A stretch of 64,000 nt of DNA, from NCBI GenBank assembly GCA_016432285.1, contig CP066682.1, positions 730,274-794,273 on the forward strand, written 5' to 3'. Below, piece by piece: positions 1 to 64,000 of the stretch; positions within the stretch are counted from its first letter, which is position 1; each line of letters starts with the position of its first letter. Source of the stretch: Candidatus Kaiserbacteria bacterium (GTDB lineage: Bacteria > Patescibacteriota > Minisyncoccia > Phycocordibacterales > UBA2100). Under the pieces are notes generated by a model, which did no database searches, was not told the origin of the DNA, and saw nothing but the letters and a program-made list of their open reading frames with translations. Made by a program: the position numbers and the translations under genes.

Positions 1-1577
1 GTTTGCCGGAATTCCGTAACGATCTGCTCGCCGTTTCCCAAGCCCGATTCCTCGATCTTGATTTTGAGCCGCTCGATTTCGCGGCGTCGTTTCTCTTGCA
101 CCGCTCTCTCCTCGGAAAGCGCGCCCTCGGGAATGCCCGCCTGCTCCCACCCGCGGACGCCGCCCCCCACGAGCGCCACGCCTTCGCGTACCTCTTCTTC
201 AAAGCGCTGCCGCGCGGCTGTCACGCTTGCGCGCGCTGCCTGGACGCTCGAGAGCTTGCCCTGCGCTTCCCGCACCGCCGACTCGAGCTCCACCAGCTCC
301 CGCTCGGCGCTGAATCCTTCTTCTCGGGTCGACGCAATTTTCTTGCGGAGATTTTCGAGATCGTCGGCGAGCGCCGATTCTTCTTGCTGTACGCGCTCGA
401 GCGACTGAGAGAGCGATTGCACCTGCTGCCGCGCCTCTTCGTTGGTGACGGGTGCGGCGCCCGAGAGACCCTCGATGAAGGACGAGATCTTTCCGCGGAT
501 CCCTTGGAGGCGGCGGCGCACGCTCGAGAGATCGTCGTCGCGCTCGATTTCGGCCACGCTCGCGTCCACTTCGCGCGCGAAGGCGCGTACGTGCGGCACC
601 GGCACGATGGCCTCGACCGTTACATTGTTGGCCTCGAGGGCCCCTTCGGCGCGGCCGAGCTCGCGCACCAACTTTTCGCTCTCGCGGCGCGCCTCGGAGA
701 GCTTGCCCTCTCGCTCAGAGAGCTTCTGCTGCAAACCGCGAAGCGCCGACTCGGCGGAGCCGCCGCCTTTGTGGCGCGCGTCGGTAACGCGCGCGCCGAG
801 CTGCTTCAGCTCGCTTTCGTGCGCCTTCACTTCCTCAAGGAGGCGCGTGTCTTCCTGCGTGATCCAGGCGCTCTCGCGCGAGAGATAGTCGTTCAGTTTG
901 TGCGAAAGCTCATCTTTCATCTCGCGCGCTTTCTCGATCTTCTCCACTTGTCCCCGCAAGAAGGTGAGGTGCGGCGCGAGCTCGCGACGAAGCGATTTGG
1001 TCTTGTCGATATTCACGCCTGTTTCCTCGAGCTTGCGCTCACTCTCCGCTTTTTTGTGCTGGTAGAGCTTGAGGCCGAGCGCGTCTTCCACCATCTCGCG
1101 GCGCTCGCGCGGCGAGGCGTTGAGGATTCGATCGGCCTCTCCCTGCGAGATGATCTGGTAGCCGGAGCCACCGATGTTGGCGCCCGCAAGGAGGCGGATC
1201 ACGTCCTTGAGCCGCACCACCGTGCCGTTCATGAGGTACTCGTTGACGCCGTCGCGGTGCACGACGCGTTCGACCACGACTTCCGGAAAGTCGATGTCGA
1301 GAAGGCGTTTGCTGTTGTCGAAGGTTACCTTCACGCTCGCCCGATTCATGCGTGAAAGCCCTGGAGAGCCGCCCCAGATAAGATCCTCACCCTTTTTGGA
1401 GCGCATCGATTTCATCGACTGCTCGCCGAGCACAAAGCGGAACGCCTCGGCCACGTTGGACTTGCCGGAGCCGTTGGGGCCGACGATCGAAGCGATCGGG
1501 GAGCCGAAAACGAGCTCCGTTTTCTTGCCGAACGACTTAAAGCCCGCGAGCTCGATCGATTTAAGACTAAGAAACAT
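1..1577 (-). CDS. smc: Chromosome segregation protein SMC, N-terminal part (gene continues beyond window start)
   Basis: Minus-strand translation from ATG at 1575-1577 reads MFLSLKSIELAGFKSFGKKTELVFGSPIASIVGPNGSGKSNVAEAFRFVLGEQS, with a Walker A GPNGSGKS motif and then long coiled-coil-like sequence. There is no stop before position 1. The listed + ORF 3..1355 is its antisense. Confidence 0.85.
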   Translation of the reverse strand, partial: MFLSLKSIELAGFKSFGKKTELVFGSPIASIVGPNGSGKSNVAEAFRFVLGEQSMKSMRSKKGEDLIWGGSPGLSRMNRASVKVTFDNSKRLLDIDFPEVVVERVVHRDGVNEYLMNGTVVRLKDVIRLLAGANIGGSGYQIISQGEADRILNASPRERREMVEDALGLKLYQHKKAESERKLEETGVNIDKTKSLRRELAPHLTFLRGQVEKIEKAREMKDELSHKLNDYLSRESAWITQEDTRLLEEVKAHESELKQLGARVTDARHKGGGSAESALRGLQQKLSEREGKLSEARRESEKLVRELGRAEGALEANNVTVEAIVPVPHVRAFAREVDASVAEIERDDDLSSVRRRLQGIRGKISSFIEGLSGAAPVTNEEARQQVQSLSQSLERVQQEESALADDLENLRKKIASTREEGFSAERELVELESAVREAQGKLSSVQAARASVTAARQRFEEEVREGVALVGGGVRGWEQAGIPEGALSEERAVQEKRRREIERLKIKIEESGLGNGEQIVTEFRQ

Positions 1578-1956
1578 TGAAGATAATTGTATCAAAAGAA
1601 TGAGGCACGGACCGTCTTCGGTCCGCGCCTCAGAAACTCATTCGGGCACTTCTACCTCGCAGCACGAAGCGAGTGGGAAGGCCGTCCGGCCGTGATCCGG
1701 CCTTCCCCGGTGCGAGTTCGGCGAATTCGGATACGCGACCGCACCACGGCCGACGTCTGTCTTCGTGCACCAGTCCGTGCCGTTCACAAGCGCGGACTGC
1801 CCGATGGGAACTTCTTCCCACCGGATTCTTTTGGTAACCGGCTTTCTCAACTTGTCCTCCCGACCTCTCGAGTGTTGAACGCGGATGACGATGGAACACA
1901 CGCAGGCGCCAGTCTGACATTCTCGCCCTCTACCTGCAAGCGCGGTCGATAAAAAA

Positions 1957-1990
1957 ATCGAGCCTCGGACCGAATTGTCCGAGGCTACAT
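1957..1990 (-). terminator. Rho-independent terminator for the 2003..2425 gene
   Basis: Hairpin gagcctcggac/gtccgaggct (1960-1988) with a run of A on the + strand at 1951-1958, which is a U-tract after the stem on the minus-strand transcript. Confidence 0.6.
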
Positions 1991-2002
1991 TGTGGCCCGC
2001 AT

Positions 2003-2425
2003 TTACGCGGCACGCCGACGTCTGCGTCGGAGCGTAATCTCGCGGGGAAAGTCGGTGGACCCGTTGAACCACGCGAACAAGGCCATCGCGAACCCGAACA
2101 ACAGCGACACGTTTTCCGGCGGAGTGGCGGTCGCCTGCCCCCACGGCGCGAAAGATACGGCCGCGAGGAATGCCAGAAAGGCGGAAATCCACGCCATCAT
2201 GGTGGCATCGGCGTACCAGCCACTGAGCAGGTTGACGAGAGATCGCATTGCGAACAAGACGCTGACGCCAAGGAGCACCGCACCGACCAAGACAGGGTCC
2301 CAGCGTTGCTCGGCAATTCCGAACCCGGCGACAACGGCAGCGACGACTCCAGCCGTGAGCACCACGGTCCAACCACCGTCAATCATCCTTCCGGAAATAA
2401 ATCCGGTTCGTTTCGTTCTCTTCAT
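2003..2425 (-). CDS. Small integral membrane protein (hypothetical)
   Basis: ATG at 2423-2425 with an AAGGA RBS about 9 nt upstream. 140 aa with several hydrophobic helices (VVLTAGVVAAVVAGFGIA, VGAVLLGVSVLFAM, AWISAFLAFLAAV). A terminator follows at 1957-1990. Confidence 0.55.
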   Translation of the reverse strand: MKRTKRTGFISGRMIDGGWTVVLTAGVVAAVVAGFGIAEQRWDPVLVGAVLLGVSVLFAMRSLVNLLSGWYADATMMAWISAFLAFLAAVSFAPWGQATATPPENVSLLFGFAMALFAWFNGSTDFPREITLRRRRRRAA

Positions 2426-2522
2426 CTGTCAAATCCTTCTGTACATGCACTTGCGAAGGCAAGTGCGTGCATGCTTTATAGCGCCACGAACCTTCCGCAG
2501 CAAGTACGAACGCTCATTCCTG

Positions 2523-2610
2523 AATACCGAGGTTTAACCTCGGTATACAGGTTTAACCTCGGTATTCACCTGGTTGTCGCCCCTCCGCACCGAGGTTTAA
2601 CCTCGGTGCG
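2523..2610. repeat. REP cluster (family 1): three palindromic copies built on cgaggtttaacctcg
   Basis: ataccgaggtttaacctcggtat (2523-2545), caggtttaacctcggtat (2547-2564) and ccgcaccgaggtttaacctcggtgcgg (2584-2610), immediately upstream of RAYT1. Confidence 0.85.
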
Positions 2611-2628
2611 GAATGGTAGTATGACGAG

Positions 2629-3303
2629 ATGAATCGCCAACCCATCGAGATCGGTGAGTGGTACCACTGCTACAACAGAGGCGTCGATAAAAGAAAAGTT
2701 TTTCTTGGACCAGGAGACTACGATCGTTTCTTGCTGCTCATGTATACGGCGAATGGTCATCTGCCCTCACACACCTTCCATCTTCGCGAAAAGCAACTAC
2801 AGAGATTCCTTGCGGAGGACAAGACGAAGCGCGACCAGATTGTGGAGATCGGAGCATATTCCCTGATGCCGAATCACTTCCACTTTGTGCTCAAGGAAAC
2901 ACGCGCGGGCGGCATCGCTCTGTTCATGCAAAAAGTACTGACCGGATACACCATGTTCTTCAACAAGAAAAACGAACGTACGGGGGCTTTATTTGCAGGG
3001 ACGTTCAAATCAAAGCACATCGACGATGACGATTACTTAAAGCTACTCATCCCCTACGTTCACCTCAACAGCGTCGAGCTGTTTGATCCCAAGTGGAAAA
3101 GCGGGAGAGGCAGCACCGCTGCCGTGCAGCAGCGAGTTTCGCAATACCCCTACTCGAGTTTGATGGATTTCATCGGCAAACCACGTCCCGAAAGGAAAAT
3201 CATTGGAGACGCGATTTTCGAACTGTATGACTCACTTCCGTCTGCACGCGAAATGCTTGACGACGCGAAGGAGTACTTCACGCAAACGAATACCGAGGTT
3301 TAA
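2629..3303 (+). CDS. REP-associated tyrosine transposase (RAYT, IS200/IS605 TnpA-like Y1 HuH family), copy 1
   Basis: 224 aa with a HuH motif (PNHFHFVLKE) and a C-terminal Tyr region (YPYSSLMDF), about 45% identical to the two other copies in the window. Flanked by cognate REPs, and its stop TAA lies in the centre of REP 3291-3311. Confidence 0.85.
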   Translation: MNRQPIEIGEWYHCYNRGVDKRKVFLGPGDYDRFLLLMYTANGHLPSHTFHLREKQLQRFLAEDKTKRDQIVEIGAYSLMPNHFHFVLKETRAGGIALFMQKVLTGYTMFFNKKNERTGALFAGTFKSKHIDDDDYLKLLIPYVHLNSVELFDPKWKSGRGSTAAVQQRVSQYPYSSLMDFIGKPRPERKIIGDAIFELYDSLPSAREMLDDAKEYFTQTNTEV

Positions 3304-3311
3304 CCTCGGTA
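3291..3311. repeat. REP (family 1) copy between convergent RAYT1 and rnc
   Basis: Perfect palindrome taccgaggtttaacctcggta. It contains the RAYT1 stop codon and abuts the rnc stop codon (3312-3314), so it probably acts as a bidirectional terminator hairpin. Confidence 0.85.
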
Positions 3312-4001
3312 CTACCAACCCTTTGCGGTCAGGGCTTTTTGTGCGGCGTCTTGTTCGGCCTCTTGCTTCGAGCGGCCTTCGCCGGAGGCGATTTTCTCCT
3401 TGCCGATATGCGCCGCCACCACGAAGCGTTTGTCGTGATCCGGGCCGCTCTGATCCACAAGCTCGTATTTCGGCGTGACGCCAAGCTGCTCCTGCGCGAT
3501 CTCCTGGAAGCGGCTCTTCGCGTCTTGCCACAAGCGCTTCGAGACCACCTCCTCGGTCTTGTGGAAAAGCTGATCCGCGATGAATTTTTTTGCGGCCTCG
3601 TAGCCGGCGTCGAGGTAGACTGCGCCGATCAGCGCTTCAAAGGCGTTGGCGAGGATGATTTGCCGCGCACGACCGGTGTCTCTCGACTCGCCGCGCGAGA
3701 GAAAGAGGTGATCGTTCATCTGGAGCACGGTTGCCGAAGCTGCGAGCGAGATCGTATTGACGAGCGCTGCCCGGTAGGCGGTGAGATCCCCTTCCGGCCG
3801 GTCGGGAAATTTGGCGTACAAAAATTCGGTAACCACGAGCTCCAGGACCGCGTCGCCCAAAAACTCCAGCCGTTCGTTGTGTTCGCGCCCGAGAGCGCGG
3901 TTTTCGTTGAGGTACGAGCGATGCGTAAACGCCTGCTCCAGGAGGCCCTTTTCCCGGAAGGTGTACCCGATCTTTTTTTCAAAACCAGCGAAGTCGGACA
4001 T
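3312..4001 (-). CDS. rnc: Ribonuclease III
   Basis: RNase III signature ERLEFLGDAVLE near the N-terminus, a C-terminal dsRBD-like region, 229 aa. Confidence 0.9.
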   Translation of the reverse strand: MSDFAGFEKKIGYTFREKGLLEQAFTHRSYLNENRALGREHNERLEFLGDAVLELVVTEFLYAKFPDRPEGDLTAYRAALVNTISLAASATVLQMNDHLFLSRGESRDTGRARQIILANAFEALIGAVYLDAGYEAAKKFIADQLFHKTEEVVSKRLWQDAKSRFQEIAQEQLGVTPKYELVDQSGPDHDKRFVVAAHIGKEKIASGEGRSKQEAEQDAAQKALTAKGW

Positions 4002-4013
4002 GGGTCGATGCTT

Positions 4014-4943
4014 CTATTTCCTGTCTCGCTGCGCGAGGAGATTGATGGCGGGAATAATGATCTTCAGCGTGTCGTCATAGAAATTGAGATCCCCCACCGC
4101 CGCAAGCGGAAACCACTGTGCGTCGTCGAGCCCGCCGGTTTGCTTCAGCTTCAGCTCGGAAAAGGGCGACTCCGCGAGGAAGTAGGTAACGTGCTTTTTC
4201 TTTTTGCCGCCCTCCACCTTGGAGTCGTTGGCCACGTACGTGTTTTCACCGAGCTTCTCCCTGATCATGATATCGAGTCCCATTTCTTCCTTGATCTCGC
4301 GCACCGCCGCCTCCTCGATCGTCTCGTCGCTGATTTCAGGCTTGTCGCCCACCTTGCCCTTCGAGATCGTCCAGTGGCCGAAGATGTCGTGCACGAATGC
4401 GAGGTATGTCTCGTCGCCGTTTTTGGCGTAGACCACGGCACCCGCGAGATGCTCCGTCAGGATCTTGCCCGACTTCGTCGCTTCCTTTTTCCTTGTGCTG
4501 CCCTCGTTTTTGCCGGGTTCCCCCAGCTCGATGTAGACGGCCCCCAAAACACCGTTGACGAATCGCCCTGAAGAGGAGCTGCCAAAAGTTTTCGCAAGCT
4601 CGATGGCCTCGTTGATCGCCACTTTGGCGGGCACTTGCGTGCGGTCGGCATAGAGGAGTTCAGAGAGGCCGAGCCGCAGCACGTTGCGGTCGATCGCCGC
4701 GATCTTTTCGAGCGGCCACTCGGGTGCCGCACGCACGATCACATCGTCGACTTCGCGCTGTTTCGCGATTGCCGTTTGGAGGACGTTTTTCATGAACGGC
4801 ATGTCCGACTCGCGCGCGCCGAACTCTTTCGCGTAGTCAGCGAGTCTTTGTACCGCTTCTTCGTTCGTCATCTTCCCTCCTCCAGCATCACGCTCGAAGA
4901 GAACCTGAAGAACGACGGAGCGGGCTAAGTGTCGATTTGCCAT
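4014..4943 (-). CDS. nusB: NusB-like antitermination domain fused to a C-terminal NUDIX hydrolase domain
   Basis: The N-terminal half carries the NusB hallmarks ARSVVLQVLFE ... VPAKVAINEAIELAKTFG ... FVNGVLG. The C-terminal half has a Nudix box GHWTISKGKVGDKPEISDETIEEAAVREIKEEMGL. A single continuous 309-aa ORF. Confidence 0.75.
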   Translation of the reverse strand: MANRHLARSVVLQVLFERDAGGGKMTNEEAVQRLADYAKEFGARESDMPFMKNVLQTAIAKQREVDDVIVRAAPEWPLEKIAAIDRNVLRLGLSELLYADRTQVPAKVAINEAIELAKTFGSSSSGRFVNGVLGAVYIELGEPGKNEGSTRKKEATKSGKILTEHLAGAVVYAKNGDETYLAFVHDIFGHWTISKGKVGDKPEISDETIEEAAVREIKEEMGLDIMIREKLGENTYVANDSKVEGGKKKKHVTYFLAESPFSELKLKQTGGLDDAQWFPLAAVGDLNFYDDTLKIIIPAINLLAQRDRK

Positions 4944-5035
4944 ACAAAAGAACGGAAAACTACTCTCACCTCTTCAGCTTACAGGAAATACATGAAAAAA
5001 CCGTAAAGAACGGCGCGAACGTGTGAATAGTGTGA

Positions 5036-5317
5036 TTATGCGGAGGTCGTCGCTTCTTCTTTCTTCGTTTCCGTTTGTGCGCCGGCGCCCGCTTGCGGCT
5101 GTTCGGCTTGACGGCGCTTTGCGCGACGTTGCTCACGCTTCGTACGAGCAACCACATCGATCACGACACGGCCGTTGTACTTGCCGCATTCGGGGCATGC
5201 ACGGTGCGGAATGCGGAGCGCGCCGCACTCGCAGGTGGCGAGCTTCTGCGCTTTCAGGGCGTGATGAGAGCGCCGCTTGGCGGTCTCGGATCGATTGCGA
5301 CGCATTCGTACGACCAT
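5036..5317 (-). CDS. rpmF: 50S ribosomal protein L32 with a K/E/A-rich C-terminal extension
   Basis: From the ATG at 5315-5317: MVVRMRRNRSETAKRRSHHALKA, then a CxxC...CxxC zinc ribbon (CECG...CPECGKYNGR) typical of L32, then an extension AKRRQAEQPQAGAGAQTETKKEE. Confidence 0.7.
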   Translation of the reverse strand: MVVRMRRNRSETAKRRSHHALKAQKLATCECGALRIPHRACPECGKYNGRVVIDVVARTKREQRRAKRRQAEQPQAGAGAQTETKKEEATTSA

Positions 5318-5433
5318 AGTCGCAGCACTATACAAAAAAAGCTCGGAATATTCAACCCCTCACACGGTTCCTCCGTTTTTTCAAAAAAGAGAAGACTGCT
5401 CTGCGTGGTATCAACGCTGCCCCGTGTGTGGGG

Positions 5434-6051
5434 TCAAGCGTGCACGGGCTGCTGCATTTTTGGGCCGATCCGCAGGCGCGAGCAGAATGAGACACGGTGC
5501 AGGTCGCTGAGACCATGGCGCGCGATCGCTCGGCGGTGCGCGAGTGTCGCGTAGCCTTTGTGCACGTCGAAGCCGTAGTCCGGATAGTGCTCCGAAAGCT
5601 CCTCCATGCGCCGATCGCGCAAGACTTTGGCCGCGATCGAGGCGAGGGAGATCACGGGCTCGGTCTCGTCGCCGCGTATGATCGTGTGCTGATCAAAAAA
5701 TTCGCGCGGAGCCCGGAGCCCGCCGTCGAGCAGTACCGTACTTTGTGCCACCTGCGGCTCCAGCGCGTAAATCGCCGAATAGAGTGCGCGACGAATCGCC
5801 GATACGATGCCGAACTCATCGATGTAGTCGCACGAGGAAAAGCGCACCGCATAGCGGATTTTGCCTCTGCTCTCGAGTACCTGCATCTGCTCGAATATCG
5901 AATCGCGCACTTGCGGCCGTAGCTGCTTCGAATCGCGTACGCCTTCGAGGAGCAACCAGTCGAAATCTTCGGGAAGAAGCACCGCGCCGACAGCCACGGG
6001 GCCCGCAAGAGGGCCGCGGCCGGCCTCATCGATGCCGATCACGTACCGCAT
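5434..6051 (-). CDS. rnhB: Ribonuclease HII
   Basis: N-terminus MRYVIGIDEAGRGPLAGPVAVGAV, the classic RNase HII catalytic motif. 205 aa. Confidence 0.9.
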   Translation of the reverse strand: MRYVIGIDEAGRGPLAGPVAVGAVLLPEDFDWLLLEGVRDSKQLRPQVRDSIFEQMQVLESRGKIRYAVRFSSCDYIDEFGIVSAIRRALYSAIYALEPQVAQSTVLLDGGLRAPREFFDQHTIIRGDETEPVISLASIAAKVLRDRRMEELSEHYPDYGFDVHKGYATLAHRRAIARHGLSDLHRVSFCSRLRIGPKMQQPVHA

Positions 6052-6124
6052 TACTCAATAAGTATAGCAATCAAAAGGGGCGGAACCGGTGGTCCGCCCC
6101 CTTCTGTTGACAACGCTCGATGCG

Positions 6125-6364
6125 TTAGCCGTTGCCGGTGTCCGGATCGCGAACACCGCGACCGGCGTGTTCACCATGGAACATGCCGCTGGTGTCCGAG
6201 GGACCTGCGGCGTCGGCCTGAACCTGCTGCTGCTGTTGTTGTTGTTGCGGCTGCGCAACAACATCGCCGGGGTGAACGCCGTAGCGCTCCTCCTCGACCG
6301 CCTGCCCTGCGCGAGCATTCTCGTCGGAGGCTGCGCGGCCTCCCTGGGACGTGTGTTTACGCAT
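6125..6364 (-). CDS. Small hypothetical protein with a poly-Gln tract
   Basis: ATG at 6362-6364 with AAGGAA 9-10 nt upstream. 79 aa containing QPQQQQQQQQVQ, encoded by a (CTG)4(TTG)4 tract on the + strand at 6228-6251. No homology recognised. Confidence 0.3.
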   Translation of the reverse strand: MRKHTSQGGRAASDENARAGQAVEEERYGVHPGDVVAQPQQQQQQQQVQADAAGPSDTSGMFHGEHAGRGVRDPDTGNG

Positions 6365-6590
6365 TTCCAAATTCCTTCTTGCAGGTTTGTTGGTCGGAGT
6401 GGGTCCGACACCGCCCGGCTACGCGTACTCTTTTGTGCCACGGTGATACTAGCCCCCACCGTGGCGGCGGTCAACGCCAAAATCCCCAGTGCTATACTCG
6501 CTTTATGAGCGTGCGCGGCTTCACCCATGTGCACCCCAGTACCACAACGCTTCGCGTTGGCTACGGGGCAGGTACCCACTCTCTTACGGT

Positions 6591-9500
6591 ATGAAAGCTG
6601 AGTTTGCGCATCTCCACACACATAGTCACTATTCCCTGCTCGAAGCACTCCCCAAAATACCTGAGCTCGTCGACGCCGCAGTAGCCGACGGACAGAGCGC
6701 GCTCGCTCTCACCGACAACGGCAACCTCTACGGCGCGATCGAGTTTTACAAGGAGGCCAAGGCAAAAGGGATCAAGCCGATCATCGGCGTCAATTTCTTT
6801 GTGGCCCCGCGCACGCGGCACGACAAAGAGCACCGCGTCGACGACGCCCTCTCGCGCCTGCTGCTCTTGGCCAAAAATCTGGAGGGCTACCGCAATCTGA
6901 TACAGCTCGTTTCGCGCTCGCATCTCGAAGGTTTCTTCGACCGCCCCCGCATTGACCGCGAGCTTATTTCGGAGCATCGCGGGGGTCTCATCGCAATCCT
7001 GCCGTCGTACGGCGGCAACCATGCGCACGCACTTCGCCATGGCGCACCCGATCGGGCGTCGCAGGAAATTGAATGGATGAAAAAAGTGTACGGCGACGAC
7101 CTCTACCTCGAGATCACCACGCACCCGGAGATCGACACGCACGAAGATGAGATGCAAAAGATCGTGGAGCTTGGGCGTGCGCAGGGCGTAAAGCTCGTGG
7201 CCGCGCACGATGTGTACTACCTTCGCGAAGACGACGGCCTCGCGAGCGATCTTGTCAACAAAATCCGCACCGGAAGTACTCTCCAGCGCGACGTCGACAC
7301 GGTGCGGCGCGACTTTTCCTTTAAGAAACAAGCAGAGATGAAAAAGCGTTTCGCAGATCTTCCGGAGGCCCTGCACAACAACGCCCGCATCGCCGACATG
7401 TGCGATCTGGAACTGACGCTCGGCTCCTGGGTCTTCCCCGATTACCCCGTGGAAAAGGGCTCGAGCCACGATGGGGAGCTGCGCTCGCTCGCGCACCAAG
7501 GATTCAAGACGCGCGGCGTGCCGGAGAGTGCAGAAAATAAGGAGCGGGTAGAGTACGAACTCTCGATCATCGCCAAAAAAGGCTACTCACCCTACTTTCT
7601 CGTGGTCGCCGACCTCTTGCGGCACGCGCGCGAAGAAGGAATCCTCACCAACACCCGTGGGTCCGCCGCCGGCTCTCTGGTCTCCTACCTCTGCGGGATT
7701 ACCACCGTGAATCCGCTGGAGTACCAGCTCCCCTTCGAGCGCTTCCTCAATCCGGAGCGCCCCTCTCCTCCCGACATCGACATGGACCTCGCCGACAACC
7801 GCCGCGACGAGCTGATCGCCTACGTGCGAAAAAAGTATGGCGAAGAGAAAGTCGCGCAGATCGGCACCTTCGGCACCATGATGGCGCGCGCCGCAGTGCG
7901 CGACGTGGCGCGCGCGCTCGGACTTTCATACGGCACGGGAGATGTGATCGCGAAAATGATCCCTTTTGGGAAGCAGGGCTTTCCCGTCTCGATCGAATCC
8001 TCGCTCCGGGACGTACCCGAGCTCGCCAAAGCGCAGAAGTCTGATCCGACAGTGCGCGAGGTGTTGGATCTCGCGCAAAAAATCGAGGGCAACGCGCGGC
8101 ACGTGGGCGTGCATGCAGCAGGCGTGGTGATCGCTCCCACTGCGGTAACGGATTTCTCACCGGTGCAGCTCGATCCGAAGGGCGGCAAGATCATCACGCA
8201 GTACGACATGTATGCGGTTGAGGAAGCGGGACTCCTCAAGTTCGACTTCCTCGGTCTCACCAACCTCTCGGTCTTGGCCGATGCGGTGTCGCGCGTGAAA
8301 GAGCGCATCGGTGTGGAGGTCGATCTCGATCGGCTCCCGCTCGACGACAAAAAAACCTTCGAGCTGCTCTCGCGCGGCGAGACGCTCGGCGTCTTCCAGC
8401 TCGCGGGAGGCGGCATGACGAGCTACCTTGTCGACCTCGAGCCTTCCTCGATCCACGACATCAACGCCATGGTGGCGCTCTACCGCCCGGGCCCCATGGC
8501 TTTTATCCCCGCGTACATCGAGCGCAAGAAAAATCCGAAGCTTGTGAAGTACCTCGATCCGCGCATGGAGCCGATTCTCAAAAAATCGTACGGCGTCATC
8601 ACCTACCAGGACGACGTCTTGGAGATCGCGATTAAGCTTGCCGGCTACTCGTGGCTTGAGGCGGACGGTTTCCGCAAGGCCATGGGCAAGAAGATCCCGA
8701 AGGAGATGGCCGCACAGAAGGAGAAATTTACCAAAGGCTGCGTTGCGGGCGGCATGAAAAAGGAGACTGTGCAGAAAATCTGGGAGCAGATCGAGACATT
8801 CGCCGCCTACGGCTTCAACAAGGCGCACGCCGCAAGCTACGGCAACCTTGCCTACAAGACCGCGTACATGAAGGCCAACTTCGCGGTCGATTACATGGCC
8901 GCGCTCCTCACGGCCGACGCGGGCGACGTGGAGAAGATTTCGGAAGCTGTGGCGGAGTGCAAGCGCCTGGAGATCACCGTGTGGCCGCCGTCGGTCAAGG
9001 AGAGCGCGGGCACTTTCACGGTGATCGACGACAAGAATATCCGCTTCGGACTCTACTCGATCAAAAACTTCGGCACCGGCGTCGCTGATTCGATCATCGC
9101 GGCACGCCAAAAAGACGGGCCCTTCAAAGACATTGCCGACTTTCTTTCGCGTGTTACCGACAAGAATCTCAACCGCAAATCACTCGAGTCGCTGATCCAG
9201 TGCGGCGCCTTCGACGACATGGGGATCACGCGCGGCGAGCTGATGGCCAACATCGAGACACTGCTCACCTTCCACCGTGAGCACCTCAAAGCGCCGCAAG
9301 ACCAGGGCTCGCTTTTCGGCGCGCTCGCTCCTGCGAAGATCTCGCTCTCGCTCGAAAAAGCGCAGCCGGTACCGCTCGACGTGCTGCTCGAATGGGAGAA
9401 GGAGCTCCTCGGGCTCTACGTGTCGGGCCACCCGCTCGACAAGCACAAAGATAAGCTCACGCGCCAGAAGATGGACATCAAAACCGGCAAGGAAAAGTTC

Positions 9501-9752
9501 CCCCGCGGCGTGGAAACGGTGATCGCGGGTCTCCTCGAGACCGTGCAGCCGATCCTCACCAAAAAAGGCGAGCGCATGCTCTTCGCGCGGCTCGCTGACT
9601 ATTCCGACGGCGTGGAGATTGTGGCCTTTCCGCGCGTCGTGAAAGAGAACGAGCAGCTCTTTTTGGCCGGCACATGCATTCTGGTGAAGGGCAAATTTTC
9701 CGAGCGCAATGGAGAAGCCAGTTTTGTTGTTGAGCGAGCGAAGGCTCTCTAA
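6591..9752 (+). CDS. dnaE: DNA polymerase III alpha subunit (short form, about 1053 aa)
   Basis: The N-terminal PHP domain begins MKAEFAHLHTHSHYSLLEALPKIPELVDAAVADGQSALALTDNGNLYGAIEFYK. Polymerase core motifs include GVHAAGVVI and FNKAHAASYG. An OB domain is near the C-terminus. The ORF is open from 6489, but the conserved start is M at 6591. Confidence 0.9.
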   Translation: MKAEFAHLHTHSHYSLLEALPKIPELVDAAVADGQSALALTDNGNLYGAIEFYKEAKAKGIKPIIGVNFFVAPRTRHDKEHRVDDALSRLLLLAKNLEGYRNLIQLVSRSHLEGFFDRPRIDRELISEHRGGLIAILPSYGGNHAHALRHGAPDRASQEIEWMKKVYGDDLYLEITTHPEIDTHEDEMQKIVELGRAQGVKLVAAHDVYYLREDDGLASDLVNKIRTGSTLQRDVDTVRRDFSFKKQAEMKKRFADLPEALHNNARIADMCDLELTLGSWVFPDYPVEKGSSHDGELRSLAHQGFKTRGVPESAENKERVEYELSIIAKKGYSPYFLVVADLLRHAREEGILTNTRGSAAGSLVSYLCGITTVNPLEYQLPFERFLNPERPSPPDIDMDLADNRRDELIAYVRKKYGEEKVAQIGTFGTMMARAAVRDVARALGLSYGTGDVIAKMIPFGKQGFPVSIESSLRDVPELAKAQKSDPTVREVLDLAQKIEGNARHVGVHAAGVVIAPTAVTDFSPVQLDPKGGKIITQYDMYAVEEAGLLKFDFLGLTNLSVLADAVSRVKERIGVEVDLDRLPLDDKKTFELLSRGETLGVFQLAGGGMTSYLVDLEPSSIHDINAMVALYRPGPMAFIPAYIERKKNPKLVKYLDPRMEPILKKSYGVITYQDDVLEIAIKLAGYSWLEADGFRKAMGKKIPKEMAAQKEKFTKGCVAGGMKKETVQKIWEQIETFAAYGFNKAHAASYGNLAYKTAYMKANFAVDYMAALLTADAGDVEKISEAVAECKRLEITVWPPSVKESAGTFTVIDDKNIRFGLYSIKNFGTGVADSIIAARQKDGPFKDIADFLSRVTDKNLNRKSLESLIQCGAFDDMGITRGELMANIETLLTFHREHLKAPQDQGSLFGALAPAKISLSLEKAQPVPLDVLLEWEKELLGLYVSGHPLDKHKDKLTRQKMDIKTGKEKFPRGVETVIAGLLETVQPILTKKGERMLFARLADYSDGVEIVAFPRVVKENEQLFLAGTCILVKGKFSERNGEASFVVERAKAL

Positions 9753-9762
9753 ACGCCTGTGG

Positions 9763-9792
9763 CCTGCCCCGTTGGAAGCGAAGCTTTCCAAC
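9763..9792 (+). terminator. Strong hairpin just after the dnaE stop (no U-tract)
   Basis: ccccgttggaagc-gaa-gctttccaacgggg, a stem of about 13 bp with one bulge. No T-run follows, so it is classed as a hairpin or possible non-canonical terminator. Confidence 0.35.
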
Positions 9793-9892
9793 GGGGTGGA
9801 GCGCGCAATGGTGCGCAAAGCTTGACGAACGACCTCTTTTGGGTTAAAAACAGGACTGAAACTTCACCGTTCTTCAACAAGGGGGCTACACG

Positions 9893-10303
9893 ATGCGGAA
9901 ACGCACCGAGATCCAGGTATTCGACGAAACTGCCAGCGAACTTGAGGAAGTGCTCCTGTCCGAGCGGGCCGGGGCCAACATCGTCTTCGATTCCGAGATG
10001 TTTTCTTCGTGCCTCACAAAAATGAGCACGCTGCGCAACGGCTTCAAGCCGACACGCAACGAATCCGGCATCAACCTGTTCGACGAAATCAGCGGCGCGA
10101 TCAAGCCGCTCTATACGGGCAGCGCTCCGTGGAGCGATGAGCTGAGACGCACGCTCTTCGACGCGCACATCGGCACGATCGACGAGTTCATGGAAGGAAG
10201 CGTGCCGGACAAGGACAAGCTTCGCGAGGCGGCGATGTTCTTGCGGTGCCTCATCACCGGCGTCGACAACTTCAAAAAGAAGTTGCTGTACCCGAAGGGG
10301 TAG
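9893..10303 (+). CDS. Hypothetical protein (136 aa)
   Basis: Non-repetitive composition, followed directly by a canonical terminator. The overlapping minus ORF is R/L/A-rich, antisense-like sequence. No recognisable domain. Confidence 0.45.
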   Translation: MRKRTEIQVFDETASELEEVLLSERAGANIVFDSEMFSSCLTKMSTLRNGFKPTRNESGINLFDEISGAIKPLYTGSAPWSDELRRTLFDAHIGTIDEFMEGSVPDKDKLREAAMFLRCLITGVDNFKKKLLYPKG

Positions 10304-10312
10304 CACCACTTA

Positions 10313-10355
10313 TGGCGGCGGCGCGAGAAATCTCGTGCCGCCGTTTCGTTTTTTA
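10313..10355 (+). terminator. Rho-independent terminator
   Basis: Stem ggcggcgcgag/ctcgtgccgcc with loop aaat, then gtttcgtttttt. Confidence 0.7.
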
Positions 10356-10378
10356 AGATATTTGCTAGTATCGTTTCT

Positions 10379-11596
10379 ATGTCAGACAAGGACGCGCTCC
10401 CCGACCACCGACGCCTCGGGCAGGAACTCGACCTCTTCGTCTTTTCGGATCTCGTGGGAAGTGGTCTCCCGCTCTGGACTCCGCGTGGCACGCTCTTGAG
10501 AAATCTGCTCGACGACTACGTGTGGGAGATGCGCAAGGCCCGCGGGTACGAAAAAGTCGAGATCCCGCACATCACCAAGAAGGAGCTCTACGAAACGAGT
10601 GGCCACTGGGACAAATTTAAGGACGATCTCTTCCGCATCACGACCCGCGAGGGCCACGAGTTTGCGATGAAGCCGATGAACTGCCCGCATCACACGCAGA
10701 TCTACGCCCGGAGGCCGTGGAGTTACCGAGAGATTCCGCAGCGCTACGCCAACAGCACCATGTGCTACCGCGACGAACAGTCGGGAGAGCTGAACGGCCT
10801 CTCGCGCGTTCGTGCCTTTACCCAGGACGATGCGCACGTTTTCTGCCGCGAACCCCAAGCGAAAGAGGAGTTTCTCAAGATTTGGGACATCATTGAGGAG
10901 TTCTATGGAACATTTGGTTTCAATCTCAAGATCCGCCTCTCCCTTCATGATCCAAAGGAACCGGACAAATATCTGGGAGACAAGAAGCGCTGGACAGCGG
11001 CGGAGCGGACGCTTACGGACATTGCAAAGGAAAGAGGCGTCGAATCCTCAATGGGAGTGGGCGAGGCAGCCTTCTACGGACCGAAAGTCGACTTTATGGC
11101 GGAAGACAGTCTCGGGCGGGAGTGGCAGGTGGCGACGATCCAACTCGATCTCAACATGCCGGAGCGCTTCGATCTCACGTGTGTGAACGAAAAAGGCGAG
11201 AAAGAGCGGGTCGTGATGATCCACGCGGCGATCATGGGATCGATCGAGCGCTTCCTTTCGATACTGCTGGAGCACCTCGACGGCAAACTCCCCACGTGGC
11301 TCTCCCCGGTACAGGTAGCAGTGCTCCCAGTCTCAGAAAGACACGCCCCGTACGCAGCGCAAATCCTCGAAGGGCTGCAACAGGCCGGGATTCGCGCGGA
11401 AATCAACGCCGACGACCCGCTGGGCAAGCGCATCCGGGAATCTAAAGTAAAAAAGATCCCGTACACGATCGTCGTCGGCGACGAAGAAATGAGCGCGAAG
11501 ACCGCCACACTCGAAGGCCGTACCGGCAAACTGGGCGTTCTTCCGATCGCGGATATTGTTTCAAAACTGGAAGAAGAAATACGAAATCGAGCCTAA
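10379..11596 (+). CDS. thrS: Threonyl-tRNA synthetase, catalytic plus anticodon-binding domains only (N-terminal TGS/editing domains absent)
   Basis: A class II aaRS core with ThrRS-specific zinc-site residues (KPMNCPHH...; motif 2 MCYRDEQSGELNGLSRVRAFTQDDAHVFC; motif 3 GSIERF) and a C-terminal anticodon-binding domain. Only 405 aa, against about 640 for canonical bacterial ThrRS. Confidence 0.85.
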   Translation: MSDKDALPDHRRLGQELDLFVFSDLVGSGLPLWTPRGTLLRNLLDDYVWEMRKARGYEKVEIPHITKKELYETSGHWDKFKDDLFRITTREGHEFAMKPMNCPHHTQIYARRPWSYREIPQRYANSTMCYRDEQSGELNGLSRVRAFTQDDAHVFCREPQAKEEFLKIWDIIEEFYGTFGFNLKIRLSLHDPKEPDKYLGDKKRWTAAERTLTDIAKERGVESSMGVGEAAFYGPKVDFMAEDSLGREWQVATIQLDLNMPERFDLTCVNEKGEKERVVMIHAAIMGSIERFLSILLEHLDGKLPTWLSPVQVAVLPVSERHAPYAAQILEGLQQAGIRAEINADDPLGKRIRESKVKKIPYTIVVGDEEMSAKTATLEGRTGKLGVLPIADIVSKLEEEIRNRA

Positions 11597-11602
11597 ACAA
11601 AA

Positions 11603-11633
11603 ACCCCGCCTAAAGGCGGGGTTTTTGTTTCTA
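11603..11633. terminator. Bidirectional rho-independent terminator
   Basis: aaaaccccgcc-taa-aggcggggtttttgttt, with an A-tract before the stem and a T-tract after it, lying between the convergent thrS and the 11673..13385 gene. Confidence 0.8.
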
Positions 11634-11672
11634 CTTTGGAGCGTTGGGGACGGCGGTCCGCCAGCTGGCGGA

Positions 11673-13385
11673 TTAGCTGCGCGCGATCACGATGCGCGGA
11701 GCGGCGCCGTCTTCCGGGCGAACGAAGCTCATCGCGTCTTTCGGTGCTTCGACAAAGAAGCGGGGTGCCTCTTCGCGAACCGGGAGGTTTGCGAGGCTAG
11801 CCGAACGAGCGATTGCCGGAGCCACTTTCTTTCCAAAGAGTGCCGGAGCTGCGACGGAGCCCGAGGACTGTGCCACCGGGGAGCGCTTCGGAGTGGCGAC
11901 CGCGAGCTTCGGAAAACCGAGACCCATGTTCGGGATGTAGTAGAGCGCGAGGTAGGCGCCGGCTGCCGCGAAGACAAGGAGCGAGCCGTAGAAGGCAGCG
12001 TTGCCCAAAAGCCCTGCGTCGAATCCGGTGTACGGAATCTGCGAGAGCGAGACCGAGGGACCGGCGACGTTGACCGCGACGTTGCAGGTGCGCGTGCCGC
12101 CTTGGCCCTGCACCGTGAGCACGTAGTTGGTCGAGACGTTGGGGCGCACCGTCAGAGAGCCGTTCGGTGAGACGTTGCCGATGCCGTCGGAGAGCCACGC
12201 CGAGTACGCGCCGTAGCTGGTCCACGAGAGCACCGTCGCCTGACCGTTTTGGATGTACGACTGCGAGGTCGTGATGATGCAGTAGAGGCCCTGCTGCGGA
12301 TACACCGGCGTTTGCGGGTAGACCGGGTACTGCGGATAAACGTACTGCACCGGGTACTGGATCGGGGTCTGATAGACCGGCGTTACTGTCGAGACGTTGG
12401 TGTTGCAGCTGCCGCCTGTGCACGTGTTGGTGTTGATGTTCGTGTTGGTGTTCGTGTTGACGATGTTGGTGCTCGGCGTCGGGAAGTAGACCGGAGGCTG
12501 TGGCTGCGGACGCGGAGGCTGTGGATAGACCGGAGGATAGCTCGGCGGCTGCGGCCGGATGACCGGCGGAGTCGTGTAGCTCGGCGGATAGCTCACCGAA
12601 CGCGGAGCCGAGTAGCTCGGAGCCGAGACGCGGAACGGCGCTGCGGCGGAAGCGTACTGCGGGTTCGAGTAGTTCTGCATCGAGTACCGCGTACCGAATT
12701 CATCAACATAGGTGTCGTAGATGCCGTACTCACTGTAGAGACCGTAAATATCGTACGGAGAAGAGTCACCGAAAAGCGCGCCTGTTCCATCACCAAAGAG
12801 TGCGCCGGAACCATCGCCGAAGTACGGATTGGAGCCGTCGCCAAAGAGACTGCCGGCACCATCGCCGAAGTACGAGCCAAGGCCATCGCCGTAGAAGTTA
12901 CCGAGGCCATCACCGAAGTACGAACCGGAGCCGTCCCCGAAGTACGAACTGAGACCATCGCCAAAGTACGAGCCGGAGCCATCGCCGAAGTACGGATCGG
13001 ATCCGTCGCCAAAGAGAGAGCCTGAGCCATCGCCATAGTAATAGCCGGAGCCGTCGCCGTAGATTGAACCGGAGCCGTCATCGAAGTAGGCGCCCCCTCC
13101 GTCGCCGTAATAGTAGCTTGCGCCATCACCGTAGAGGTTGCCAGCACCGTCTCCAAAGTAGAAACCACTCCCGTCATCATAGACAGAGCCGCCGCCGTCG
13201 CCGTAGTAGTAGCTTGCGCCATCACCGTAGAGGTTGCCGACACCATCACCAAAGAAACTTCCAAGTTCGTCGCCGCCGTAGGTATCGGCCGCCTCAGCGA
13301 CGCCAAAACTGCCCGCAAAAACGAGTGCGAGAGCGATGAGCCCGCCAAGAAATACGTTTGCATTTACACTGGATGCGGTTTTCAT
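11673..13385 (-). CDS. Secreted, C-terminally anchored protein with about 25 tandem octapeptide (F/Y)GDGxGx(Y/F/L) repeats
   Basis: Signal peptide MKTASSVNANVFLGGLIALALVFAGSFGVAEA. Residues about 40-240 are FGDGSGSY/FGDGLGNF/YGDGGGSV repeats, which show as a 24-nt DNA period from 12700 to 13300. These are followed by a Pro/Tyr/Gln-rich linker, an NTNTNINTNT tract, a beta-rich domain, an IPYTG motif, then a hydrophobic segment and a basic tail. Confidence 0.7.
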   Translation of the reverse strand: MKTASSVNANVFLGGLIALALVFAGSFGVAEAADTYGGDELGSFFGDGVGNLYGDGASYYYGDGGGSVYDDGSGFYFGDGAGNLYGDGASYYYGDGGGAYFDDGSGSIYGDGSGYYYGDGSGSLFGDGSDPYFGDGSGSYFGDGLSSYFGDGSGSYFGDGLGNFYGDGLGSYFGDGAGSLFGDGSNPYFGDGSGALFGDGTGALFGDSSPYDIYGLYSEYGIYDTYVDEFGTRYSMQNYSNPQYASAAAPFRVSAPSYSAPRSVSYPPSYTTPPVIRPQPPSYPPVYPQPPRPQPQPPVYFPTPSTNIVNTNTNTNINTNTCTGGSCNTNVSTVTPVYQTPIQYPVQYVYPQYPVYPQTPVYPQQGLYCIITTSQSYIQNGQATVLSWTSYGAYSAWLSDGIGNVSPNGSLTVRPNVSTNYVLTVQGQGGTRTCNVAVNVAGPSVSLSQIPYTGFDAGLLGNAAFYGSLLVFAAAGAYLALYYIPNMGLGFPKLAVATPKRSPVAQSSGSVAAPALFGKKVAPAIARSASLANLPVREEAPRFFVEAPKDAMSFVRPEDGAAPRIVIARS

Positions 13386-13537
13386 AATTATGTATGACGA
13401 CGTTTGCTAATTGCTTCAAACTACTACGACTTGTAATGCAGCTATTATATAACCCAAAAAAGGGTATGTCAAGTCCGAAGAATTGGCTGCGAGGCGCGCT
13501 GTTGGCGGGCCTCGCAACCGAAAACGCTCGATCTGGA

Positions 13538-14039
13538 TCAGGGTTTTTTGAGGATGACGATCCACTCACCTTTTTCGATCGTCCACTCCCCTTTGTACGC
13601 CACGCCCGCGATGAGCGCCCGCATCGAGGATCGCTTCGTCGCGACATCGGCCGGCACGGTGAGCATCGTTTCGAGCCACACGTACCGAGTGCCGTTTTTC
13701 ACGTACTCGGCGCGAAGCGCTTCGACGGTGTACTGGGCGGTCCCTTTTTTTGCCGCACGATCCGAACAGACGTAGATCTGCTTGATCCAGAGATTCTGAT
13801 CGGCTCTCGCGCGGGTGGGTTCGTCCATCTCAACGATGAGCGGGTATGTGAGCGGACGCTTCGCGTCCGGGTACGCACTCCAGTCGTAGAGCAATACGAC
13901 GCGCACGACCGACCAGCCGGGCGTGTTCGCTCTGATGAGCGTCTTGTGTGTGATCTTGATTTGATCACACGCCGCCTTACTTTCGGCGACTCCGATGAGG
14001 AGAGCCAAAAGAAGGATAAACATCCTGACAATGAACATC
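13538..14039 (-). CDS. Secreted hypothetical protein (167 aa)
   Basis: ATG at 14037-14039 with RBS AAAGGAAGGAACG. Signal peptide MFIVRMFILLLALLIGVAESKAA. The ORF track's longer 210-aa version is an upstream extension. Confidence 0.5.
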
Positions 14040-14121
14040 GTTCCTTCCTTTCTGCCCTCGTTCGTGAGAGCTCGACTGCACTTCGAGAAAAGTGCACGCG
14101 AGCGTTCGCGATAAACAGAGG

Positions 14122-14157
14122 CGCGCGAGGAGTGGTCGAAACCAACTCCTCGCGCGA
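14122..14157 (-). terminator. Candidate terminator hairpin downstream of the 14206..14574 gene
   Basis: Perfect 11-bp stem gcgcgaggagt/actcctcgcgc with loop ggtcgaaacca. Only a weak T-tract on the minus-strand side. Confidence 0.35.
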
Positions 14158-14205
14158 TCCTCAGACTCAATAGCCCTTGCTCGCGCTCGGGCTGCGGACG
14201 AGGCT

Positions 14206-14574
14206 TTACTTACGCTTCGGCCAGCCTTTGACGTTCGCCGCATCGCCGCCCGAGACCTTGGCCGGAGACAGCGCAGCGTACGTGTAGCGCAAGGGGCAGT
14301 CGGCAGCGAGCGCGACTTCCACCTTGTAGCCGATCGGCGCCTCGATGACCTTTTCGTCCGGCATGATCCATTCGGTCGGGCTCTTCTGCTTGGCCGCGAC
14401 CGGATCGCGCCAGGCGACCTGCGAGTTCGGGATCTGGAAGTTGCCGTCCTGCCCGACATTCAGCAGTTGCTGATTGGGACAGGCTTTCAGCGGGACCTCC
14501 TTGGTCTGCGCAAACGCAGACGTCGAGAGGGCGAGAACAGCCGCCGAGGCGGCAAGAGTGAAGAACTTGGTCAT
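14206..14574 (-). CDS. Small secreted hypothetical protein (122 aa)
   Basis: ATG at 14572-14574 with RBS AGGAGA. Signal peptide MTKFFTLAASAAVLALSTSAFAQ. Two Cys residues. No domain recognised. Confidence 0.5.
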   Translation of the reverse strand: MTKFFTLAASAAVLALSTSAFAQTKEVPLKACPNQQLLNVGQDGNFQIPNSQVAWRDPVAAKQKSPTEWIMPDEKVIEAPIGYKVEVALAADCPLRYTYAALSPAKVSGGDAANVKGWPKRK

Positions 14575-14904
14575 AGGAGTCTCCTGATACCCCTCGCAGT
14601 TGTTGAAGTTTGCGAGGGTTATATGCGCACCAAAATCGCGCGCAGGTAACCCTCGCAAATCGAGTCTGAGTTTAGTGAAAGAGCACGGGCTTGCGGGCCC
14701 TGCTCTGGCGCCCCGGACAGGAGGCTACAGAGCCGGGCAAACAATACAGAAAACGTGGAGAGATTTCAGCTTCGAGTGCCATTATAGCACCTCTGGAGCG
14801 ATTGTCAAGTCCCCTATTCGCCTTTAGGTAAGCCACGAAAAAGGATCCCGCGGCGGTGCTGAGTGCCGCCGCGGGTCGAAAGAACACTTCGGAACCTCAT
14901 CCTC

Positions 14905-15936
14905 TCAGTTGCAGACGCCCATGTTATTGGGGGCGATGCTGCAACCTTCCCGTGATGGCGGCTGAGGCTGTTGCACCGGAGCGGGCGGAGCAGGAGGCTG
15001 GATTACCGGCGATTGGACTGCCGGTGCTACGGGCGGAGGAGCTTCTTCCGACGGCTTGACTACCGGAGGCGAAGTCGGTTGCTCGAGCACAGGTGGCTTC
15101 TGCACAGGAACTTGCGGCTCCGGTGCAAGCTGCGTAGGCTTTTCCGTCTTGACCATTGGTGGTGCCGGTTGATCCGGCTTCACCTCCGCAGGCTTCTCCA
15201 CCGGTGCCGGTGGCAACACGGCCGGCTTCTCGATGGGAGCCGGAACAGGATCGGGCGGACCCTTCTCCCCCGCCCGCTCGGCCGGAGGCATCTGTACGTC
15301 CACCCCCGGCAGCTTGAGGCTCTTGAGGTGCGTCGCGACACGCTCCTTCACGAGATCGACGTCGGCGCGCTTGAACTCAATCACGCCAGTGCCGAGAAAG
15401 ACCGCGAGCACGAGCAGCACACCGACAACGGCACCCAGAAACATTTTGAGCGTGCTGCCGGTCGGCATATCGAGCGCCTCCGGCGAATTCGCCGGAGCCG
15501 TACCCCACCCCGCTCTCGCGGCGATACGCTTCAAGGTGTGCAACTGGTTGAAGCCGAGATCCCAGATGACCCACGCCGCAATCAGGCTGATCAGGATTTG
15601 ATCGTGCATCAGCGCCCAGAGATTGCTCCATGGAATCGGGTTTTCCCCAATGTATTTATTCCATGTCGGCAGCACGCGGTACGCCGCGTACAGCGATCCG
15701 CCGAGATCCGCGAGCCAGAACCACCAGTTGGCGGGTGCGAGCCGCGCGGAGAGGCGGTTGAAGTAGACGGCCGCGCCGAGTGCCACCCAACCGAGAATAT
15801 CGAGTGCGACCATACCGAGAATCGGAAGATCGATGATCGTCTTCTTCTCGATGAAGTAGATGGGCGTGATGTAGCCGATCACGTAGCTCGTGAAAATTGC
15901 GAGCGAAAGCAGCGCGAGTCCAAAGATGTAACGCAT
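14905..15936 (-). CDS. Polytopic membrane protein with a Pro-rich C-terminal repeat region
   Basis: Start MRYIFGLALLSLAIF at the ATG 15934-15936. At least five hydrophobic helices. The C-terminus carries PAPIEKPAVLPPAPVEKPAEVKPDQPAPP...PPVVKPSEEAPPPVAPAVQSP, then CSIAPNNMGVCN. Confidence 0.55.
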   Translation of the reverse strand: MRYIFGLALLSLAIFTSYVIGYITPIYFIEKKTIIDLPILGMVALDILGWVALGAAVYFNRLSARLAPANWWFWLADLGGSLYAAYRVLPTWNKYIGENPIPWSNLWALMHDQILISLIAAWVIWDLGFNQLHTLKRIAARAGWGTAPANSPEALDMPTGSTLKMFLGAVVGVLLVLAVFLGTGVIEFKRADVDLVKERVATHLKSLKLPGVDVQMPPAERAGEKGPPDPVPAPIEKPAVLPPAPVEKPAEVKPDQPAPPMVKTEKPTQLAPEPQVPVQKPPVLEQPTSPPVVKPSEEAPPPVAPAVQSPVIQPPAPPAPVQQPQPPSREGCSIAPNNMGVCN

Positions 15937-16098
15937 GGCGTTGTCCTTTCCACGATGAGAGGAGGGTTTGATTTCAGAGCCTGGAGACTGCCCCAGGAGC
16001 CGGGTACAGCAGTACGTCAAAATCGCTTACGCGTCAATGAAAAGAAGACCGGCGGCAACGAGGGTTGCCGCCGGCTATTTTGAGCCTCGTCAGCGTTT

Positions 16099-16647
16099 TC
16101 AACTGACTCTGTCGGAAGAGATCTCGTCGGTCAGCCGTGCGAAGCGGAAAGCGACCCACTGGAGGATCACAACGTCGAACTGCACGGTCCACCAGCCGAT
16201 GAAGATCACGAGAACCTGCTCCCACGTGAACCACGCAAGCGGGTTATACGCGCGGGAATCCCACTGCCACGGCCACCACGAGCGCGCGATGCCGAAGAGC
16301 AGAACGTAGGTGGCGATCTTCAGCGCCACCACGAGGTAGAGCGAGATCTTCGGCATGTAGGAGCGCCGTTGGTCGGCGATTGCCGCCGTTTCCCTGCCCG
16401 GGGGCCGGAAAAAGATCGGCAACGACTGCGCAAAGAGGTATCCGATCGAACCAAGCGCGAACGCGTACACGCACAGCCGGAAAATAAGGCCAGTTGTGCT
16501 GTTGTGGTCGATGGCCGCCGCCGGAACGACAAGCAGGATGACGAGGGCGATCGTGTAGATCACGATCGAACGCGTGCAAATACCCTCCCAGTTCTTGTTG
16601 GCCGCCCAGCTGTGCTGAGCGAGGAATTCGTGCGCCGGAGTTGGCAT
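16099..16647 (-). CDS. Integral membrane protein (hypothetical, 182 aa)
   Basis: Start MPTPAHEFLAQHSW at the ATG 16645-16647. Four hydrophobic helices. Trp-rich. Confidence 0.5.
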   Translation of the reverse strand: MPTPAHEFLAQHSWAANKNWEGICTRSIVIYTIALVILLVVPAAAIDHNSTTGLIFRLCVYAFALGSIGYLFAQSLPIFFRPPGRETAAIADQRRSYMPKISLYLVVALKIATYVLLFGIARSWWPWQWDSRAYNPLAWFTWEQVLVIFIGWWTVQFDVVILQWVAFRFARLTDEISSDRVS

Positions 16648-16794
16648 GATGATTCTCCACTTTGTCGATCCCCACGGATCGATCCAGAAAGATACAACCA
16701 CTAAAAGGTCGGGGTGTCAAAAGAAAACAGCGCGCGGGTCCAGAAGGATCTCCGCGCGCCGTGTTGATGGATGCTCGCCGCATTCGGTAGCGAA

Positions 16795-17175
16795 TCAGTA
16801 TCCGCCGGGACGCATCAGCAGCGGGGGCCGTCCGTCGAGAGGCTGTAGCACGAATCCCTCGAACTGGAGATAGGTGCCCGTCCGCCTGCTGCGCGCCCAC
16901 GCTTCGTAGGTTTCGATGGAACCCCCGCCGTTGTTTCCGTATCCGTTATGGTACGGATCGCGGTAACCGCCGCCGTATTGCGGCTGGTAGCCGCCGTACG
17001 ATTTACCGGGATAACCCCGGCGACCATACGGTGCCGGAGGCGGCGGATACGGTGAATGATCGGGTCCGCAGACGCCTCCCTGGTATGGGGAGCACGGGTG
17101 GCGGGCTTCCGCTGCCGACGGCAGCGCGAGCGCGAAACCCACCGCCACAATGGCGATGCCAAAGATCTTCTGCAT
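16795..17175 (-). CDS. Small secreted Gly/Tyr/Pro-rich protein
   Basis: Signal peptide MQKIFGIAIVAVGFALALPSAAEA, then HPCSPYQGGVCGPDHSPYPPPPAPYGRRGYPGKSYGGYQPQYGGGYRDPYHNGYGNNGGG, which is low-complexity. Confidence 0.55.
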   Translation of the reverse strand: MQKIFGIAIVAVGFALALPSAAEARHPCSPYQGGVCGPDHSPYPPPPAPYGRRGYPGKSYGGYQPQYGGGYRDPYHNGYGNNGGGSIETYEAWARSRRTGTYLQFEGFVLQPLDGRPPLLMRPGGY

Positions 17176-17300
17176 TTCTCTATTCCTTTCTCCGGATTTC
17201 AGGAACGCCCTCTCAAAATCGTTCGATCTTGCGAGAGCCCGCCACTTCGCAATCGCGCAAAGCGAAGTGGCGGGCGCTTACAAGCCCGGCTCAAAGAGCG

Positions 17301-17771
17301 TTAGCGGCCGACCGGCACCGCGTAGCCGATGTCGATCGGACGGCCGATTTCGACAGCGTACCCGAGATCGATCGCGTGTCCGATTTCCACGCCGTACCCG
17401 ATCGTGATTGGACGACCCACGTTGACGCCATAACCAATCGGCACCGCGTATCCCAAGGTGATCGGACGGCCCACCGGCACGGGGTAGCCGAGCGTAATCG
17501 GACGGCCCGTCGGCACTGGATAGCCGGTCGGTACGGGAGAGCCCGTCGGATACGGGCGCCCGACGGAGGCGGGCGAGCCGGTGTAGCCGGGAGAGCCGTA
17601 TGAGCTCGGCGAAGCGTACGCCGACGGATATGCGTAGCCCGCGGAATAAGCGTAGGCAGAAGGGTACGCGTACGCGGAGTCGTACGAAGCGTACGACGGA
17701 TACGCCTGCGCGCTCGCGCTCCCGATGCTGACGGCAAAGAAAGCGATTGTGATGAGAAGAATTTTTTTCAT
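17301..17771 (-). CDS. Secreted repetitive protein (Tyr/Ala/Ser-rich, then GRPIT(L/I)GY(A/P)VPVG repeats)
   Basis: Signal peptide MKKILLITIAFFAVSIGSASAQA. Then AYPSYASYDSAYAYPSAYAYSAGYAYPSAYASPSSYGSPGY. Then six or seven 13-aa repeats GRPITLGYPVPVG, GRPITLGYAVPIG, GRPITIGYGVEIG, GRPIDIGYAVPVG. Confidence 0.6.
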   Translation of the reverse strand: MKKILLITIAFFAVSIGSASAQAYPSYASYDSAYAYPSAYAYSAGYAYPSAYASPSSYGSPGYTGSPASVGRPYPTGSPVPTGYPVPTGRPITLGYPVPVGRPITLGYAVPIGYGVNVGRPITIGYGVEIGHAIDLGYAVEIGRPIDIGYAVPVGR

Positions 17772-17773
17772 AG

Positions 17774-18436
17774 TTAGATTTCCGCCACGAAGTCGGCAGT
17801 CAGGACGAAGCGCGCCGTCTCACCCGTCAGCGTGTCGCACGTAACGAGCGTGAGGCGCCTCCCCTCTTTTGCGAGACTGATCACAGAGGTTGGATCCTCC
17901 ACATCCATGCGCTCCACCGAGACGACGCTGTAGAGATACTCTCGCCCGTCGCCCGAGACGCGGATTGAATCGCCCGCCTCGAGCTCCGAGATGCGGTTGA
18001 AGGCTTTGTACATTTGGTTGCGCACGACGGCGACACGCGAAGAGTGCCCGAAGATGAGCACGTTGCCGCTCTCTCCGAGAAGCGCCGAGTCCACGTAGCG
18101 GATCGGACCCGCTTTGAGGTTGTCGTACAGGACCTCAATGTCGCGGCTCTCGATGTTCTGCACGGGCAGATCAAGGTCGATCTCGGGGATCACGATCCGC
18201 TCCGGCTTCACTCCCGGCACCGGTGCCTCCTTTTGCGCGAGAATCGAAAGCGGCCCGAGCTGCGGCAGCTCCGAGAGCGTTACGCTCGCGCTGGAGCAGG
18301 TGTCGTCGATGTAGCACGGCACGAAGCCGACCGATTCGGCGGCCGAGAGCGACAAAAAGAAAATGACGATCGTCGCCGCGAGGAACGCCGCTTTAGGCGG
18401 CTTCTGAGCCGAGGAATTGCGCGATATTTCGTTCAT
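17774..18436 (-). CDS. srt: Sortase-family transpeptidase
   Basis: N-terminal TM anchor (AAFLAATIVIFFLSLSAA). The catalytic region has ...NVLIFGHSS... and the sortase TLxTC motif (RLTLVTCDT) near the C-terminus. Start M at 18436, or the alternative M at 18442. Confidence 0.75.
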   Translation of the reverse strand: MNEISRNSSAQKPPKAAFLAATIVIFFLSLSAAESVGFVPCYIDDTCSSASVTLSELPQLGPLSILAQKEAPVPGVKPERIVIPEIDLDLPVQNIESRDIEVLYDNLKAGPIRYVDSALLGESGNVLIFGHSSRVAVVRNQMYKAFNRISELEAGDSIRVSGDGREYLYSVVSVERMDVEDPTSVISLAKEGRRLTLVTCDTLTGETARFVLTADFVAEI

Positions 18437-18604
18437 ACACATTGCAATAATACCCCGTGAATGCCCATCTGTCAAGATCTCTTTGTCGGAATCGTCGCCT
18501 CTTTACACACAGGGCCTTGCCCAGAGGACTGTCCTCTGGGGTTTTCCGCTTTGGGGTATTTAAATGGAACCGAGAGGCTTGACAAAGCAAAAATATGTAG
18601 TAGT

Positions 18605-19663
18605 ATGGCGCCACCTATGGCTGATACCAACGGCGAAACTCGCCCCAGCATTTTTGCGAATATCCTTGCGATTGTCGGATTCATCATCCTGATCGTTGTG
18701 GTTATTTGGGGCCTCATCAATCTTGCCTCGATTTCTCGGGGCTGGCTCTCTTCCCTTTTTGGCGGAAGCCGTGGCGCCGCGATCGAAGTGCGGGCTCCCG
18801 CGAGCACGACCTCCGGCACGCCCTTCACCGTCTCGTGGACATACGAGGAGAGCGATGAGGGCACGTACGCACTTTTGTATCAGTGCCAGCCGGGAATTCG
18901 TTTGCAGGTTGCTCCGTCGCAAAACGGCATCCCCTGTGGCGCCGCCTTCAATGTTGGGAGCTCCGAGAAACAAGTTTCCGTGATTCCGATCTTGAGCGGC
19001 CAGAGCACGACGAACCTCCCGATTTCGATCATCTTTTTGCCGACGGCTACCGGCACGCAGGCAGAAGGCTCAGCGACGGTTGCCGTACTTCCCGCTTCCG
19101 GTGCGACCCCAGAGCCCACGACGCCGACCCCGACGCCCTCGTCTCCTGAAACGCCGGCGCTGCCTGTCGGCCCTGCCGACCTTTCCGTTCAGATCCTTTC
19201 GGTGAGCATCGATTCCTCGGGCAACGGCACAGCCACCTTCGACATCGGTAACGTGGGACTTTCGGGATCCGGTACCTACTACTTCACGGCGCAGCTCCCG
19301 ACTCAGAGCGGCTACACCTACTCTTCGCCCGCGCAAAGCTCGCTCTCCCCCGGCTCGCACGTCGTGAACACGCTTCGCTTCAGTGCAGGCACGGGTGGAG
19401 TCTTCAGCGTGACCGTCGATCCTTCGAATGCGGTCCAGGAGTCCAACGAGGGCAACAACTTCGCCTCGCAAAATGCGAGTGCGCAGTACTACAACTACAA
19501 CAACTCCTACAACTACAATTACTCGCAGACCGCGGGCTACCCGTACACGTATAATCAGTATCAGTACTCGTATCAGGACTACAACGCGTACAACCAGTAT
19601 CCGTACAACTACAATTACAACTATCAATACCCGTACCAAACCTCCTACCCGTACGCATACTAG
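18605..19663 (+). CDS. Membrane-anchored cell-surface protein with CARDB-like beta-sandwich and a Tyr/Asn-rich tail
   Basis: ATG at 18605. N-terminal TM (IFANILAIVGFIILIVVVIWGLI). A Pro/Thr linker (PEPTTPTPTPSSPETPALP). A domain ending ...SVTVDPSNAVQESNEGNNFAS, an E-x-NE-x-NN motif typical of CARDB. The C-terminus is YYNYNNSYNYNYSQTAGYPYTYNQYQYSYQDYNAYNQYPYNYNYNYQYPYQTSYPYAY. Confidence 0.6.
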   Translation: MAPPMADTNGETRPSIFANILAIVGFIILIVVVIWGLINLASISRGWLSSLFGGSRGAAIEVRAPASTTSGTPFTVSWTYEESDEGTYALLYQCQPGIRLQVAPSQNGIPCGAAFNVGSSEKQVSVIPILSGQSTTNLPISIIFLPTATGTQAEGSATVAVLPASGATPEPTTPTPTPSSPETPALPVGPADLSVQILSVSIDSSGNGTATFDIGNVGLSGSGTYYFTAQLPTQSGYTYSSPAQSSLSPGSHVVNTLRFSAGTGGVFSVTVDPSNAVQESNEGNNFASQNASAQYYNYNNSYNYNYSQTAGYPYTYNQYQYSYQDYNAYNQYPYNYNYNYQYPYQTSYPYAY

Positions 19664-19763
19664 GACTCACGAGCCTCATCATAAAGGCGCCGCACGGCGC
19701 CTTTTTGATTTGTCGCCTGCGTGCAATAGTGCTCACATCCCATGAGCTCACAGGAGGATAGTC

Positions 19764-20435
19764 ATGGTTGGTCTTTCACTTTCTCTGCCCTGGCGCAGAA
19801 AGGCGCGCGCGCAAGCAGTACCGAGCGCGCTCGAGGCTGCCACAAGTTGTCTGGAACAAAATTGGGATGCGGCTGCTCTCAACCGGTACTACCAGACCCA
19901 ACCATCGAAAGGTGAGCGGGCAGATGCCGCGTGGCGTTTTCTGTTCAACTGGCCGAAGCATCCGATTTTCCTTGTCGATCACGAACCGTATACCGTACCC
20001 GTGTTCGCCGACATGGCACAGGCGGCGGCGCACGTTCGCTCACTTCTTCCGGCGAATGTCTTCGACGACGGTTTTCTCCAGAACATCGGCGTCTGGTACT
20101 ACCAGACGAGAAACCGACCACTGCCACTTAGTTGGTGCGGTGCGACCGGCAAGTGCATCACGCGGATGGCCGCAGTCGAGCAAACCTTCCGCGACCTCGT
20201 GAGCAACGAGGCCGTCGAGGTGGCGATTGCATTCTTCCGGCATGTACTGGTCAATTCCGGGGATGCCATTAGCGACACCGAGTGGATGCACGCGCTCGCC
20301 TACATGAAGCGTATGGCGGAAGTGAGGCGGGCGAAGAAGCACCTGATTCGCGAAGAGCTGCTGCAAATCCGGAATGCCGCGATTCCGCACAGATACGGGC
20401 TTGCGCTCGTGATTCAGCGGGAGATGTCGCGCTAA
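19764..20435 (+). CDS. Hypothetical protein (223 aa)
   Basis: AGGAGGA RBS 5 nt upstream of the ATG at 19764. Followed by a terminator at 20463-20493. No recognisable domain. Confidence 0.45.
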   Translation: MVGLSLSLPWRRKARAQAVPSALEAATSCLEQNWDAAALNRYYQTQPSKGERADAAWRFLFNWPKHPIFLVDHEPYTVPVFADMAQAAAHVRSLLPANVFDDGFLQNIGVWYYQTRNRPLPLSWCGATGKCITRMAAVEQTFRDLVSNEAVEVAIAFFRHVLVNSGDAISDTEWMHALAYMKRMAEVRRAKKHLIREELLQIRNAAIPHRYGLALVIQREMSR

Positions 20436-20462
20436 GCGCTTCTGATGCTTTCGAGAACTAAA

Positions 20463-20493
20463 GCGGCTCCGGGATGCGGGGCCGTTTTCTTTT
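20463..20493 (+). terminator. Rho-independent terminator overlapping the gyrB 3' end
   Basis: Stem cggctccg/cggggccg (one G-U wobble), loop ggatg, then ttttcttttat. The gyrB stop codon lies within the T-tract. Confidence 0.6.
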
Positions 20494-22552
20494 ATATATC
20501 GAGTGTTGCTTCCTTCGCGTGGGATTGGATGAATGACTTGCGCGCCGGCACATCGGTGCCCATGAGCATGTCGAAAATCTGGTCGGCCTCCTGCGCGTCC
20601 TCTATCGCTACCTGCTTCAGGATGCGGCGCGCCGGATCCATGGTCGTCTCCCACAACTCCTCCGCGTTCATCTCGCCGAGACCCTTGTAGCGCTGTACTG
20701 ATACCTTTGGAGTTTTCTTCGCCTTCGTTTCCTCCTCGGGCTCTTCCGTTTCTTCTGCCTCTGCCGGAGCTTCCGATTCGATCGGGAGGTCGGCACCCAC
20801 GAGTTTGATCCGCTCCTCGTCGGAATACGCATAGAAAATCTCCTTGCCCTTGCGCACCTTAAAGAGCGGCGGCTGCGCGATGTAGAGGTAGCCGCCGTCG
20901 ATCACGGGGCGGAAGTGGCGGTAGAGGAGCGTCAGGAGGAGCGTGCGGATGTGCGCGCCGTCCACGTCGGCATCCGTGGCGATGATGACTTTGTGGTAGC
21001 GCAGCTTTGTGATGTCGAAGATGTCGCCGATCGCGGTCCCGAGCGCGACCACGAGATTCTTGATCTGCTCCGAGGAGAGCATCTTATCGAGACGCGCTCG
21101 CTCGATGTTGAGAATCTTGCCGCGAAGCGGCAAGATCGCCTGCGTGCGCCGGTCGCGCCCCATCTTGGCGGTGCCGCCGGCCGAATCCCCTTCCACGATG
21201 AAGAGCTCGGATTCCTCGGCACTCTTCGTCTGGCAGTCGGCGAGCTTTCCCGGGAGCGTGAGGCCGTCGAGCGCGCCTTTGCGGAGGATCGAGTCCTTCG
21301 CCGCTTTCGCCGCTTTGCGTGCCTTCATCGCAAGTGCGACCTTGCCGACGATCGCTCTCGCGTCATCGGGATGCTCTTCGAGGAAGGCCTGGAATGCCTC
21401 ACCGAAGACAGCCTCGGTAGCTCCGCGCGCCTCGACGCTGCCGAGCTTGCCCTTGGTCTGACCCTCAAACTGCACCTCGCGCATTTTCACCGAGATCACG
21501 GCCGTGAGACCCTCGAGCACATCGTCGCCGGTGAAGCTGTCGCTTTCCTTGCCGCCGTTTTTGTTGACCGTGTTGAGCGTGCGGGTAAGTGCCGTTTTGA
21601 AACCGGTAACGTGCATGCCGCCTTCGGCGTTGTAGATATTGTTGGCGAAAGCCATGAGGCGCGCCGATACGTCGTCCACGTACTGGAGCGCGACTTCCAC
21701 ACTCACGCCGTCCTGCTCCTTTTCCACGTAGAAAATATTTTTGTGCATCGGCTCCTGGTGGCGGTTCTGGAACGCGACGAGGCTTCGGAGGCCTCCCTCG
21801 AAGTAGAAGGTCATCGACGGAGCGTCGAGGCCGAGCTCGCGGAGGTAAAAGACGTCTTCGTCGTTGACCTTTCCTGAATTACGCAGATCGATTACTGAAA
21901 TGCGGAGCCCCTTCACGAGATAGGCCTGCTGCCGCATGTGCGCCACGATCGTATCCCAGTTGAACTCGCGCTCGGGGAAGATCGAAGCGTCGGGCTCGAA
22001 GGTGATGATGGTGCCGTGCAGCTTCGAGGCGCCGACCTTTTTCGTTTTGCCGATCGGCTTGCCGCCATTTTTATATTCCTGCACATGCTCGCCGCCGTCT
22101 CGGTGCACCTGCGCACGGACGTTGGTCGAGAGCGCGTTGACGACCGAGACACCGACGCCGTGGAGTCCTCCCGATACTTTATATCCATCACCGCCGAACT
22201 TCCCTCCTGCGTGGAGAATCGTCATCACTGTCTCGAGGGCGGAGACTTTTGTCTTGGGGTGAATGTCGACCGGAATGCCGCGGCCGTTGTCGGCGACCCG
22301 CACGCGATTTTCCGGGAGCAGCACGACCTCGATGTCGTTGGCAAAACCGCCCATCGCCTCGTCGCGCGAGTTGTCGAAGACTTCCCAAATGAGGTGGTGC
22401 AGTCCGGCTGCGCCGGTCGTGCCGATGTACATGCCAGGGCGGCGGCGCACGGCCTCGAGCCCCTCGAGCACCGTGATGTCGCTCGCGCCGTACGAAGAAC
22501 CGCCCTTTTTCGGGGCGATTTCTTTGGCCTTTTTGACGTTATTTTTAGCCAT
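20492..22552 (-). CDS. gyrB: DNA gyrase subunit B
   Basis: GHKL ATPase N-terminus (...LEGLEAVRRRPGMYIGTTGAAGLHHLIWEVFDNSRDEA...), the transducer domain, the TOPRIM region (ELFIVEGDSAGG) and the C-terminal tail EATLDI. 686 aa. Confidence 0.9.
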   Translation of the reverse strand: MAKNNVKKAKEIAPKKGGSSYGASDITVLEGLEAVRRRPGMYIGTTGAAGLHHLIWEVFDNSRDEAMGGFANDIEVVLLPENRVRVADNGRGIPVDIHPKTKVSALETVMTILHAGGKFGGDGYKVSGGLHGVGVSVVNALSTNVRAQVHRDGGEHVQEYKNGGKPIGKTKKVGASKLHGTIITFEPDASIFPEREFNWDTIVAHMRQQAYLVKGLRISVIDLRNSGKVNDEDVFYLRELGLDAPSMTFYFEGGLRSLVAFQNRHQEPMHKNIFYVEKEQDGVSVEVALQYVDDVSARLMAFANNIYNAEGGMHVTGFKTALTRTLNTVNKNGGKESDSFTGDDVLEGLTAVISVKMREVQFEGQTKGKLGSVEARGATEAVFGEAFQAFLEEHPDDARAIVGKVALAMKARKAAKAAKDSILRKGALDGLTLPGKLADCQTKSAEESELFIVEGDSAGGTAKMGRDRRTQAILPLRGKILNIERARLDKMLSSEQIKNLVVALGTAIGDIFDITKLRYHKVIIATDADVDGAHIRTLLLTLLYRHFRPVIDGGYLYIAQPPLFKVRKGKEIFYAYSDEERIKLVGADLPIESEAPAEAEETEEPEEETKAKKTPKVSVQRYKGLGEMNAEELWETTMDPARRILKQVAIEDAQEADQIFDMLMGTDVPARKSFIQSHAKEATLDI

Positions 22553-22627
22553 TGTTTGAGTTTTAAGTATAGCAGATTTTGGGGCAAGATGCTACCGTGG
22601 AGTGGGGCAATTTGCAGGGAGCAGACG

Positions 22628-23047
22628 ATGAAAATGATCTTTGGCGGGCTACTGCTTGCGGCTCTTTCGGCGACACCCTCGAATGCGACTGTCGTGATAA
22701 CCAACGATCCGGGAGGCCGTATCGAGGACTATGTCAAACGTCTTTCGTCGCTTCGCGCACAGGGCGAAGAGTTCATCATCGACGGACCGTGCATCTCGGC
22801 GTGCACGCTCATCGTCGCGATAATCCCGCTCAAACGCGTCTGCGCAACCGGACGCTCAACGCTTGGTTTTCATGCAGCATGGAATCCAGGATGGTTCGGC
22901 CAGCAAGTGCCGAATGCGGAAGCGACGCGCGCGTTGATGAAGCGTTACCCGCGGCACGTTCGGAGAGTCATCGCAAAGAACGGCGGCCTCACGTCAAAGA
23001 TGTTCTTCGTGAGCGCGGCCGAGGTCGGCATCAGCCAATGCCGGTAG
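22628..23047 (+). CDS. Small secreted hypothetical protein (139 aa)
   Basis: ATG at 22628 with a GGGAG RBS. Signal peptide MKMIFGGLLLAALSATPSNA. Followed by a perfect terminator. Confidence 0.5.
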   Translation: MKMIFGGLLLAALSATPSNATVVITNDPGGRIEDYVKRLSSLRAQGEEFIIDGPCISACTLIVAIIPLKRVCATGRSTLGFHAAWNPGWFGQQVPNAEATRALMKRYPRHVRRVIAKNGGLTSKMFFVSAAEVGISQCR

Positions 23048-23058
23048 CGAACAATGCA

Positions 23059-23094
23059 ATTCGCGGGAGCAAACCTCCCGCGAATCTGTTTTCG
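23059..23094 (+). terminator. Rho-independent terminator
   Basis: Perfect 11-bp stem attcgcgggag/ctcccgcgaat with loop caaac, then ctgttttcg. Confidence 0.7.
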
Positions 23095-23162
23095 CAACCT
23101 AACCTCACTCGACGTACACGACCTCGGTAAAGTACGAGCGGATAACGACCCGCTTGTAGAAC

Positions 23163-24974
23163 CTATCGGATCTCGAAGCCCTTTGCGGCGAGCTCCTTCT
23201 GTACCCGATCCATCACGGCGTTGGCCTCCTCGTCGGTGAGTGTCTTTTCGAACGATTGGAGCACGAGCCGGAAGGCGTACGATACCCGCCCTTCTTTTTT
23301 GAACTGGTCGAAGAGCTCGACATGCCGCAGGAGCCCTTGTGAATGTGCCGCGAACAGGCTGATGACCTCGGTAAAGGAGTTGGAAGTGTCGGGTACCCAC
23401 ATCGAAATATCGCGCACGATGAAGGGATACTTCGAGAACGGCTGATAGCGCTCAGTCTGAGAGATCGGCAGGTCGTCGTACCGCTCTGCCGCCATCGCTT
23501 GAAGGAGTGCTTCTTTCATGCCGGATGAGTCTGCGCTGCCTACCATCGTGAGCTCTTTGCCCCCCTTCCAGACCGTACCGATCTCGAAGAGCTTCACTTC
23601 CTTGAGACCGAGGAGATCGCGACTGCGCGCATTGCGCTCAAGGGCCTCCCGGAGACCGTCCACGAGCGTGGTCCGCAGGTACGGCCGCTCGCCGCCTACC
23701 TTGTTGAGGACCGCGCGCTCGCCCTTTTCGGCAAAGACCGACGTGTACACCTCAGAATAGCCCTTCGATACAAAATCTTCCCGCACGCGCTCTGCCGCAT
23801 AAAAGTGCGCATTGATTTCGGGCTTTTTTGAAAACGGCGGCAGCGGCGTAGCAGGCACCTTCTCGTACCCCACGATGCGGCCGACCTCTTCGATCAAGTC
23901 CTCTGGTCCGCCGGCTGGCGGATTCAGATCGAGTCGTTGGAACGGCACGTCGATGGCGTATTCCCCATTTTTGTTCCGATACGTGAGGGCGAGCTTGCGG
24001 AACACACTTTCCACCTCCGATGCATCGAGATTCGTGCCGAGCACCTTGTTGATTTTCTCGAGCGAGACGGAGACCGTCTTTCTTTCTTGCGGCGCCGGAT
24101 ATTCGTCGACGAAACCGTGCAGCTCACCGCCGGCGATTGCGGCGACGAGATCTACCGTTTGTCGGAGTCCGTACGCACAGAGCTCGGGAGAAATGATCTG
24201 CTGGAAACGATCCGACGCGTCCGTGCGCAGCTTCAGCGCCTGGGACGTTTTGCGGATCATGGGGCCGTCCCAATTCGCCGCCTCCAGAATCACGTCGACG
24301 GTGGTCTCGTCGATACCGGTTGGCTTGCCACCCTTTATGCCGGCGATGCTGACTGCTTCCTTGGTGTGCCCGTCGGCGATCAGTAGCGTCGAGGGAGTGA
24401 GCGCGTATTGCTTATCGTCGAGGCCGAGCATCTTTTCTCCCGATTTCGCGCTCCTGACATGGAGAAAGTAGCCGTCTTTCTGCGTGAGTCTCCGGGCATC
24501 GAACGCATGCAGCGGTTGGCCCGTGTTGAACATGACGAGATTGGTCGCATCGACGACGTTGTTGATGGTTTTTTGCCCGACCGCATGGAGCGCTTCCACG
24601 AGCCACTCTGGCGATGGGCCTACTGTAATGCCCGTTATGTACGCCGCGGTAAAGCGCTTGCAGAGATTTGTGTCGTCAATCAAGACTTTCACCGCATCAG
24701 TCTTTTGTGAGAGATCCGGCAATTTCGCGAGCGGATCGCGCTCCGCGTTGAGCGGTATCTCCAAAATCGCCGAAAGCTCCGCTGCGATGCCACGGTGCGA
24801 CAGGCAATCATGTCCGCGATTGGGCGTTACTTTTACATCAAGCACATCGTCGCTGCCGACTTTCTCGACACTCTCGATTTCAAACGCGTGAAAAGTAAGC
24901 GCGTCCGCCAATTGTTCCGCGCTCGGAAGCGGTGCCTCAAAATAATTCTGGAGCCAATTTCTGGAGATTTTCAT
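23163..24974 (-). CDS. pheT: Phenylalanyl-tRNA synthetase beta subunit (603 aa, lacks the N-terminal tRNA-binding domain)
   Basis: PheT B3/B4 and B5 regions, a class II-like catalytic-like domain, and the C-terminal FDX-ACB anticodon-binding domain (...HVELFDQFKKEGRVSYAFRLVLQSFEKTLTDEEANAVMDRV...). It overlaps the upstream ORF by ATGA. Confidence 0.85.
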   Translation of the reverse strand: MKISRNWLQNYFEAPLPSAEQLADALTFHAFEIESVEKVGSDDVLDVKVTPNRGHDCLSHRGIAAELSAILEIPLNAERDPLAKLPDLSQKTDAVKVLIDDTNLCKRFTAAYITGITVGPSPEWLVEALHAVGQKTINNVVDATNLVMFNTGQPLHAFDARRLTQKDGYFLHVRSAKSGEKMLGLDDKQYALTPSTLLIADGHTKEAVSIAGIKGGKPTGIDETTVDVILEAANWDGPMIRKTSQALKLRTDASDRFQQIISPELCAYGLRQTVDLVAAIAGGELHGFVDEYPAPQERKTVSVSLEKINKVLGTNLDASEVESVFRKLALTYRNKNGEYAIDVPFQRLDLNPPAGGPEDLIEEVGRIVGYEKVPATPLPPFSKKPEINAHFYAAERVREDFVSKGYSEVYTSVFAEKGERAVLNKVGGERPYLRTTLVDGLREALERNARSRDLLGLKEVKLFEIGTVWKGGKELTMVGSADSSGMKEALLQAMAAERYDDLPISQTERYQPFSKYPFIVRDISMWVPDTSNSFTEVISLFAAHSQGLLRHVELFDQFKKEGRVSYAFRLVLQSFEKTLTDEEANAVMDRVQKELAAKGFEIR

Positions 24975-25480
24975 AGAAGAGAATATCGTTTTTTACCCTC
25001 TGGTAAGACGATTTCTTGGGCCACCCCTTCACTCACTAAGTGTTCCCAAAATTTATCTCCATCCGGACTCCTCACTTGGCTTGACTGGACTCCTTTCCCG
25101 AGACGCTCCCTACATATCTGATCAATCAGTTGGATTCGGCGCTTCGCCAAGCCGGTCTTTCTGAGACCCGATTCTGTTCTTGTGCTCAAAATAGTGGGGG
25201 TCCCCTCCGTATCAAGAGTGAAAGAAGTCGTGCCAACTATATCTTCACCCACGATATCGAGAACTTTCCCGAACGTATTATTTGGCTGTTCTCCGACCAA
25301 GAGTGAGGCGAAGGTTCTGCTTCCATCAGTGTTCCGAACTACATATCTCTCAGATCCGGTTAAAAACTCACCTGCAACAGCGAATGGAAATTTTTCCGAA
25401 CCTCGATCGTTGTCGTCAATCGGTTCTAAGCAAAAACTAACCCTTACTCGCTCTGATGTTTTTTTAAGCCCTTCACTCAT
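24971..25480 (-). CDS. Orphan hypothetical protein inserted between pheS and pheT; markedly lower GC than its surroundings
   Basis: A 169-aa ORF that exactly fills the pheS-pheT gap. Its stop is 2 nt from the pheS stop, and its ATGA overlaps the pheT start. Local GC is about 47-50% by eye, against about 60% in the flanking pheS and pheT. No domain recognised. Confidence 0.45.
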   Translation of the reverse strand: MSEGLKKTSERVRVSFCLEPIDDNDRGSEKFPFAVAGEFLTGSERYVVRNTDGSRTFASLLVGEQPNNTFGKVLDIVGEDIVGTTSFTLDTEGTPTILSTRTESGLRKTGLAKRRIQLIDQICRERLGKGVQSSQVRSPDGDKFWEHLVSEGVAQEIVLPEGKKRYSLL

Positions 25481-25482
25481 AC

Positions 25483-26229
25483 CTAAAATTGATTAACGAA
25501 CCGGAGGTCGCCAGAGTGCATGAGACGCACATCATCGATGCCCCACTTCAGCATCGCGAGGCGATCGAGCCCCATGCCAAAAGCGAACCCCTGATACTTC
25601 GCGGAATCGACGCCAGCGTTCTCCAACACGCTAGGATGTACCATACCCGCTCCCATCATCTCGATCCACTTGTCGCGCAATTTCTCTGGAACACTTTCTC
25701 CAACGAGGCGCGCGTCGACTTCGACCCCCGGCTCTACAAACGGGAAAAAGCTGGGGCGAAATCGCACCTCAACTTTCGCGCCCTTAAAGATGTGCGAATA
25801 GAAGTTCTCAAGCGTCCCCTTGAGGTTCGCGAGCGAATATCCCTCGCCGATCGCGAGCCCTTCGAGTTGCCAGAATTCCGCCTCATGGGTCATATCGGTC
25901 GCTTCATTGCGGAAGGCACGCCCCGGGACGATGACACGGTACGGCGGCGGGTTTCCCTTCTTGATCTCTCGTTCCATGTATCGGATCTGGACGGGCGAGG
26001 TGTGGGTACGAAGCACGAACCCTTCCTCGCCTTGTATGAAAAACGTGTCCTGCATGTCGCGCGCCGGATGATCCTTCGGCACATTGAGGGAGTCAAAGTT
26101 GTACCATTCGCTCTCGATCAGCGGCCCCTCAGCAAGGGTAAAACCCATATCAAAAAAGATCCGGTTTGCTTCCCGGATCAGACTTGAGATCGGGTGTACG
26201 TGACCTCGCGGCGTGTCCGTCATCTTCAC
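25483..26229 (-). CDS. pheS: Phenylalanyl-tRNA synthetase alpha subunit (short, 248 aa)
   Basis: Class II motifs: FDSLNVPKDHPARDMQDTFF (motif 1 region), RTHTSPVQIRYM, and GAGMVHPSVLENAGVD...GFAFGMGLDRLAML (motif 3). Confidence 0.9.
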   Translation of the reverse strand: MKMTDTPRGHVHPISSLIREANRIFFDMGFTLAEGPLIESEWYNFDSLNVPKDHPARDMQDTFFIQGEEGFVLRTHTSPVQIRYMEREIKKGNPPPYRVIVPGRAFRNEATDMTHEAEFWQLEGLAIGEGYSLANLKGTLENFYSHIFKGAKVEVRFRPSFFPFVEPGVEVDARLVGESVPEKLRDKWIEMMGAGMVHPSVLENAGVDSAKYQGFAFGMGLDRLAMLKWGIDDVRLMHSGDLRFVNQF

Positions 26230-26315
26230 AGTATACCCATAGTGCCGATGCTTTTCTATTGAAACGCGTCGCTAGAAGAGGGCGTGTCCTTCTGGTATAC
26301 TTTTCCGCTACTACA

Positions 26316-27548
26316 ATGGAAATTGTTACGTACGTGCTTCTCTTTGTTTCCCTCTACTTTGAGGTGTTCCTTTTGCTTTCGTTCCTCGAGCGACGTCGCG
26401 GCGTCGCGATCAAAAAGGGTCCAGGCGCGGCACTCCTCCCCTCTGTTGCGATCGTGGTGCCGTGCTTCAATGAAGAGGACGGTGTGCGATCGACGCTCCT
26501 CTCGCTCCTCTCGCTCCGATATCCCAGCGAGAAGATCGAGATCCTCCTCATAGACGACGGATCGACGGACCGCACGGTGGCGGTAGCGCAGGATCTGATC
26601 GCGGCGACTCCGGGCGCGGCGGAGCGTATAAAAATATTTTCAAAAGAGAACGGTGGCAAGCACACCGCGATGAATTTCGCGCTGGAGCGCACGGAGACAG
26701 ATCTCATCGGTTGCCTCGACGCCGATTCCGTGGTCGATCCGCACGCGCTCTCGCGCATCGTGCAGGTACTCGAGGATAGTGCGATCTCCGCTGTCACACC
26801 CGGCATTCATGCCAAAGAGCCCGAAACCTGGCTCCAGCACATGCAGCACGTAGAGTACCGCATCTCGATTTTCAACCGCTTCATGCTCGCGGCGCTCGGC
26901 TCTGCATTCATCACGCCCGGCCCCTTCTCGATATTCCGCACCGCTGTCGTACGGGAGCTCGGCGGCTGGAAGTACGGGCACTCGACCGAAGATATGGAGC
27001 TTGCGCTTCGCATGCAGAAGCACGGGCATCTCATCGCGAACGCTCCTTCGGCCACCGTCCACACCGGGATCCCGCGCACCTTTTCCGGCCTCTTTCGCCA
27101 GCGCGTCCGTTGGACCTACGGCTTTCTCAAAAATGCGATCGACTACCGCGCTATGATCTTCAACAGGTCGTACGGCAACCTCGGGCTCCTCGTGCTGCCG
27201 CTCGCACTCTTTTCGATCGCCGCCGCGATCTACTTCTTCTGCCAGATGATCTTCAGCGCGGCGCTTTCCCTCATGACCACCTTCACCCGGATCGAGCTTA
27301 CGGGCACGCTCCCAAGCCCGACGCTTGAGCTTTTCTATATCAACACGAGCGCGATGTGGATTCTCGTGATCGTCTCGGTGGCGCTCGTGCTCGCACTCAT
27401 CATGGCGGGCTCGCGGATCGGCACCGGCTCGAAGAGGCCTCCCATGGGCACGCCGCTCTTCATGCTCTTCTACAGCTTTTTGGTGCCGCTCTGGCTCGGA
27501 GCGGCCGTCGTTCGCGCGATTTTTAATACTGGTGTAAGGTGGCGCTGA
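26316..27548 (+). CDS. Family-2 glycosyltransferase, processive polysaccharide synthase type
   Basis: ATG at 26316. N-terminal TM. GT2 motifs VPCFNEE, LIDDGSTD, DADS and the QRVRW (QxxRW) motif of processive synthases (cellulose/chitin/PNAG-like). Several C-terminal TM helices. 410 aa. Confidence 0.8.
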   Translation: MEIVTYVLLFVSLYFEVFLLLSFLERRRGVAIKKGPGAALLPSVAIVVPCFNEEDGVRSTLLSLLSLRYPSEKIEILLIDDGSTDRTVAVAQDLIAATPGAAERIKIFSKENGGKHTAMNFALERTETDLIGCLDADSVVDPHALSRIVQVLEDSAISAVTPGIHAKEPETWLQHMQHVEYRISIFNRFMLAALGSAFITPGPFSIFRTAVVRELGGWKYGHSTEDMELALRMQKHGHLIANAPSATVHTGIPRTFSGLFRQRVRWTYGFLKNAIDYRAMIFNRSYGNLGLLVLPLALFSIAAAIYFFCQMIFSAALSLMTTFTRIELTGTLPSPTLELFYINTSAMWILVIVSVALVLALIMAGSRIGTGSKRPPMGTPLFMLFYSFLVPLWLGAAVVRAIFNTGVRWR

Positions 27549-28255
27549 TGGAAGAAGCGATCGTCAACTCAAGGGCCGCAAAGTGGAGCACGTACGCGGT
27601 CGCGTTTGTCATCACCGCCCTCATCTTCGGGACGGCCTTCGCGGCGAGCGTGTACTTTAACGGCCGGCGCGCGGCCGAGATCCGGACCGCGCAGGATTCG
27701 ATCTCGATCGACATCCTCTCACTTGAGACGCAGTTCGACCTCCTGGCGGAGCACTCCTGCCGCGACATATCGGAAAACTCCGTACTCTCCAAAGAGATCC
27801 GGCCGGTGGGAGAGCGGCTCTCCTTCCTCGAGGGCCAGCGCAACGTCGACCAGGACGAGCTGCTGCGGCTGAAGCGTTACTACTCGCTTCTCCAGATCAA
27901 GGATCTCCTTCTCATGCAGCGCGTCGCGCAAAAATGCGGCCTCGAGCCGGTCTTTATCCTCTACTTCTATTCCAACGCAGGCGACTGCGAAGACTGCGAG
28001 GAGCAGGGGTATGTGCTGACCGCGCTCTCGGAGCAGTATCCGCAGCTTCGCATCTACTCCTTCGACTACAATCTCGACCTCTCTGCCCTCCAGACTCTGA
28101 TCGACGTCAACGACGTGCAAAACAGCCTGCCCGCTCTCATCATCAACGACCGCGTGCAATACGGCCTCAAGACGATCGGCGACATCGAGAAGATACTGCC
28201 CGAGCTCGCGACGCTAAAAAAGGCCGAGTCGAAAAACGCGACCTCAACGGAGTAG
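27548..28255 (+). CDS. Membrane-anchored hypothetical protein, translationally coupled to the GT2 synthase
   Basis: Its ATG overlaps the GT2 stop (TGATG) and is preceded by a GGTGG RBS. One N-terminal TM (WSTYAVAFVITALIFGTAFAA). Contains YFYSNAGDCEDCEEQGYVL, which may be a CxxC redox-like motif. Confidence 0.55.
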   Translation: MEEAIVNSRAAKWSTYAVAFVITALIFGTAFAASVYFNGRRAAEIRTAQDSISIDILSLETQFDLLAEHSCRDISENSVLSKEIRPVGERLSFLEGQRNVDQDELLRLKRYYSLLQIKDLLLMQRVAQKCGLEPVFILYFYSNAGDCEDCEEQGYVLTALSEQYPQLRIYSFDYNLDLSALQTLIDVNDVQNSLPALIINDRVQYGLKTIGDIEKILPELATLKKAESKNATSTE

Positions 28256-28272
28256 TTTGGAGCGCCACCGCG

Positions 28273-28345
28273 GACATCTGGGAAACCCACGGTTTTCCCA
28301 GACCTTCCTCCACGGGGAACCAGCCGGTTCCCCGGTCCCCTCCTC
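28273..28345 (+). terminator. Two consecutive hairpins downstream of the 27548..28255 gene
   Basis: ctgggaaa-cccacgg-ttttcccag and ggggaacc-agcc-ggttcccc. No long U-tract, so this may be a terminator or a processing structure ahead of the tRNA. Confidence 0.3.
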
Positions 28346-28369
28346 GTCCGGGAGTCGCACTTTATTGAG

Positions 28370-28442
28370 AGCCGCCTCCCGGACTCGAACCGGGGACCTT
28401 CACTTTACAAAAGTGTTGCTCTACCAACTGAGCTAAGGCGGC
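28370..28442 (-). tRNA. tRNA-Thr (anticodon UGU)
   Basis: The reverse complement folds as a cloverleaf: acceptor GCCGCCU/AGGCGGC, D-arm GCUC-AGUUGGUA-GAGC, anticodon loop UUUGUAA (anticodon UGU), T-arm CCCGG-UUCGAGU-CCGGG, discriminator U. 73 nt, CCA not encoded. Confidence 0.85.
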
Positions 28443-28455
28443 AACTGCCGCACGA

Positions 28456-28863
28456 TTATACGCGCGTTGTCTCGTCCTGACTATCGCCGCTACTGCCATT
28501 CTTGTGCTCGATCACTTTCTGCAAAAACTCCGAGCGCGGAGCCCGGCGCGTGAAGCGACCCTTGTGAGAGACGAGGTCGGCGAGCCGGTGCGCCTGGCGC
28601 TCGAATCCGCGCGCCACCGATGCCGCACCGAGTGCCGTTTTGTGTACGAGAATCCGGGCAAGGTGTAGCGTCTCCGGCGGCAATTTTTCAAGATCTTTCT
28701 GCAGCGCAAAGAGGAGGTCCTTCAATCGGAGCGCCTCCGCGTCGAGCTTGCCGCGAAGCGCGGGCGCGAGGGTGCGGCTCTTGCTCTCTTCCCAGCGCTT
28801 CAGCCCAAAGAGCGAGAGAATGCCAAAAAGCGAGAGGAGGAAAACGATGATCGCAAACGTCAT
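28456..28863 (-). CDS. Small membrane protein (135 aa)
   Basis: Start MTFAIIVFLLSLFGILSLFGL at the ATG 28861-28863, 4 nt downstream of the tsf stop. A single TM then a charged coiled region. Confidence 0.45.
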   Translation of the reverse strand: MTFAIIVFLLSLFGILSLFGLKRWEESKSRTLAPALRGKLDAEALRLKDLLFALQKDLEKLPPETLHLARILVHKTALGAASVARGFERQAHRLADLVSHKGRFTRRAPRSEFLQKVIEHKNGSSGDSQDETTRV

Positions 28864-28867
28864 AGAT

Positions 28868-29449
28868 TTAGCGCACCGAGAGTCGCTCGAATCGCACGAC
28901 TTCAATCTTTTCGCCGAATTTCTGGACGGCGGATTCGATGAGCTGCCGCACCGTGAGGCTCGGGTCCTTCACAAAAGGCTGGTCGAGAAGCACGCGCTCG
29001 CGGAGATAGCTCTCCATCTTGCCGTCGATCGCCTTCCTGCGCGCTACCTCGGGGATGTTGGCCGCCTCTTTTTCAAAAACCTCGCGTGCGGCGCGCACGT
29101 CTTCGTCCTTCACATCTTCTTTGCTGCGAAACTGCGGGTTCATGGCCGCCACGTGCATCGCGATGTCGTACGCCAGTTTGCCAAACTCCTCGTTGCGGGA
29201 GACGAAGTCGGTCTCGCTTGCGAGCACGACCGCTCCCACCACCGAGCCGCCCGCGTGCGTGTAGGCTGCGGCCACTCCGGCGCCGAGCTCACGATCGCTC
29301 TTTTTCGTGGCCACCGATGCACTGATCTTGCGGAGGATCACCTTCGCCTTTTCGATATCTCCCCCCGCCTCTTCAAGCGCCTTTTTGCACTGCATCACTG
29401 AAACGCCGGTTTCGTCTCGGAGCGCTTTGATTTCTTCGGTGGTAGCCAT
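28868..29449 (-). CDS. tsf: Elongation factor Ts
   Basis: MATTEEIKALRDETGVSVMQCKKALEEAGGDIEKA (UBA-like N-terminus) plus the EF-Ts core. 193 aa. Confidence 0.9.
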   Translation of the reverse strand: MATTEEIKALRDETGVSVMQCKKALEEAGGDIEKAKVILRKISASVATKKSDRELGAGVAAAYTHAGGSVVGAVVLASETDFVSRNEEFGKLAYDIAMHVAAMNPQFRSKEDVKDEDVRAAREVFEKEAANIPEVARRKAIDGKMESYLRERVLLDQPFVKDPSLTVRQLIESAVQKFGEKIEVVRFERLSVR

Positions 29450-29491
29450 AACAAAAAAATGTAGCCGAAGCTACAGTCTACACGAAAACGA

Positions 29492-30187
29492 TTAATTCTT
29501 CGAGGGAGCGACTTTCTTTCCGGCTTGCACCGCTTCGCACATCCGTTCGCACACGAGACTCACGCTCCTGACCGACGTGTCATTGGCGGGGATCGGCCGC
29601 TGCACGAGCGAAAAATCGCAGTCCGAGCTCGAGAGCCCGATCACCGGAATACCGAGCTGATTCGCCTCCTGGACCGCCGTGTCCTCGTGACGCGTATCGA
29701 CGATAAAGAGCGCGCCCGGAAGCTCCGTCATGGAGACGAGCCCGCCAAAGCGCGCCAAGAGCTCCTCGATCTCGCGATCGATAAGCAAGCGCTCGCGCTT
29801 CGTGTACTTTTCGAGCTCCCCCTTTTCGCGCTCGTCCTGGAGTTTCTGAAGGCGGTCGATGCGCTTGCGGATATTTTTGAAATTGGTGAGCGTACCTCCG
29901 ATCCAGCGGCCCGCGACGTACGGCATTCCGGCCTTTTCGGCTGCCGCCTTCACGAAATCGGCCACCTCTGGCTTGCCGCCGACGAAGAGCACTTGCCGCG
30001 TCGCCGCCACTCCCTTTGCAAACTCAAGCGCTTCAGCGAAGCGCGCGTGGGTAGCCTCGAGATCGAAGATATCGGATCGGTCCTTCGTGGTGAAGATAAA
30101 AGGGGTCGCGCTCGGATGTCGCCTCGCGCGTGGCAGCGCAAAGTGCGCACCCGCGTCGAAAAGGCTCTGAATATCCGATACTTTCAT
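29492..30187 (-). CDS. rpsB: 30S ribosomal protein S2
   Basis: MKVSDIQSLFDAGAHFA..., VLFVGGKPE, IPVIGLSSSDCD, which are typical S2 blocks. Sits in the conserved rpsB-tsf arrangement. Confidence 0.85.
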   Translation of the reverse strand: MKVSDIQSLFDAGAHFALPRARRHPSATPFIFTTKDRSDIFDLEATHARFAEALEFAKGVAATRQVLFVGGKPEVADFVKAAAEKAGMPYVAGRWIGGTLTNFKNIRKRIDRLQKLQDEREKGELEKYTKRERLLIDREIEELLARFGGLVSMTELPGALFIVDTRHEDTAVQEANQLGIPVIGLSSSDCDFSLVQRPIPANDTSVRSVSLVCERMCEAVQAGKKVAPSKN

Positions 30188-30214
30188 AGTCCCGAGATAC
30201 TAGCAAAGCCGTCC

Positions 30215-31189
<975 letters not shown>

Positions 31190-31206
31190 GCAGCAAGTAT
31201 ACGCCG

Positions 31207-31235
31207 CGCCCCGCATGATGCGGGGCGCGGCACGA
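31207..31235. terminator. GC-rich hairpin between rpmE and prfA
   Basis: gccgcgccccgcat-gatgcggggcgcggc, a perfect palindrome. The T-tract is on the + side only, so orientation and function are ambiguous. Possibly a terminator, attenuator or processing site between co-directional genes. Confidence 0.35.
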
Positions 31236-31241
31236 GGGTCG

Positions 31242-31514
31242 TTATTTCTTTTTGGCAGCCTTTGGCTTTGCGGCGGCGGCGCGCTTTTTGAACTTGTCGA
31301 CGCGTCCGGCGGTGTCGATGGTCTTCGCTTGTCCTGTGTAGAAGGGGTGCGAGGCGCTCGAGATTTCCACCTGGTAGAGCGGATACTCTTTGCCGTCATC
31401 CCACTTGTCGGTCTTCGAGGTCTCCACGGTCGAACCAATCAAAAAACGCTTCCCCGAGGTGGAATCCTCGAAGATGACCGCTCTATAGTCTTTGGGGTGA
31501 AGATCCTTTTTCAT
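31242..31514 (-). CDS. rpmE: 50S ribosomal protein L31 (type B, no Cys) with a K/A-rich tail
   Basis: [35 protein letters not shown]...[23 protein letters not shown], then [12 protein letters not shown]. Start M at 31514, in-frame with a longer ORF-track version. Confidence 0.8.
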
Positions 31515-31548
31515 TGTCGGCACACTATAGAGGAATCGGGCTGAAATA

Positions 31549-32889
31549 TCAACGTCCCTCAAGAATGTCGATCTCGGCCTGGATTTCATCGACATGCTCC
31601 ATGACCGAGTCGCCGTACCGGGCGTTGGCGGCTTTGTTCCAGTTGGCGCCGGCGAAATACTTCAGAGCCGCACGGCGCTCAGCCGTACGCGTCCCCTCAT
31701 CGGCGCCGTTGTCCTTCATGAGGAAGGCGGTCGCGAAGACTGCGGTGCGCGCATTCCACGGATTCGGGAATGTCTCTCCGCTTGCCGCGGCAAGGCGCGT
31801 CTTGTAGAGCATCCAGGTCGAAGGAATGAACTGCGCCGGGCCCATGGCTCCCCCGTACCCGGAGCCTTGCGGGCACGACACCGGCGTGTTGGACCAGTCG
31901 CGGCCGAGTGCTTCGGTGATCGTCTGGAAGGGGGTCGTGTCGCGCGGCGCCTTCATCACGTTGGAAATGGCGCGACCAGTGTTCTTGCCGACGCCGCCGC
32001 CAGTGAGGAGATTCGTTACGTAGCACGAACCCACGTTGACTCCGAGATCGGATTCCTGCGTCAGAATCGCGAGCACGAGCGCGGGCCGGACGCCCGTGGA
32101 AGCGCTCGCTGCTTTGGCGTATTCGTACGCCGTGCCGAAGGGAATCGCCTCCGAGTCGCGCAGTCCAAAGAGCGCTGCGCGGATCGCATCGGCCTGGCGC
32201 TGCTTCTGCGCAATGATCTGCTCGTACGATTTTTCAACGCCCTTGGTGGCAGTCAAAATCCCCTGCTTTTCCTTTTCGTCGCGCTCCACGGCCTGCTTCG
32301 CGAGTACCTGCGCCGTGCGGACTTTCTGCGCCTCATCTTCTTCCTCTTCGAGCGCCTGTTTGCGGCCCGAGAGATCCTCCCGGAGCGCCGAAATCTGCGC
32401 AAAAGAAACGTCGAGCGATCGCTGGATTGCCTCGAAGTTGTCGATATCCTGAAAGAGATCCGAGAGCGATCCGCCGAGCGCGAGCTCGACGATCGTGAGG
32501 TCGTCGATCTCGCGGGTGCGCCGCAAAATCTGCGCGAGCGATTCCTCGCTGCGAAGCGCCTTCGCGTCGAGCTCGCGGATCGCGGATTGCTTTTCTGAAA
32601 TGCCGCCCTGGAGCTGCTTGAGGGCGAGGTCGGTCTGCTTGATCTGGAGCTGGGCGGTCTTAATCTTATTGTCGAGAATCGAGATGTCGCGCTCAAGCGA
32701 CGTGCGCTTTTTCTGAAGCTCGCTCAAGGTGCCTTTGTTGTTGGCGATATCGCGCTCGATCTGGTCGAGCTCCGCCTGGAGGCGCGCCCGCTCGGCCGCA
32801 TCCTGCACCTGCGCCCCAAGAGAAAGCGGCAGGGCCGAAAGGAATAGCAAAAGGATGGCACACAAAAAAAATCTCCGCGCGAGCACCAT
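31549..32889 (-). CDS. Secreted coiled-coil protein with a C-terminal SLT-type lytic transglycosylase domain
   Basis: Signal peptide [26 protein letters not shown]. About 230 aa of coiled-coil heptads. The C-terminal domain has [14 protein letters not shown] (catalytic Glu-Ser of the family-1 LT/lysozyme-like fold) and ...[13 protein letters not shown]... Confidence 0.7.
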
Positions 32890-32945
32890 ACTACTTATAG
32901 ACAGCAGTATAGCAGTTTTCTTTCTTCACTCTCAAAAAATCCGCG

Positions 32946-33593
32946 CTACTCCTTCTTCTCCTCCGCTGGGGCTTCGCCTCCCTCGGCTTCCTTCTTCTCC
33001 TCTTCGCCGATGATGACCGTTTCGGGTGCGGGTGCGACCTCGATCGGCACTTCCTTAAACTCCTTCACCGATGCGACGATTTCTTCTCCGTGCGTGATGA
33101 GCGATGCGCTTCCCGGAAGCTTGATCTGCGACGCCGCGATGTGATCTCCCACGTTTGCGAGCGAGGAAAGATCGACTTCGAGCGTGTGCGGAAGCTCCTG
33201 CGGCGTGACTTCGATCTCGACTTCGTGGAGCGTCTTCACGACGATGTGGCCCATCTTTTCCGCTGGTGCCTGTCCAACGAACTCGAGCGGAACCTTGATT
33301 TTCACTTTCTTGCCCTTTTCGATGACATAAAAATCCGCGTGCAAAAGTTTGCCGGTAACCGGGTGGAACTGCGCATCGTGAATCAGCGTGTCCTTTTCAG
33401 AGCCCACGCCCTTCAGCACGACGATCGTGGTCTCGCCCGCTTCCTTCCAGACGTGCTGGAGCCGGAGCGCTTCCACGGCGATCGGGGTCGACTCCTCTTT
33501 GGGGCCGTAAAAAATAGCAGGCACGAAGCCTCGCTTTCGCAGCTCCTCGGGCGACTCCGCCGCGTCGCGCGCTTTCACTTCAAGCGTCAACAT
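32946..33593 (-). CDS. rplY: 50S ribosomal protein L25 / general stress protein Ctc, with an E/K-rich tail
   Basis: Start MLTLEVKARDAAE... The L25 N-domain (GFVPAIFYGPKEESTPIAV), the Ctc beta-barrel C-domain, then ...EEEKKEAEGGEAPAEEKKE. Confidence 0.75.
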   Translation of the reverse strand: MLTLEVKARDAAESPEELRKRGFVPAIFYGPKEESTPIAVEALRLQHVWKEAGETTIVVLKGVGSEKDTLIHDAQFHPVTGKLLHADFYVIEKGKKVKIKVPLEFVGQAPAEKMGHIVVKTLHEVEIEVTPQELPHTLEVDLSSLANVGDHIAASQIKLPGSASLITHGEEIVASVKEFKEVPIEVAPAPETVIIGEEEKKEAEGGEAPAEEKKE

Positions 33594-33654
33594 AGTTTCA
33601 GGATTATACGGATTCTGCCCCCAAATGCAATGACGCCGTGCTACACTTTTCCCT

Positions 33655-34647
33655 ATGTCATTCGACGTGCTGGCGATCGGAGATACGACCATCGACGCCT
33701 TTATCAAGCTCACTGACGCCGTCGCCACCTGCGACGAACACGGCGAGCACTGTAAGCTGTGCCTGCGATATGCGGACAAGGTGCCGTACGAATCCGTCGA
33801 GGTGCTCGCGGGCGTCGGCAATTCCGCCAACGCCGCGGTCGCCTGCGCGCGCCTCGGCCTCTCAAGCGCACTCCGGGCTTACGTGGGCGACGATCGTGAA
33901 GGCACCGAGTGCATCGAGTACTTCAAGAGCCAGCATGTCGACACTTCTCTTGTTGAACGAGCGCCGGGCGTGAAGACAAATTACCACTACGTGCTCTGGT
34001 ACAAAGCCGACCGCACCATCCTCATCAAGCACGAGCGCTACGCGTACGCGATGCCGGCGACAACCCCGGAGCCGAAGTGGGTCTATCTCTCCTCGATGGC
34101 CGACAACTCGCTCGAGTACCACAAAGAGATCGCCACGTATCTTATGGCGCATCCTGGTGTGAAGGTCGCCTTTCAACCGGGCACCTTCCAGATGAAGCTC
34201 GGCGTCGACGTGCTGAAAGACATCTACGCACGCTCAGAAATTCTGTTCTGCAACAAAGAGGAGTCGCAGCGCATATTGAAAACGCAGGAGGACGACGTGA
34301 AGAAGCTCCTCGAGGGAATCCGAGCGCTCGGGCCCAAGCTCGCCGTCATCACCGACGGCCCCAGCGGGCTCTCCGCTTCAGACGGCAACGAGCAATTCCA
34401 TCTCCCCATGTATCCTGATCCGAAGCCACCGGTGGAGCGCACCGGCGCGGGAGACGCCACATCTTCAACGACAGTCGCCTATCTCGAGAAGGGTCTCTCG
34501 CTCCAGGAGGCCCTGAAGCGCGGGCTCATCAATTCCGCAAGCGTGGTGCAGCACGTGGGCGCTCAAAAGGGCCTGCTCTCGGCAGAAGAGATCGAGGAAT
34601 GGTACGTGCGGCGTCCCGCACATTTCGTAGCCGCACCTCTCTCATAA
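33655..34647 (+). CDS. PfkB-family carbohydrate kinase (ribokinase-like)
   Basis: MSFDVLAIGDTTIDAFIKL (N-terminal GD motif) and the C-terminal anion hole/ATP motif TGAGDATSSTTV. 330 aa. Confidence 0.75.
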   Translation: MSFDVLAIGDTTIDAFIKLTDAVATCDEHGEHCKLCLRYADKVPYESVEVLAGVGNSANAAVACARLGLSSALRAYVGDDREGTECIEYFKSQHVDTSLVERAPGVKTNYHYVLWYKADRTILIKHERYAYAMPATTPEPKWVYLSSMADNSLEYHKEIATYLMAHPGVKVAFQPGTFQMKLGVDVLKDIYARSEILFCNKEESQRILKTQEDDVKKLLEGIRALGPKLAVITDGPSGLSASDGNEQFHLPMYPDPKPPVERTGAGDATSSTTVAYLEKGLSLQEALKRGLINSASVVQHVGAQKGLLSAEEIEEWYVRRPAHFVAAPLS

Positions 34648-34650
34648 CGC

Positions 34651-34669
34651 CGGGATTTCGTAAATCCCG
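34651..34669. repeat. REP (family 2) copy upstream of RAYT2
   Basis: cgggatttcgtaaatcccg palindrome, 4 nt after the pfkB stop and 8 nt before the RAYT2 start. Confidence 0.8.
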
Positions 34670-34676
34670 ATTCCGC

Positions 34677-35330
34677 ATGGAGTTTTACCACGCACTCAAC
34701 AGGGGCGTTGAAGGCCGCAAACTCTTCCTCGACGACAGAGATCGTTTTCGATTCGTGCACGATCTGTGGGAATTCAACGACTCTGCACCTGCACCCGAAT
34801 TCTCCCGATATCGGGATTTACGAAATCCCGATACCTTGCCCGCACGTGAGCGCATCGTTGATATTCACGGTTGGTGCCTGATGAGCAATCACTACCACCT
34901 CTTACTCTCCGAGTGCCGCGAGGGAGGCCTTTCCTACTTTCTTCGAAAACTCAACGTGGGATACGCCAACTATTTTAACGAAAGATATGAAAGGCAGGGG
35001 TCCTTGTTCCAAGGACGAACGAAGAAAATCCTCATCGCGTCAGACGCACACTTTCTTCACATTCTGCACTACATACACCTCAATCCACTCGACTTCCTTC
35101 GAGCGACCCGTGATTGGCGCGCCGGGCGCATTGTTGGTCGCGGGCGAGCGATTGAGCACCTACAGAAGTATCGTTGGAGCAGCTATCTGGACTATTGCAG
35201 CCGAAAAAATTTCCCCTCCGTCGTTACAACGGAGTTGTTCGTAGATGTCTTCAAGAACTATGAAAAAGTGATTCGTTCCTACCTACAAGATATGGAGTTT
35301 GACGACGTACGTCCCCTGCTGCTTGAGTAG
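34677..35330 (+). CDS. REP-associated tyrosine transposase (RAYT), copy 2, with a REP-derived in-frame insert
   Basis: MEFYHALNRGVEGRKLF...GWCLMSNHYHLLLSE (HuH)...YRWSSYLDY (Tyr). An 11-bp-arm REP palindrome at 34807-34834 encodes residues ...RYRDLRNPDT... inside the ORF. Confidence 0.85.
   Translation: MEFYHALNRGVEGRKLFLDDRDRFRFVHDLWEFNDSAPAPEFSRYRDLRNPDTLPARERIVDIHGWCLMSNHYHLLLSECREGGLSYFLRKLNVGYANYFNERYERQGSLFQGRTKKILIASDAHFLHILHYIHLNPLDFLRATRDWRAGRIVGRGRAIEHLQKYRWSSYLDYCSRKNFPSVVTTELFVDVFKNYEKVIRSYLQDMEFDDVRPLLLE
34807..34834. repeat. REP (family 2) copy embedded in-frame within the RAYT2 coding sequence
   Basis: tatcgggatttacgaaatcccgata is a perfect palindrome with 11-bp arms and the same family as the flanking copies. 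The ORF frame stays open across it. Confidence 0.8.
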
Positions 35331-35341
35331 TTTCGGCCGGA

Positions 35342-36360
35342 TTACCGGGATTTACGAAATCCCGGTGTGGGTGATCGCCGGGCGGCCGCGCGGATCACCG
35401 CCTCTTTGATCGCGGTGTGAGACATGCCGAAGTGCTCGATAAGCTCCTGCGCCTCTCCCGACTGGCCGAAGCGATCCTGCATGCCGATAAACTCGATCGG
35501 CACCGGAGCCTCTCGCGAGAGGAGCTCGGCGATCGCGCCCCCGAAGCCCCCGTGCACCTGGTGCTCCTCCACGGTAACGACCGCACCCGCGCGCGTCGCC
35601 TCGCTAACGATCGTCTCCCGGTCGAGCGGCTTCACCGTGTGCACGTTGACCACGCTCACCTCGGTACCTTCGGCCTCCAGATCGCGCGCCGCAAGGAGCG
35701 CCTGATAGAGAAGAGAGCCTGTCGCGAAAATCGCGACCGATGGATTTTTGGATTGCCAGAAGAGCTGCGCCTTGCCGATCTGAAACGGCGTATCGGGAGT
35801 CGTCATGACAGGACTCTTTTCCCTGCCCCATCGCATGTACACGGGAGTGCCGAGCTTGGCAGCCGCGATCGTCGCCTTCCTGCCCTCCTCCGAATCGCAC
35901 GCGGAAATCACGGTAAAGCGCGGGATCGCGCGCATCATCGCGAGATCTTCGAGCGCCTGATGCGTCGCGCCGTCGGGGCCGACGGAAACGCCCGCGTGCA
36001 TGCCGCAGACGATGACCGGCACGTTGTTGATCCCGATCGTGGTGCGAATCTGCTCCCAGTTGCGGCCCGGATTGAACGCCGCGTAGGAGGTGATGAACGG
36101 AATCTTGCCGTAATTGGCCATGCCCGCCGCAACCGTCGCGAGGTTCTGCTCCGCGACGCCCACCTGCACGAAGCGCTCGGGAAATGCCTTTTCGAAATGG
36201 TGCGCCTGCGTGCTCTCCGCGAGGTCTGCCGTCAGCACGACGACGCGCTCATCGGCTTTTCCCGCTTCGACGACCCCTTTGCCAAACCCTTCGCGCGTCG
36301 AAGCCATCGCGGGCTTCTCGAAGATATTCTCGGCGAGTTTTGCGTCGGGATTGATCATAC
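35342..36360 (-). CDS. tkt: Transketolase, C-terminal subunit (pyrimidine-binding plus C-terminal domains)
   Basis: Start MINPDAKLAENIF at the ATG 36358-36360. Transketolase Pyr domain (...FPERFVQVGVAEQNLATVAAGMA...) and the C-terminal domain. The last 7 codons and the stop are REP-derived. Confidence 0.85.
35344..35366. repeat. REP (family 2) copy at the tktC 3' end
   Basis: accgggatttacgaaatcccggt. Read on the minus strand it encodes the last residues PGFRKSR, and the stop codon of the transketolase C-subunit ORF sits beside it. Confidence 0.8.
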
Positions 36361-37224
36361 GTTGTTTCCTTTTTCGAGCTCTTGTAAAAACATGGCTTTC
36401 TGCTGATCGGCGGGAAACTTGTCTGAGGGGCCCTTGCCGGGCGGCGCGCCATGCCAGCGGTAGTCGTTCTCGATAGAGGGCACGCCCTTGCCCGGAGTCG
36501 TATGGGCGAGGATCAGCGTCGGTTTTTCCTTGATCGATCTCGCCTCGTCGCATGCGGCAACAAACTGCCCCACGTTGTGGCCGTCTATGGGGATCACGTG
36601 CCAGCCGAACGCGCGGTACTTTTCATCAAGCGGCTCGAGCGGCATCACGTCTTCGGTATTGCCGTCGATCTGGATGTTGTTGCGATCCATCACCTGCACC
36701 AGATTGGTCAGCCGGTATTTGGCGGCAAACATCGCCCCTTCCCACGTGTTGCCTTCCTCTTGCTCGCCGTCGGAGGTGAGACAAAAGACGCGAAATGGTT
36801 TGCCGTCCATTCGCGCGGCAAGCGCGTAGCCCGCCGCCTGCGAGAGCCCCGAGCCAAGCGGCCCGGAAGTAGTCTCGAGCCCCGGCAACGATTCGCGCTC
36901 GGGGTGCCCCTGCAAGCGGGAGCCGAATGTGCGCAAGGTGAGGCACTCCTCCACCGGAAAGTATCCGGCGTGCGCCATGGCGGCGTACCGCACGGGCGTG
37001 ATGTGGCCGTTGGAGAGGATGAGGCGGTCGCGCTCTGCCCATGCAGGATTTTTCGGGTCGTGCTTCAGCACATGAAAATAGAGCGCCGCGAAAATATCCG
37101 CCATGCCTAAGGGGCCAGCGGTGTGCCCCGACTTAGCCGCGGCGAGCATCTCGATGATCGTCTTTCGTATCTCGAGGGCTTTTCCTTCGATCGCTTTTAT
37201 TTCGGCGTCGGTGATGGCGTTCAT
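36355..37224 (-). CDS. tkt: Transketolase, N-terminal subunit (TPP-binding domain)
   Basis: Start MNAITDAEIKAIEGKALEIRK... The TPP motif region is ...GHTAGPLGMADIFAALYFHVL...GPLGSGLSQAAG... Its stop overlaps the tktC start (ATGA). 289 aa. Confidence 0.85.
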   Translation of the reverse strand: MNAITDAEIKAIEGKALEIRKTIIEMLAAAKSGHTAGPLGMADIFAALYFHVLKHDPKNPAWAERDRLILSNGHITPVRYAAMAHAGYFPVEECLTLRTFGSRLQGHPERESLPGLETTSGPLGSGLSQAAGYALAARMDGKPFRVFCLTSDGEQEEGNTWEGAMFAAKYRLTNLVQVMDRNNIQIDGNTEDVMPLEPLDEKYRAFGWHVIPIDGHNVGQFVAACDEARSIKEKPTLILAHTTPGKGVPSIENDYRWHGAPPGKGPSDKFPADQQKAMFLQELEKGNNV

Positions 37225-37652
37225 ACGGCGACGTTGATGAGATTGAGGCCCGTTTCCTCGTCGAAGCCGCGCACGAGGGGCTGCGTAACCTCCCACATGC
37301 ACACCTCGAGCGTGAGCGCGACGACCGCTTTCCTTACATGCCCGCCGATCGTCTCGAGCGTTTCGTCGCAACGGGAGAGCACGGCGTGCACATGTGGCGA
37401 AGGCAGCTCGTTGAGCTCGGTGATGTTGCCGTCCATGCTGGAAACTTCAAACGGGCCCGCCTCCTGCCGGAATACGTACTGCCTCGTCGGAAGGTCGTAG
37501 TATCCGATCTCCACGTCTTCGACGGCGCCGATGGCCTGAAATTGCGCCCAGTGGATCTGATGCTCCTCGCAGTAGCGGCGGAGCGTCGCGATCAGCTCCT
37601 CGCCCCGCTCGAGTACGAGAAAGGTACCGTTGTGAATCTGCACGGCCTGCAT
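37221..37652 (-). CDS. DUF296 / PPC-domain protein (hypothetical)
   Basis: A 143-aa protein whose pattern GTFLVLERGEELIATLRRYCEEH...AIGAVEDVEIGYYD matches the plant-and-prokaryote-conserved (PPC/DUF296) fold. Its stop overlaps the tktN start (ATGA). Confidence 0.45.
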   Translation of the reverse strand: MQAVQIHNGTFLVLERGEELIATLRRYCEEHQIHWAQFQAIGAVEDVEIGYYDLPTRQYVFRQEAGPFEVSSMDGNITELNELPSPHVHAVLSRCDETLETIGGHVRKAVVALTLEVCMWEVTQPLVRGFDEETGLNLINVAV

Positions 37653-37770
37653 ACACGGAGTATACCCCGTGAGATAATGAAAATCACCGGGCAGTTTCCC
37701 ACAGAAAGTCTATGCGCCTCATGGATATGCGTGCGCGTTCGCGTATCTATCTCACGGGGTAGAGCCCGAT

Positions 37771-38889
37771 TTAGCGGGCGGCGAGAGATTGGAGCGCCTC
37801 GCGGACGGTCCTTTCCTCCACCGCATGCGCATACTCGCCGTCAGAGGTATCCACTGCTCCGCGGGATTGGAGGAGGACGAACTGCGGCACGCCAGCCCTC
37901 GTTTTTTTGTCAGCCTTCATCGCCTCCAGTATTTTTTCTGTGGAGAATTGCGGTACGTCTCTTTGGAGAATGCCCAAGCGGGAAAGAATATCGACGATGG
38001 CTGCCCTCTCCGTTGCGGACAAGATGCCGAGCAGCTCGGCAATTTTCATTTCCACGAGCATGCCATACCCCACCGCAAAGCCATGCGGCAACGAGTACTC
38101 GGAGAGGAGCTCGAACGCATGCCCCACCGTGTGCCCGAAATTCAAAATCTGCCGCTCGTTGCCCTCGCGCTCGTCACGGGAGACGACTTCCGCCTTGAAA
38201 GCGATCGAGCGTGCGACGAGATCCAATAGGAGGTCGGGCCTCCCGAGCGGATTATTGAGATCAAGCTCTTCGGCAAGCGTGAGCGCCTCCACGTCGGAAG
38301 TGATGAACGACTTCACAGCCTCCAAAAGGCCGCTCTGAAACTCCCGCTCTGGGAGCGAGCGCAAAAAATCGAGATCCGCGATCACGGCTTTCGGCTGCGC
38401 GAAGGCTCCGACCGTGTTTTTGCCGTACGGCGTGTCGACGCCGACCTTGCCGCCGATGGAGCTGTCGACCATAGCAAGGAGCGTGGTCGGCACATGCACG
38501 TACGGCACGCCGCGCATGTACGTGGCAGCTACGTAGCCTCCGAGATCTCCCGCGACGCCACCGCCAAGCGCGATCACGAGTGTGTCGCGGCCAAATCCCT
38601 TTTTGAGAAGCTCGTGCTGCACCCGCGTGGCCGTCTCCTGCGTTTTGTTTTTTTCTCCGTGCGGAAAGGTGAAGAGCTCGGCCTCGAAGGAAATCGTCTG
38701 GAGCGTGGCCAGAAAGCCCGGGGCGATCGCGCTCCCGACGCGGTCGTCGGTGATGATCGCGATGCGCCGCTTCCGGGCCTCTTTTTCGAGCACAGCCTTC
38801 AGTTCTTTACTGAGACCGAAACCCACGAAAACGCTATACGCGCCGCCCTGCGTCGTTACCGGAATCTCGCGCACTCCCTCGCTACGCAT
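37771..38889 (-). CDS. aroB: 3-dehydroquinate synthase
   Basis: The Gly-rich NAD site VIALGGGVAGDLGGYVAATYMRGVPYVHVPTTLLAMVDSSIGGKVGV and the metal-binding FGHTVGHAFE. 372 aa. Confidence 0.9.
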   Translation of the reverse strand: MRSEGVREIPVTTQGGAYSVFVGFGLSKELKAVLEKEARKRRIAIITDDRVGSAIAPGFLATLQTISFEAELFTFPHGEKNKTQETATRVQHELLKKGFGRDTLVIALGGGVAGDLGGYVAATYMRGVPYVHVPTTLLAMVDSSIGGKVGVDTPYGKNTVGAFAQPKAVIADLDFLRSLPEREFQSGLLEAVKSFITSDVEALTLAEELDLNNPLGRPDLLLDLVARSIAFKAEVVSRDEREGNERQILNFGHTVGHAFELLSEYSLPHGFAVGYGMLVEMKIAELLGILSATERAAIVDILSRLGILQRDVPQFSTEKILEAMKADKKTRAGVPQFVLLQSRGAVDTSDGEYAHAVEERTVREALQSLAAR

Positions 38890-39931
38890 GGTGCTTTGCC
38901 ATCTCGCGGATCAGCTGCTCCGTTTCTTCCCAGCCCATGCACGGGTCGGTGACAGACAGCCCCTCGCGATCGATTGTCTCCGGATCGAGCGATTCGATCT
39001 TTTGCGCTCCGGGCTTCAGGAAGCTTTCGATCATAAAACCTTTCACCAGTTTTTTCACTTCCGGGTTGACGGCGCGTACCGCCAAGACCTCCTTCACCAC
39101 CATGGCCTGCCGGCTCGGATCTTTGACGCCGTTGAAGCGGCAGTTGTCGTGGCTCGCGTCGACGATGATCGCCGGATTGTGCACTTTCTGTTTTTCAAAA
39201 AGCGTTTTCGCCTCCATGACATGCTCGACGCCGTAGTTGGGGCCGTCGGAGCCGCCCCGCAGCACGAGGTGCGCGTACTTGTTGCCCTTCGTCTCCACCT
39301 GATTGCCATCCCACACCGCGTGGTGCTTGTGCTGCGCCGCGACGATGCCGTTGACGGCCACTTCGATCGATCCCGTCGTGCCGTTTTTCATGCCGACCGG
39401 ACAGTCCGTGCCCGAGGCGAAGATGCGGTGCTCCTGATCTTCCACACTGCGTGCGCCGATCGCCATCCACGAAAGCAGCTCCGCGAAACCTTTTGCGTTG
39501 TGCGTGAAGACCGCCTCATCCGCGATGGGGAGGCCCATCTCTACCGCTTGCACCATCATGTCGCGGCAGTACGCGGCACCCTCTGGAATGTCAGGCGCCT
39601 GAAACGGATCCGGCTGGTTGACCGGCCCGAGCCAGCCCTTGATCGTCCGGGGCTTTTGGATGTACACGCGCATGACGAGCTTGATCCGCTTCTCGACGTC
39701 GGCGGAAAGATTCTTGAGCCGCTTGGCGAACTCCAAAACCGCCGGCGAAGGCCACGCGGAGCAGGGCCCCACGATGAGGAGAAGTCGATCATCGCGGCCG
39801 TCGAGGATTGTGCGGATCTCGTCGCGGTCAGCGAATACTTTTTTTTGAGCGCTCTTTGAGAGCGGGTAGCGCGCGATGATGTCGTCGATCTGCGGCAGCT
39901 TCCTGACGACCGTGAAATTCGCGTCCATCAA
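38882..39931 (-). CDS. aroG: 3-deoxy-D-arabino-heptulosonate-7-phosphate synthase, class I (AroG/F/H type)
   Basis: DDRLLLIVGPCSA, KPRTIKGWLGPVN and AIGARSVEDQEHR match class I-alpha DAHP synthase. It overlaps the aroB start by 8 nt. Confidence 0.85.
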   Translation of the reverse strand: MMDANFTVVRKLPQIDDIIARYPLSKSAQKKVFADRDEIRTILDGRDDRLLLIVGPCSAWPSPAVLEFAKRLKNLSADVEKRIKLVMRVYIQKPRTIKGWLGPVNQPDPFQAPDIPEGAAYCRDMMVQAVEMGLPIADEAVFTHNAKGFAELLSWMAIGARSVEDQEHRIFASGTDCPVGMKNGTTGSIEVAVNGIVAAQHKHHAVWDGNQVETKGNKYAHLVLRGGSDGPNYGVEHVMEAKTLFEKQKVHNPAIIVDASHDNCRFNGVKDPSRQAMVVKEVLAVRAVNPEVKKLVKGFMIESFLKPGAQKIESLDPETIDREGLSVTDPCMGWEETEQLIREMAKHHA

Positions 39932-39937
39932 GGGAGC

Positions 39938-40753
39938 TTAGCGCTCTCGCACTGCTTTTTCAAGCACAGGCGCGTACGCCGCGCTCTCAATGTCTCGTTG
40001 GAGCCATAAACGCTCCTGTTCGATTCCCTGCTCCAAAAACATCGTGAGGCCCGAGATCGTCGTCGCACCTTTTTCCTTCGCGGCACGCAGGAGCCCCGTC
40101 TCGAGCGGCGCGTACACGAGATCGAAAACCGCCGCACCAGAGCGGATGAGCGATGCATCAACTGGCAAACCCTCATGGTCCGGCGCCATACCGATCGGGG
40201 TCGCGTTGACGATGACGTCGTATGAAGTGCGCGCAAGATCGCCAGTCGCGACAAACGTGCCGCCGAAAGCGGCAACGAGCTCCCGTGCCTGCCCTTCGTC
40301 GCGATTTGTGCAAAAAATATGCGCCCCGGCTTCCTTGAGATGGAAGGCGACGCAGCGCGCGGCGCCTCCGGCGCCTACGAGGAGCACGTTGGCTTCCGCG
40401 AGGCGCACCTGGCCGAGCGCCTTGCTGATGCCGACCACGTCGGTGTTGTATCCAATGAGTTTCCCGCCTCGATTCACAACCGTGTTGACGGCACCGATCG
40501 CTTTTGCGGTGGCATCGATCTCATCGAGGAGCGGCATGATCGTCTGCTTGTGCGGCATGGTAACGGCCGCGAGATGGATCGGAAGAGATCTCTGGGCGGC
40601 CACAAGTGGCGCGACATCCGCGTGCGCGAAGGCGAGCATCACTGCATCGATCTTCTCGCGCTCGTAGATCGCGTTGTGCAAAAGCGGCGACAGCGAGTGC
40701 TTCACCGGGTTGCCGAAAATCGCCGTGAGTTTTGTCGCGGGAGAAAAGTGCAT
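39938..40753 (-). CDS. aroE: Shikimate 5-dehydrogenase
   Basis: Start MHFSPATKLTAIFGNPVKHSLSPLLHNAIY (substrate-binding N-domain). The NADP Rossmann motif is LLVGAGGAARCVAF. 271 aa. Confidence 0.85.
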   Translation of the reverse strand: MHFSPATKLTAIFGNPVKHSLSPLLHNAIYEREKIDAVMLAFAHADVAPLVAAQRSLPIHLAAVTMPHKQTIMPLLDEIDATAKAIGAVNTVVNRGGKLIGYNTDVVGISKALGQVRLAEANVLLVGAGGAARCVAFHLKEAGAHIFCTNRDEGQARELVAAFGGTFVATGDLARTSYDVIVNATPIGMAPDHEGLPVDASLIRSGAAVFDLVYAPLETGLLRAAKEKGATTISGLTMFLEQGIEQERLWLQRDIESAAYAPVLEKAVRER

Positions 40754-40755
40754 GG

Positions 40756-41190
40756 TTACTGTAGGTGCGGCGCGAGCGTCTCCAGCGCTTCGATGTATCC
40801 GTGCTCCTTCTTGCCGCTTATCTGCGCGATGCATGCGGGAGCGGTCACGGAGACCGTGCGCCAGCTCTCTCGTGAGATGATGTCCGAAAGATGCACTTCG
40901 ACGGCGGGAAGCTTGGTGTCGAGGAGCGCGTCGTGGAGGGCGTAGCTGTAGTGCGTGAGCGCCCCAGGATTGACGATGATGCCGCGGGCGCCTTCGCTCT
41001 CCTTCTGGAGCCAGTCGATGAGGGCACCCTCGTGGTTGGATTGAAATGCTTTCACTGTGTGCCCGCGCGCCTCGGCCTCCTTTTTCACAAGCGCTTCGAG
41101 CGCCGGGAGTGAAAGCGAGCCGTACTGCGCCGCGTCGCGCTTCCCAAGCTGGTTGAGGTTTGGCCCGTGAAGAAGAAGGATGGTGGCCAT
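40756..41190 (-). CDS. aroQ: 3-dehydroquinate dehydratase, type II
   Basis: MATILLLHGPNLNQLGKRDAAQYGSLSL...IIVNPGALTHYSYALHDAL, typical of AroQ type II. 144 aa. Confidence 0.85.
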   Translation of the reverse strand: MATILLLHGPNLNQLGKRDAAQYGSLSLPALEALVKKEAEARGHTVKAFQSNHEGALIDWLQKESEGARGIIVNPGALTHYSYALHDALLDTKLPAVEVHLSDIISRESWRTVSVTAPACIAQISGKKEHGYIEALETLAPHLQ

Positions 41191-41206
41191 GGAAAAAGAA
41201 ATCGTA

Positions 41207-41899
41207 CTACAGGAGCGCGTCTTCGGCGAGCGCCGAAAGGCGTTGAAAAGCGGCCGCCGGATCGGGAGCGCGCGCGATGGCCGCGCCCACGCCAAAGCGC
41301 CGCGCGCCAGCGCGCACCAGATCCTTCATGTTGGTTTCGGACACGCCGCCATCGACGCTGATGGTGATTTCAGGATAGCGGTCGTGGAATGCTGCGATGC
41401 GCGTCGGCGCGCTCGGCTCGTACGGAATCCCCTGCGTGCCGATCCGCGTGATCGACATCAGGTGCACGACGTCAACGATATATTTGTGGTGCTCCATCAC
41501 TTCAAGCGGCGTATCCCAGAGCATGGCGAGCCCCACCTCTGCCGCACCGTGGCGCTTCCATGCGTCGAGCGCGCCGTGCGCGTCGTTTTCGCCGGCGAAG
41601 GCCTCGACGTGCGCGATGATTCGGTTCGCACCCGCTTTGGCAAATTCGATCCCCAGAAGCCGCGGATCTTGCACCATGAGATGTATCTCGGGAAGGACGC
41701 CGACCACCATGGAAAGGTCGACGGCGCCGTATTCGCCTGCCTTTTCGTACGGCCATGTCGTAACGGGCGCGAAGCGCCCGTCGTCGATGTCGATATGTAT
41801 TTCGGAAGCGAACGGCTTGATCAGAGACACGCAGGCGCGTATCTCCTCTGCGCTTTGCGGCACGCACGTGGGCACGATCGCGATTCCTTTTTCGCTCAT
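41207..41899 (-). CDS. rpe: Ribulose-phosphate 3-epimerase
   Basis: Start MSEKGIAIVPT... IHIDIDDGRFAPVTTWP and IHLMVQDP are Rpe metal-site motifs. A TIM barrel, 230 aa. The longer ORF-track N-terminus is R-rich noise. Confidence 0.7.
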   Translation of the reverse strand: MSEKGIAIVPTCVPQSAEEIRACVSLIKPFASEIHIDIDDGRFAPVTTWPYEKAGEYGAVDLSMVVGVLPEIHLMVQDPRLLGIEFAKAGANRIIAHVEAFAGENDAHGALDAWKRHGAAEVGLAMLWDTPLEVMEHHKYIVDVVHLMSITRIGTQGIPYEPSAPTRIAAFHDRYPEITISVDGGVSETNMKDLVRAGARRFGVGAAIARAPDPAAAFQRLSALAEDALL

Positions 41900-42384
41900 G
41901 TGAGGGAATCGATTTGCTTGATACGGCGCACGTGCCGCTCCTCGCCCGGAAATGCGCGATCGAGCCATGCGGCGACGACCTCCTTTGCCTCGCTTTCTCT
42001 GATGAAGCGCGCGCCGAGCGAGAGCGCGTTGGAGTCGTTGTGCTCGCGGGTCGAGGCGATCATGTCGAGCGATGTGCCGCCCGCGTCTTTCTGCACGCCG
42101 GCCGCACCATAGTAGAGCGCGCACCGCACGCCTCGGAAGCGGTTGGCGACGATCGCCTCTCCTTGCCCCGAGGCGCCAAGGACGATGGCGCGGCTTTCCA
42201 CGCCGGAGCGGGCGTCGTCGGAGAGTTTTTTGGCGGCGGCCGCGATGAAGTGCGGATAGTCGTCGTCTTTATCAAAAGCAAATGCGCCGCAATCTTCCGC
42301 CTCGTGCCCGAGCGTGCGAACGTATTCTATGAGCGCGTTCTTCAGCTCGAAGCCCGCGTGATCGGCCGCGAAATAAATCTTCAT
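41896..42384 (-). CDS. rpiB: Ribose-5-phosphate isomerase B (RpiB/LacAB family)
   Basis: MKIYFAADHAGFELKNALIEYV...IVLGASGQGEAIVANRFRGVRCAL. It overlaps the rpe start (ATGA). Confidence 0.85.
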   Translation of the reverse strand: MKIYFAADHAGFELKNALIEYVRTLGHEAEDCGAFAFDKDDDYPHFIAAAAKKLSDDARSGVESRAIVLGASGQGEAIVANRFRGVRCALYYGAAGVQKDAGGTSLDMIASTREHNDSNALSLGARFIRESEAKEVVAAWLDRAFPGEERHVRRIKQIDSLT

Positions 42385-42385
42385 G

Positions 42386-43390
42386 CTACAGGCGCTTTGC
42401 CACCTCGGCGACGTGCTCCAGAAGCGTATGCGTGTACCCGGCCTCGTTGTCGTACCATGCCATTACCTTCACCAGCGTGCCGTCGACGACGCGCGTCATG
42501 GAAAGATCGGCGATCGCGCCGTAGGGCTGCCCGAGAATGTCGGAGGAGACGAGCGGCTCGTCGGTGATCGCAAACACGCGCTTCCATCGGTCGCTCGAAG
42601 CGGCTTTTCGTAAGGCGTCGTTGATTTCTTCCACGGTGGTCGGGCGTTTCGATACGAAGGTCACGTCGACAAGCGAGCCCGCGGGCACCGGGACGCGCAC
42701 CGAAATGCCGTCGAACTTGCCTTTCAGCTGCGGATACGCGAGCGCGGTCGCCTTTGCCGCACCGGTGGAGGTGGGCACGAGGTTTTGCGCCGCAGCGCGA
42801 CTCTCGCGAAGATCCTTGGCGCGGCCGCCGTCGACGATCGCTTGCGAGGCGGTGTAGCCGTGCGTCGTATTCAAAATCGCGCGCTCCACGCCCACCGCTT
42901 CGTCGAGAATGCCGACGAGCGGAGAGGCCGCGTTGGTGGTGCAGGAGGCATTGGAGGTGATGTCGCACTTCCCAAACTGCTCCTCGTTGGCGCCGATGAG
43001 AATCGTCTCCACGCCCTCGCCCTTGCCGGGAGCGGAGATCACCACCTTCTTGGCACCGGCCATGAGGTGCGCCTTCGCTTTTTCACCGTCGGTAAAGAGG
43101 CCAGTCGACTCGATTACGATGTCGACGCCGAGAGCTTTCCACGGCAGCGCCGCAGGATCCTTCTCGGTGTACACCGGCACGGTTGTGCCGTCAATCACGA
43201 TGGCCTTGTCGGCGGCTGCGACGGAAAACGGCGCCCTCCCGTACACGGTGTCATATTTCAAAAGGTACGCGAGGCTTTCCGGCGGAGTGATGTCGTTGAC
43301 GGCGACGAGCTCCATGTCCTTCCGGGCGTGCATCGCCCGCGCGAGCCCCCTGCCGATTCTGCCAAAACCGTTGATCGCGATTTTCACCAT
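42386..43390 (-). CDS. gap: Glyceraldehyde-3-phosphate dehydrogenase
   Basis: MVKIAINGFGRIGRGLARA and the catalytic region ASCTTNAASP. 334 aa. Confidence 0.9.
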   Translation of the reverse strand: MVKIAINGFGRIGRGLARAMHARKDMELVAVNDITPPESLAYLLKYDTVYGRAPFSVAAADKAIVIDGTTVPVYTEKDPAALPWKALGVDIVIESTGLFTDGEKAKAHLMAGAKKVVISAPGKGEGVETILIGANEEQFGKCDITSNASCTTNAASPLVGILDEAVGVERAILNTTHGYTASQAIVDGGRAKDLRESRAAAQNLVPTSTGAAKATALAYPQLKGKFDGISVRVPVPAGSLVDVTFVSKRPTTVEEINDALRKAASSDRWKRVFAITDEPLVSSDILGQPYGAIADLSMTRVVDGTLVKVMAWYDNEAGYTHTLLEHVAEVAKRL

Positions 43391-43416
43391 GCGCAGAATG
43401 ATACTATATCTCCGCG

Positions 43417-44412
43417 CTATTCGCTCGTTGTGGATGTGGCTGTATCAGTGGTTTCTGATTCGGGCTGCGGCTCTGGTTCTGGTTCTGCGCTCGGTGTGCT
43501 TGAGGCCGTTTCTTGCACGATCGGCGCATACGGGTCGTAAATCTCCACGATGCGCGTGGCCGTGCCCCTGTTGCCGCTGCTGTCGCTCGCCTCATACCGC
43601 ACCGTCCATGTCCCCGGCGCCGACGTGTCGATGGAAATCGCCGGCGTGTGGATGTCGTTGAGGTAGAGATCGATGAGGATCGACTGGCCGTCCGCTCCGG
43701 TCGCAAAGGCGCCGAGGTCGGCGTAGCGGTATCCCTTTTCGATGCGCGCCGGATTTTTGCCGAGCACCTGCACGTTGATCGTGCCGCCCGAAGCGGGCGC
43801 GGTGCTCACGCTTCCGCCACCCGAATCTCCCGAAGATGCGCTTCCGGAAGAAGCGTCAGAGCTCGTGGAAGCGATCGGCGCGGGCGGCGTCACGACCGGC
43901 TGATAGCCGGGGATCACTTCCGAGCTATCGTCGAGGAGCGCACCGACAAGCCCGCCGTATGTGGTGGCGACCGTTTTTTGCGTGATGCTCTTGCGCTCGA
44001 TCGCCTGCACCTCCTTGAGGAAGGAGATCTCGCGATCGATTTTCTGCTTCAGCTGCGCCATGGCGTAGAGGCCAAGGTCGCGGTACGGCCCGAGATCGGC
44101 CTTCGAGACGTTCATCGTCTCTTCGACGATGACGTCGCGCCACACGTAATCTTGGAGCGCGATCGTTCTGAACTGATACTTCACGTAGTAGTTGTCTTGA
44201 TCTTCTGTCACTTCCACAATCTGCACTTTGGGAGACCAGCTCGTAAAGTCTTTGCCCGAAATGTAGGTGTTGTCGACCGAGACGACTGTTTCCGATGCCG
44301 AGTAGATCGCCTCCGGATTCGTGGCCGCGAAGACGCCTCCCGCACCGAGGACGAGAATGCCGATCGCAATCGGCACGGCGTTGTGGTACTGCAAGAAGTG
44401 CCAAAATGACAT
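43417..44412 (-). CDS. Membrane-anchored protein with an Ig-like C-terminal domain and an acidic Ser/Thr/Pro/Glu tail
   Basis: Start MSFWHFLQYHNAVPIAIGILVLGAGGVFAA (TM). Then a Ser-rich linker, then the domain ...INVQVLGKNPARIEKGYRYADLGAFATGADGQSILIDLYLNDIHTPAISIDTSAPGTWTVRYEASDSSGNRGTATRIVEIYD, then the tail PSAEPEPEPQPESETTD. Confidence 0.55.
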   Translation of the reverse strand: MSFWHFLQYHNAVPIAIGILVLGAGGVFAATNPEAIYSASETVVSVDNTYISGKDFTSWSPKVQIVEVTEDQDNYYVKYQFRTIALQDYVWRDVIVEETMNVSKADLGPYRDLGLYAMAQLKQKIDREISFLKEVQAIERKSITQKTVATTYGGLVGALLDDSSEVIPGYQPVVTPPAPIASTSSDASSGSASSGDSGGGSVSTAPASGGTINVQVLGKNPARIEKGYRYADLGAFATGADGQSILIDLYLNDIHTPAISIDTSAPGTWTVRYEASDSSGNRGTATRIVEIYDPYAPIVQETASSTPSAEPEPEPQPESETTDTATSTTSE

Positions 44413-44479
44413 GGTCCCTTTCAGTATATAAGAGGAATGCCTCTCGCGTGGCATTGTCCCCACGAGTACGTCTTGTATT

Positions 44480-45637
44480 TCATCGCGTAGTGCAGAAAAG
44501 GTCGAACGACCGCCCGGCCGTCGCACAGAAACGTTTATACTCCCTCGTGTTTGACCCGAAAATAAACTCCGCCCGCAATACGAGAGCCTCGGCGCACGAA
44601 TGTCGAAGATCTACAGGCGCGGATTCGCAGAGACTGAGGGCTCGCTCGCCTTGCGAGCGGTCTTCCTCGAGCACAGCCTGCGCGACGGCAGTGAGGCATG
44701 CGAGACGCCTTTCTGCACCAACCGCTTTGCAGGCACGAACCGCTCCTCCGGGATTATCGAGCGACATTCTGCCAAGAATGGCGAACGCCGTGTCGTAGCA
44801 GTACCCTTGCTGCTCTTGATTTGGGTACCCTTCGCAAAACGAATCAATGCCGACTCCGGCGACAATCCCCTCCCGCGCGTATGGCCAACTTTCTCTGAGG
44901 CAGGCGCCTTCATACTGATCCTCCCCAAACTGCGAACAATACGTGCGGACGGTCGTGGTCGACGGTTTTTGAGACATGCGTTCGATTAACAAAAAATCAT
45001 CCGGTTCCAGGGGTTGGTAAATCTGCATGAAGACCCCTTCGAGACACATGCGTTGTGTACGATCGGACGTCGTTTTTTTGCACAATTGGAGCGAGCGCGG
45101 AATGTCTGCATCGGTGAGAAACACATACAGATGCCCGAGACCGTGATAGCAGATAGCCTTGTCGAGCTCGCTCGGATTCCAAGAACCTCGCGGCTCGCAT
45201 GCGCGGGAGAAATCCGGTATGAGTTTCTGGAGCGCATCCTCGGTCAGCACTTCCGCTCGGAACCTTCCTCCGATGACGCCGTGCATGAACCCGTTCGAGC
45301 ACAGACCGTCCGGGGGATTCAGCGGAATCGCGTCGAGCCACGCATCCGGATTGTCGGCAACGATGCGCTCTCCCAGCTTGTGCGCGAGCACATGGCAGAA
45401 CTGGTAACCAGAATCTGCGCGCCGAATTTCTCGAACGATCGCGAAGATAGCCTTCAATGGCATCTCGGGATAGAGAGCGGCCACTTCGCGCTCATAGCAG
45501 AACGCATGATTCGATTCCTTGTCGCATGCGGCGATGATGGAACGGGCACTCTCAGTCGTTGTTTCGCGTACGAACGCGAATACGCCGAGAAGCAGCAGCA
45601 TCGAGAACAAGAGAGGTAGCGCCGTGCTTCTTTGCAT
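44480..45637 (-). CDS. Secreted or membrane Cys-rich protein, paralog A (CYHGLGH motif)
   Basis: N-terminal hydrophobic leader (ALPLLFSMLLLLGVFAFV), about 16 Cys residues, and the motifs CHVLAHKLGE, CSNGFMHGVIGG and AICYHGLGHLYVF, which are shared with the downstream paralog. The start is uncertain (45637, 45646 or 45658). Confidence 0.55.
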   Translation of the reverse strand: MQRSTALPLLFSMLLLLGVFAFVRETTTESARSIIAACDKESNHAFCYEREVAALYPEMPLKAIFAIVREIRRADSGYQFCHVLAHKLGERIVADNPDAWLDAIPLNPPDGLCSNGFMHGVIGGRFRAEVLTEDALQKLIPDFSRACEPRGSWNPSELDKAICYHGLGHLYVFLTDADIPRSLQLCKKTTSDRTQRMCLEGVFMQIYQPLEPDDFLLIERMSQKPSTTTVRTYCSQFGEDQYEGACLRESWPYAREGIVAGVGIDSFCEGYPNQEQQGYCYDTAFAILGRMSLDNPGGAVRACKAVGAERRLACLTAVAQAVLEEDRSQGERALSLCESAPVDLRHSCAEALVLRAEFIFGSNTREYKRFCATAGRSFDLFCTTR

Positions 45638-45645
45638 ATCGCGCA

Positions 45646-46815
45646 TCAAACAGAGCACGAAGCTCTATATTCGACGGGCAATCTGTCGCAAAGCTTCCGG
45701 GTGCGCCCGCCTCCATATGAGCGTATGTCTTTCGAGAGGCGCATATAGCACGCCCCTCTCATTTGATCACTCACGAGTGCGCAGAAGCGAAACGACGCCT
45801 CCGGATCATTTTCACCGCCCCAAAAGATTGAGGCGACCGCGTCCGCAATACATGCGTCCCGCCCGTCAGCAGCAACAATCAGCCCACACCAGGAAATCGC
45901 CGTGCGAAATTCGTCGTCGGAAAAGCGGTCGACTTTGCGGATGTCTCGCTTCCCGGCGAGCGGAACAAACTCTTTGCCGAATCCCCCGAAGCACGCGTCG
46001 CGCCAATCCTGCCGCTCCTGCGGTATCGCCTCGCAGTACGACGACGCCGTACCGAAGAAAGCCGGATCTGGCGCCCCAAGACGTGCGCCTGCCACCTCGA
46101 GGAGGCGCGGCGTCAGGTAGATGAGACAGAGTGTCTTGGTCGGATCAGGCAGGAGATCGCTCATGCAGGGTGCGAGCGCATCGTTTGCGGAAAAATAGCG
46201 AACACGAGCTTTCATCCATGCGGATCGGTCGTGGCCCCCACCGCCCACGAGCTCCATGATCGCGCCGCCCACGCACTCCGTGTACTCCTGCTGTCCATGT
46301 CCGTCGGTACCTGTCTTTTTACAGAAATCGACCGTCGCAGGAAGATCGTAATCAAAAAAGGCGAAGACGCCGTGCCCGAGGCCGTGGTAGCACATGGTGT
46401 ACGCACCCGAGCGCCCGGGCGCAGTTTCGCAGGCTTCGCGGATACGCGGGAGCGCGGCCTCGCCGCCATATTCCTCGAGTGCGCCAATCACGATCGAGTG
46501 TGAGCACGCATTGCGAAAATCCTGCGAGCAGAGCGCGATTCCCTCGACACCTTTCTGCCGATAAAGTTCGTCGCCTACTGTATGCCCGAGGAGGTGGAGA
46601 TCGGTTTGCGGTGGGAGGGATGCAGCACGGAGCACCTCAAAGGCGTGCTCGGCACCCTTCTCCTTCGCAAGCGCAACGAATCGGTCTTGAATTTCCTGAA
46701 AATTGCGGGCGTCTTTCCCAATACGCTGCGCGTCCCAGGCACTTGATCCTGCGTTTAGAAGAAGTACCGAGACAAGTAGGAAAATAACAACCGCCACTCC
46801 CCTCCAGATCGTCAT
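45646..46815 (-). CDS. Secreted or membrane Cys-rich protein, paralog B (CYHGLGH motif)
   Basis: N-terminal TM (VAVVIFLLVSVLLLNAG). Motifs HLLGHTVGDE, TMCYHGLGHGVFAF and FCKKTGTD are colinear with paralog A. 389 aa. Confidence 0.55.
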   Translation of the reverse strand: MTIWRGVAVVIFLLVSVLLLNAGSSAWDAQRIGKDARNFQEIQDRFVALAKEKGAEHAFEVLRAASLPPQTDLHLLGHTVGDELYRQKGVEGIALCSQDFRNACSHSIVIGALEEYGGEAALPRIREACETAPGRSGAYTMCYHGLGHGVFAFFDYDLPATVDFCKKTGTDGHGQQEYTECVGGAIMELVGGGGHDRSAWMKARVRYFSANDALAPCMSDLLPDPTKTLCLIYLTPRLLEVAGARLGAPDPAFFGTASSYCEAIPQERQDWRDACFGGFGKEFVPLAGKRDIRKVDRFSDDEFRTAISWCGLIVAADGRDACIADAVASIFWGGENDPEASFRFCALVSDQMRGACYMRLSKDIRSYGGGRTRKLCDRLPVEYRASCSV

Positions 46816-46840
46816 GCGACAATTATAAACTTTCGAGATC

Positions 46841-47380
46841 TCAGAATTTGAACAGAACGGTGCCGATCATCTCCGAGGGCTGGATTGTGCCCCAGACCCG
46901 GCTGTCTTCACTTTGCGCGCGGTTGTCTCCCATGAGGAAATAATCTTCAGGACCCAGCTTCATTTCAAAATCCGGGCCGTTCCCCGCCTTTTCCCCTTCT
47001 TCCCATTTCTCAATGTTCGCCCCTTTCTCCTCTGCTCCCCCTTCCTCCCATTTTCCCCCTTTTCCCCTTTCTGCTGTCACCGATCCGTTCGCAATGCGGA
47101 TCGTTTCGTTCGGCAGTCCGATTACGCGCTTGAGGATGATCGGGTGCTGCGGATTACGCGGATCGCGGAACACCACCGGCGAGCCGCGGAAAAGCCCGAT
47201 AAGCCGCGGCGAGATCTTTTCCACGAGCAGGTAATCACCTTCCTGAAAAGTCGGCTGCATAGAAATTCCCGTCACGATATACGGCCGTATCAGAAAAGGC
47301 AGGAGCAAAATCAGAGTTGCAACAACGGTCAAGACTGGATCCCTCCGAATTCCTGGGAGGTTTAGCCTTCCAATTTTCAT
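46841..47380 (-). CDS. lepB: Signal peptidase I
   Basis: SPase I boxes: GISMQPT (Ser nucleophile), KRVIGLPNETI (Lys general base box) and GDNRAQSEDSRVWG. It has an unusual Gly/Glu/Lys-rich insertion (GKGGKWEEGGAEEKGANIEKWEEGEKAG). The ATG at 47378-47380 overlaps the RAYT3 stop (ATGA), and the first about 10 codons are REP-derived. Confidence 0.8.
   Translation of the reverse strand: MKIGRLNLPGIRRDPVLTVVATLILLLPFLIRPYIVTGISMQPTFQEGDYLLVEKISPRLIGLFRGSPVVFRDPRNPQHPIILKRVIGLPNETIRIANGSVTAERGKGGKWEEGGAEEKGANIEKWEEGEKAGNGPDFEMKLGPEDYFLMGDNRAQSEDSRVWGTIQPSEMIGTVLFKF
47352..47373. repeat. REP (family 3) copy at the RAYT3/lepB junction
   Basis: cctgggaggtttagccttccaa with arms gggagg/ccttcc. It lies within the first codons of lepB. 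Confidence 0.8.
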
Positions 47381-48036
47381 ACGCCGACATCTTTGTATCG
47401 TAGCCAATAATCCACATGATCCTGAACTTCCCTAGCGCTCGATAGGTACCCGGGGAAAGCTCGCGGAGAAGTAATTACGTGACGGTTGTTGATATATTCT
47501 CCCAGGCTCGAATACTGATACTCGCTTACATGTCTCTGTAGTTTCCCAAAGTCGCGTGCTCCGAATTTCTTCCAATTTGGATCTTTCAATTTGGCTGGAT
47601 TTAGATGAATATAGGAAAATAAATATTTAGCATACGCATCACCCTCCACGTGCGAGGCCTTAAACGTCCCCTGAAAAAGCGCGCCACTTCGCTCATGTTT
47701 TTCATTGAAATACATCGTATACGCAGTCTGTAGTCTCTGCATAAATTTCGAGATACCGCCGTCGACCAGCGGTGTCAGATACAGATGAAAATGATTGGGC
47801 ATCAAACAATACGCGCCTATTGCCACTAAAGAACTGGAAGGTTTAGCCTCCCAGATCCGGCTCGAGGTTTTAGAAGAGAATAGAAAATCGATTCTTTTGT
47901 TTTCTCTATCATTGAGCAGGAAAAGGTACACCAGAAATCTTTTGTACTCCGCTGGCGACATGAACACTCGGCGTTTATCAACGCCTCTATTGTAAATGTG
48001 ATAGAACTCGCCTTCTGCAAAGGTGATGCGTCTCAT
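47377..48036 (-). CDS. REP-associated tyrosine transposase (RAYT), copy 3, with a REP-derived in-frame insert
   Basis: MRRITFAEGEFYHIYNRGVDKRRVF...GAYCLMPNHFHLYLTP (HuH)...SEYQYSSLGEY (Tyr). The internal REP at 47834-47854 encodes ...RIWEAKPSSS... Its start ATG overlaps the stop of the giant upstream ORF, and its stop overlaps the lepB ATG. Confidence 0.85.
   Translation of the reverse strand: MRRITFAEGEFYHIYNRGVDKRRVFMSPAEYKRFLVYLFLLNDRENKRIDFLFSSKTSSRIWEAKPSSSLVAIGAYCLMPNHFHLYLTPLVDGGISKFMQRLQTAYTMYFNEKHERSGALFQGTFKASHVEGDAYAKYLFSYIHLNPAKLKDPNWKKFGARDFGKLQRHVSEYQYSSLGEYINNRHVITSPRAFPGYLSSAREVQDHVDYWLRYKDVGV
47834..47854. repeat. REP (family 3) copy embedded in-frame within the RAYT3 coding sequence
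   Basis: ctggaaggtttagcctcccag. The reading frame is maintained across it. It sits in the same protein loop as the embedded REP in RAYT2. Confidence 0.8.
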
Positions 48037-51000
48037 AGAGTGGGCGGATCGCGGCGCTCACTGGAAGGTTTAGCCTTCCAACGGGAGCGGGGCGGAGCGT
48101 CTACTGGAAGGTTTAGCCTTCCAGTGGGGGGCTTCCCTCTTGGGACGGGGAGGATGAAGAAGGACATGCCGATGAGGAAGGCGATGGCTTGGACGAAAGA
48201 GGAGACGACGGAGGCGGCGGAAGCGGCGGAGTATTTGAAGGGCTGCTCGGCAAATGCCATGTACACGTACGTCCCCCCGCTCGCATTTGCACCAGCTGCC
48301 GTGTTTCGCTGCTTGAACCCATTGGCGAGAAAATCCATATCGTTGCAGGACGCGGTTTCCGCTGCGTTGGACTCCAATCCAAAACACGGACTGATCGGAT
48401 TACTCGTATCTCGCGCCGCATCGTATGTATTCCAAGAGTATCCGAGCGTGTCTGTCCGTTTGATCACTACGTACTTAGGTTTGAACCCCGTGTACACAAA
48501 CGGCCCATCGGCCGAGCCGTTGCCGGTGTAGGAGCCGAAGTCGGAGAAGCCGGAGATTTCATCAAAAAGATAGGCGACATAGTTGTTGCCGCTGGTATTC
48601 ACATCAGCATTGGTACCGAGCGAGAAGACGGATGCGGTCGGCGCGGTGTCGTTCCAGTAGGTGGCATCGTCGGCGGTCGCGGCTGTGCCGTTCATCAAGA
48701 GGTAATCGGTCTCCGGCGCTGAAGTATTGGCAGCGTGGTAGACCGCCCAGTCGTTGGTCGCGCCGCGGTCTTTTACGATCATAAATTCTGGTGCAGAAGA
48801 GAGCGAATGGCTGATTGTGCGATTGGCACCGGTGCCGGCGTACGGCACGATATCGAATCCGCTCGTCGGATCTTCCTTCCAAAGCCACGAGATGTAGTTG
48901 TTGCCGCTTGTGTTGAAGAGCGAATTTGTGCCGAGCGTGAAGCCGTTTTCCAAGAATGCGGTGAGTGCCGATGCCGAGCTCGTCTCAATCGTCGTCGCGT
49001 TTGAAGAAAGATACGGAAACGTACTGCGTAGCGAATCGAAGAGCCCGTGCGCATTCGCGCTCGTTCTGTCTTTTATCCATGTGAGCGTCGGCGTGAAGTC
49101 GAGCCCCGTCACCGAGAGCGCGGCCCCCGTCCCCGTGTACGTGAGCGCATCGAAGTAATCATCGGGCTGCGTAATCGTCGGCGTAGGAAGATTCGTGGTC
49201 GAGAGGGCTTTGAAATCCGTCGGTGGTGCGTATTGGAAGTACCCTCCTGCCGATGAGCGGTATGGAAGTACCGTTGCTGTTGATGTCGGCGAAGAAGACT
49301 GGCCGAAGTTGAAATTGTACGAATGAGTCTGCCCGCTGGTTTGGCCAGCACCCGCGCCAATGAAGAGCGGGCCAGTGAGACCAGTAAATGCCGAGTTCGT
49401 GCCCGCTGCCGGATCACCGCTCGCCTGCCACGTGCCATTTTTTGAAAACCAAATCTTTCCGTTATCCAAATCGAGCGCAACGCCAATAACGTCGTTGGTC
49501 GTAAAGGTGTCGCCATAGGCGCTGTCACTGCTGCTATTTCGCTTGTTTCCACCACCTGCGTACGTGTACGCGAGATAATTGCTCTCGAGAATACAGTTTT
49601 GAACGGATGACGCGCCGATGAGATATCCTCCGCTAACGCCCGTAGTTCCGGTCGGGACGATCTCGGCGTACCATTTGCCCGATGTGGGTCCGATGGAAGA
49701 GCGACCGAATGTATAACAAGCCGGCGACGCGGGAAAGCTGTCTATCGTTGCCGTGAGGTTTCCTTGAGCAGCCGTCAGATCACTCGACGAATTTGCCAGT
49801 ATGTTTAGAGTCGCAGACCCATTCGTCGGGGAATCCTTGACGTTGTCGGTCGCGTCGAGGTTGTTGGCCGTCCAGTCATTGTTGTTGCTACTCGTATCGT
49901 CGCCGGGGCTGGTGGAGGTGAGCGGCAGGTGGAATCCATTAGTGCCATACGTCCCCGAATATGTCTTCGGTCGCCAGTAGCCCGATGCGTCGTATTCGCC
50001 GAAGTCGGAGGGGGTGAGTGCTTGTCCGTCGATGGCGTAGAAATCCGCAAGGTAGCCGTCGTAGTAAGAGGTCCCGCTATGCTGTTTGCCGAAAGCGTGT
50101 ATGACATTGTCGAGAACGTTCACGTCCGAGTTTTGCGTCATTGATGTATAGCCGGAGCCCGACCACGTTTGTGCAACGCCATTGACCCAAAGCCGGATTC
50201 TATCCGCGGCAGTTGCCTGCGTACTGTCTACGGTAAAGACAATGTGGAGCCACGCACCTGGATCGCGAAACTTCGCGTTTGTTGTATAGCTCCAGGTCTC
50301 ATTACCTGCATAGCCATACAACGTATCGCTGGTCGTAAACCGGAGGCCGTCTGCCGAGTATGCCGACCAGTTGATAAGAAATTGCTCGGTCCCCAGATTT
50401 GCCCGCTTGACCCAAAAGCTGAACGTCGCTGTCTTGCCCGCACCCGTCCCCGCAGATGAGAACGTTTTGGTTAGACTCGCACTATCGTCATCATTGAAAC
50501 GCGTGCTCGATGCGATGGTGAGGTTGTACGCTTGCGCGGATTGCTGGAAGGGCTGTTCGGCGAATGCGGCGTAGACGTACGTGGCACCACTGGCATTGTA
50601 GTTGGCATCCGTCGCACGCGGCTTGAATCCGTTTGAGAGAAAATCCATCTGCCTACTTGATCCGTCGTCTGCGTTTGTCAGATTGGCGTAGATCATGATG
50701 TCGCGGAGATTACCGTCGCCAGCAGCGCTACGTCGGTTGTCCCAGATGTACCAGCCGTTCGTTGAGGCACTGTCGCTTCTTTTTACAAGCAAGAACGCCG
50801 GCTTGAATCCCGTATACACGAACGGCCCATCGCTTGAGCCGTTGCCGGTGTAGGAGCCAAAAGATGAGTAGCCGGTGGTAGAGGCGAAGAGGTAGGCGAC
50901 GTAGTTGTTGCCGCTTGTATTTACATCCGCGTTGGTGCCGAGCGAGAAGACGGATGCGGTCGGAGCCGTATCGTTCCAATATGTAGCGTCGTCGGCAGTT

Positions 51001-53891
51001 GCCGCAGTCGAATTGAGAAGCAGGTAATCGGTCTTTGGGTCAGAGGTGTTTGCGGTGTGGTACACCGCCCAGTCGTTGGTGGCACCGCGATCTTTGATGA
51101 TCATAAAGTCGGGGGCGACACCGAGCGAGTGGCTCACGGTGCGATTGGCTCCCGTGCCCGTGTAATTCACGATGTCGAAGCGCGAGGTCGTGTCTTCTTT
51201 CCAGTTCCAGCTCACATAATTGTTGCCGCTCGTGTTGAAGAGCGCATTGGTGCCGAGGGTAAATCCATTCGAGAGGAAGCTCGTGAGCGTGGTCGAGGCA
51301 CCGCCGGTCTCCGCCGTCGTCGCATTGGACGAGAGGTACGGGAAGACGGAGCGGATGGCATCGAAGAGCCCGTGCGCGTTCGCGCTCGTGCGGTCTTTAA
51401 TCCAGACGAGGGAGGGGGTGAAGCCGAAGGATACGCCGGTCGAGACGTAGGTAATTTTGATGATGCCTTGCGCCCCCGCGCCGCCATTGCCCGTGGTCGT
51501 TCCTCCATATCCGCCCGAGCCGCCGCCGCCGCCGTAACTGCCCCCGTTGCCGCCGGCCGAACCGGTCGGCTCTTGCCCCGAACCGCCGGCGCCACCGCCA
51601 CCAGAGCCATGAGTGGCGTCCCACTCGGTACCGTTACCTCCGTTGCCGCCCGCCGCCCCCGCCACACCAGTGCCTCCGGCACCGCCTAAACCATTACCGC
51701 CCTGCCCGCCACTGGTGCCTGCAACTCCAGCACCAAGACCTGCAGTGCTAACGCCATCGGCACCCGCACCACTTGGGCCGCCGGCGCCACCACCACCCTG
51801 CCCGGCATAGTTGTTGGAGATATAGCCGCCTGTCCCGCCATTATATTTCGTACTCCCTACTGAAGCCGATGCAAGCCCGCCGGCTCCGGAACCCGTCAAG
51901 TAAACTGCACCATTGCCTGCCTTTGCACACACCGAAACAGTGTCGGCACAAGTGTTTGCTGACCCCGATGTCCGATTAAAGAATGTATCTGTTCCGGCAC
52001 TACCGTTCGACCCGTTGGTCGCGCCGCCTGCACCTCCTGCACCGACCTGAAAAGTGACGTTCCCGCCGGGAGTAAGAGAAAGATTTGATACTTTTGAATA
52101 AGCTCCGCCGCCGCCGCCGCCGTGGTCGCCATCGGCAGTCCCATCACGAACGCCGCCGCCGCCGCCGCCGATTACCTCAATAGTGTTGCTCGCATTGCCC
52201 CAATCGCTCGGCACCTGCCAAGTTTTGGCCGTCGTGTCCGTGAGATATACCGTGACGGTTTGCCCGGCAGTAGATGCGGCTGCCCGCGATACAGACTGTG
52301 CGGCGCCGCTACCCGTGTACGCCACCGCGTCAAAATAATTCTTCGGCACCGTGACCGCCGGCTCCGGAAGATTGGCAGTAGAAATTGCTTTGAACCCCGT
52401 CGGAGGCGTGTACATAAAGTAGCCGCCGGCTGCCGAGTCGTAGGTAAGTGTCGTTGCGGTGGAGGTCGGATTTTTGGATTGCCCGAAAATCAGATAGCTT
52501 TCCGTACTTCTGCTTACTCCAGCATCCATTCCTACTACCGGAAAAATCGGCGTGGTGGTGGAGATGTTGGAGAAGGCGGCATTTGTGCCCGCCACCGGAT
52601 CGGAAGATTCAAACCATCCGCTTTCGTCGCGGACGAAGAGTTTTCCGGCATCTGCATCGATCGCAACACCTAGGGTCAGATCGAGAGAACACGTGGAGTA
52701 CGTCGGCCCATACGCCGTGAGCGTCGTGTTGTAGATGGTGCACGATTTACCGCCGGTACACGAGCCCGAATTGGCGGGTAGCCATCCCCAGCTATTCGTA
52801 GTTTGCCCTACATATTCATCTTTACTTGCGTTGGTATTTGCTACTCCTACTTCAACATTGCAAATTCCCGACAAGTTCGCACTGCGAGCTTCAAAATACC
52901 ACTTGCCGCTGGTGATACCCATCGTTGCAAAATCGGTGGCGTTGGTACCGGTCCGGCTTGAATACAGATTGCCTTGAGAGTACGTCGAGATGGAAGGCTT
53001 GTTGAGCACGTTCAGGGTCGGATACATATTGGTCGGCGTATCAACCTCTTGATCCGTCGCGTTGATATTGTTGGCGGTCCAGTCGTTGTTTTGGCCGCTC
53101 ACGTCGTTACCAAGATCCGAGCCGCTCGCGAAATCAAGCTTAAAGCCGTTGGTGCCGTAGGTTCCGGTGTAGCTTTTGGGTCGCCAGTAGCCGTTGGCGT
53201 CCGTCTCGCCAAACGACGATGGCGTCAGCGCCTGGCCGTCGATCAGATAGACATCGGAAAGGTAACCATCAAAGTATGTTGAGTTTGAGTTACCGAATCG
53301 CCCTATTGCATGTGGATCCGTGCCATTTACTCTCGTGTCGACGTTTTGCGACGGGTCGTTTGCATCGCGAGCGATTCGCTGGCCATTCACATAAAATATG
53401 ACCCTGTCACCTGCGGTAGCTGCTGTCGTGTCCACAGCGACTACCACGTGCATCCATTGTGAAGGGTCTCGAAATACCGCGGTACTTTGTGTAGTCGGCG
53501 CGTTTGAACTGCTTTCTCGGCGTTGGAATTGGAGCTTATCGGAGTTGAAAGATATCGACGTGTGATGATCACCCGCCGTTGGTTCAGCGCTAAAGAGGAT
53601 ACCGTCTGTGAGATTCGCCCGCTTCACCCATGCACTCCACGTCCACGTCTTTTTATTTCCTGCGCTACTGGGCGTGCGCGACAGTCGAGCACTGTCGTCG
53701 TCGTTGAAGCGCGCGGAATTCGATATTGAATACGCGGCTTTGGCTTCCGGAAGCTGGAGGAGCACAAATTGCGTCGCAAATATCGCCAAGGAGATGAGAA
53801 GCGCGGTCGCGATACGGTGATGCCAGAGGTATCCCCCGATTGCGGGAATATATTTAGAGTTTAAAGATTTAAATGTTGGAAGCGGGAGCAT
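48033..53891 (-). CDS. Giant membrane-anchored surface protein (1952 aa) with two LamG-like (concanavalin-A-like lectin) domains in a duplicated ~800-aa super-repeat and a Gly-rich core
   Basis: N-terminal anchor (IATALLISLAIFATQFVLLQL). Two LamG-like jelly-roll signatures (TWTWSAWVKRANL...WMHVVVAVD...VIFYVNGQ and TATFSFWVKRANL...WLHIVFTVD...IRLWVNGV). A duplicated block ending NYVAYLF...FGSYTGNGS(A/S)DGPFVYTGFKP...YVYMAFAEQPF. A central tract of about 250 aa that is more than 50% Gly (GGGGGVRDGTADGDHGGGGGGAYS...GGNGGSYGGGGGSGGYGG). The last about 40 codons are REP-derived. Confidence 0.7.
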   Translation of the reverse strand: MLPLPTFKSLNSKYIPAIGGYLWHHRIATALLISLAIFATQFVLLQLPEAKAAYSISNSARFNDDDSARLSRTPSSAGNKKTWTWSAWVKRANLTDGILFSAEPTAGDHHTSISFNSDKLQFQRRESSSNAPTTQSTAVFRDPSQWMHVVVAVDTTAATAGDRVIFYVNGQRIARDANDPSQNVDTRVNGTDPHAIGRFGNSNSTYFDGYLSDVYLIDGQALTPSSFGETDANGYWRPKSYTGTYGTNGFKLDFASGSDLGNDVSGQNNDWTANNINATDQEVDTPTNMYPTLNVLNKPSISTYSQGNLYSSRTGTNATDFATMGITSGKWYFEARSANLSGICNVEVGVANTNASKDEYVGQTTNSWGWLPANSGSCTGGKSCTIYNTTLTAYGPTYSTCSLDLTLGVAIDADAGKLFVRDESGWFESSDPVAGTNAAFSNISTTTPIFPVVGMDAGVSRSTESYLIFGQSKNPTSTATTLTYDSAAGGYFMYTPPTGFKAISTANLPEPAVTVPKNYFDAVAYTGSGAAQSVSRAAASTAGQTVTVYLTDTTAKTWQVPSDWGNASNTIEVIGGGGGGVRDGTADGDHGGGGGGAYSKVSNLSLTPGGNVTFQVGAGGAGGATNGSNGSAGTDTFFNRTSGSANTCADTVSVCAKAGNGAVYLTGSGAGGLASASVGSTKYNGGTGGYISNNYAGQGGGGAGGPSGAGADGVSTAGLGAGVAGTSGGQGGNGLGGAGGTGVAGAAGGNGGNGTEWDATHGSGGGGAGGSGQEPTGSAGGNGGSYGGGGGSGGYGGTTTGNGGAGAQGIIKITYVSTGVSFGFTPSLVWIKDRTSANAHGLFDAIRSVFPYLSSNATTAETGGASTTLTSFLSNGFTLGTNALFNTSGNNYVSWNWKEDTTSRFDIVNYTGTGANRTVSHSLGVAPDFMIIKDRGATNDWAVYHTANTSDPKTDYLLLNSTAATADDATYWNDTAPTASVFSLGTNADVNTSGNNYVAYLFASTTGYSSFGSYTGNGSSDGPFVYTGFKPAFLLVKRSDSASTNGWYIWDNRRSAAGDGNLRDIMIYANLTNADDGSSRQMDFLSNGFKPRATDANYNASGATYVYAAFAEQPFQQSAQAYNLTIASSTRFNDDDSASLTKTFSSAGTGAGKTATFSFWVKRANLGTEQFLINWSAYSADGLRFTTSDTLYGYAGNETWSYTTNAKFRDPGAWLHIVFTVDSTQATAADRIRLWVNGVAQTWSGSGYTSMTQNSDVNVLDNVIHAFGKQHSGTSYYDGYLADFYAIDGQALTPSDFGEYDASGYWRPKTYSGTYGTNGFHLPLTSTSPGDDTSSNNNDWTANNLDATDNVKDSPTNGSATLNILANSSSDLTAAQGNLTATIDSFPASPACYTFGRSSIGPTSGKWYAEIVPTGTTGVSGGYLIGASSVQNCILESNYLAYTYAGGGNKRNSSSDSAYGDTFTTNDVIGVALDLDNGKIWFSKNGTWQASGDPAAGTNSAFTGLTGPLFIGAGAGQTSGQTHSYNFNFGQSSSPTSTATVLPYRSSAGGYFQYAPPTDFKALSTTNLPTPTITQPDDYFDALTYTGTGAALSVTGLDFTPTLTWIKDRTSANAHGLFDSLRSTFPYLSSNATTIETSSASALTAFLENGFTLGTNSLFNTSGNNYISWLWKEDPTSGFDIVPYAGTGANRTISHSLSSAPEFMIVKDRGATNDWAVYHAANTSAPETDYLLMNGTAATADDATYWNDTAPTASVFSLGTNADVNTSGNNYVAYLFDEISGFSDFGSYTGNGSADGPFVYTGFKPKYVVIKRTDTLGYSWNTYDAARDTSNPISPCFGLESNAAETASCNDMDFLANGFKQRNTAAGANASGGTYVYMAFAEQPFKYSAASAASVVSSFVQAIAFLIGMSFFILPVPRGKPPTGRLNLPVDAPPRSRWKAKPSSERRDPPTL
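48061..48124. repeat. Two REP (family 3) copies at the 3' end of the giant gene
   Basis: ctggaaggtttagccttcca (48061-48080) and ctggaaggtttagccttccag (48104-48124). The giant ORF reads through both (...GRLNLPV... and ...WKAKPSS...) before stopping at 48033. Confidence 0.85.
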
Positions 53892-53892
53892 A

Positions 53893-54384
53893 TCAGGATT
53901 TTATATCACCTCCCGGTGTGTAGAGGTGTGGATGAATCTTTGAAAGCTCCTTGCGTGCATTGCGCATAAACTCTTGCGCTTCTCGCTCGTCCTTGCTCAA
54001 TTCCCGTTTGCGTTGCAAACCGCTGTGCGGAGATGATTTGAGTGCCCTGATGAACGACGCGGTAAGTCTCGATGCCTGCTCTGCCAAATCATTTAAATAT
54101 TTAAATGTTTGAATATTCAAATACCCTATGTCATTTGCGATGTAGAGCTGTGCCCGCACCTCGCCGCACGATGCTTTTGCAATATAGAGGTAATTCAAAA
54201 ACCCCTCGCGTGTTCCCGACTCAAATCCTTCCGCGATGTTTGATACGACCGATACCAAAGCTCGCTGTATTTGATCGGTGAATCCTCTATCGTGACAACC
54301 ACGAAACACCTTGTAGACTTCGCGTGCTAGTTCTCGCCCCTTTTTCCAGGCCAGCAGCTCTTCAAATCTGTGCACAGTCGCCAT
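53893..54384 (-). CDS. Four-helix-bundle protein (TIGR02436-like; the family often called '23S rRNA intervening sequence protein')
   Basis: A 163-aa protein with the characteristic pattern ...FTDQIQRALVSVVSNIAEGFESGTREGFLNYLYIAKASCGEVRAQLYIANDIGYL... Visibly lower GC than its neighbours, and wedged 1 nt from the next gene's start. Confidence 0.6.
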   Translation of the reverse strand: MATVHRFEELLAWKKGRELAREVYKVFRGCHDRGFTDQIQRALVSVVSNIAEGFESGTREGFLNYLYIAKASCGEVRAQLYIANDIGYLNIQTFKYLNDLAEQASRLTASFIRALKSSPHSGLQRKRELSKDEREAQEFMRNARKELSKIHPHLYTPGGDIKS

Positions 54385-54387
54385 GCA

Positions 54388-57300
54388 CTAGAAGTTGGTC
54401 GCGGCAGCGCCGAATACTTGCGTCGCGGAAGAAGTGGCGTAGGTAGCGATGAATGTCGCGAGGTCGCACTTATTTGCAGTCGTGGTGAGGGTTGGCGCCG
54501 TGCCGCTTTGCCAGTTGACGCTGCCCCACGTGACAGTGCGCGATCCTGTGCCGTCCTGACACACCACAAGCCGCAAGATCTGTCCGGCGACATAGTTGGA
54601 GAAGTTGATTGTGCGGTTGCCACCGAGCGTTACGCGCTGCTGGTTGCCGTCACGCCAGTTGACTGTGATCGTCGCTCCATCAGTGAGCGCGTTCTCCACC
54701 GTCGTGATGGCGCCTCCGGCACCCACGGTGAATTTCGCCCACGGACTTGAGGTGCCCACACCGAGCTTGCCGTCGCTCGTGAAGACGAGGAGCGACTGAT
54801 TCGTCGTCGAAGCGATTTGCAAGAAGTTGCTTGTATCGTCGCTCGTCTCGATCGTGAGTTTGTATGCGGGCGTAGATGTGCCGATGCCGATTTTATTTTC
54901 CGCGACAATATTTCCGGTGCCAGTGGGATTGCCCGAAGGGCACGAGCCGCCGGTGCAAGACCAGAGATTATCGTCGTTGAGGAAGATGTCGTTGCCCGAC
55001 GGATCGATCGTTAGATCACCCGAAGCGTCGGTGAGGAATTGCGTGTAGCGTCCGGCATCGTACGCGAGTGCGAGTTGGGCGGTAGAGACCGCATCGGCGA
55101 CCGAAAGCTTGCGGAAAGGCGTCGTCGTGCCGACACCGAGGTACCCGGCGCTCGAAAGGCGCATCGCCTCGGTGAGCGAGCCCGACTGGAGCGTTGAGAA
55201 GACGAGATCCCCTTGGCCAGCTCCATAGTTCTGCTGGAGGATCGACGCGATTGCGGCCGTCGAAGTGCTGTTGCCGAGCACGTCGAGCGCTCGGAAGGTG
55301 AGGCGCGAAGCGCTCGAGGTGGCGCTCGCGAGATTCGAGAGGAAGAGGTTGTCGAAGGTGGAACCGCTCGAAGCGCCTGCAATCTCCATCTTAGCTGACG
55401 GAGTCGTGGTGCCGACACCGAAGTTGCCAGACGTCGTAAGGAAGATTGTAGAAGTTGCAGTAAGACTTGTTCCTGCTGCTTGGTAGAACGGAAGTTGTCC
55501 TTGCGTGCCGCTTCCGACGCTCCCGCCGAGACACGATCCGTTGACCGAAAAGCAGCCATCGTTGAGGTTGATGCCGTTCGCGGCAGTGGAGGTGGCACTG
55601 CCTGTCAGATTGAAAGCGGTCATTTGCAGGGCTCCGTACACTGTTGAGGTTCCACTATTTATAAAGTTGGCCACGTTGCCGATTGAAAAGACTGACGCGG
55701 GCGAGGAGGTACCGATCCCCACGAGCCCGTTGGCGTCGATAGCGAAGACGCTGGACGTAGCAAAACCCGAAGTGGAGGAAGAGATCGCAAAGAGCGGTGC
55801 CGTACCTCCCGCAGCGCCCGCGACCGAGAGCCGGGCAAAGGGCGAAGTGGTGCCCACACCGAAGCCCGTCGATGTCCAGCGCGTCAGCTCCGAGCCGCCG
55901 ACGATCGCGTTGATGTTGCCGGAGACGCCGGCCGCAAAACCGGTCGTGGAATCGCCGCGGCTGACGATGATATTTGGAGTCGTTTGTGTAACTCCGCTTG
56001 CATTCAAGAGCGAGAAACCCGCGGAGTTTGTCGAGCTCAAGGTGCCGCCGGTCGTGATCGCGCTTCCCACAGTGAGTCGAGCCGTACCTGCGGAGGAAAT
56101 AACGACCGAGCCACTGCTGTTGTAAATTCCCGAGTTTGAGTTGTTGGTAAAGGCGAGTGCGGGCGAGGATGCCGAGCCATCAGCGAGATAGCCGACGCCA
56201 GCGATCGAAAGCGCGGTGGTGGAAGCGTACGGGAACGTGTTGGCGGAGGTGGAGGTGACGGTAATCGCGCCGGTGGTGTCGATGGTCGTCGTTGCAGTGG
56301 CGCCGAAATACGCAGGGCCGTACGAAGAGAAGAGTGTCGTGGAAGCGCGCGGCAGTGTGGTGAGGCCGCTTACCGTGAGCGTTCCCGCACCCGAAATATT
56401 ACCCGCAGTGTCGATTGTGGTTGTGGCGGTCGAACCGAAGTAGGCGGGACCGTAGGCGGAGAGAAGAGTCGTCGAGGCGCGCGGCAGTGTGGTGAGGCCG
56501 CTCACCGTGAGCGATGAGAGCACCGTGGCACCCGCGTCGAGCGTATCGGCACCGATGTTGATCGCTCCGAAACCGGTGGTGATCTGACCGCTGTCGAGCG
56601 CTCCGACCGAAGTGAGCGACGAGCCGACTACGCTTGACCCGAGCGTCGTGCCGTTTAGCGCGAGCGCGTTGTTGATGAGGAACGCGCCGCCCGAAGCGAG
56701 GTTGAGGTTGCCGCCAGTGAGCGTGATGCCGCCCGAGAAAGTAGAGGTGGCGCTGTTGCCCACGATCGAGGTGGTGGCTGTACCGCCGATACTCAAGGTG
56801 CCGTAGCTTGTTGCGGACGAGAAGGTACTGGCACCCGCGGTGAGAGCACTGGATCCGATGTTGATGGAACTAAATCCGGAGCCGATGGACCCGGCGGTGA
56901 GTGCGCCGACTGTCGTGATCGAGGTCTGACCAACGTACGTAGAAGAAATATCGATCGCGTCGGCCGTCACCGAAATCCTGTTGGCCGTTCCCACCGCATT
57001 CACCGTATTACCGCTTTTGGTGAGACCATCGCCCGCGGTGATCTCGGATGATCCCGAGAATTGAGTGAATGAGAGCGAGGTGCTGTCGAGCGTGATGGTG
57101 GCCGGAGTAATCAGGGACCAGCCGGTGTTGGCGTATGCGGTTCCCTCAGTTACGAACGTGTACATCCCGGTAATCACTTCCGAATTCTCATTGGCGTCTG
57201 ACGAGCGCGACCACGCGCCAGCCGCGACTACATAGATGCCGTTGGCGCTCGCCGTACTCTGCCCCATCACCAACACGCGATCGCCCGCGATCGCCGAGAC

Positions 57301-60300
57301 GCCATCGATCGTCTGCGTGCCGGAGAGCGTGATATTGGAAGTGGTCGCGAGGCGCACCGATGCTCTCACCGAAAGCCCCTGCGCGATCGCGTCGACGTAC
57401 GCCTTCGTCGCTGCTTCTTGTGCGGAAGTCGGATCCGCAAGACCGGTGATCTTCTTGCCTCCGAATGCCACATCACCCGAAAACGTGGTGGTCGCCGCCG
57501 AGAGTGTGCCCGTAACCGACACATTGCCCGTGAAAGATCCCGTGCCATTGATGGTGAGATTGCCGGACCCGGTGATTGCGGAGCCGACGATCGAAGAGAA
57601 GGTCGCGGCACCGCCGGTGATCGGCGACGAGCCGATGTCGATAGCGCCAAAACCGCTGCCGAGCGCTCCGGATGTGAGCGTGCCGACCGTCGTGATCGAC
57701 GTTTGTCCGACGTAGCTCGAGGAGATATCGACGCTGTCAGCGTTGACCGTGATGCGGTTGCTCGTCCCGACCACGTCGAGCGTGTTGCCAGATTTAGTGA
57801 GCCCACTGCCAGCCGTGATCTGCCCCGCACCGGAGAACTGCGTGAATGCGAGGAGCGAGGTACCAAGCGTAATCGGATCCGCCGTTGTGAGCACCCAGCC
57901 CGAGTTCGCGTTGATCGTGCCTTCAGAAATGAACGTGAAGAGTCCGGAGCCGACCTCCGCGTTCGTGTCCGCGTCTTCCGAGCGGGTCCACACACCGGCA
58001 GACACCGCATACAGACCGTTCTTCGTTTGGTCGGTCTGATTTTTCACAAGCACGCGATCACCCGCCACGAGCGACACGCCGTCGACCGTCTGCTCACCGG
58101 AGAGTGTGATGTTCGCCGTGGTGGCCGCGCGCACCGAATCCTTGAGGTCAAGTCCTTGCGCCACCGAATCGACGTAGGATTTGTTGGCCGCGTCGCCGCT
58201 GTCGCTCGGCGTGGCGACGCCCGTGATCTTTTTCGTATTGAGCTGTAGCTCGCCCGAGAGAGTGGTGGTCGCGGCGGCGAGCGTGGTGCCGACCGAAAGC
58301 GAGCTAGAGAGTGTGGCGGCGCCTGTCACACCGAGCGTGCCGCCGATCGAGGCGTTGTTGGTGACAGAGAGTCCGGTGCCCGTGCCTGCAGCAGTGAGCG
58401 TGCCGTCGGCGCGGAGTGTCGAGTAAAAGCGGCTCGCGCCGGTAGCTTGGAGCGTCGAGGAGGCCGCAAATGCACTCGTCAGCCCGAGCGTGCCCGCGAT
58501 CGTCGTATTGCCTGTTGCGGGGGCGACGATGAAGCTGCTGCCGCCCACGGTGAAGTTGCCGGTCGTCACGTCGAGGCCATTCGTGGCGTCGACGTTGCCC
58601 GCAAACGTAACCTGCCCCGTGCCCGTCTGGTTGATAGGCCCAGTCGCAGAAAATGTGAGTGAGCTACCGCCCGAGATCGTAAGATCACCCGAGATGTCAG
58701 TGGCTACGTCGACATCGAGTCCGGTCGTGGGAGCAGCAGTGCCGATCCCAACGCGGCCGGAGTTTTGCTGCACGACGAATTTGCTGGTCTGTGCCGTGAT
58801 GCCGCCCGCAAAGGTCGAGGTCGCACTCGAGGAAGTCGCGACCAGATTCGCGGCGTCGAGGAAGGAGGAGAAGCGGCCGCCGCCCGTTACTTCGAAGGGA
58901 TAGCTGGGAGAAGCGGTGAGCACTCCGAGCCTTCCCGAGGAGTCGAAGGTGGATGTCGCGGAGCCGCCAAAGTATGCGCGGTCGAAGACCGAAAGCCGTG
59001 TCGTCGATGCTCCGGAGGAAAAGAGCTGCAACGCGCTCCACGAATTCGAGACGCTCGGCGACGCATAGTCGCTTCCTGCGGTGGCCACCGAAACGAGGCC
59101 GACCGAAGAGGTTTTCAAGATACCGCTTGGCGAACCGGAGACCGTAAGATTCGTCGTGCTTGCCGTGCCGAAATAGCCGGTGCCGGAAACCGAGAGCGCG
59201 GTCGACGACGCATACGGAAATACGTTGGCAAAGACCGCTGTCACGGTGATCGCGCCCGTCGTACCGATTGTGGTCGTGCCAGTCGCGCCGAAATACGAAG
59301 GGCCGTACGAGGAGAGAAGTGTTGTCGATGCGCGCGCGAATGACGCGAGGCCCGTGGCGCTCAAGGTGCCGCCCACCGAGAGGTTGCCCGATGCGTCAAG
59401 CGACGATGTCGCCGTCCCGCCGAAGTACGCCGTGCCGAAATTGGAAAAGTTCGTACTGGACGCGCCTGCGGAGAAGAGCTGGAGCGCGGTCCAGGTGTTG
59501 GCAGATGTCGTCCCAAACGCGGTGGAAAGCGTACCGGAAGTGAACACCAAACCATTGCCAACGGTCGCAGCTTGCACGCCCCCGGAGCTATTCGTCGACA
59601 GCAGCGAAGAAGGCGCGCCGGAAATAGTTAGATTGCTTGTTGAGGCAGTCGTGAAGTAGCCGCTTGTGGCGCTAAAGGCGGTCGAGCTTCCGTAGGTGAG
59701 GGTAAGCTTACCTGCCGAGTCGAACGACGATGTCGCCGTCCCGCCGAAGTACGCCGTGCCGAAATTGGAAAAGTTCGTACTGGACGCTCCCGCAGAAAAA
59801 AGCTGCAAGGCGGTCCAGGTGTTGGCATCGGAGAGCGAAGCGCCTCCACCGCCTCCCACGATGCACGTGCCGTCGACCGCAAAACAACCATCGGAAATAT
59901 CGATGCCGTTTGCAAAAGTCGTGGTTGCCGAACCTGTAACCGCAAGACGTGTTGATGTCGCGTTGCCAAATGAGACGTCGCCGGAGATGCTGAGAGAGGA
60001 CCCGGAAATTGATGCGCCGCTGATCGAACCGCCGGAGAATGTCGAGTTGGTAATGCTGACGCTCGAGAGGTTGTCGATACGCTGCGTTACCGCGATCATG
60101 TTGACCACGCCCCCCGAAGCAACGGGCGACGACGCGCTCGTGATTCCGTAGATCTGTGCAACAAGCTTGTTGTCGAGTTCGTTCAGCTTCGATTCCAAAA
60201 TCGATTCAGTGATGCCACCGACACTCACAATACGCTCCGTCTCAATCACGCGTTCGATGACCGGCTGGTTGATGATGGTTTGCGCAAGCGCCGCGCCGCC

Positions 60301-61158
60301 TTGGACTGAAGGTGTGGAAGTCGCCGATCGGGGAATCACACGCACGCGCACTCCGTCGCTCGCGATATTTTGATCCGAAGCCTTCGCAAGTGTCGTGCTC
60401 GTCGCAGGATCGTGGAAAACGAGGCGGTACATGAACGAGTCGATACGCTCGTTCCACGCGCGCGCGATACCCGAAAGAAAATCATTCATGGCGCCGCCCG
60501 GGTCGTTGGCCGCGGCAGCCAATTGCTCGCGCGCCGATTCGATCAGTGAAATGTTTGACGCAGCAGAGCGAACGGCGACGCTCGCATACTGCTGATCCAC
60601 GAAGGCGAACGTGCCCGCGGTAAAAAGGACGGCCACGAACACCGCGATCAACTTATGCACGAACTCCATCGCGGGCGTCAGCGCGTAGGCGCTCGTGAGC
60701 GGCGCGGTCGGAAGTTTCATCGCGATATCGGCGATGTGGGCAGCGTGCGCGTGCACGCTCGGAGAGCGCGCAATTTTTTCGAGCGCGGATTGCACGTGAT
60801 AGCTGCGGTAGCTCGAATCGGCGGCGAAGCGCCTGCTCGCCGCATACTGCATGTCGTACGCGGAGCTTTTTTCGCGCGAGGCCGCGCTCGTTTTGCCGCT
60901 TCCGGACCACGCGGCTCGGTACTCCTCCTTTCGCTGCCGGGCAAGATCCTGTGCGCGCTCGGCGCGTTGCTTGCTCTGATTTTTTACAAAAGTGTCGAGC
61001 GAGTCGCTTGAGACATACCAATTCGTGCCAATCCGCCGGCCCTGGACCCTGCCGTCCTTACAGAGGCGTGCGACATAGTCGCGGGTAAATCCCGCTGTGC
61101 GCGCCGCTTCCGCAGCGGAGATATATCGTGTGCCGTCAAAAAAAATTTCGTCAGTCAT
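54388..61158 (-). CDS. Giant type-II membrane protein (2256 aa): N-terminal cytoplasmic excisionase-like HTH module, one TM, then about 2050 aa of extracellular Ser/Thr/Gly/Ala-rich beta-type repeats
   Basis: N-terminus MTDEIFFDGTRYISAAEAARTAGFTRDYVARLCKDGRVQGRRIGTNWYVSSDSLDTFV, which fits the HTH_17/Xis-like pattern (EAA..G.s...v.rl...G......iG..W.v....L..f). A basic stretch, then the TM helix LIAVFVAVLFTAGTFAFV near residue 175. Several families of internal repeats follow: three near-identical ANTWTALQLFSAGASSTNFSNFGTAYFGGTATSS units; two ~190-aa units beginning KKITG(V/L)A(T/D)P...AA(N/T)K(S/A)YVD...GDRVLV...NG(L/I)Y; and TVSGLTTLPRASTTL units. Confidence 0.7.
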   Translation of the reverse strand: MTDEIFFDGTRYISAAEAARTAGFTRDYVARLCKDGRVQGRRIGTNWYVSSDSLDTFVKNQSKQRAERAQDLARQRKEEYRAAWSGSGKTSAASREKSSAYDMQYAASRRFAADSSYRSYHVQSALEKIARSPSVHAHAAHIADIAMKLPTAPLTSAYALTPAMEFVHKLIAVFVAVLFTAGTFAFVDQQYASVAVRSAASNISLIESAREQLAAAANDPGGAMNDFLSGIARAWNERIDSFMYRLVFHDPATSTTLAKASDQNIASDGVRVRVIPRSATSTPSVQGGAALAQTIINQPVIERVIETERIVSVGGITESILESKLNELDNKLVAQIYGITSASSPVASGGVVNMIAVTQRIDNLSSVSITNSTFSGGSISGASISGSSLSISGDVSFGNATSTRLAVTGSATTTFANGIDISDGCFAVDGTCIVGGGGGASLSDANTWTALQLFSAGASSTNFSNFGTAYFGGTATSSFDSAGKLTLTYGSSTAFSATSGYFTTASTSNLTISGAPSSLLSTNSSGGVQAATVGNGLVFTSGTLSTAFGTTSANTWTALQLFSAGASSTNFSNFGTAYFGGTATSSLDASGNLSVGGTLSATGLASFARASTTLLSSYGPSYFGATGTTTIGTTGAITVTAVFANVFPYASSTALSVSGTGYFGTASTTNLTVSGSPSGILKTSSVGLVSVATAGSDYASPSVSNSWSALQLFSSGASTTRLSVFDRAYFGGSATSTFDSSGRLGVLTASPSYPFEVTGGGRFSSFLDAANLVATSSSATSTFAGGITAQTSKFVVQQNSGRVGIGTAAPTTGLDVDVATDISGDLTISGGSSLTFSATGPINQTGTGQVTFAGNVDATNGLDVTTGNFTVGGSSFIVAPATGNTTIAGTLGLTSAFAASSTLQATGASRFYSTLRADGTLTAAGTGTGLSVTNNASIGGTLGVTGAATLSSSLSVGTTLAAATTTLSGELQLNTKKITGVATPSDSGDAANKSYVDSVAQGLDLKDSVRAATTANITLSGEQTVDGVSLVAGDRVLVKNQTDQTKNGLYAVSAGVWTRSEDADTNAEVGSGLFTFISEGTINANSGWVLTTADPITLGTSLLAFTQFSGAGQITAGSGLTKSGNTLDVVGTSNRITVNADSVDISSSYVGQTSITTVGTLTSGALGSGFGAIDIGSSPITGGAATFSSIVGSAITGSGNLTINGTGSFTGNVSVTGTLSAATTTFSGDVAFGGKKITGLADPTSAQEAATKAYVDAIAQGLSVRASVRLATTSNITLSGTQTIDGVSAIAGDRVLVMGQSTASANGIYVVAAGAWSRSSDANENSEVITGMYTFVTEGTAYANTGWSLITPATITLDSTSLSFTQFSGSSEITAGDGLTKSGNTVNAVGTANRISVTADAIDISSTYVGQTSITTVGALTAGSIGSGFSSINIGSSALTAGASTFSSATSYGTLSIGGTATTSIVGNSATSTFSGGITLTGGNLNLASGGAFLINNALALNGTTLGSSVVGSSLTSVGALDSGQITTGFGAINIGADTLDAGATVLSSLTVSGLTTLPRASTTLLSAYGPAYFGSTATTTIDTAGNISGAGTLTVSGLTTLPRASTTLFSSYGPAYFGATATTTIDTTGAITVTSTSANTFPYASTTALSIAGVGYLADGSASSPALAFTNNSNSGIYNSSGSVVISSAGTARLTVGSAITTGGTLSSTNSAGFSLLNASGVTQTTPNIIVSRGDSTTGFAAGVSGNINAIVGGSELTRWTSTGFGVGTTSPFARLSVAGAAGGTAPLFAISSSTSGFATSSVFAIDANGLVGIGTSSPASVFSIGNVANFINSGTSTVYGALQMTAFNLTGSATSTAANGINLNDGCFSVNGSCLGGSVGSGTQGQLPFYQAAGTSLTATSTIFLTTSGNFGVGTTTPSAKMEIAGASSGSTFDNLFLSNLASATSSASRLTFRALDVLGNSTSTAAIASILQQNYGAGQGDLVFSTLQSGSLTEAMRLSSAGYLGVGTTTPFRKLSVADAVSTAQLALAYDAGRYTQFLTDASGDLTIDPSGNDIFLNDDNLWSCTGGSCPSGNPTGTGNIVAENKIGIGTSTPAYKLTIETSDDTSNFLQIASTTNQSLLVFTSDGKLGVGTSSPWAKFTVGAGGAITTVENALTDGATITVNWRDGNQQRVTLGGNRTINFSNYVAGQILRLVVCQDGTGSRTVTWGSVNWQSGTAPTLTTTANKCDLATFIATYATSSATQVFGAAATNF

Positions 61159-61494
61159 AAAGACTGCCTTCAGAATTGGAGGCTTCTTGCTATCCGTGAG
61201 CCGCTTCCGATGCGACGTGAATGAATCGAAAGCTACTCACCAACACACGTCGTAGCTAGATTTTACTAGATATTTCGGGCATCCTGTTGAAAAAGGGTGT
61301 GCAAATATGGGGATAACTGTGAGATAAGGTGTTGGCAGTCACGCCACGGTGAGGGCCGGAGCGCATCAAGCGCCGCGGAATCACGTGGTGACTGTTTGAG
61401 GCTGAAATACCTCGCCATTTCTCGACCAAAGTCCAGTGCACGCCGGACGCGCAATCGATCTCGGCTATGCGAGATACGAAAACAAGGCGGAAAA

Positions 61495-62460
61495 TCAGCG
61501 TTCGCGGCGGAACGAGACGCCCGGTACGATCAACTGTTCAAGAAAATCGCCAATCTTCGCGAGAGTGCTCGCAGCGCTCGCCGTGAGAGCCTCTGTACCC
61601 TCCCGTAGCTTCAGATTTTGTGTATAGAGGGACGACGACTTCAGCGAGACAAATCCCACTGAGAGGAATATGACGACCGTGGCAACGGCCCCAGCGAGAG
61701 TGATGGACTTACGCATTGAAGTACGGGGCGCCTTCCTGCCGACCCGGATCCCCGCGATGAGGTGCGAGGGAATGCGCTGCTCGGCTTCCCGAGGTATGTG
61801 TTTTCGAATCGGGATGGGGTGTTCGATGCCTTCAGTTTCGAGCGGCAAGGTCGGCTCGGCCGAAGCGGGAGCATAATTTTCCGCCGACGAAGCAGTTCTC
61901 GGAAGCAAATCGCGACTATCAGATACGTATGTATAAAAAGGTTCTGCTCCGTTGTATCTATATATTCCTAACGATTCCGGTTGGACCGACTGCGACTCCG
62001 GCTTTCGGAGACCAACCGATTCCGCCTGCACTGCTGCGAGGAGCGAATCCTTTTTGTGCTTATGCCCGACTATGTCCGATTTCCCGACGTACCACCGATT
62101 CCCCACCTGCCGCGCCATGATCGCGCCGCTTCGCGCGAGTTGCGAGACGTAGTCCTGGTGGTAGCCCGTCAGCTCGGCCGCCTTTGATGCCGAGATGTAG
62201 TCCTTGCCGTCAAACGAGACGAGCGCTTCAGGATTCGCGACCGGAGGTTTGCGGGGCGGCTCGGGCTTATAGCTTTCCGCACGCTGCTTGTATTCCTGGA
62301 GCGATTCAAGCGAGACGTACCAGAGCGTGCCGATACGATGTGCATCGATCTGACCCGAGCGTGCGAGCTGTCCTACGTAATCTTGCGCGTATCCGCATTC
62401 CTGCGCTGCTTTTTTTGAGGGGATGTAGGTTTTCCCGGCGACGGCGATCTCATCGGTCAT
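61495..62460 (-). CDS. Membrane protein with two tandem N-terminal excisionase-like HTH modules and a C-terminal TM; paralogous to the N-terminus of the giant downstream gene
   Basis: MTDEIAVAGKTYIPSKKAAQECGYAQDYVGQLARSGQIDAHRIGTLWYV (module 1) and DGKDYISASKAAELTGYHQDYVSQLARSGAIMARQVGNRWYV (module 2), the same module as residues 1-50 of the 2256-aa protein. A C-terminal TM ITLAGAVATVVIFLSVGFV. 321 aa. Confidence 0.6.
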   Translation of the reverse strand: MTDEIAVAGKTYIPSKKAAQECGYAQDYVGQLARSGQIDAHRIGTLWYVSLESLQEYKQRAESYKPEPPRKPPVANPEALVSFDGKDYISASKAAELTGYHQDYVSQLARSGAIMARQVGNRWYVGKSDIVGHKHKKDSLLAAVQAESVGLRKPESQSVQPESLGIYRYNGAEPFYTYVSDSRDLLPRTASSAENYAPASAEPTLPLETEGIEHPIPIRKHIPREAEQRIPSHLIAGIRVGRKAPRTSMRKSITLAGAVATVVIFLSVGFVSLKSSSLYTQNLKLREGTEALTASAASTLAKIGDFLEQLIVPGVSFRRER

Positions 62461-62567
62461 ACAAAAAGTATATCCTGTCTTTCACCGTGCTGATTCGCCC
62501 ATGGGGACAGCGATGTCTCGGCACGGAAGTAAGCCAATCTCGGACCCGAGATACGAAATCTCGAAAG

Positions 62568-64000
62568 TCAGGAAATCGCCTCGAAGATCATTTTCTTGAG
62601 AAGTGCTGGATCCGCGGCTCCTTTGGTGGCCCGCATGCCCTGTCCAATGAGGAACTGGAGCGCCGCCTGCTTGCCGCTCTTGAAATCCGCCACAACTGAA
62701 GGATTAGCCTCTAGGACGGATTTCACAGAGGCCTCGAGGCCCTTCGAATCGCTGATCTGTAGGAGGCTGCGGTCCTTAGCGACCGCTTCAAGATCGCCGT
62801 CGATTCCCTCTCTCGCAACCGCAGAAATGAGATCCTTCGCTCCCCGTGACGACAATGCTCCCTGCCCCGCCATATCGACGATTTTGGCTAAACTGTGTGC
62901 CGAGATCGGGATATCGGCACTGTAATCCGAATCTCGTTTCTGGATATCTCGGAGCACGCTGACGAGATCGTTCGCGATGTAGTTGGCCGCGGTGAGACGT
63001 CGGTCCTTGGGGAGCTCTCGTGCGACGGCATCAAAAAAGTCCCCAAGAGCGCCTTCCGCAGTGAAAAGCTGGGCGTCGTCGGGCTTCAGCCCCATCTGCA
63101 GATAACCCTCGCGCCGTACGGAGGGCAACACTGGCAGCTCTGCGGCCAGCGCATCGGCACGAAAATCACCAATCTCTGAAATCTGAAGCGAGGGCAGATC
63201 CGGATCGGGAAAGTAGCGGTAGTCCGCGCTTCCCTCCTTCGTGCGCTGCGCAAACGTCTGCTGCTTCCCCTCGTCCCATCCCCGAGTCTCCTGGCGCACC
63301 TGCTCCCCGCTTTGAAGCGTCTTTTTTTGCCGCTCTATTTCGTACGCGACTGCTTTCTCCATGATCTTGAACGAGTTGAGGTTTTTGATTTCAACTTTTG
63401 TGCCGAGCTCACCCTTCTTGCCGACCGACACATTGGCTTCGACGCGCATCTCACCTTTTTCCATGTTGGCTTCCGATGCGCCGAGGTAGCGTAGGAGAAG
63501 CTGCAATTCTTTCGCGAATGCAGACGCATCTTCCGCGCTGTGAATCTCCGGTTCCGTCACGAGTTCCATGAGCGGCACGCCCGATCGGTTGAAATCGATC
63601 GTCGTCGTGCCTTCGTCGTCGCTGTGAATCGAGCTCGCCGTGTCTTCCTCGAGATGCACGCGCGTGATCGGCACGCCGAGGAGTGCTCCCCCGGAAACCA
63701 GCGGGTACTCGTACTGACTGAGCTGATAGCCTTTTGGGAGATCGGGGTAGAAGTAATTTTTGCGGTCGAACTCTGTGTAGTCGGCAAGCCGTCCGCCAAG
63801 CGCGAGACCAACCTTTAAGACGTGCTTCACCGCTTCCCTATTGATCACCGGGAGAGAGCCCGGATGCGCGAGGCATACCGGGCAGATATTTACGTTCGGC
63901 TTTTTTTCGTCGGGATCGTTTTTCGAAGTGCAGAACATCTTCGTCGCGGTCCGCAGCTCAGCGTGGATCTCGAGACCGATGGTCGCTTCGTACTCACTCA
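62568..64000 (-). CDS. gatB: Asp-tRNA(Asn)/Glu-tRNA(Gln) amidotransferase subunit B (5' end lies beyond the window)
   Basis: Translation of 64000 back to 63939 gives ...YEATIGLEIHAELRTATKMFCTS..., the conserved GatB N-terminus, so the ORF-track start MFCTS is internal. The remainder matches GatB through the C-terminal YqeY-like domain. Confidence 0.85.
   Translation of the reverse strand, partial: SEYEATIGLEIHAELRTATKMFCTSKNDPDEKKPNVNICPVCLAHPGSLPVINREAVKHVLKVGLALGGRLADYTEFDRKNYFYPDLPKGYQLSQYEYPLVSGGALLGVPITRVHLEEDTASSIHSDDEGTTTIDFNRSGVPLMELVTEPEIHSAEDASAFAKELQLLLRYLGASEANMEKGEMRVEANVSVGKKGELGTKVEIKNLNSFKIMEKAVAYEIERQKKTLQSGEQVRQETRGWDEGKQQTFAQRTKEGSADYRYFPDPDLPSLQISEIGDFRADALAAELPVLPSVRREGYLQMGLKPDDAQLFTAEGALGDFFDAVARELPKDRRLTAANYIANDLVSVLRDIQKRDSDYSADIPISAHSLAKIVDMAGQGALSSRGAKDLISAVAREGIDGDLEAVAKDRSLLQISDSKGLEASVKSVLEANPSVVADFKSGKQAALQFLIGQGMRATKGAADPALLKKMIFEAIS

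Follow-up and report, generated by a model that had tools for sequence, protein, structure and literature searches.

We analysed a window of 64 kb from the genome of a Candidatus Kaiserbacteria bacterium. In this window, a Y1 HUH transposase-like gene, RAYT3 (47377-48036; 219 aa), lies between a giant ORF for a secreted/surface protein (48033-53891; 1952 aa, with two DUF7483 domains, LamG and SPRY, from the ORF list and Pfam) and lepB, the gene for signal peptidase I of family S26 (46841-47380; 179 aa from an ATG at 47380, or 163 aa from an alternative TTG at 47332). All three are on the minus strand, as our check gave for every gene in the earlier claims on this series and on tktC. The gene string around them has TGAtATG or ATGA junctions throughout. 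RAYT3 was recognised from Pfam (Y1_Tnp, 35.3 bits for a cut-off of 23), from its invariant residues (H82-F-H84 and Tyr142 in YIHLNP) and from its best PDB profile match, the TnpAREP of E. coli (4ER8, E 0.03); NCBIfam REP_Tyr_transpos gave 37 bits for a cut-off of 80. The lepB product matched Pfam Peptidase_S26 (110.7 bits) and TIGR02227 (101.9 bits, cut-off 47), and the motifs of the Ser/Lys catalytic dyad, S49 (SMxP) and K93 (KR), were invariant in the alignment of its homologs.

The two junctions of RAYT3 were as a sequence-only reading of this DNA had described them. The TGA of the giant ORF (48035-48033, within ctctATGAgac) overlaps the ATG of RAYT3 (48036-48034), and the TGA of RAYT3 (47379-47377) overlaps an ATG (47380-47378) in frame with the signal-peptidase ORF. 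The resulting ATGA overlaps (48033-48036 and 47377-47380, both on the minus strand) lie within one gene string, with TGAtATG at the neighbouring junctions. We estimate the probability of each arising by chance at a few percent, and either could be a coincidence.

RAYT3 is flanked by copies of a hairpin, REP3 (CTGGAAGG-loop-CCTTCCAG; repeat family D14), in the order two upstream hairpins, ORF, one downstream hairpin. The first upstream copy (48103-48124; -9.3 kcal/mol, z -6.0) is the only copy in the window with GTAG next to it on the 3' side, and the second (48060-48081) lies 24 nt 5' of the RAYT3 ATG. In the downstream copy (47352-47373) the coding strand carries an A-C mismatch, and its fold reaches only -2.3 kcal/mol; the single-stranded DNA folds of the other hairpin copies ranged from -6 to -10 kcal/mol. 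These copies were recovered by motif matches and folding, as was a fourth, absent from the sequence-only reading, which sits in frame inside the RAYT3 ORF (47833-47854, encoding WEAKPSS), 5' of the HUH motif.

Two other RAYT-like genes of the window have hairpins of their own. RAYT2 (34677-35330, plus strand; 217 aa read from MEFYH) has a Y1_Tnp score of 23.7 bits for the cut-off of 23, and a longer ORF, from 34599, crosses its upstream hairpin. This REP2 copy (34651-34669; CGGGATTT-CGT-AAATCCCG) lies between pfkB and RAYT2, 3 nt past the stop of the former and 7 nt short of the ATG of the latter, and the downstream copy (35344-35366; repeat family I16, also found by motif matches and folding) lies between the convergent RAYT2 and tktC. 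A third copy, in frame within the ORF (34812-34830, encoding RDLRNP; repeat family I25), had likewise gone unreported; its position is shared by the RAYT of two relatives, L002 and L003 (MWDLRNP). RAYT1 (2629-3303, plus strand; 224 aa), at 20.6 bits, is under the Y1_Tnp cut-off of 23. Three clustered REP1 hairpins precede it (2522-2545, 2541-2564 and 2585-2608, together 2522-2608; repeat family D13), and a further copy follows at 3288-3311 (TACCGAGG-TTTAA-CCTCGGTA; repeat search, motif matches and folding). The RAYT1 stop had been placed at the centre of a REP (3291-3311), and its TAA (3301-3303) is indeed in the middle of the hairpin loop, a common arrangement in the family (18/48 loci). Directly adjoining this copy, with zero gap, is the stop codon of rnc (3312-3314, minus strand), which had not been mentioned.

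We counted distinct sites with at most 3 mismatches and compared them with both-strand hits in shuffled sequence: REP3 had 4 sites for 0.12 expected, REP1 4 for 0.00 and REP2 3 for 0.03. The four ORF/hairpin overlaps proposed by the sequence-only reading are all present where it placed them, and the motifs are far above the shuffle expectation. Its view of REPs inserting freely into gene ends did not hold: all 11 copies lie inside, or at most ~110 nt from, their own RAYT gene, no solo copy of REP1, REP2 or REP3 was found in the 64-kb window, and these "REPs" are private hairpin families of three RAYT-like Y1 genes, at the flanks of cassettes in near-zero intergenic gaps, and not repeats dispersed over the window.

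RAYT3 with its hairpins is a cassette resembling REPtrons, that is, RAYT/TnpAREP genes with flanking cognate REPs (Nunvar, 2010; Ton-Hoang, 2012, PMC3333891; Di Nocera et al., 2013, PMC3733652). As in REPtrons, a Y1 HUH transposase-like gene is bracketed by short gene-specific palindromic hairpins, several distinct RAYT/hairpin pairs occur per genome, and the flanking repeats reach into the RAYT ORF at its 5' or 3' end ("5'ov/3'ov"). Unlike in REPtrons, the window RAYTs reached only 30-37 bits with NCBIfam NF047646 (REP_Tyr_transpos; cut-off 80), their only NCBIfam match, a GT[AG]G foot was present in 5/181 hairpin copies against 18/181 random control positions, the hairpins are low-copy and private, not dispersed, in the 64-kb window, and the host is a Patescibacterial genome. 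Cleavage or binding of single-stranded REP by the window proteins is putative.

The giant ORF reads across both upstream REP3 copies, first 48103-48124 and then 48060-48081, as had been noted. Its extension relative to orthologs (48036-48158, minus strand; FILPVPRGKPPTGRLNLPVDAPPRSRWKAKPSSERRDPPTL) amounts to 41 codons, not the roughly 38 reported, and only ~14 of them are hairpin-encoded. In five relatives the orthologous tails stop directly after GMSF, GMEI, GMTF or GMAF. The DNA of the window is collinear with that of L002 through ggcatgtccttc (GMSF) and diverges directly 3' of it; past this ancestral end the window has no stop, and the frame remains open for 41 further codons up to the RAYT3 ATG. 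The first hairpin begins only 33 nt after GMSF, so that the hairpin itself is not what removed the stop. The Logan contigs may share samples with the window assembly and therefore do not count as independent confirmation of the missing stop.

The second extended C-terminus is that of tktC, encoding the C-terminal subunit of transketolase (35342-36358, minus strand; 338 aa; Pfam, NCBIfam), which is ~10 residues longer than its orthologs. The protein ends in SPTPGFRKSR; PGFRKSR is encoded by hairpin 35344-35366, whereas of the TAA, which the earlier reading had also assigned to this REP, the stem holds just the first base. Orthologs covered only 92-98% of the query (all 120 among the matches listed). 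Measured from a shared C-terminal motif, the tail is 32-37 residues long in 90 of the 92 proteins with anchorable tails, the window's own included, and 42 residues in the window. A syntenic tktC-pfkB locus with 82% identity carries no RAYT. The comparison of ortholog termini that the sequence-only reading had proposed thus gave relatives without the C-terminal tails of either the giant protein or TktC. Its broader statement that REPs remodelled the termini of essential genes applies in so far as both tails are partly hairpin-encoded, but the ~10 residues of TktC are outside its catalytic domains, and for the giant gene essentiality is not known.

The slot between the giant gene and lepB is variable among relatives. 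In L005 (GCA_016307145.1) the giant DUF7483 gene and lepB are joined by TGAtATG, without insert. In L002 and L003, whose lepB is 63-69% identical, the slot is filled by a RAYT2-type cassette, and in L004 by a gene of the 23S_rRNA_IVP family with ATGA overlaps on both sides. No empty slot was found in a close relative (>70% identity), and for this reason neither the insertion boundaries nor the ancestral lepB start can be placed to the nucleotide. RAYTs that are 84-86% identical occur in non-homologous flanks (L047 against L075 and L039), others being syntenic. The cassette therefore looks mobile rather than fixed, a further difference from REPtrons, since close RAYT relatives occupy unrelated contexts.

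The start of lepB bears on how far the cassette reaches into this gene. If read from ATG 47380, codons 3-10 (I-GRLNLPG) are encoded by the downstream hairpin, which would bear out most of the earlier statement that the first ~10 codons are REP-encoded. On the identical Logan contig L001, the gene caller started lepB at the equivalent of TTG 47332 (163 aa), where a GGAGG lies 9 nt upstream; the hairpin would then be intergenic, ATG 47380 coincidental, and LepB neither remodelled nor coupled to RAYT3. The frame 5' of this TTG is open for only ~25 codons, a length that chance could readily produce. A published survey of intragenic REPs placed just over 10% of them at C-terminal ends and a larger share at N-termini, and cautioned that many of the N-terminal cases are probably extragenic, with translation beginning further downstream (Di Nocera et al., 2013, PMC3733652). 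However, a start at the TTG would leave LepB without a cytoplasmic N-tail and with a hydrophobic segment of only ~15 residues, and 15/16 LepB homologs have N-tails of 6-38 residues with 1-6 K/R, which in the window only the ATG 47380 reading provides. The R-x-P motif that homologs have before the membrane helix corresponds to RRDP in the window, encoded 5' of the TTG. Shine-Dalgarno-like motifs are not enriched at the starts of the window (16/38 genes, against a background of 12% per start-like codon), and in L002/L003, which carry a second, independent cassette, lepB likewise has an open frame that crosses the downstream hairpin and reaches an ATG 1 nt past the RAYT stop. We consequently regard the TTG start as possible but doubtful, and translation from ATG 47380 as rather probable from these comparisons. 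The statement that the transposase appears to be co-translated with signal peptidase was too strong: the ATGA overlap would allow termination-reinitiation coupling between RAYT3 and lepB, which is plausible.

At least 563 RAYT-like loci were confirmed by tblastn among the GTDB species representatives of Patescibacteria, making such cassettes abundant there, many with their own hairpin in frame. HUH (H82-F-H84) and Y142 (YIHLNP) were invariant across 36 members of the family. The upstream/downstream hairpin layout was present in 78/84 Patescibacterial RAYT loci, the norm being one hairpin ~25 nt upstream and another 0-10 nt downstream, and the locus's own hairpin recurred at the stop region in 46/78 loci, against 0.75% of cross-locus pairs.

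Beyond the cassette anatomy, the presence or absence of an insert in the slot of relatives and the extended C-termini, all of which are observed, we consider it likely that a REPtron-like cassette inserted at a one-base junction of the giant gene and lepB and that the neighbouring frames now run into it. The cassette, with its upstream hairpin at ~25 nt (here duplicated), one just past the stop and one in frame, would have entered the TGAtATG junction within the long, packed, co-directional string of this Candidatus Kaiserbacteria. With essentially no intergenic space, the neighbouring frames would run into it: the giant ORF would then extend 41 codons past GMSF through both upstream hairpins to the TGA/RAYT3 ATG, and the lepB frame would be open back across the downstream hairpin to the ATG overlapping the RAYT3 TGA. 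On a smaller scale, the downstream hairpin of the RAYT2 cassette would lend tktC its tail of ~10 residues, and RAYT1 ends within the loop of its own hairpin, directly next to the rnc stop. We infer that the overlaps between ORFs and hairpins are mostly passive results of insertion; as the peptides they add form terminal tails, the overlaps are presumably tolerated. RAYT3, at which no Shine-Dalgarno-like motif was found, probably relies on read-through transcription and ATGA termination-reinitiation.

The hairpins could instead have come one by one into the gene ends, as independently transposing solo REPs and not within cassettes. The REP3 19-mer occurs without a RAYT nearby in 18/20 metagenome contigs, several copies giving a loop-borne stop codon, and ~17/80 related loci (searched within 3 kb) have additional hairpin copies at a distance of 0.4-1.9 kb from the RAYT. 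AATT on both sides of the downstream REP3 copy would also fit an insertion of 24 nt, in frame, into an earlier lepB that began with MKIRRDP. To our knowledge, however, HUH Y1 transposition (IS200/IS605 family) does not produce target duplications, and both the confinement of 11/11 window copies to their own RAYT and the family-wide layout argue against arrival one by one, which we find improbable. Arrival within cassettes remains the preferred reading, and a role of the hairpins as host regulatory elements (operon terminators, RNA stabilisers or attenuators) only incidentally associated with the Y1 genes appears less credible still. A loose terminator pattern fits two of the REP3 copies, and REPs elsewhere have been reported to influence mRNA stability and termination (PMC3733652). 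Against such a role, each sequence is private to one RAYT, locus-specific and repeated inside that ORF, its copies vary together and switch orientation, transcription must cross the hairpins to reach lepB, and no Rfam family matched them; we hold it to be highly improbable.

The locus illustrates the outcome of a hairpin-flanked transposase cassette entering a genome that has hardly any intergenic DNA: proteins next to it gain short tails encoded by the cassette, and lepB, an essential gene, may come to depend on a start codon overlapping a transposase stop. For annotation, it implies a systematic uncertainty of start and stop calls beside such cassettes. A transposase cassette in a packed operon is a clear, fairly ordinary case of a phenomenon known from other bacteria. 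REPs at ORF ends and in frame inside RAYT genes have already been published, and the understanding of REP/RAYT is unchanged, these observations being extended to another phylum and to a setting of greater compactness. As far as that source describes them, intragenic REPs and Rickettsia palindromic elements (as cited in PMC3733652) are similarly in-frame palindromes at ORF ends or inside ORFs that add short peptides; in contrast to these, the window repeats are hairpins that belong to the ends of the cassette itself, and the affected genes adjoin the cassette in an operon with 1-4 nt spacers. With IS200/IS605 elements the cassettes share a Y1 HUH transposase, subterminal hairpins on both sides and presence or absence per site among relatives, but they have an identical palindrome on both ends instead of distinct left and right ends, they lack a tnpB gene, and near-identical multiple copies were not seen in the window, where the RAYTs are 32-46% identical to each other.

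Of 78 Patescibacterial relatives, about one quarter had an internal cognate hairpin, which lies 5' of HuH and varies little in position (+150 to +185 nt). In a syntenic trio the loop was altered together in all three copies, and the orientation of same-site copies differed between relatives; these comparisons indicate that the internal hairpin evolves in concert with the flanking ones. It is a tentative and rather unlikely extension that the internal hairpin would be a working cis-site, the RAYT exchanging or flipping the three copies of its recognition hairpin, and that the cassettes would still be active, landing in operon junctions and becoming translationally coupled to essential neighbours such as lepB. 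If so, the internal hairpin may serve the RAYT to limit or regulate its own gene, and the coupling would shelter cassettes from loss. In-frame REP insertions within the gene are known from tnpAREP subclass 2.4 (Quentin et al., 2018, PMC6006769), where the cognate REP likewise lies inside the RAYT gene with the frame intact, in a variable, presumably peripheral part of the protein. By contrast with that subclass, the present family has a HuH-Y distance of 58 aa and its internal copy 5' of HuH, and this copy tracks the flanking ones in both loop changes and orientation flips.

The RAYT3 gene (47377..48036; 219 aa) lies between a giant surface-protein ORF (48033..53891; 1952 aa, with two DUF7483, LamG and SPRY domains) and lepB, the signal peptidase I gene directly downstream (Pfam Peptidase_S26, 110.7 bits; TIGR02227, 101.9 bits), the three genes being on the minus strand throughout. 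The RAYT3 protein matched Pfam Y1_Tnp with 35.3 bits (cut-off 23) and carries the HUH motif as H82-F-H84 and the tyrosine within YIHLNP; its sole NCBIfam match, REP_Tyr_transpos, reached 37 bits (cut-off 80). No match was obtained in the PDB with RAYT3 as a single sequence; with a profile of 36 RAYT family members, the best solved structure was E. coli TnpAREP (4ER8), matched weakly (E = 0.03). The REP3 palindrome, CTGGAAGG-TTTAG-CCTTCCAG, is present in four copies within 47352-48124 versus 0.12 expected from shuffles: two 5' of RAYT3 (48103-48124 and 48060-48081), one four bases past its stop (47352-47373) and one, absent from the sequence-only reading, in frame within the gene, where 47833-47854 encodes WEAKPSS. 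The Rfam scan of 46000-49000 matched no family, and the promoter and terminator scan returned nothing usable. We also observed that about 2.3 kb of the 1952-aa giant gene is internally duplicated with 72-75% nucleotide identity (48449-48748 versus 50771-51070; 48969-49102 versus 51294-51427), in agreement with its two DUF7483 domains.

The sequence-only reading proposed that four ORFs begin or end inside hairpin copies; all four overlaps were checked in the sequence, and this observation as a whole is thus confirmed. The giant ORF runs through both upstream REP3 copies and its stop TGA, in ctctATGAgac, overlaps the RAYT3 ATG. The RAYT3 TGA, in gcgtATGAaaa, overlaps in the same manner an ATG at 47380 that shares the lepB frame, the downstream hairpin encoding codons 3-10 of that reading. 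In the tktC gene (transketolase C-terminal subunit, 35342..36358), whose product ends in SPTPGFRKSR*, the residues PGFRKSR are indeed provided by the hairpin 35344-35366, but the stop codon, also attributed to the hairpin, has a single base within the stem. Finally, the RAYT1 TAA (3301-3303) is the loop of the hairpin 3291-3311, which the rnc stop (3312-3314) adjoins with zero gap; a stop within the gene's own hairpin is ordinary for the RAYT family, as it was seen at 18 of 48 loci. The longest ORF of RAYT2 starts 78 nt before the conserved MEFYH (stretch 34599-34676) and crosses the upstream REP2 copy as TPGFRKSR; the hairpin being palindromic, the peptide encoded on the RAYT2 strand is that of the tktC tail on the other strand.

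The suggestion that hairpins remodelled protein termini was borne out for the giant protein, with a qualification on the role of the hairpin. Five orthologous tails end earlier, with GMSF* in L002 and L003 and GMEI* in L004 (three related contigs), GMTF* in the homologous protein P0246 and GMAF* in P0248. The window ORF extends 41 codons further (FILPVPRGKPP-TGRLNLP-VDAPPRSR-WKAKPSS-ERRDPPTL), with about 14 of them supplied by the hairpins. Since the first hairpin lies 33 nt past GMSF, the hairpin itself did not remove the stop of the giant gene; at the left edge of the insert, the ancestral stop is simply absent. The giant C-terminus (AIAFLIGMSFFILPVPRGK) was also considered as a membrane anchor with a basic tail, a reading that we rejected because the orthologs end at GMSF*. 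For tktC, the remodelling was modest: each of the 120 orthologs listed covers just 92-98% of the query, and the tail counted from a shared motif is 32-37 residues long in 90 of 92 anchorable proteins (the window protein included) versus 42 in the window. The Pfam and NCBIfam transketolase profiles end before this tail starts, and in a syntenic tktC-pfkB locus (82% identity) devoid of RAYT, tktC ends in KKVMGRK*.

The third terminus, that of LepB, depends on the start codon. The in-frame ATG at 47380 does exist, but the gene caller, run on a Logan contig identical to the window, chose a downstream TTG at 47332, preceded 9 nt upstream by GGAGG, in which case the downstream hairpin would be intergenic. 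This GGAGG has to be weighed against the lack of enrichment of Shine-Dalgarno-like motifs at the gene starts of the window: 16 of 38 genes had one when the first six candidate starts of each gene were considered, versus a background of 12% per start-like codon. A start at TTG 47332 would moreover leave zero residues before the membrane helix, whereas 15 of 16 LepB homologs have an N-tail of 6-38 residues with 1-6 Lys/Arg, and the RRDP codons immediately 5' of this TTG match an R-x-P motif of several relatives. The ATG at 47380 is the sole canonical start between the hairpin and RRDP, and lepB is likewise open in L002 and L003, through the downstream hairpin of an independent cassette, to an ATG located 1 nt past the RAYT stop. 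From these comparisons, we regard ATG 47380 as the probable start of lepB translation, with a partly hairpin-encoded N-terminus; no database record was found for the resulting 179-aa LepB. The downstream REP3 copy is flanked by an AATT direct repeat, a possible sign of a solo insertion into lepB that is too short to be given weight. Further inside lepB (46985-47085, minus strand), we noticed a purine-rich low-complexity insert, ERGKGGKWEEGGAEEKGANIEKWEEGEKAGNG, lacking in most homologs; similar K/E/G-rich stretches occur in the 23S_rRNA_IVP-family protein and the LepB N-tail of L004.

The ATGA overlaps are real and consistent with operon packing, the same overlaps occur in L004 around a different inserted gene, and RAYT3 has no Shine-Dalgarno-like motif; both RAYT3 and lepB may thus plausibly be translated by termination-reinitiation. 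The earlier description of the transposase as apparently co-translated with signal peptidase used the wrong term, since the RAYT3 and LepB products are separate proteins.

The genes on this strand form a packed string (a 2256-aa giant, a 163-aa ORF, the 1952-aa giant, RAYT3, lepB and further genes) with TGAtATG or ATGA junctions, into which the RAYT3 cassette, i.e., the gene with its own flanking hairpins, appears to have been inserted. At the DNA level, collinearity between the window and L002 extends through ggcatgtccttc (GMSF) and is lost at the very next base. We compared the junction between the giant gene and lepB in L002 (1-1250), L003 (1-900), L004 (200-1200) and L005 (GCA_016307145.1; 9750-10150). 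In L005, the DUF7483 giant gene is directly followed by lepB (ttcTGAtATGaag) and the slot is empty. In L002 and L003, whose lepB are 63-69% identical to that of the window, the slot is occupied by a different cassette with a RAYT2-type gene and the hairpin TGGGATTTACGAAATCCCA upstream, within the ORF and downstream, and in L004 by a 23S_rRNA_IVP-family gene with an ATGA overlap on either side. The comparison thus indicates that this junction is a recurrent landing slot. A close relative with an empty junction was not found, as the nearest lepB homologs (63-69%) already harbor the other cassette and L005 is only 50% identical. In L005 and L006, the IVP-family gene is placed after lepB instead. 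Synteny is retained by some RAYT pairs at 78-84% identity, whereas others at 84-86% have unrelated flanks; RAYT cassettes therefore change location in the course of evolution. The L034 and L045 RAYTs (69% identical) have a common flanking gene, downstream of one and upstream of the other, suggesting either inversion of the cassette at the same site or independent insertion.

The three RAYT-like genes of the window (32-46% mutual identity) have one hairpin family apiece. Within the 64 kb, REP1 (ACCGAGG-TTTAA-CCTCGGT) is found only around RAYT1, REP2 (CGGGATTT-CGT-AAATCCCG) only around and inside RAYT2, and REP3 only around and inside RAYT3; in this window the hairpins are cassette ends rather than dispersed REPs. 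Scanning GTDB species representatives by alignment of the window RAYT proteins confirmed at least 563 related loci at 55% identity or less, essentially all from Patescibacteria MAGs. RAYT3 itself turned up solely on a Logan contig of 11.8 kb, and tktC on short Logan contigs, with an 859-kb NCBI Kaiserbacteria contig also listed in the tktC cluster. We surveyed 84 loci, corresponding to the best 80 of these, the three window RAYTs and the L002 RAYT. In 78 of the 84, a hairpin precedes the start by no more than about 130 nt, typically by 20-40 nt; 46 of these 78 loci have the same hairpin again around the stop, versus 0.75% of cross-locus pairings. The stem sequence is locus-specific, with an AGG-loop-CCT top common to the loci; the canonical GT[AG]G foot was not found (5 of 181 hairpin copies versus 18 of 181 random controls).

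REP3-like hairpins can nevertheless occur apart from RAYT in metagenome contigs. The REP3 19-mer matched 20 contigs, two with hairpin-flanked RAYT3-like genes (56-58% identical) and 18 with a single copy and no RAYT in the contig stretch examined; complementarity extends one base beyond the 19-mer pattern in 15 of the 20 (counted from the listing). The loop often furnishes a TAA or TAG stop. Such solo copies at ORF 3' ends were seen in L089, in L090 and in L095, L106, L107 and L108, these four being one locus in four samples; in L091, the solo copy lies within a 1082-aa ORF.

The hairpin inside the RAYT reading frame recurs in the family. When up to 12% mismatches were allowed, 18 of 78 loci had their own upstream hairpin inside the ORF (versus 0.3% of cross-locus pairs); with up to 18%, 22 had it (versus 0.7%). 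These copies are in frame and nearly always located between +150 and +185 nt, counting from the start. Besides RAYT3 (47833-47854) and RAYT2 (34812-34830), internal copies were found at L002, L015, L016, L017, L025, L032, L038, L041, L050, L053, L064, L067, L069, L071, L072, L074, L077, L078, L081, L083 and L085; RAYT1 has no internal copy. The corresponding protein segment, which precedes the HUH strand, is variable and often reads Q/K-G-x-T-L/F. We rejected the idea of an internal hairpin around +150 nt in every family member (stem of at least 6 in 43% versus 23% of control windows); stems of at least 7 near this position were mostly those matching the flanking hairpins. Three syntenic loci, L015, L025 and L041, differ by lineage in the loop (TTCAA or TTCGA), and do so concertedly in the upstream, internal and downstream copy; same-site copies have opposite orientations in different relatives. 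The internal copy thus has the DNA-level dynamics of the flanking copies. An internal REP within a transposase gene has a published precedent (Quentin et al., PMC6006769), from which the present case differs by an ordinary HuH-Y distance of 58 residues and an internal site upstream of HuH. The internal hairpin is accordingly a known feature in variant form rather than something new.

The cassette layout matches that of REPtrons (PMC3733652; PMC3333891), although here the hairpins are low-copy and private and the proteins score well below the curated RAYT threshold. Di Nocera et al. (2013; PMC3733652) reported REPs near or overlapping ORF ends, REPs that overlap the ends of RAYT genes and REP-encoded peptides inside genes, with a caveat for N-terminal cases. 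The present case is a well-documented new instance of this published behavior in a Patescibacterial genome, whose extreme gene packing makes such overlaps almost unavoidable. Two other repeats were noticed in the window, both in minus-strand ORFs. The ORF 11673..13385 (570 aa, hydrophobic in an N-terminal segment and rich in Pro, Tyr and Gln in its middle part) contains at 12763-13290 at least 13 tandem 24-nt units encoding an 8-residue repeat (YFGDGSGS-like), and the ORF 17301..17771, encoding a small protein whose N-terminal segment is hydrophobic and signal-like, contains at 17308-17528 repeats with a 36-nt period encoding (G/R)(Y/P)(A/P)V(P/E)(V/I)G-like units.

Follow-up and report, generated by a model that had tools for sequence, protein, structure and literature searches.

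A two-module LamG-SPRY-DUF7483 protein of a Candidatus Kaiserbacteria bacterium, related to proteins of phage tail-fibre loci, is a candidate cell-surface adhesin

In the 64,000 nucleotides of Candidatus Kaiserbacteria DNA analysed here (the window), a 1952-aa protein and the giant protein encoded upstream of it probably constitute a cell-surface attachment device that was borrowed from, or is common to, phages. With moderate confidence, we consider the 1952-aa protein to be a Sec-exported multi-lectin receptor-binding protein of the CPR cell, derived from a tandem phage LamG-SPRY-DUF7483 module and a TNF-like/glycine-rich domain. The best reading of the pair is a fibre of the phage type that is anchored to the cell and bears a lectin adhesin at its distal end, a function that we infer from sequence.

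The gene is genuine. An uninterrupted ORF with an ATG start occupies 48033-53891 on the minus strand, its start codon lies 1 nt past the stop of the preceding gene, and the 1952-aa reading frame reported in the initial annotation is intact. An identical protein has been deposited as hypothetical protein HYS26_04540 on an 859-kb contig of a Candidatus Kaiserbacteria MAG. Because the gene is already deposited and all of its domains are catalogued in Pfam, HYS26_04540 is not a new kind of protein. Its features and those of its neighbourhood are compiled in Table 1.

Table 1. Features of the 1952-aa protein gene and its surroundings (positions in the window)
Feature	Position	Strand	Basis or remark
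1952-aa ORF HYS26_04540, signal peptide and two LamG-SPRY-DUF7483 modules	48033..53891	-	ORF, Pfam and database match
Signal peptide, aa 1-52	53736..53891	-	basic n-region W-H-H-R, 19-residue hydrophobic core
Module 1 LamG (Laminin_G_3) jelly-roll, aa ~53-290	53022..53735	-	Pfam PF13385, best stretch aa 74-224
Module 1 SPRY-like domain, aa ~291-535	52287..53021	-	weaker copy of Pfam SPRY; colinear with module 2
TNF-like and glycine-rich domain (polyglycine lattice type), aa ~555-812	51456..52229	-	Gly_rich_2 and Pam3 fibre matches
DUF7483 copy 1, three ~100-aa units, aa 813-1125	50517..51455	-	Pfam and self-comparison
Module 2 LamG domain, aa 1131-1355	49827..50501	-	colinear with module 1; AF2 beta-sandwich, block pLDDT 68-94
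Module 2 SPRY domain, aa 1356-1575	49167..49826	-	Pfam SPRY aa 1437-1530; Foldseek
DUF7483 copy 2, three tandem units, aa 1576-1890	48222..49166	-	Pfam; AF2 block pLDDT mostly ~90-97
Conserved hydrophobic C-terminal tail, ...SSFVQAIAFLIGMSF	48153..48221	-	extreme C-terminus in relatives
39-codon extension unique to the window gene	48036..48152	-	runs through REP-like hairpins 48060-48081 and 48103-48124
Y1_Tnp / REP-associated tyrosine transposase-like gene	47377..48036	-	hairpin-flanked, one more hairpin inside; between the DUF7483 gene and the S26 gene
Signal peptidase I (Peptidase_S26; SM.PT, KRVIGLP and GDNR..S.DSR motifs)	46841..47407	-	Pfam; cassette partner
Bact_surface_Ig-like protein with N-terminal hydrophobic anchor	43417..44526	-	Pfam and recurrence; cassette partner
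Four-helix-bundle protein (23S_rRNA_IVP, Avd-like)	53893..54384	-	Pfam; recurrent in the cassette
2256-aa giant: N-terminal HTH_17-like domain, hydrophobic segment aa ~168-190	54388..61158	-	Pfam, PHROG
C-terminal domain of the giant, aa ~2143-2250	54409..54732	-	common to the SS120-1 tail fibre C-terminus and ORFs upstream of DUF7483 genes

Pfam scanning of the 1952-aa protein returned two full-length copies of DUF7483 (PF24299; 624.5 bits, cut-off 27), two stretches of Laminin_G_3 (PF13385; 68.1 bits, cut-off 27.6) and SPRY (PF00622; 56.8 bits, cut-off 26.3), and each half of the protein is therefore a LamG-SPRY-DUF7483 module. This agrees with the super-repeats of ~800 aa and the LamG-like domains proposed earlier: the repeats measure ~760-815 aa, each has a LamG-like domain, and the Laminin_G_3 score of 68 bits is above the Pfam cut-off. 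The conserved stretch NYVAYLF...GSYTGNGS...DGPFVYTGFKP was likewise recovered, at the point where DUF7483 units B and C meet. It had been described as a module of unknown function; the module is real, but it now has an identity as Pfam DUF7483, composed of three tandem units of ~100 aa. Within DUF7483 copy 2, units A and B are 35% identical (E 7e-14), and units B and C (E 1e-4) and A and C (E 2e-4) are also recognizably related.

The AF2 model of module 2 (aa 1131-1890) is all-beta, with a pLDDT of 87.8 and a pTM of 0.89, and suggests one rigid three-domain unit. Structure prediction of one super-repeat had been proposed as a check on the LamG-like fold, and in this model the N-terminal domain is a ~13-strand beta structure. 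This LamG domain is modelled as a beta-sandwich whose Foldseek matches were read together with those of the SPRY domain; a PDB sequence search with the LamG domain gave no match. Foldseek aligned the module 2 SPRY domain to the SPRY domains of DDX1, Ash2L and RanBP with target-normalised TM-scores of 0.77-0.81 (E 1e-10 for DDX1/Ash2L), and a SPRY profile search against the PDB reached E 6e-21. The modelled SPRY fold is thus confirmed against DDX1, Ash2L and RanBP9/10. No solved structure matched DUF7483 in the PDB profile search or in Foldseek. A sortase-anchored LPXTG adhesin was ruled out, as the pattern LP.[TSA]G is absent from the entire 1952-aa protein and relatives end with FLxGMxF-COOH without a basic tail.

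The two halves are colinear, as had been noted initially, with 44% identity between the LamG-SPRY parts (aa 61-535 and 1131-1595, E 6e-96) and 68% identity between the DUF7483 copies (aa 813-1116 and 1583-1886, E 3e-131). DNA blocks 48560-48720 and 50850-51010 had been given as about 85% identical; as written they are 32 nt off register and 20% identical, but they contain a true pair, 48564-48686 and 50886-51008, in which 103 of 123 nt (84%) agree. At the DNA level, the best pair between the DUF7483 copies is 74% identical across 630 nt. Translation of the 84% block gives the same 41-residue peptide, TAATADDATYWNDTAPTASVFSLGTNADVNTSGNNYVAYLF, in the two copies, and all of the 20 differing nucleotides among its 123 are synonymous. 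Four-fold sites agree at 12 of 25 positions in the block and at 56 of 112 in the whole domain (48-50%), where a fraction of 0.35 is expected from composition. Such a synonymous-only pattern is, by these counts, the one left when an old duplicate has been under strong purifying selection.

Neighbour-joining trees place the LamG-SPRY part of module 2 with module 2 of the homologues P0004, P0006 and P0007 and not with module 1 of the same protein. The two-module layout is shared by at least 20 homologues from independent assemblies, and another homologue has three modules; where SPRY meets DUF7483, homologues likewise carry inserts, of 220-340 aa, in one or both modules. Given the identical peptide with synonymous changes only, the four-fold site counts, the module trees and the shared layout, the duplication is old, and the recent intragenic duplication that had been suggested is contradicted. 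The synonymous-site analysis and the module trees also rule out gene conversion. A collapsed or expanded repeat, raised as a possible assembly artefact, is unlikely, because independent assemblies show the same architecture. The Avd-like four-helix bundle also raised the possibility of a DGR target. This was ruled out: near-identical repeat pairs, and with them a template/variable repeat pair, are absent within 43000-62500, the four-helix bundle is the only DGR feature at the locus, and the intragenic repeat differences noted above are all synonymous.

Between SPRY and DUF7483, module 1 alone contains a glycine-rich insertion. The initial annotation had described a poly-Gly core of ~250 aa; the glycine-rich stretch is there (38% Gly over aa 585-812), but it lies inside module 1 and does not form a core between the two halves. 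Scanned alone, the region scored 22.0 bits against Gly_rich_2 (PF21722; cut-off 24.3), covering profile positions 4-225 of 226, and the equivalent inserts of homologues carry PF21722. The domain also matched the tail fibre of cyanophage Pam3 (7yfw/7ypx) in phmmer (E 9e-6) and in Foldseek (7ypx_A, E 7.6e-5, probability 1.0), with a tail-tip chain of mycobacteriophage Bxb1 and the glycine-rich domain of ALK as weaker Foldseek matches. The TNF-like/glycine-rich domain of Pam3 gp24 packs extended glycine motifs into a compact lattice and has been proposed to act in host-receptor recognition (PMC9608196). Like Pam3 gp24 (7ypx/7yfw), S16 gp38 and the ALK domain, the insert begins as a TNF-like beta-sandwich and continues with glycine-rich motifs of the GGGGxGG type, and its glycine content (38%) is close to the 39% of Pam3 gp24. 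Judged by these matches, the insert is a homologue of the Pam3 tail-fibre tip, the part proposed to recognise the receptor.

In Pam3 this domain is the distal end of a trimeric fibre, whereas in the window protein it is an internal insertion. Trimerization and the polyglycine lattice are features of Pam3 that remain putative here, as the AF2 model of aa 531-1125 gave a pLDDT of ~80 for the first ~120 residues of the TNF-like/glycine-rich domain and below 50 for the glycine core. Based on the matches to Gly_rich_2 and the Pam3 fibre, the glycine-rich region is most likely a folded recognition domain, and the flexible or beta-helical spacer suggested earlier is not sustained. RTX or beta-roll repeats were ruled out, since the nonapeptide pattern GGxGxDxUx has no match in the region.

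The DUF7483 family is very large. With clustering at 50% identity, a phmmer search with the DUF7483 domain retrieved 22,998 representatives, of which 12,265 had E <= 1e-30, and the whole 760-aa module aligned to proteins of 72 aquatic phage records, including pelagiphages, cyanophages and roseophages, with 96-100% coverage and 35-39% identity. In cyanophage SS120-1 the homolog is the free-standing 781-aa CYYG_00029, annotated in the database as "virion structural protein"; pelagiphage HTVC011P has it in two pieces, gp36 and gp37, for which the database label is "tail fiber". In both phages it directly follows the genes for an internal virion protein and a T7-type tail fibre. PHROG 19943, labelled "virion structural protein" in that database, was matched with 1129 bits and PHROG 24898 with 452 bits, and the BFVD fold matches agree with this assignment. 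By these alignments, one module of the window protein corresponds to a complete virion structural or tail-fibre-locus protein of marine T7-like phages. Domain order in the marine T7-like phage proteins (CYYG_00029; gp36 plus gp37) is the same as in the window module. However, the phage proteins consist of a single module, have no signal peptide and end with ...PFKYxxAR, whereas in the window protein the module is doubled and a signal peptide and a hydrophobic C-terminal motif are present, and its gene lies in a cellular, non-phage context. Among 251 family proteins, 170 have no N-terminal hydrophobic segment and end with xR and were thus regarded as phage-type.

The giant provides a second link to phages. 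Apart from its N-terminal region, it is a long S/T/G/A-rich repetitive protein with tail-fibre PHROG matches. Its last ~250-500 residues are 43-52% identical to those of giants encoded upstream of a DUF7483 gene in 7 CPR loci, and many loci without the gene cassette described below also encode a counterpart of its last ~100 residues immediately upstream of a DUF7483 gene. In all, jackhmmer searches of the locus ORFs found the C-terminal domain in 26 loci, that of phage SS120-1 included. There, the C-terminus of CYYG_00030 is 41% identical to that of the giant over 68 aa (E 8e-11), both proteins match phrog_9017, "tail fiber protein", and the shared domain stands directly before the DUF7483 gene. 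CYYG_00030 begins with a Phage_T7_tail domain (55 bits); this tail-attachment domain is absent from the CPR giant, which has the HTH_17-like domain and the hydrophobic segment instead. In phages as in CPR bacteria, the DUF7483 gene thus directly follows a fibre gene with a common C-terminal domain, and the recurrence of this pairing indicates that a two-gene unit of fibre and DUF7483 protein is common to T7-like marine phages and CPR chromosomes. In phages of the T4/S16 type (gp37 plus gp38), too, a long fibre comes first and the receptor-binding protein is encoded separately after it, as is generally known and described in PMC9608196. The window pair follows the same two-gene logic; its sequence relationship to that system is through the glycine-rich domain only, and attachment is putative.

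The locus, at 43417-62460, is bordered on one side by the gene for GAPDH, followed by pentose-phosphate and shikimate genes and that for ribosomal protein L25, and on the other side by GatB. Its core, namely the giant ORF, the two-module DUF7483 protein, Peptidase_S26 and the Bact_surface_Ig-like protein, recurs as a cassette in ten fetched loci (L003/L004, L005, L006, L007, L012, L037, L039, L052 and L083). These represent nine places, and at least nine CPR loci, since the contigs L003 and L004, which come from two samples, are nearly identical; the cassette is absent from all of the ~60 other fetched loci. The MAGs of L012, L037, L039, L052 and L083 are labelled Nomurabacteria or Saccharibacteria. 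A small gene encoding a four-helix bundle, Y1_Tnp or NYN is often scattered within the cassette. The 14-kb adhesin-like locus with a giant protein that had been proposed is therefore borne out as a conserved cassette of CPR genomes, except that the giant lies upstream in the direction of transcription and not downstream.

The cassette proteins share an N-terminal signal peptide ending in A/G↓AY(S/T)I and terminate in a hydrophobic tail FLxGMx(F/Y), with the variants ...F(F/M)EF and ...GMEI; both features occur in this subfamily only. The window gene fits it, with a signal peptide, at least two modules, adjacent S26 and Ig-like genes and an upstream giant with the shared domain. In the window protein the junction is A50-K51-A52↓A53-Y54 (A-K-A↓A-Y), and the module begins exactly at A53, with cleavage predicted after A52. 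The A/G↓AY(S/T)I junction also occurs in relatives and in S26 fusions. The conserved N-terminal hydrophobic signal is in line with the earlier view of an exported surface protein. The S26 peptidase has intact catalytic motifs of the bacterial Ser/Lys type, and in P0027 and P0101 a complete S26 peptidase is fused ahead of a signal-like segment and the AY junction. These fusions support the notion that the neighbouring S26 enzyme may mature the 1952-aa protein after A52. S26-family signal peptidases are known from the vicinity of fibre or pilus genes in other bacteria, such as SipW-TasA of B. subtilis and SipA/LepA of streptococcal pilus islands. The locus resembles these systems in that an S26 peptidase is encoded beside large secreted surface-structure proteins, although the Ser/Lys-type motifs of the enzyme set it apart from them.

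We propose that the giant forms a long fibre and stays membrane-anchored by its N-terminus, with the HTH domain and the transmembrane segment taking the place of the phage tail-attachment domain. The 1952-aa protein would be exported by Sec, cut after A52 by the S26 peptidase and docked, like its phage counterpart, on the C-terminal domain of the giant, a docking step read solely from gene adjacency. It would then expose two LamG and two SPRY domains, all four lectin-like, together with six DUF7483 units and a polyglycine tip, which might bind surface glycans or proteins of the organism on which the epibiont lives. More tentatively, and with some doubt on our part, the chromosomes of CPR bacteria of several lineages might stably carry a cassette for such a host-recognition apparatus of phages in "cellularised" form, comprising a T7-type tail fibre in which a cytoplasmic HTH and a membrane anchor have taken over from the tail-attachment domain, a distal LamG-SPRY-DUF7483 adhesin exported by Sec and a putatively dedicated S26 peptidase that matures it.

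Among the alternatives, the 1952-aa protein might be an independent secreted or wall-associated lectin or adhesin, matrix- or S-layer-like, that does not cooperate with the giant, their adjacency reflecting co-regulation. Such a protein would be expected to have the signal peptide and lectin domains found here, its own conserved C-terminal hydrophobic motif could be an anchoring or sorting signal, and the Ig-like membrane protein of the cassette could serve as its anchor instead. We nevertheless consider this unlikely, as 26 loci, one of them that of a true phage, have a DUF7483 gene directly downstream of the fibre C-terminal domain, which is hard to reconcile with co-regulation alone. That the gene belongs to a prophage, a phage remnant or a tailocin-like tail-fibre locus, its product being a virion component and not a cellular protein, is suggested by the strong PHROG and phage tblastn matches, by the tail-fibre PHROG matches in the giant and by HTH_17/excisionase-like domains nearby. 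However, Pfam and PHROG scans found no capsid, portal, terminase or tail genes in the locus, its housekeeping flanks include GatB, GAPDH, shikimate-pathway and transketolase genes, and the related 853-kb scaffold L003 has the same arrangement adjoining GAPDH. The flanks and the synteny, together with the absence of phage structural and packaging genes, rule out a prophage, and the signal peptide and membrane anchors, which are lacking in phage-type homologs, render a virion component very improbable.

It is likewise very improbable that the protein serves against phages, as a decoy or shield that would keep receptors occupied or masked by mimicking phage receptor-binding proteins. All that speaks for such a role is the homology to receptor-binding modules of phages; the surroundings, as annotated here, provide no defence-system context, and a long fibre with a putatively dedicated peptidase rather suggests an outward-reaching structure. 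Equally remote is a decaying gene or an assembly or sequence error, such as a repeat expansion or a lost stop codon. The unique 39-codon C-terminal extension through REP hairpins could be taken as a sign of it, but the frame is intact over 5.9 kb, the halves are too divergent for collapse or expansion by an assembler, and many independent assemblies have the same architecture.

Large membrane proteins with ConA domains have been put forward as candidates for host interaction in Patescibacteria (PMC13059738), and the window protein is similar to the ConA/LamG proteins described there in its size (>1500 aa), secretion or membrane association, ConA-like domains and epibiont lineage. How ultrasmall Patescibacteria recognize and bind their hosts is described as largely unknown (PMC12206443). 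The locus offers a concrete and conserved candidate for patescibacterial host binding, a fibre and a lectin adhesin whose ancestry in phage receptor binding is clear, testable in cultivable relatives that bear the cassette. If the proposal of a cellularised cassette is true, this would be the organelle by which ultrasmall epibionts recognize and hold host cells. DUF7483, a family for which no literature was found although clustering at 50% identity leaves ~23,000 representatives, gains a first functional context in host or cell recognition beside a tail fibre. Our literature searches retrieved no paper on the DUF7483 family, its pairing with phage tail fibres or the S26 cassette, and nothing specific on CPR bacteria with SPRY, LamG or tail fibre. 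Thus, the exported tandem cellular module, the S26/Ig-like cassette, the C-terminal motif and the fibre and adhesin pair common to CPR bacteria and T7-like phages appear to be undescribed.

The 3' end of the window gene departs from the family pattern. The protein contains the motif as AFLIGMSF, which is not the extreme C-terminus here, since 39 residues of REP read-through come after it; these last 39 codons are missing from all 21 relatives that end at the family C-terminal motif. The REP-like hairpins form the doublet CTGGAAGG-CTAAA-CCTTCCAG, and all four copies of the hairpin lie in 47352-48124, flanking or inside the RAYT-like Y1 transposase gene. The hairpin was found in no fetched locus. 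Probably, insertion of the REP/RAYT element displaced the stop codon of the DUF7483 gene, and the 39 additional residues could impair the role of the normally terminal motif. In L003, the S26 gene begins 3 nt after the DUF7483 gene.

Two homologues carrying the DUF7483 module (P0027 and P0101) are in-frame fusions of an entire S26 signal peptidase to a single LamG-SPRY-Gly_rich-DUF7483 module, with the peptidase lying upstream of both a signal-like segment and the module. Such a fusion is a Rosetta-stone-type link between the S26 peptidase and its presumed substrate. Gene content downstream of the cassette (giant, DUF7483 protein, S26 peptidase and Ig-like protein) in the CPR contig L006 suggests that cassette-type loci hold a wider set of phage-adhesin-like genes, since a homologue of the phage tail-fibre adhesin GP38 (PF05268; 18183-19256) is found there together with a further multi-LamG protein (19847-21649). 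DUF7483-module loci can also be numerous, with 6 to 11 separate ones in one MAG, as in the Oligoflexia MAG BroJett040 (L009, L028, L029, L044, L047, and L067) and the Peribacteria MAG CAYFMG01, which has 11. The S26/Ig-like cassette was absent from the fetched flanks of all DUF7483-module loci of these two MAGs.

Features of the window in and around the cassette, and its RNA gene
Feature	Window position	Remarks
tRNA-Thr (TGT)	28369-28442	ARAGORN / Rfam
Cysteine-rich ORF, 392 aa	44480-45658	N-terminal hydrophobic segment
Cysteine-rich ORF, 389 aa	45646-46815	N-terminal hydrophobic segment
RAYT-like Y1 transposase gene	47377-48036	hairpin copies around and inside
Four-helix-bundle protein (23S_rRNA_IVP)	53893-54384	recurs inside cassette
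Two tandem ~240-aa repeats in the giant	57000-58300	giant aa ~975-1440
321-aa neighbour of the giant	61495-62460	two HTH_17 domains, C-terminal hydrophobic segment

The four-helix-bundle protein was also found, at varying positions, in the cassettes of L006, L007, L012, L037, and L039; the proteins of L039 and of the window share 71% identity, and the L007 copy also matches bAvd. The window locus holding this gene showed no reverse transcriptase and no template/variable repeat pair. The two cysteine-rich ORFs, adjacent to each other between the S26 and Ig-like genes, look by eye like paralogues, and their products had no match in Pfam, PHROG, or NCBIfam. Within the window, ARAGORN and Rfam found no RNA gene besides the tRNA.

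A REP-like hairpin, CTGGAAGG-CTAAA-CCTTCCAG, occurs four times in 47352-48124, against 0.17 copies expected by chance. The 1952-aa ORF encoding the two-module DUF7483 protein reads through two of the copies in its final 39 codons; of the other two, one lies within the Y1 transposase ORF and one is located where the S26 ORF starts. All 86 fetched loci were searched for the hairpin, and none contained it.

Both repeats of the giant, a phage-tail-fibre-like protein (54388-61158), contain K(K)ITG.A.P....DAA.K.YVD; they are without a Pfam family and match PHROGs annotated as phage "head decoration" and "tail fiber" (E values of 1e-42 to 1e-87, 145-294 bits). The N-terminus of the giant (aa 1-190) comprises an excisionase-type HTH_17 followed by a hydrophobic segment. 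Giant ectoproteins here bear a domain of a cytoplasmic, DNA-binding type. In the DUF7483 homologue P0018, an HTH N-terminus like that of the giant replaces the plain signal peptide.

Follow-up and report, generated by a model that had tools for sequence, protein, structure and literature searches.

The 64,000-nt stretch of DNA analysed here (hereafter the window) covers positions 730,274-794,273 of contig CP066682.1 (GCA_016432285.1) from a Candidatus Kaiserbacteria MAG. It contains two neighbouring minus-strand genes, one for a small and one for a giant protein (Table 1), which we found as ORFs at exactly the positions given in a preliminary description of this DNA, and both products start with MTDEI. 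As that description had also stated, there are two copies of an HTH module in the small protein and one in the giant, and a Kyte-Doolittle scan showed one hydrophobic segment per protein. The module size of ~45 aa was an underestimate, as the module spans ~58-62 aa and consists of an N-terminal beta-hairpin and the HTH_17 core. Residues 1-60 of the giant aligned by BLASTP with residues 1-57 (33% identity, E 1e-13) and 81-155 (36%, E 1e-10) of the small protein, and a profile-profile comparison of the remainders found zero similarity outside the module, so that the two proteins are paralogous in this module and not elsewhere.

The small protein is composed of two tandem winged HTH (wHTH) modules, a variable linker, a basic patch, a transmembrane (TM) helix and an outer tail of 45 aa. 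It belongs to a family of at least 703 proteins, and the TM helix was kept in 83 of 84 orthologues. In the giant, the module is followed by a long basic helix, a poorly conserved linker and the TM segment. Of 90 orthologous giants, 85 had a TM, with a median distance of 166 aa between it and the start of the module. Beyond the TM lie 2067 residues, close to the ~2050 described before, of which the juxtamembrane segment and neck are the last stretch common to all orthologous giants; the variable fibre starts after it.

Table 1. Coordinates of the gene pair and its features within the window.
Feature	Position	Strand	Residues (aa)	Remarks
Small gene	61495..62460	-	321	NCBI QQG37865.1 'helix-turn-helix domain-containing protein'; ORF, Pfam, AF2 model
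Small module 1	62284..62460	-	1-59	beta-beta-alpha-alpha-beta-beta-alpha; recognition helix AQDYVGQLAR
Small module 2	62056..62229	-	78-135	best HTH_17 stretch; recognition helix HQDYVSQLAR
Small TM helix	61633..61710	-	251 to ~276-278	preceded by K/R-rich patch; Kyte-Doolittle, AF2
Hairpin, probable terminator	61455..61479	-		TCGTATCTCG-catag-CCGAGATCGA; directly after stop of small gene
Giant promoter/operator region	61235..61330	-		conserved; boxes, then ...GCCCGAAATAT, then CTAGTAAAAT (61260-61269), then CTAGCTACGACG
Two degenerate TTATCCACA-like boxes	61317-61328, 61308-61316	-		CTTATCTCACAG and TTATCCCCA, respectively; inside giant promoter region
Giant gene	54388..61158	-	2256	NCBI QQG37864.1 'hypothetical protein HYS26_04550'; ORF
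Giant wHTH module	60982..61158	-	1-59	HTH_17, BLASTP, profile, AF2, Foldseek; 75-species consensus
Long basic helix after giant module	60892-61008	-	51-89
Giant TM (signal-anchor)	60592..60681	-	~159-189	sole hydrophobic segment; Kyte-Doolittle, AF2
Juxtamembrane segment and helical neck	60124..60591	-	190-345	conserved; ...IERVIETERIV..GGITESILESKLNELDNKLVAQIY
Fibre/decoration domain copy 1, phage-type	57457..58278	-	961-1234	PHROG 27782, 2647, 11518 and others
Fibre/decoration domain copy 2, phage-type	56713..57501	-	1220-1482	57-66% identical to copy 1
C-terminal tip domain	54445..54867	-	2098-2238	resembles C-terminal ends of phage tail-fibre families

Conservation of the gene pair

The search for further module genes that the preliminary description had suggested matched at least 147 species-level genomes, and the loci of 80 species were fetched and examined. 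Nearly all of these 80 loci contained the gene pair in the order secA-gatB-small-giant. The small protein was a constant, single-copy neighbour of the giant across the loci, and some genomes encoded several HTH-giants per locus. Orthologous giants were alike only over their first ~345 aa and then diverged, with complete proteins ranging from 929 to 3083 aa. With a threshold of E<=1e-10 the module profile retrieved 4891 protein clusters; the viral contigs of IMG/VR gave no match. Databases label module proteins 'hypothetical' or generically 'HTH domain-containing protein'.

In principle, such an architecture could arise from a chance resemblance to an HTH, from misplacement of the start codon or from an assembly that wrongly links a small HTH gene with a fibre gene, and the HTH_17 score of the window's giant (see below) as well as the tendency of giant genes to break assemblies would fit an artefact. 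However, module, TM and fibre formed one uninterrupted ORF in ~85 independent genomes, the giant head module was nearly invariant over 75 species and was modelled with high confidence, and the same giant protein was recovered on an 859-kb contig and in two independent Logan assemblies, which effectively refutes this explanation. Since most giant copies end at contig ends, the architecture has been systematically missed.

The winged-helix module and membrane topology

The small protein matched Pfam HTH_17 (PF12728) in two stretches with 45.3 bits, above the gathering cut-off of 27, and TIGR01764 with 37.9 bits (cut-off 28.8). The window's giant scored 20.7 bits (E 5e-4) against HTH_17, under the gathering cut-off, and two orthologous giants reached 38.4 and 34.4 bits; against the module profile, giant residues 1-59 scored 86 bits. 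AF2 modelled all three modules as beta-beta-alpha-alpha-beta-beta-alpha with pLDDT 93-97 (93 for the giant module), the overall pTM of the small protein being low (0.35). The proposal of an excisionase- or MerR-like head was thus borne out by the HMM search, in which the small protein passed the cut-off, and by the predicted structure. Foldseek matches were Pukovnik Xis (4j2n; probability 1.0, rmsd 1.7-1.9 A over 46-47 columns), TraN (4p0z/4pm3), the RacA-DNA complex (5i44), RdfS (8dgl) and BldC-DNA (6ama). TraN was also the top match of the module profile among PDB sequences (E 0.008) and the top Foldseek match of the small protein (E 1.7e-3). The models place the module with high confidence among the excisionase/TraN-type winged helices.

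TraN of the Enterococcus plasmid pIP501 (4p0z, 4pm3, 6g1t) likewise carries two tandem excisionase-type wHTH domains per chain, and the recognition helices follow similar patterns (x-[RN]-[ND]-Y-x-x-[QH] in TraN, x-[RQ]-D-Y-x-x-[RQ] in the module). Residues R23, N24, Q28, H82, R86, G100 and K101 of TraN are needed to bind DNA (PMC10877727). They align to module positions 26, 27, 31, 35, 44 and 45. Over ~85 species, positions 26, 27, 31 and 44/45 together with the neighbouring 34, 42 and 46 were class-specific and nearly invariant R, Q, D or K, and position 35 was variable. Nearly invariant were Q26, D27, Q31 and R34 in small module 1 and D27, Q31, R34, Q42 and R46 (module numbering) in small module 2; the recognition helix contains an invariant Asp. 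TraN, however, is a repressor of ~120 aa that is soluble in the cytosol and whose gene belongs to a T4SS operon, whereas the small protein has a ~100-residue linker, a TM and an outer tail and adjoins gatB and the giant fibre gene, with no T4SS genes seen near the pair. The relative orientation of the two modules also differs, as the small modules superpose on TraN singly and not as a pair (rmsd ~25 A, 140 columns).

The module has its fold (probability 0.94-1.0, rmsd 1.7-2.5 A) and its Pfam family in common with excisionases, recombination directionality factors (RDFs) and BldC (4j2n, 8dgl, 6ama). These proteins are, however, small, soluble and usually accompanied by an integrase, whereas the module described here carries an extra N-terminal beta-hairpin and is joined to a TM and an ectodomain of 2067 aa. 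An excisionase or RDF function was rejected because there was no integrase among the 24 window ORFs scanned and the pair is part of the conserved chromosomal secA-gatB-small-giant block. The sole transposase in the window is an IS200-type Y1 gene (47377-48036).

Both proteins are inferred to have their N-terminus in the cytoplasm, given that a signal peptide is absent and that K and R make up 14.5% of the giant before its TM versus 3.4% after it. This placement, already proposed in the preliminary description, agrees with the single TM and with the charge bias of the small protein (positive-inside in 71 of 83 orthologues, opposite in 4), but the 15-residue TM flanks of the giants showed no positive-inside bias (16 for versus 37 against).

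The fibre ectodomain and the giant promoter

The 2067 C-terminal residues of the giant form a repeat-rich mosaic that contains phage tail-fibre and decoration domains as well as a tail-fibre-type tip. Among PHROG families the ectodomain matched 27782 (6e-87), the head decoration family 2647 (5e-77) and the tail fiber family 11518 (1e-57), and the fibre/decoration region matched more than 512 IMG/VR loci with up to 69% identity. Copies 1 and 2 are an internal duplication; PDB matches of copy 2 were the capsid decoration protein 9nx3_A and the tail fiber gp9 23sh_r. The tip matched phrog_5596 (E 7e-10) and the tail fiber families phrog_9017, 22179 and 7760. These homologies make the host-attachment role suggested earlier plausible, and because of the phage-type modules and the tail-fibre-type tip the giant might be read as a cell-anchored receptor-binding fibre.

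Like phage tail fibres, the giants are conserved where they attach, at the N-terminal end, and vary in their distal portion. Chimeric phage-like fibres, the mosaic adhesive trimer (MAT) fibres of Bdellovibrio, serve prey recognition (PMC10769870). The giant differs from both in being anchored by its own N-terminal TM with a wHTH head and in being encoded in a conserved chromosomal block. It was rejected as a virion part since it lies outside any prophage context, has its own TM anchor and carries a wHTH module that is absent from IMG/VR viral contigs. We read the ectodomain as phage tail-fibre modules that were apparently reused as a cellular adhesin.

Upstream of the giant gene, the promoter core ...GATATCCGAAATAnCTAGTAAAATAnTAGnTAAnTCG comprises three (A/T)AAAT units with 12-bp phasing. 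Allowing for at most one mismatch, CTAGTAAAAT occurred once in the 64-kb window. In the related loci (1.21 Mb), 69 of 94 core matches were situated upstream of HTH-giants, and 65 of 92 giants had the core. Excisionases and relatives of the BldC type assemble head to tail into multimers on phased direct repeats (PMC5859096), and phased repeats also occur in the promoter core of the giant. Canonical HTH residues in the giant were weakly associated with the presence of the core (OR 3.3, p 0.019, without phylogenetic correction). The TTATCCACA box corresponds to the DnaA-box consensus and was also found upstream of secA and gatB in related loci, which makes another factor the probable ligand of this stretch of the promoter. 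At the place of the hairpin behind the small gene, which is probably a terminator, a GTATCTCG/CGAGATAC motif occurred in 37 of the 80 related loci.

Possible roles of the cytoplasmic heads

Much of the diversity of bacteria belongs to the Patescibacteria (CPR), whose members are believed to live attached to other cells; to our knowledge, almost nothing is known of their attachment apparatus and gene regulation outside a few Saccharibacteria. We tentatively favour, at somewhat less than an even chance, an anchored host-recognition fibre whose cytoplasmic heads bind DNA sequence-specifically at the membrane, by analogy with ToxR and VtrA. The two genes would then be a conserved pair of Kaiserbacteria-type Patescibacteria encoding single-pass proteins with the N-terminus in the cytoplasm, and in the giant the neck, TM, linker and wHTH would replace the part of a phage fibre that docks to the virion. 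The candidate target of the heads would be the conserved promoter core, which is almost confined to the upstream regions of HTH-giants. Binding might control the fibre promoter, or it might keep the fibre locus where the fibre is inserted while transcription, translation and export proceed in a coupled manner.

ToxR, TcpP, CadC and VtrA have a comparable layout, if the topology given above is correct, in that a single TM joins an N-terminal DNA-binding domain in the cytoplasm to a C-terminal part outside it, and ToxR-type regulators often have a small bitopic partner (ToxS, TcpH, VtrC). While embedded in the membrane, regulators of the ToxR/VtrA type bind promoters and can retain the bound locus at this site (PMC9977878, PMC7496328); in the T3SS2 of V. 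parahaemolyticus, such regulators catch the locus they target in this manner (PMC9977878). There is, however, no sequence kinship: their DNA-binding domain is of the OmpR/PhoB type and their outer domains are small sensors, whereas the domain described here is of the HTH_17/MerR type and the Pfam scan gave no Trans_reg_C (OmpR/PhoB-type) match. Counted against DNA binding are the below-cut-off HTH_17 score of the window's giant, the invariant Asp in the recognition helix, the DnaA-type box, the weak association of giant head residues with the core, the unbiased TM flanks of the giants, and the low pTM of the small protein, whose module pair fails to superpose on TraN; furthermore, a DNA-bound head within ~100 residues of the membrane would have restricted access to the chromosome. 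A more ambitious version, which we regard as rather improbable, is a trans-envelope signalling or tethering device made up of the giant and its small partner, in which the fibre is wired via one TM to an excisionase-type DNA-binding head that occupies the conserved promoter of the fibre genes themselves. Transcription would then respond to host contact or to load on the fibre, or the locus would be held at the export site beside SecA, and an organism almost devoid of regulators could dispense with separate signalling proteins.

Instead of DNA, the heads might bind protein. RodZ provides the precedent (PMC2637339), since its cytoplasmic HTH binds MreB, and it resembles the small protein in being bitopic, ~300 aa long and equipped with an N-terminal cytoplasmic HTH, a basic juxtamembrane patch and a TM. 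By analogy, the giant head and the two small-protein heads could bind each other or a cytoplasmic scaffold as docking or retention modules, by which the fibre would be clustered, oriented or retained, and the folded head could act as a plug against pull-out of the TM. The class-specific conservation of exposed residues suits a protein ligand as well as DNA, the invariant Asp would fit, and the small protein's constancy as single-copy neighbour together with a uniform head on varying ectodomains would be consistent with a common anchoring handle. However, the closest structural relatives of the module are all DNA binders, the TraN DNA-contact positions carry R, Q or K in it, and the likeness of the two proteins in the module only gives no sign of a shared assembly interface. 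RodZ itself differs by its Xre-type HTH (HTH_25), a TM near residue 110-130 and a large periplasmic domain (DUF4115), and neither HTH_25 nor DUF4115 was found in Pfam scans at E<=1. We consider protein docking a serious rival, if on the unlikely side.

RacA and Noc bring DNA to the membrane or the cell pole, and RacA of B. subtilis (5i44), which links DNA to the cell envelope, likewise has a MerR-like wHTH followed by a long helix (Foldseek probability 0.90-0.97). Heads that bind DNA without sequence specificity might accordingly fasten the nucleoid to the envelope wherever a fibre sits, which could keep the chromosome in place where the cell is very small, or else let the nucleoid serve the fibre as ballast. 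Consistent with bulk binding, the RacA-DNA complex was among the best structural matches (probability 0.96-0.97), the giant module is followed by a basic helix (aa 60-89), the presumed cytoplasmic part is rich in K and R (14.5%), and several HTH-giants per locus occur in some genomes. On the other hand, the class-specific invariant Q and R on the recognition helices and a conserved promoter core specific to giants suggest specific recognition. RacA itself is soluble, reaches the membrane via DivIVA and has neither TM nor ectodomain. We judge nucleoid tethering to be quite improbable.

The giant as a contact sensor, in a Notch-like or RIP-like manner, is a speculation that we hold to be very unlikely. 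Engagement or load of the fibre would cause cleavage at or in the membrane, or a conformational change, by which the head would be freed or moved and transcription changed. A DNA-binding-type head, a single TM and a long fibre would suit such a sensor, as would the conserved promoter and the signal peptidase I gene located 7 kb downstream of the locus. Against it, the head-TM linker is poorly conserved, and among the 24 window ORFs scanned there was no site-2 protease, rhomboid or cleavage motif near the locus.

We found no description of an excisionase-type head joined to a giant fibre in the literature. The preliminary description had called the architecture undescribed, which holds for this combination but not for a cytoplasmic HTH, a TM and an ectodomain as such, already known from ToxR/CadC/TcpP and RodZ; new is the joining of an excisionase-type head to a giant fibre as ectodomain. 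Should the heads bind DNA, there would be a direct physical link from a surface recognition fibre to the chromosome and a short, concrete candidate operator that is accessible to in-vitro assays even though the organism is not in culture. Should they dock proteins, this would be a second case, next to RodZ, in which an HTH fold has been taken over for the assembly of proteins near the membrane. Either way, the homologies point to a cellular adhesin built from phage tail-fibre modules. The neighbouring giant of 1952 aa has an ordinary N-terminal hydrophobic leader and lacks an HTH, and export alone therefore does not account for the HTH.

A shared helix-turn-helix module in two membrane proteins

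The preliminary description had placed two genes with an MTDEI start on the minus strand, a small one followed by a giant one, and both were recovered at these positions (see table). QQG37865.1 and QQG37864.1, the latter annotated as 'hypothetical protein', are encoded by a Candidatus Kaiserbacteria MAG on a contig of 859,170 bp. HTH_17 matches, BLASTP and a profile built from the modules all showed two helix-turn-helix (HTH) modules in the small protein and one in the giant, as had been claimed. Pfam HTH_17 matched the small protein in two stretches with 45.3 bits, above the cut-off of 27, but the giant with 20.7 bits (E 5e-4), below it, and TIGR01764 ('excise') agreed for both. Giant residues 1-60 were 33% (E 1e-13) and 36% (E 1e-10) identical to the two copies of the small protein by BLASTP, and the three copies scored 86-96 bits against the module profile, with which no further copies or genes beyond these two were found in the 64-kb window. 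The unit common to both proteins consists of a beta-hairpin and the HTH_17 core and measures about 60 aa, rather than the approximately 45 aa first proposed. Paralogy of the two proteins held within the module but not outside it, where the post-module profiles aligned at the transmembrane helix (TM) only, with a probability of 1.4% (hhalign).

Features of the small-giant region and its surroundings
Feature	Position	Strand	Remarks
Surface Ig-like-domain protein	43417-44526	-	
Two ~390-aa proteins	44480-46815	-	No Pfam match
Signal peptidase I	46841-47407	-	Downstream of giants
IS200-type Y1 transposase	47377-48036	-	Downstream of giants
Second giant	48033-53891	-	1952 aa; directly downstream of the HTH-bearing giant; two DUF7483 (E 5e-188), Laminin_G_3 (LamG), SPRY
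PF05635 gene (23S_rRNA_IVP, four-helix-bundle)	53893-54384	-	163 aa; between the two giants, gaps of 3 and 1 nt
Giant gene	54388-61158	-	2256 aa; begins MTDEI; 100% identical to QQG37864.1
Conserved promoter region upstream of giant	61235-61330	-	Also in small-to-giant intergenic regions of related loci L009-L088
CTAGTAAAAT	61260-61269	-	Sole match with <=1 mismatch in 64 kb
TTATCCCCA	61308-61316	-	Window counterpart of TTATCCACA box
Hairpin motif CGAGATAC/GTATCTCG	61455-61479 and 62530-62570	-	Right after the stop and before the start of the small gene
Small gene	61495-62460	-	321 aa; begins MTDEI; 100% identical to QQG37865.1
gatB	62568-63938	-	Listed as 456 aa from internal ATG

AlphaFold2 modelled the small-protein modules at pLDDT ~96 each and giant residues 1-80 at pLDDT ~93, with the predicted topology beta-beta-alpha-alpha-beta-beta-alpha in all three. 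In the giant a long predicted helix extends from the module up to about residue 89; the TM segments of both proteins are predicted helical, and the rest of the models is of low confidence. Foldseek searches against the PDB matched the modules to the Xis of mycobacteriophage Pukovnik (probability 1.0, rmsd 1.7-1.9 A) and further to TraN of pIP501, the RdfS excisionase, a RacA-DNA complex and BldC-DNA complexes, and TraN was also the best PDB sequence match of the module profile. These matches speak against a non-HTH fold, and both score and fold place the module in HTH_17. Functionally it is no excisionase, since the 24 window ORFs scanned included no integrase and its surroundings are those of the chromosomal core. 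A phage origin of the module was also considered and rejected, as a module alignment scan yielded zero relatives among IMG/VR viral contigs. TraN carries two such domains in tandem, as does the small protein, but unlike TraN the small protein has a membrane anchor and is not encoded within a T4SS.

Each protein contained a single hydrophobic segment (giant 159-189, small 251-278). An N-terminal signal peptide was absent from both proteins, whose first residues are acidic and precede a folded domain. Among small-protein orthologues the K+R content was higher in the 15 residues before the TM than in the 15 after it in 71 cases, with the reverse in 4, whereas the giants did not follow this flank rule (16 vs 37); across the whole pre-TM part, however, giants had 14.5% K+R vs 3.4% after the TM. 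For the giant we infer an N-in/C-out arrangement, the only one that puts the phage-fibre part outside.

The giant ectodomain and the distribution of the gene pair

In the family, S+T+G make up 39.5% and K+R 3.4% of residues 200-2256. The ectodomain is highly repetitive and includes a tandem duplication of ~260 aa (961-1234 / 1220-1482, 57-66% identical). This unit matched PHROG families of head decoration, virion structural and tail fiber proteins (E 6e-87 to 1e-57), two PDB entries (9nx3_A, a capsid decoration protein, and 23sh_r, the tail fiber gp9), and over 512 viral contigs, phage contigs >100 kb included, with identities reaching 69%. The last 250 residues matched the C-terminal ends of the tail-fibre PHROGs phrog_5596 (7e-10), 9017, 22179 and 7760, and residues ~1806-2001 matched phrog_9942 (tail fiber). 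The giant has no C-terminal anchor, and its N-terminal TM is therefore the sole attachment, leaving the tail-fibre-type tip distal as in phage fibres. The earlier suggestion of a host-attachment apparatus gains support through these sequence homologies, and in the best-supported reading the giant would be a phage-fibre-like host-recognition fibre anchored in the cell.

For the small protein at least 703 homologues were found; the best 120 were all ~300-350 aa long and 42-51% identical. The order secA-gatB-small-giant was repeated on independent contigs. Scanning a single genome for each GTDB species revealed relatives in 147 species; 80 loci were fetched, and ORFs called in them were searched with the module HMM. 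Nearly every fetched locus contained the small gene and then an ORF with the module at residue 1, a TM (median 166 aa along) and a long C-terminal part. Complete related giants were 929-3083 aa long, and most giants ended at a contig boundary, one after 3382 aa. The giants of 75 species have their first ~345 residues in common and are divergent beyond. The common part begins with the module and a basic helix, continues through a linker of low conservation to the TM, and ends with a juxtamembrane segment and a helical neck. An artefact is excluded, because the same architecture recurs in ~85 genomes and in independent assemblies. When 1.84 billion representative proteins were searched exhaustively with the module profile, 10,632 matched at E<=1e-3, of which 4,891 reached E<=1e-10.

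The giant gene was cut at the contig end in most MAGs (L009-L088; proteins P0001-P0011), which indicates that assemblies break in its repeats; databases therefore contain mostly fragments of 400-1500 aa, which seldom show the architecture in full. An initial homology search had returned 11 relatives only, all truncated (P0001-P0011). Some giants possessed two tandem N-terminal modules in place of one, and some loci contained a second or third HTH-TM giant (P0180, P0182, P0266; L050, L052, L053, L060, L064, L082 and L084 for these two kinds of case), divergently oriented ones included (L037, L067, L073, L081). In a distant lineage (L169, GCA_030648495.1) an HTH-TM giant was encoded without the small partner gene, and its TM lay only ~85 aa from the start.

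Upstream elements and possible ligands of the cytoplasmic heads

The small-to-giant intergenic region measured 336 bp in the window and 407 bp (median) in relatives. Giants with the N-terminal module (HTH-giants) were preceded by a fixed layout, with TTATCCACA 47 bp upstream of CTAGTAAAAT. The core around CTAGTAAAAT reads ...GATATCCGAAATAnCTAGTAAAATAnTAGnTAAnTCG, with three (A/T)AAAT units at 12-bp phase, and the candidate core element alone is GCCCGAAATATCTAGTAAAATCTAGCTACGACG; CTAGTAAAAT is flanked by GATATCCGAAAT and TAGnTAAnTCG and lies a median of 55 bp from the giant start codon (110 bp in the window). Related loci totalling 1.21 Mb contained 94 CTAGTAAAAT-like sites, 69 of them upstream of HTH-giants, and such a site was present for 65 of 92 giants vs 4 of 84 small genes. 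Core presence was weakly associated with canonical giant HTH residues (OR 3.3, p 0.019, ignoring phylogeny).

The TTATCCACA box was not specific to giants. We regarded it as a promoter element of general or DnaA type because it equals the DnaA-box consensus exactly and the syntenic block has ~88 more exact copies in front of secA and gatB, with a spacing to a -10-like element before secA equal to that of the giants (~47 bp). Only the proximal core is a candidate operator for the co-encoded winged HTH proteins. BldC, which has the same fold, binds phased direct repeats as a multimer (PMC5859096). An origin of replication had been suspected from the DnaA-box-like repeats, but flanking genes were all co-directional, the boxes kept a fixed distance and orientation to the -10-like element, and the same box preceded secA and gatB; it was therefore treated as a promoter element.

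The copies before secA and gatB were situated ~260-310 bp upstream (L003, L005, L007, L011, L012, L019, L031, L034, L042, L043, L045, L059, L062, L084). Upstream of secA, TTATCCACA was followed after ~47 bp by GTGCAATAAT and then by a conserved ~90-nt leader (…CGCATCTTCGCG…GTGCGGGTCGAnCTTAGCAC), which may represent a leader or small RNA not yet described or else a promoter element specific to the clade. No Rfam match was obtained for intergenic regions or leaders of related loci, and a sigma-70 and terminator consensus scan gave nothing informative. The hairpin motif flanking the small gene occurred in 37 of 80 related intergenic regions and is probably a terminator or REP-like element.

DNA binding by TraN needs R23, N24, Q28, H82, R86, G100 and K101 (PMC10877727). 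By profile alignment the TraN DNA-binding residues correspond to module positions 26, 27, 31, 35, 44 and 45, and most of these positions and their neighbours were nearly invariant and class-specific in ~85 species, whereas position 35 varied. The nearly invariant residues were R26, D27, R/K31, R/K34 and K/R45 in the giant module, Q26, D27, Q31, R34, R42 and G45 in small module 1, and Q/P26, D27, Q31, R34, Q42 and R46 in small module 2. Arginine and glutamine are typical base-contacting residues. The modules thus present three different recognition surfaces, each strongly conserved, which implies three conserved ligands. In the best-supported reading, the cytoplasmic head of the giant would bind DNA at the membrane, together with both heads of the small protein, its constant partner. 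As a sequence pattern, the class-specific head residues would also fit conserved protein partners, and the main rival, drawn by analogy with RodZ, is that the HTH might serve in protein docking or retention. Tethering of the nucleoid by the heads without sequence specificity, as suggested by analogy with RacA, is less likely, as is a release of the head triggered by contact.

The pair finds its closest working analogues for such DNA binding in membrane-bound regulators of the ToxR/TcpP/VtrA type with small bitopic partners. Such regulators bind promoters while sitting in the membrane, and they can hold the target locus at the insertion site (PMC7496328, PMC9977878). The small-giant pair would work like both the ToxR and RodZ families and is a member of neither, because the HTH types differ. 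Bitopic membrane proteins with a cytoplasmic HTH are already known, but the combination of an excisionase-type head with a giant surface fibre is apparently undescribed; neither it nor this gene pair was described in the literature searched for CPR. The pair is widespread and unannotated, and its mechanism is testable with short recombinant fragments.

Neighbouring genes

The adjoining 1952-aa giant begins with an ordinary N-terminal hydrophobic leader and contained no HTH module, which argues that the head is not needed for export as such. It also lacked the CTAGTAAAAT core and showed an internal duplication of ~2.3 kb (48449-49102 / 50771-51427). The PF05635 family includes accessory proteins of diversity-generating retroelements. 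Such an element, suspected from the PF05635 gene, was rejected, as the repeats found were internal to the giants and formed no template/variable pair; no reverse transcriptase was present among the window ORFs scanned. PF05635 copies were also observed between secA and gatB in related loci (L007). Together with the genes at 43417-48036 the giants form a block of ~19 kb rich in surface proteins. On the other side of the pair, gatB probably encodes 477 aa, with its start codon just past the window end at ~64001, a reading matched by two independent assemblies (L170, L171). The secA-gatB gap is 39 nt in this genome vs a spacer of ~300 bp in relatives.
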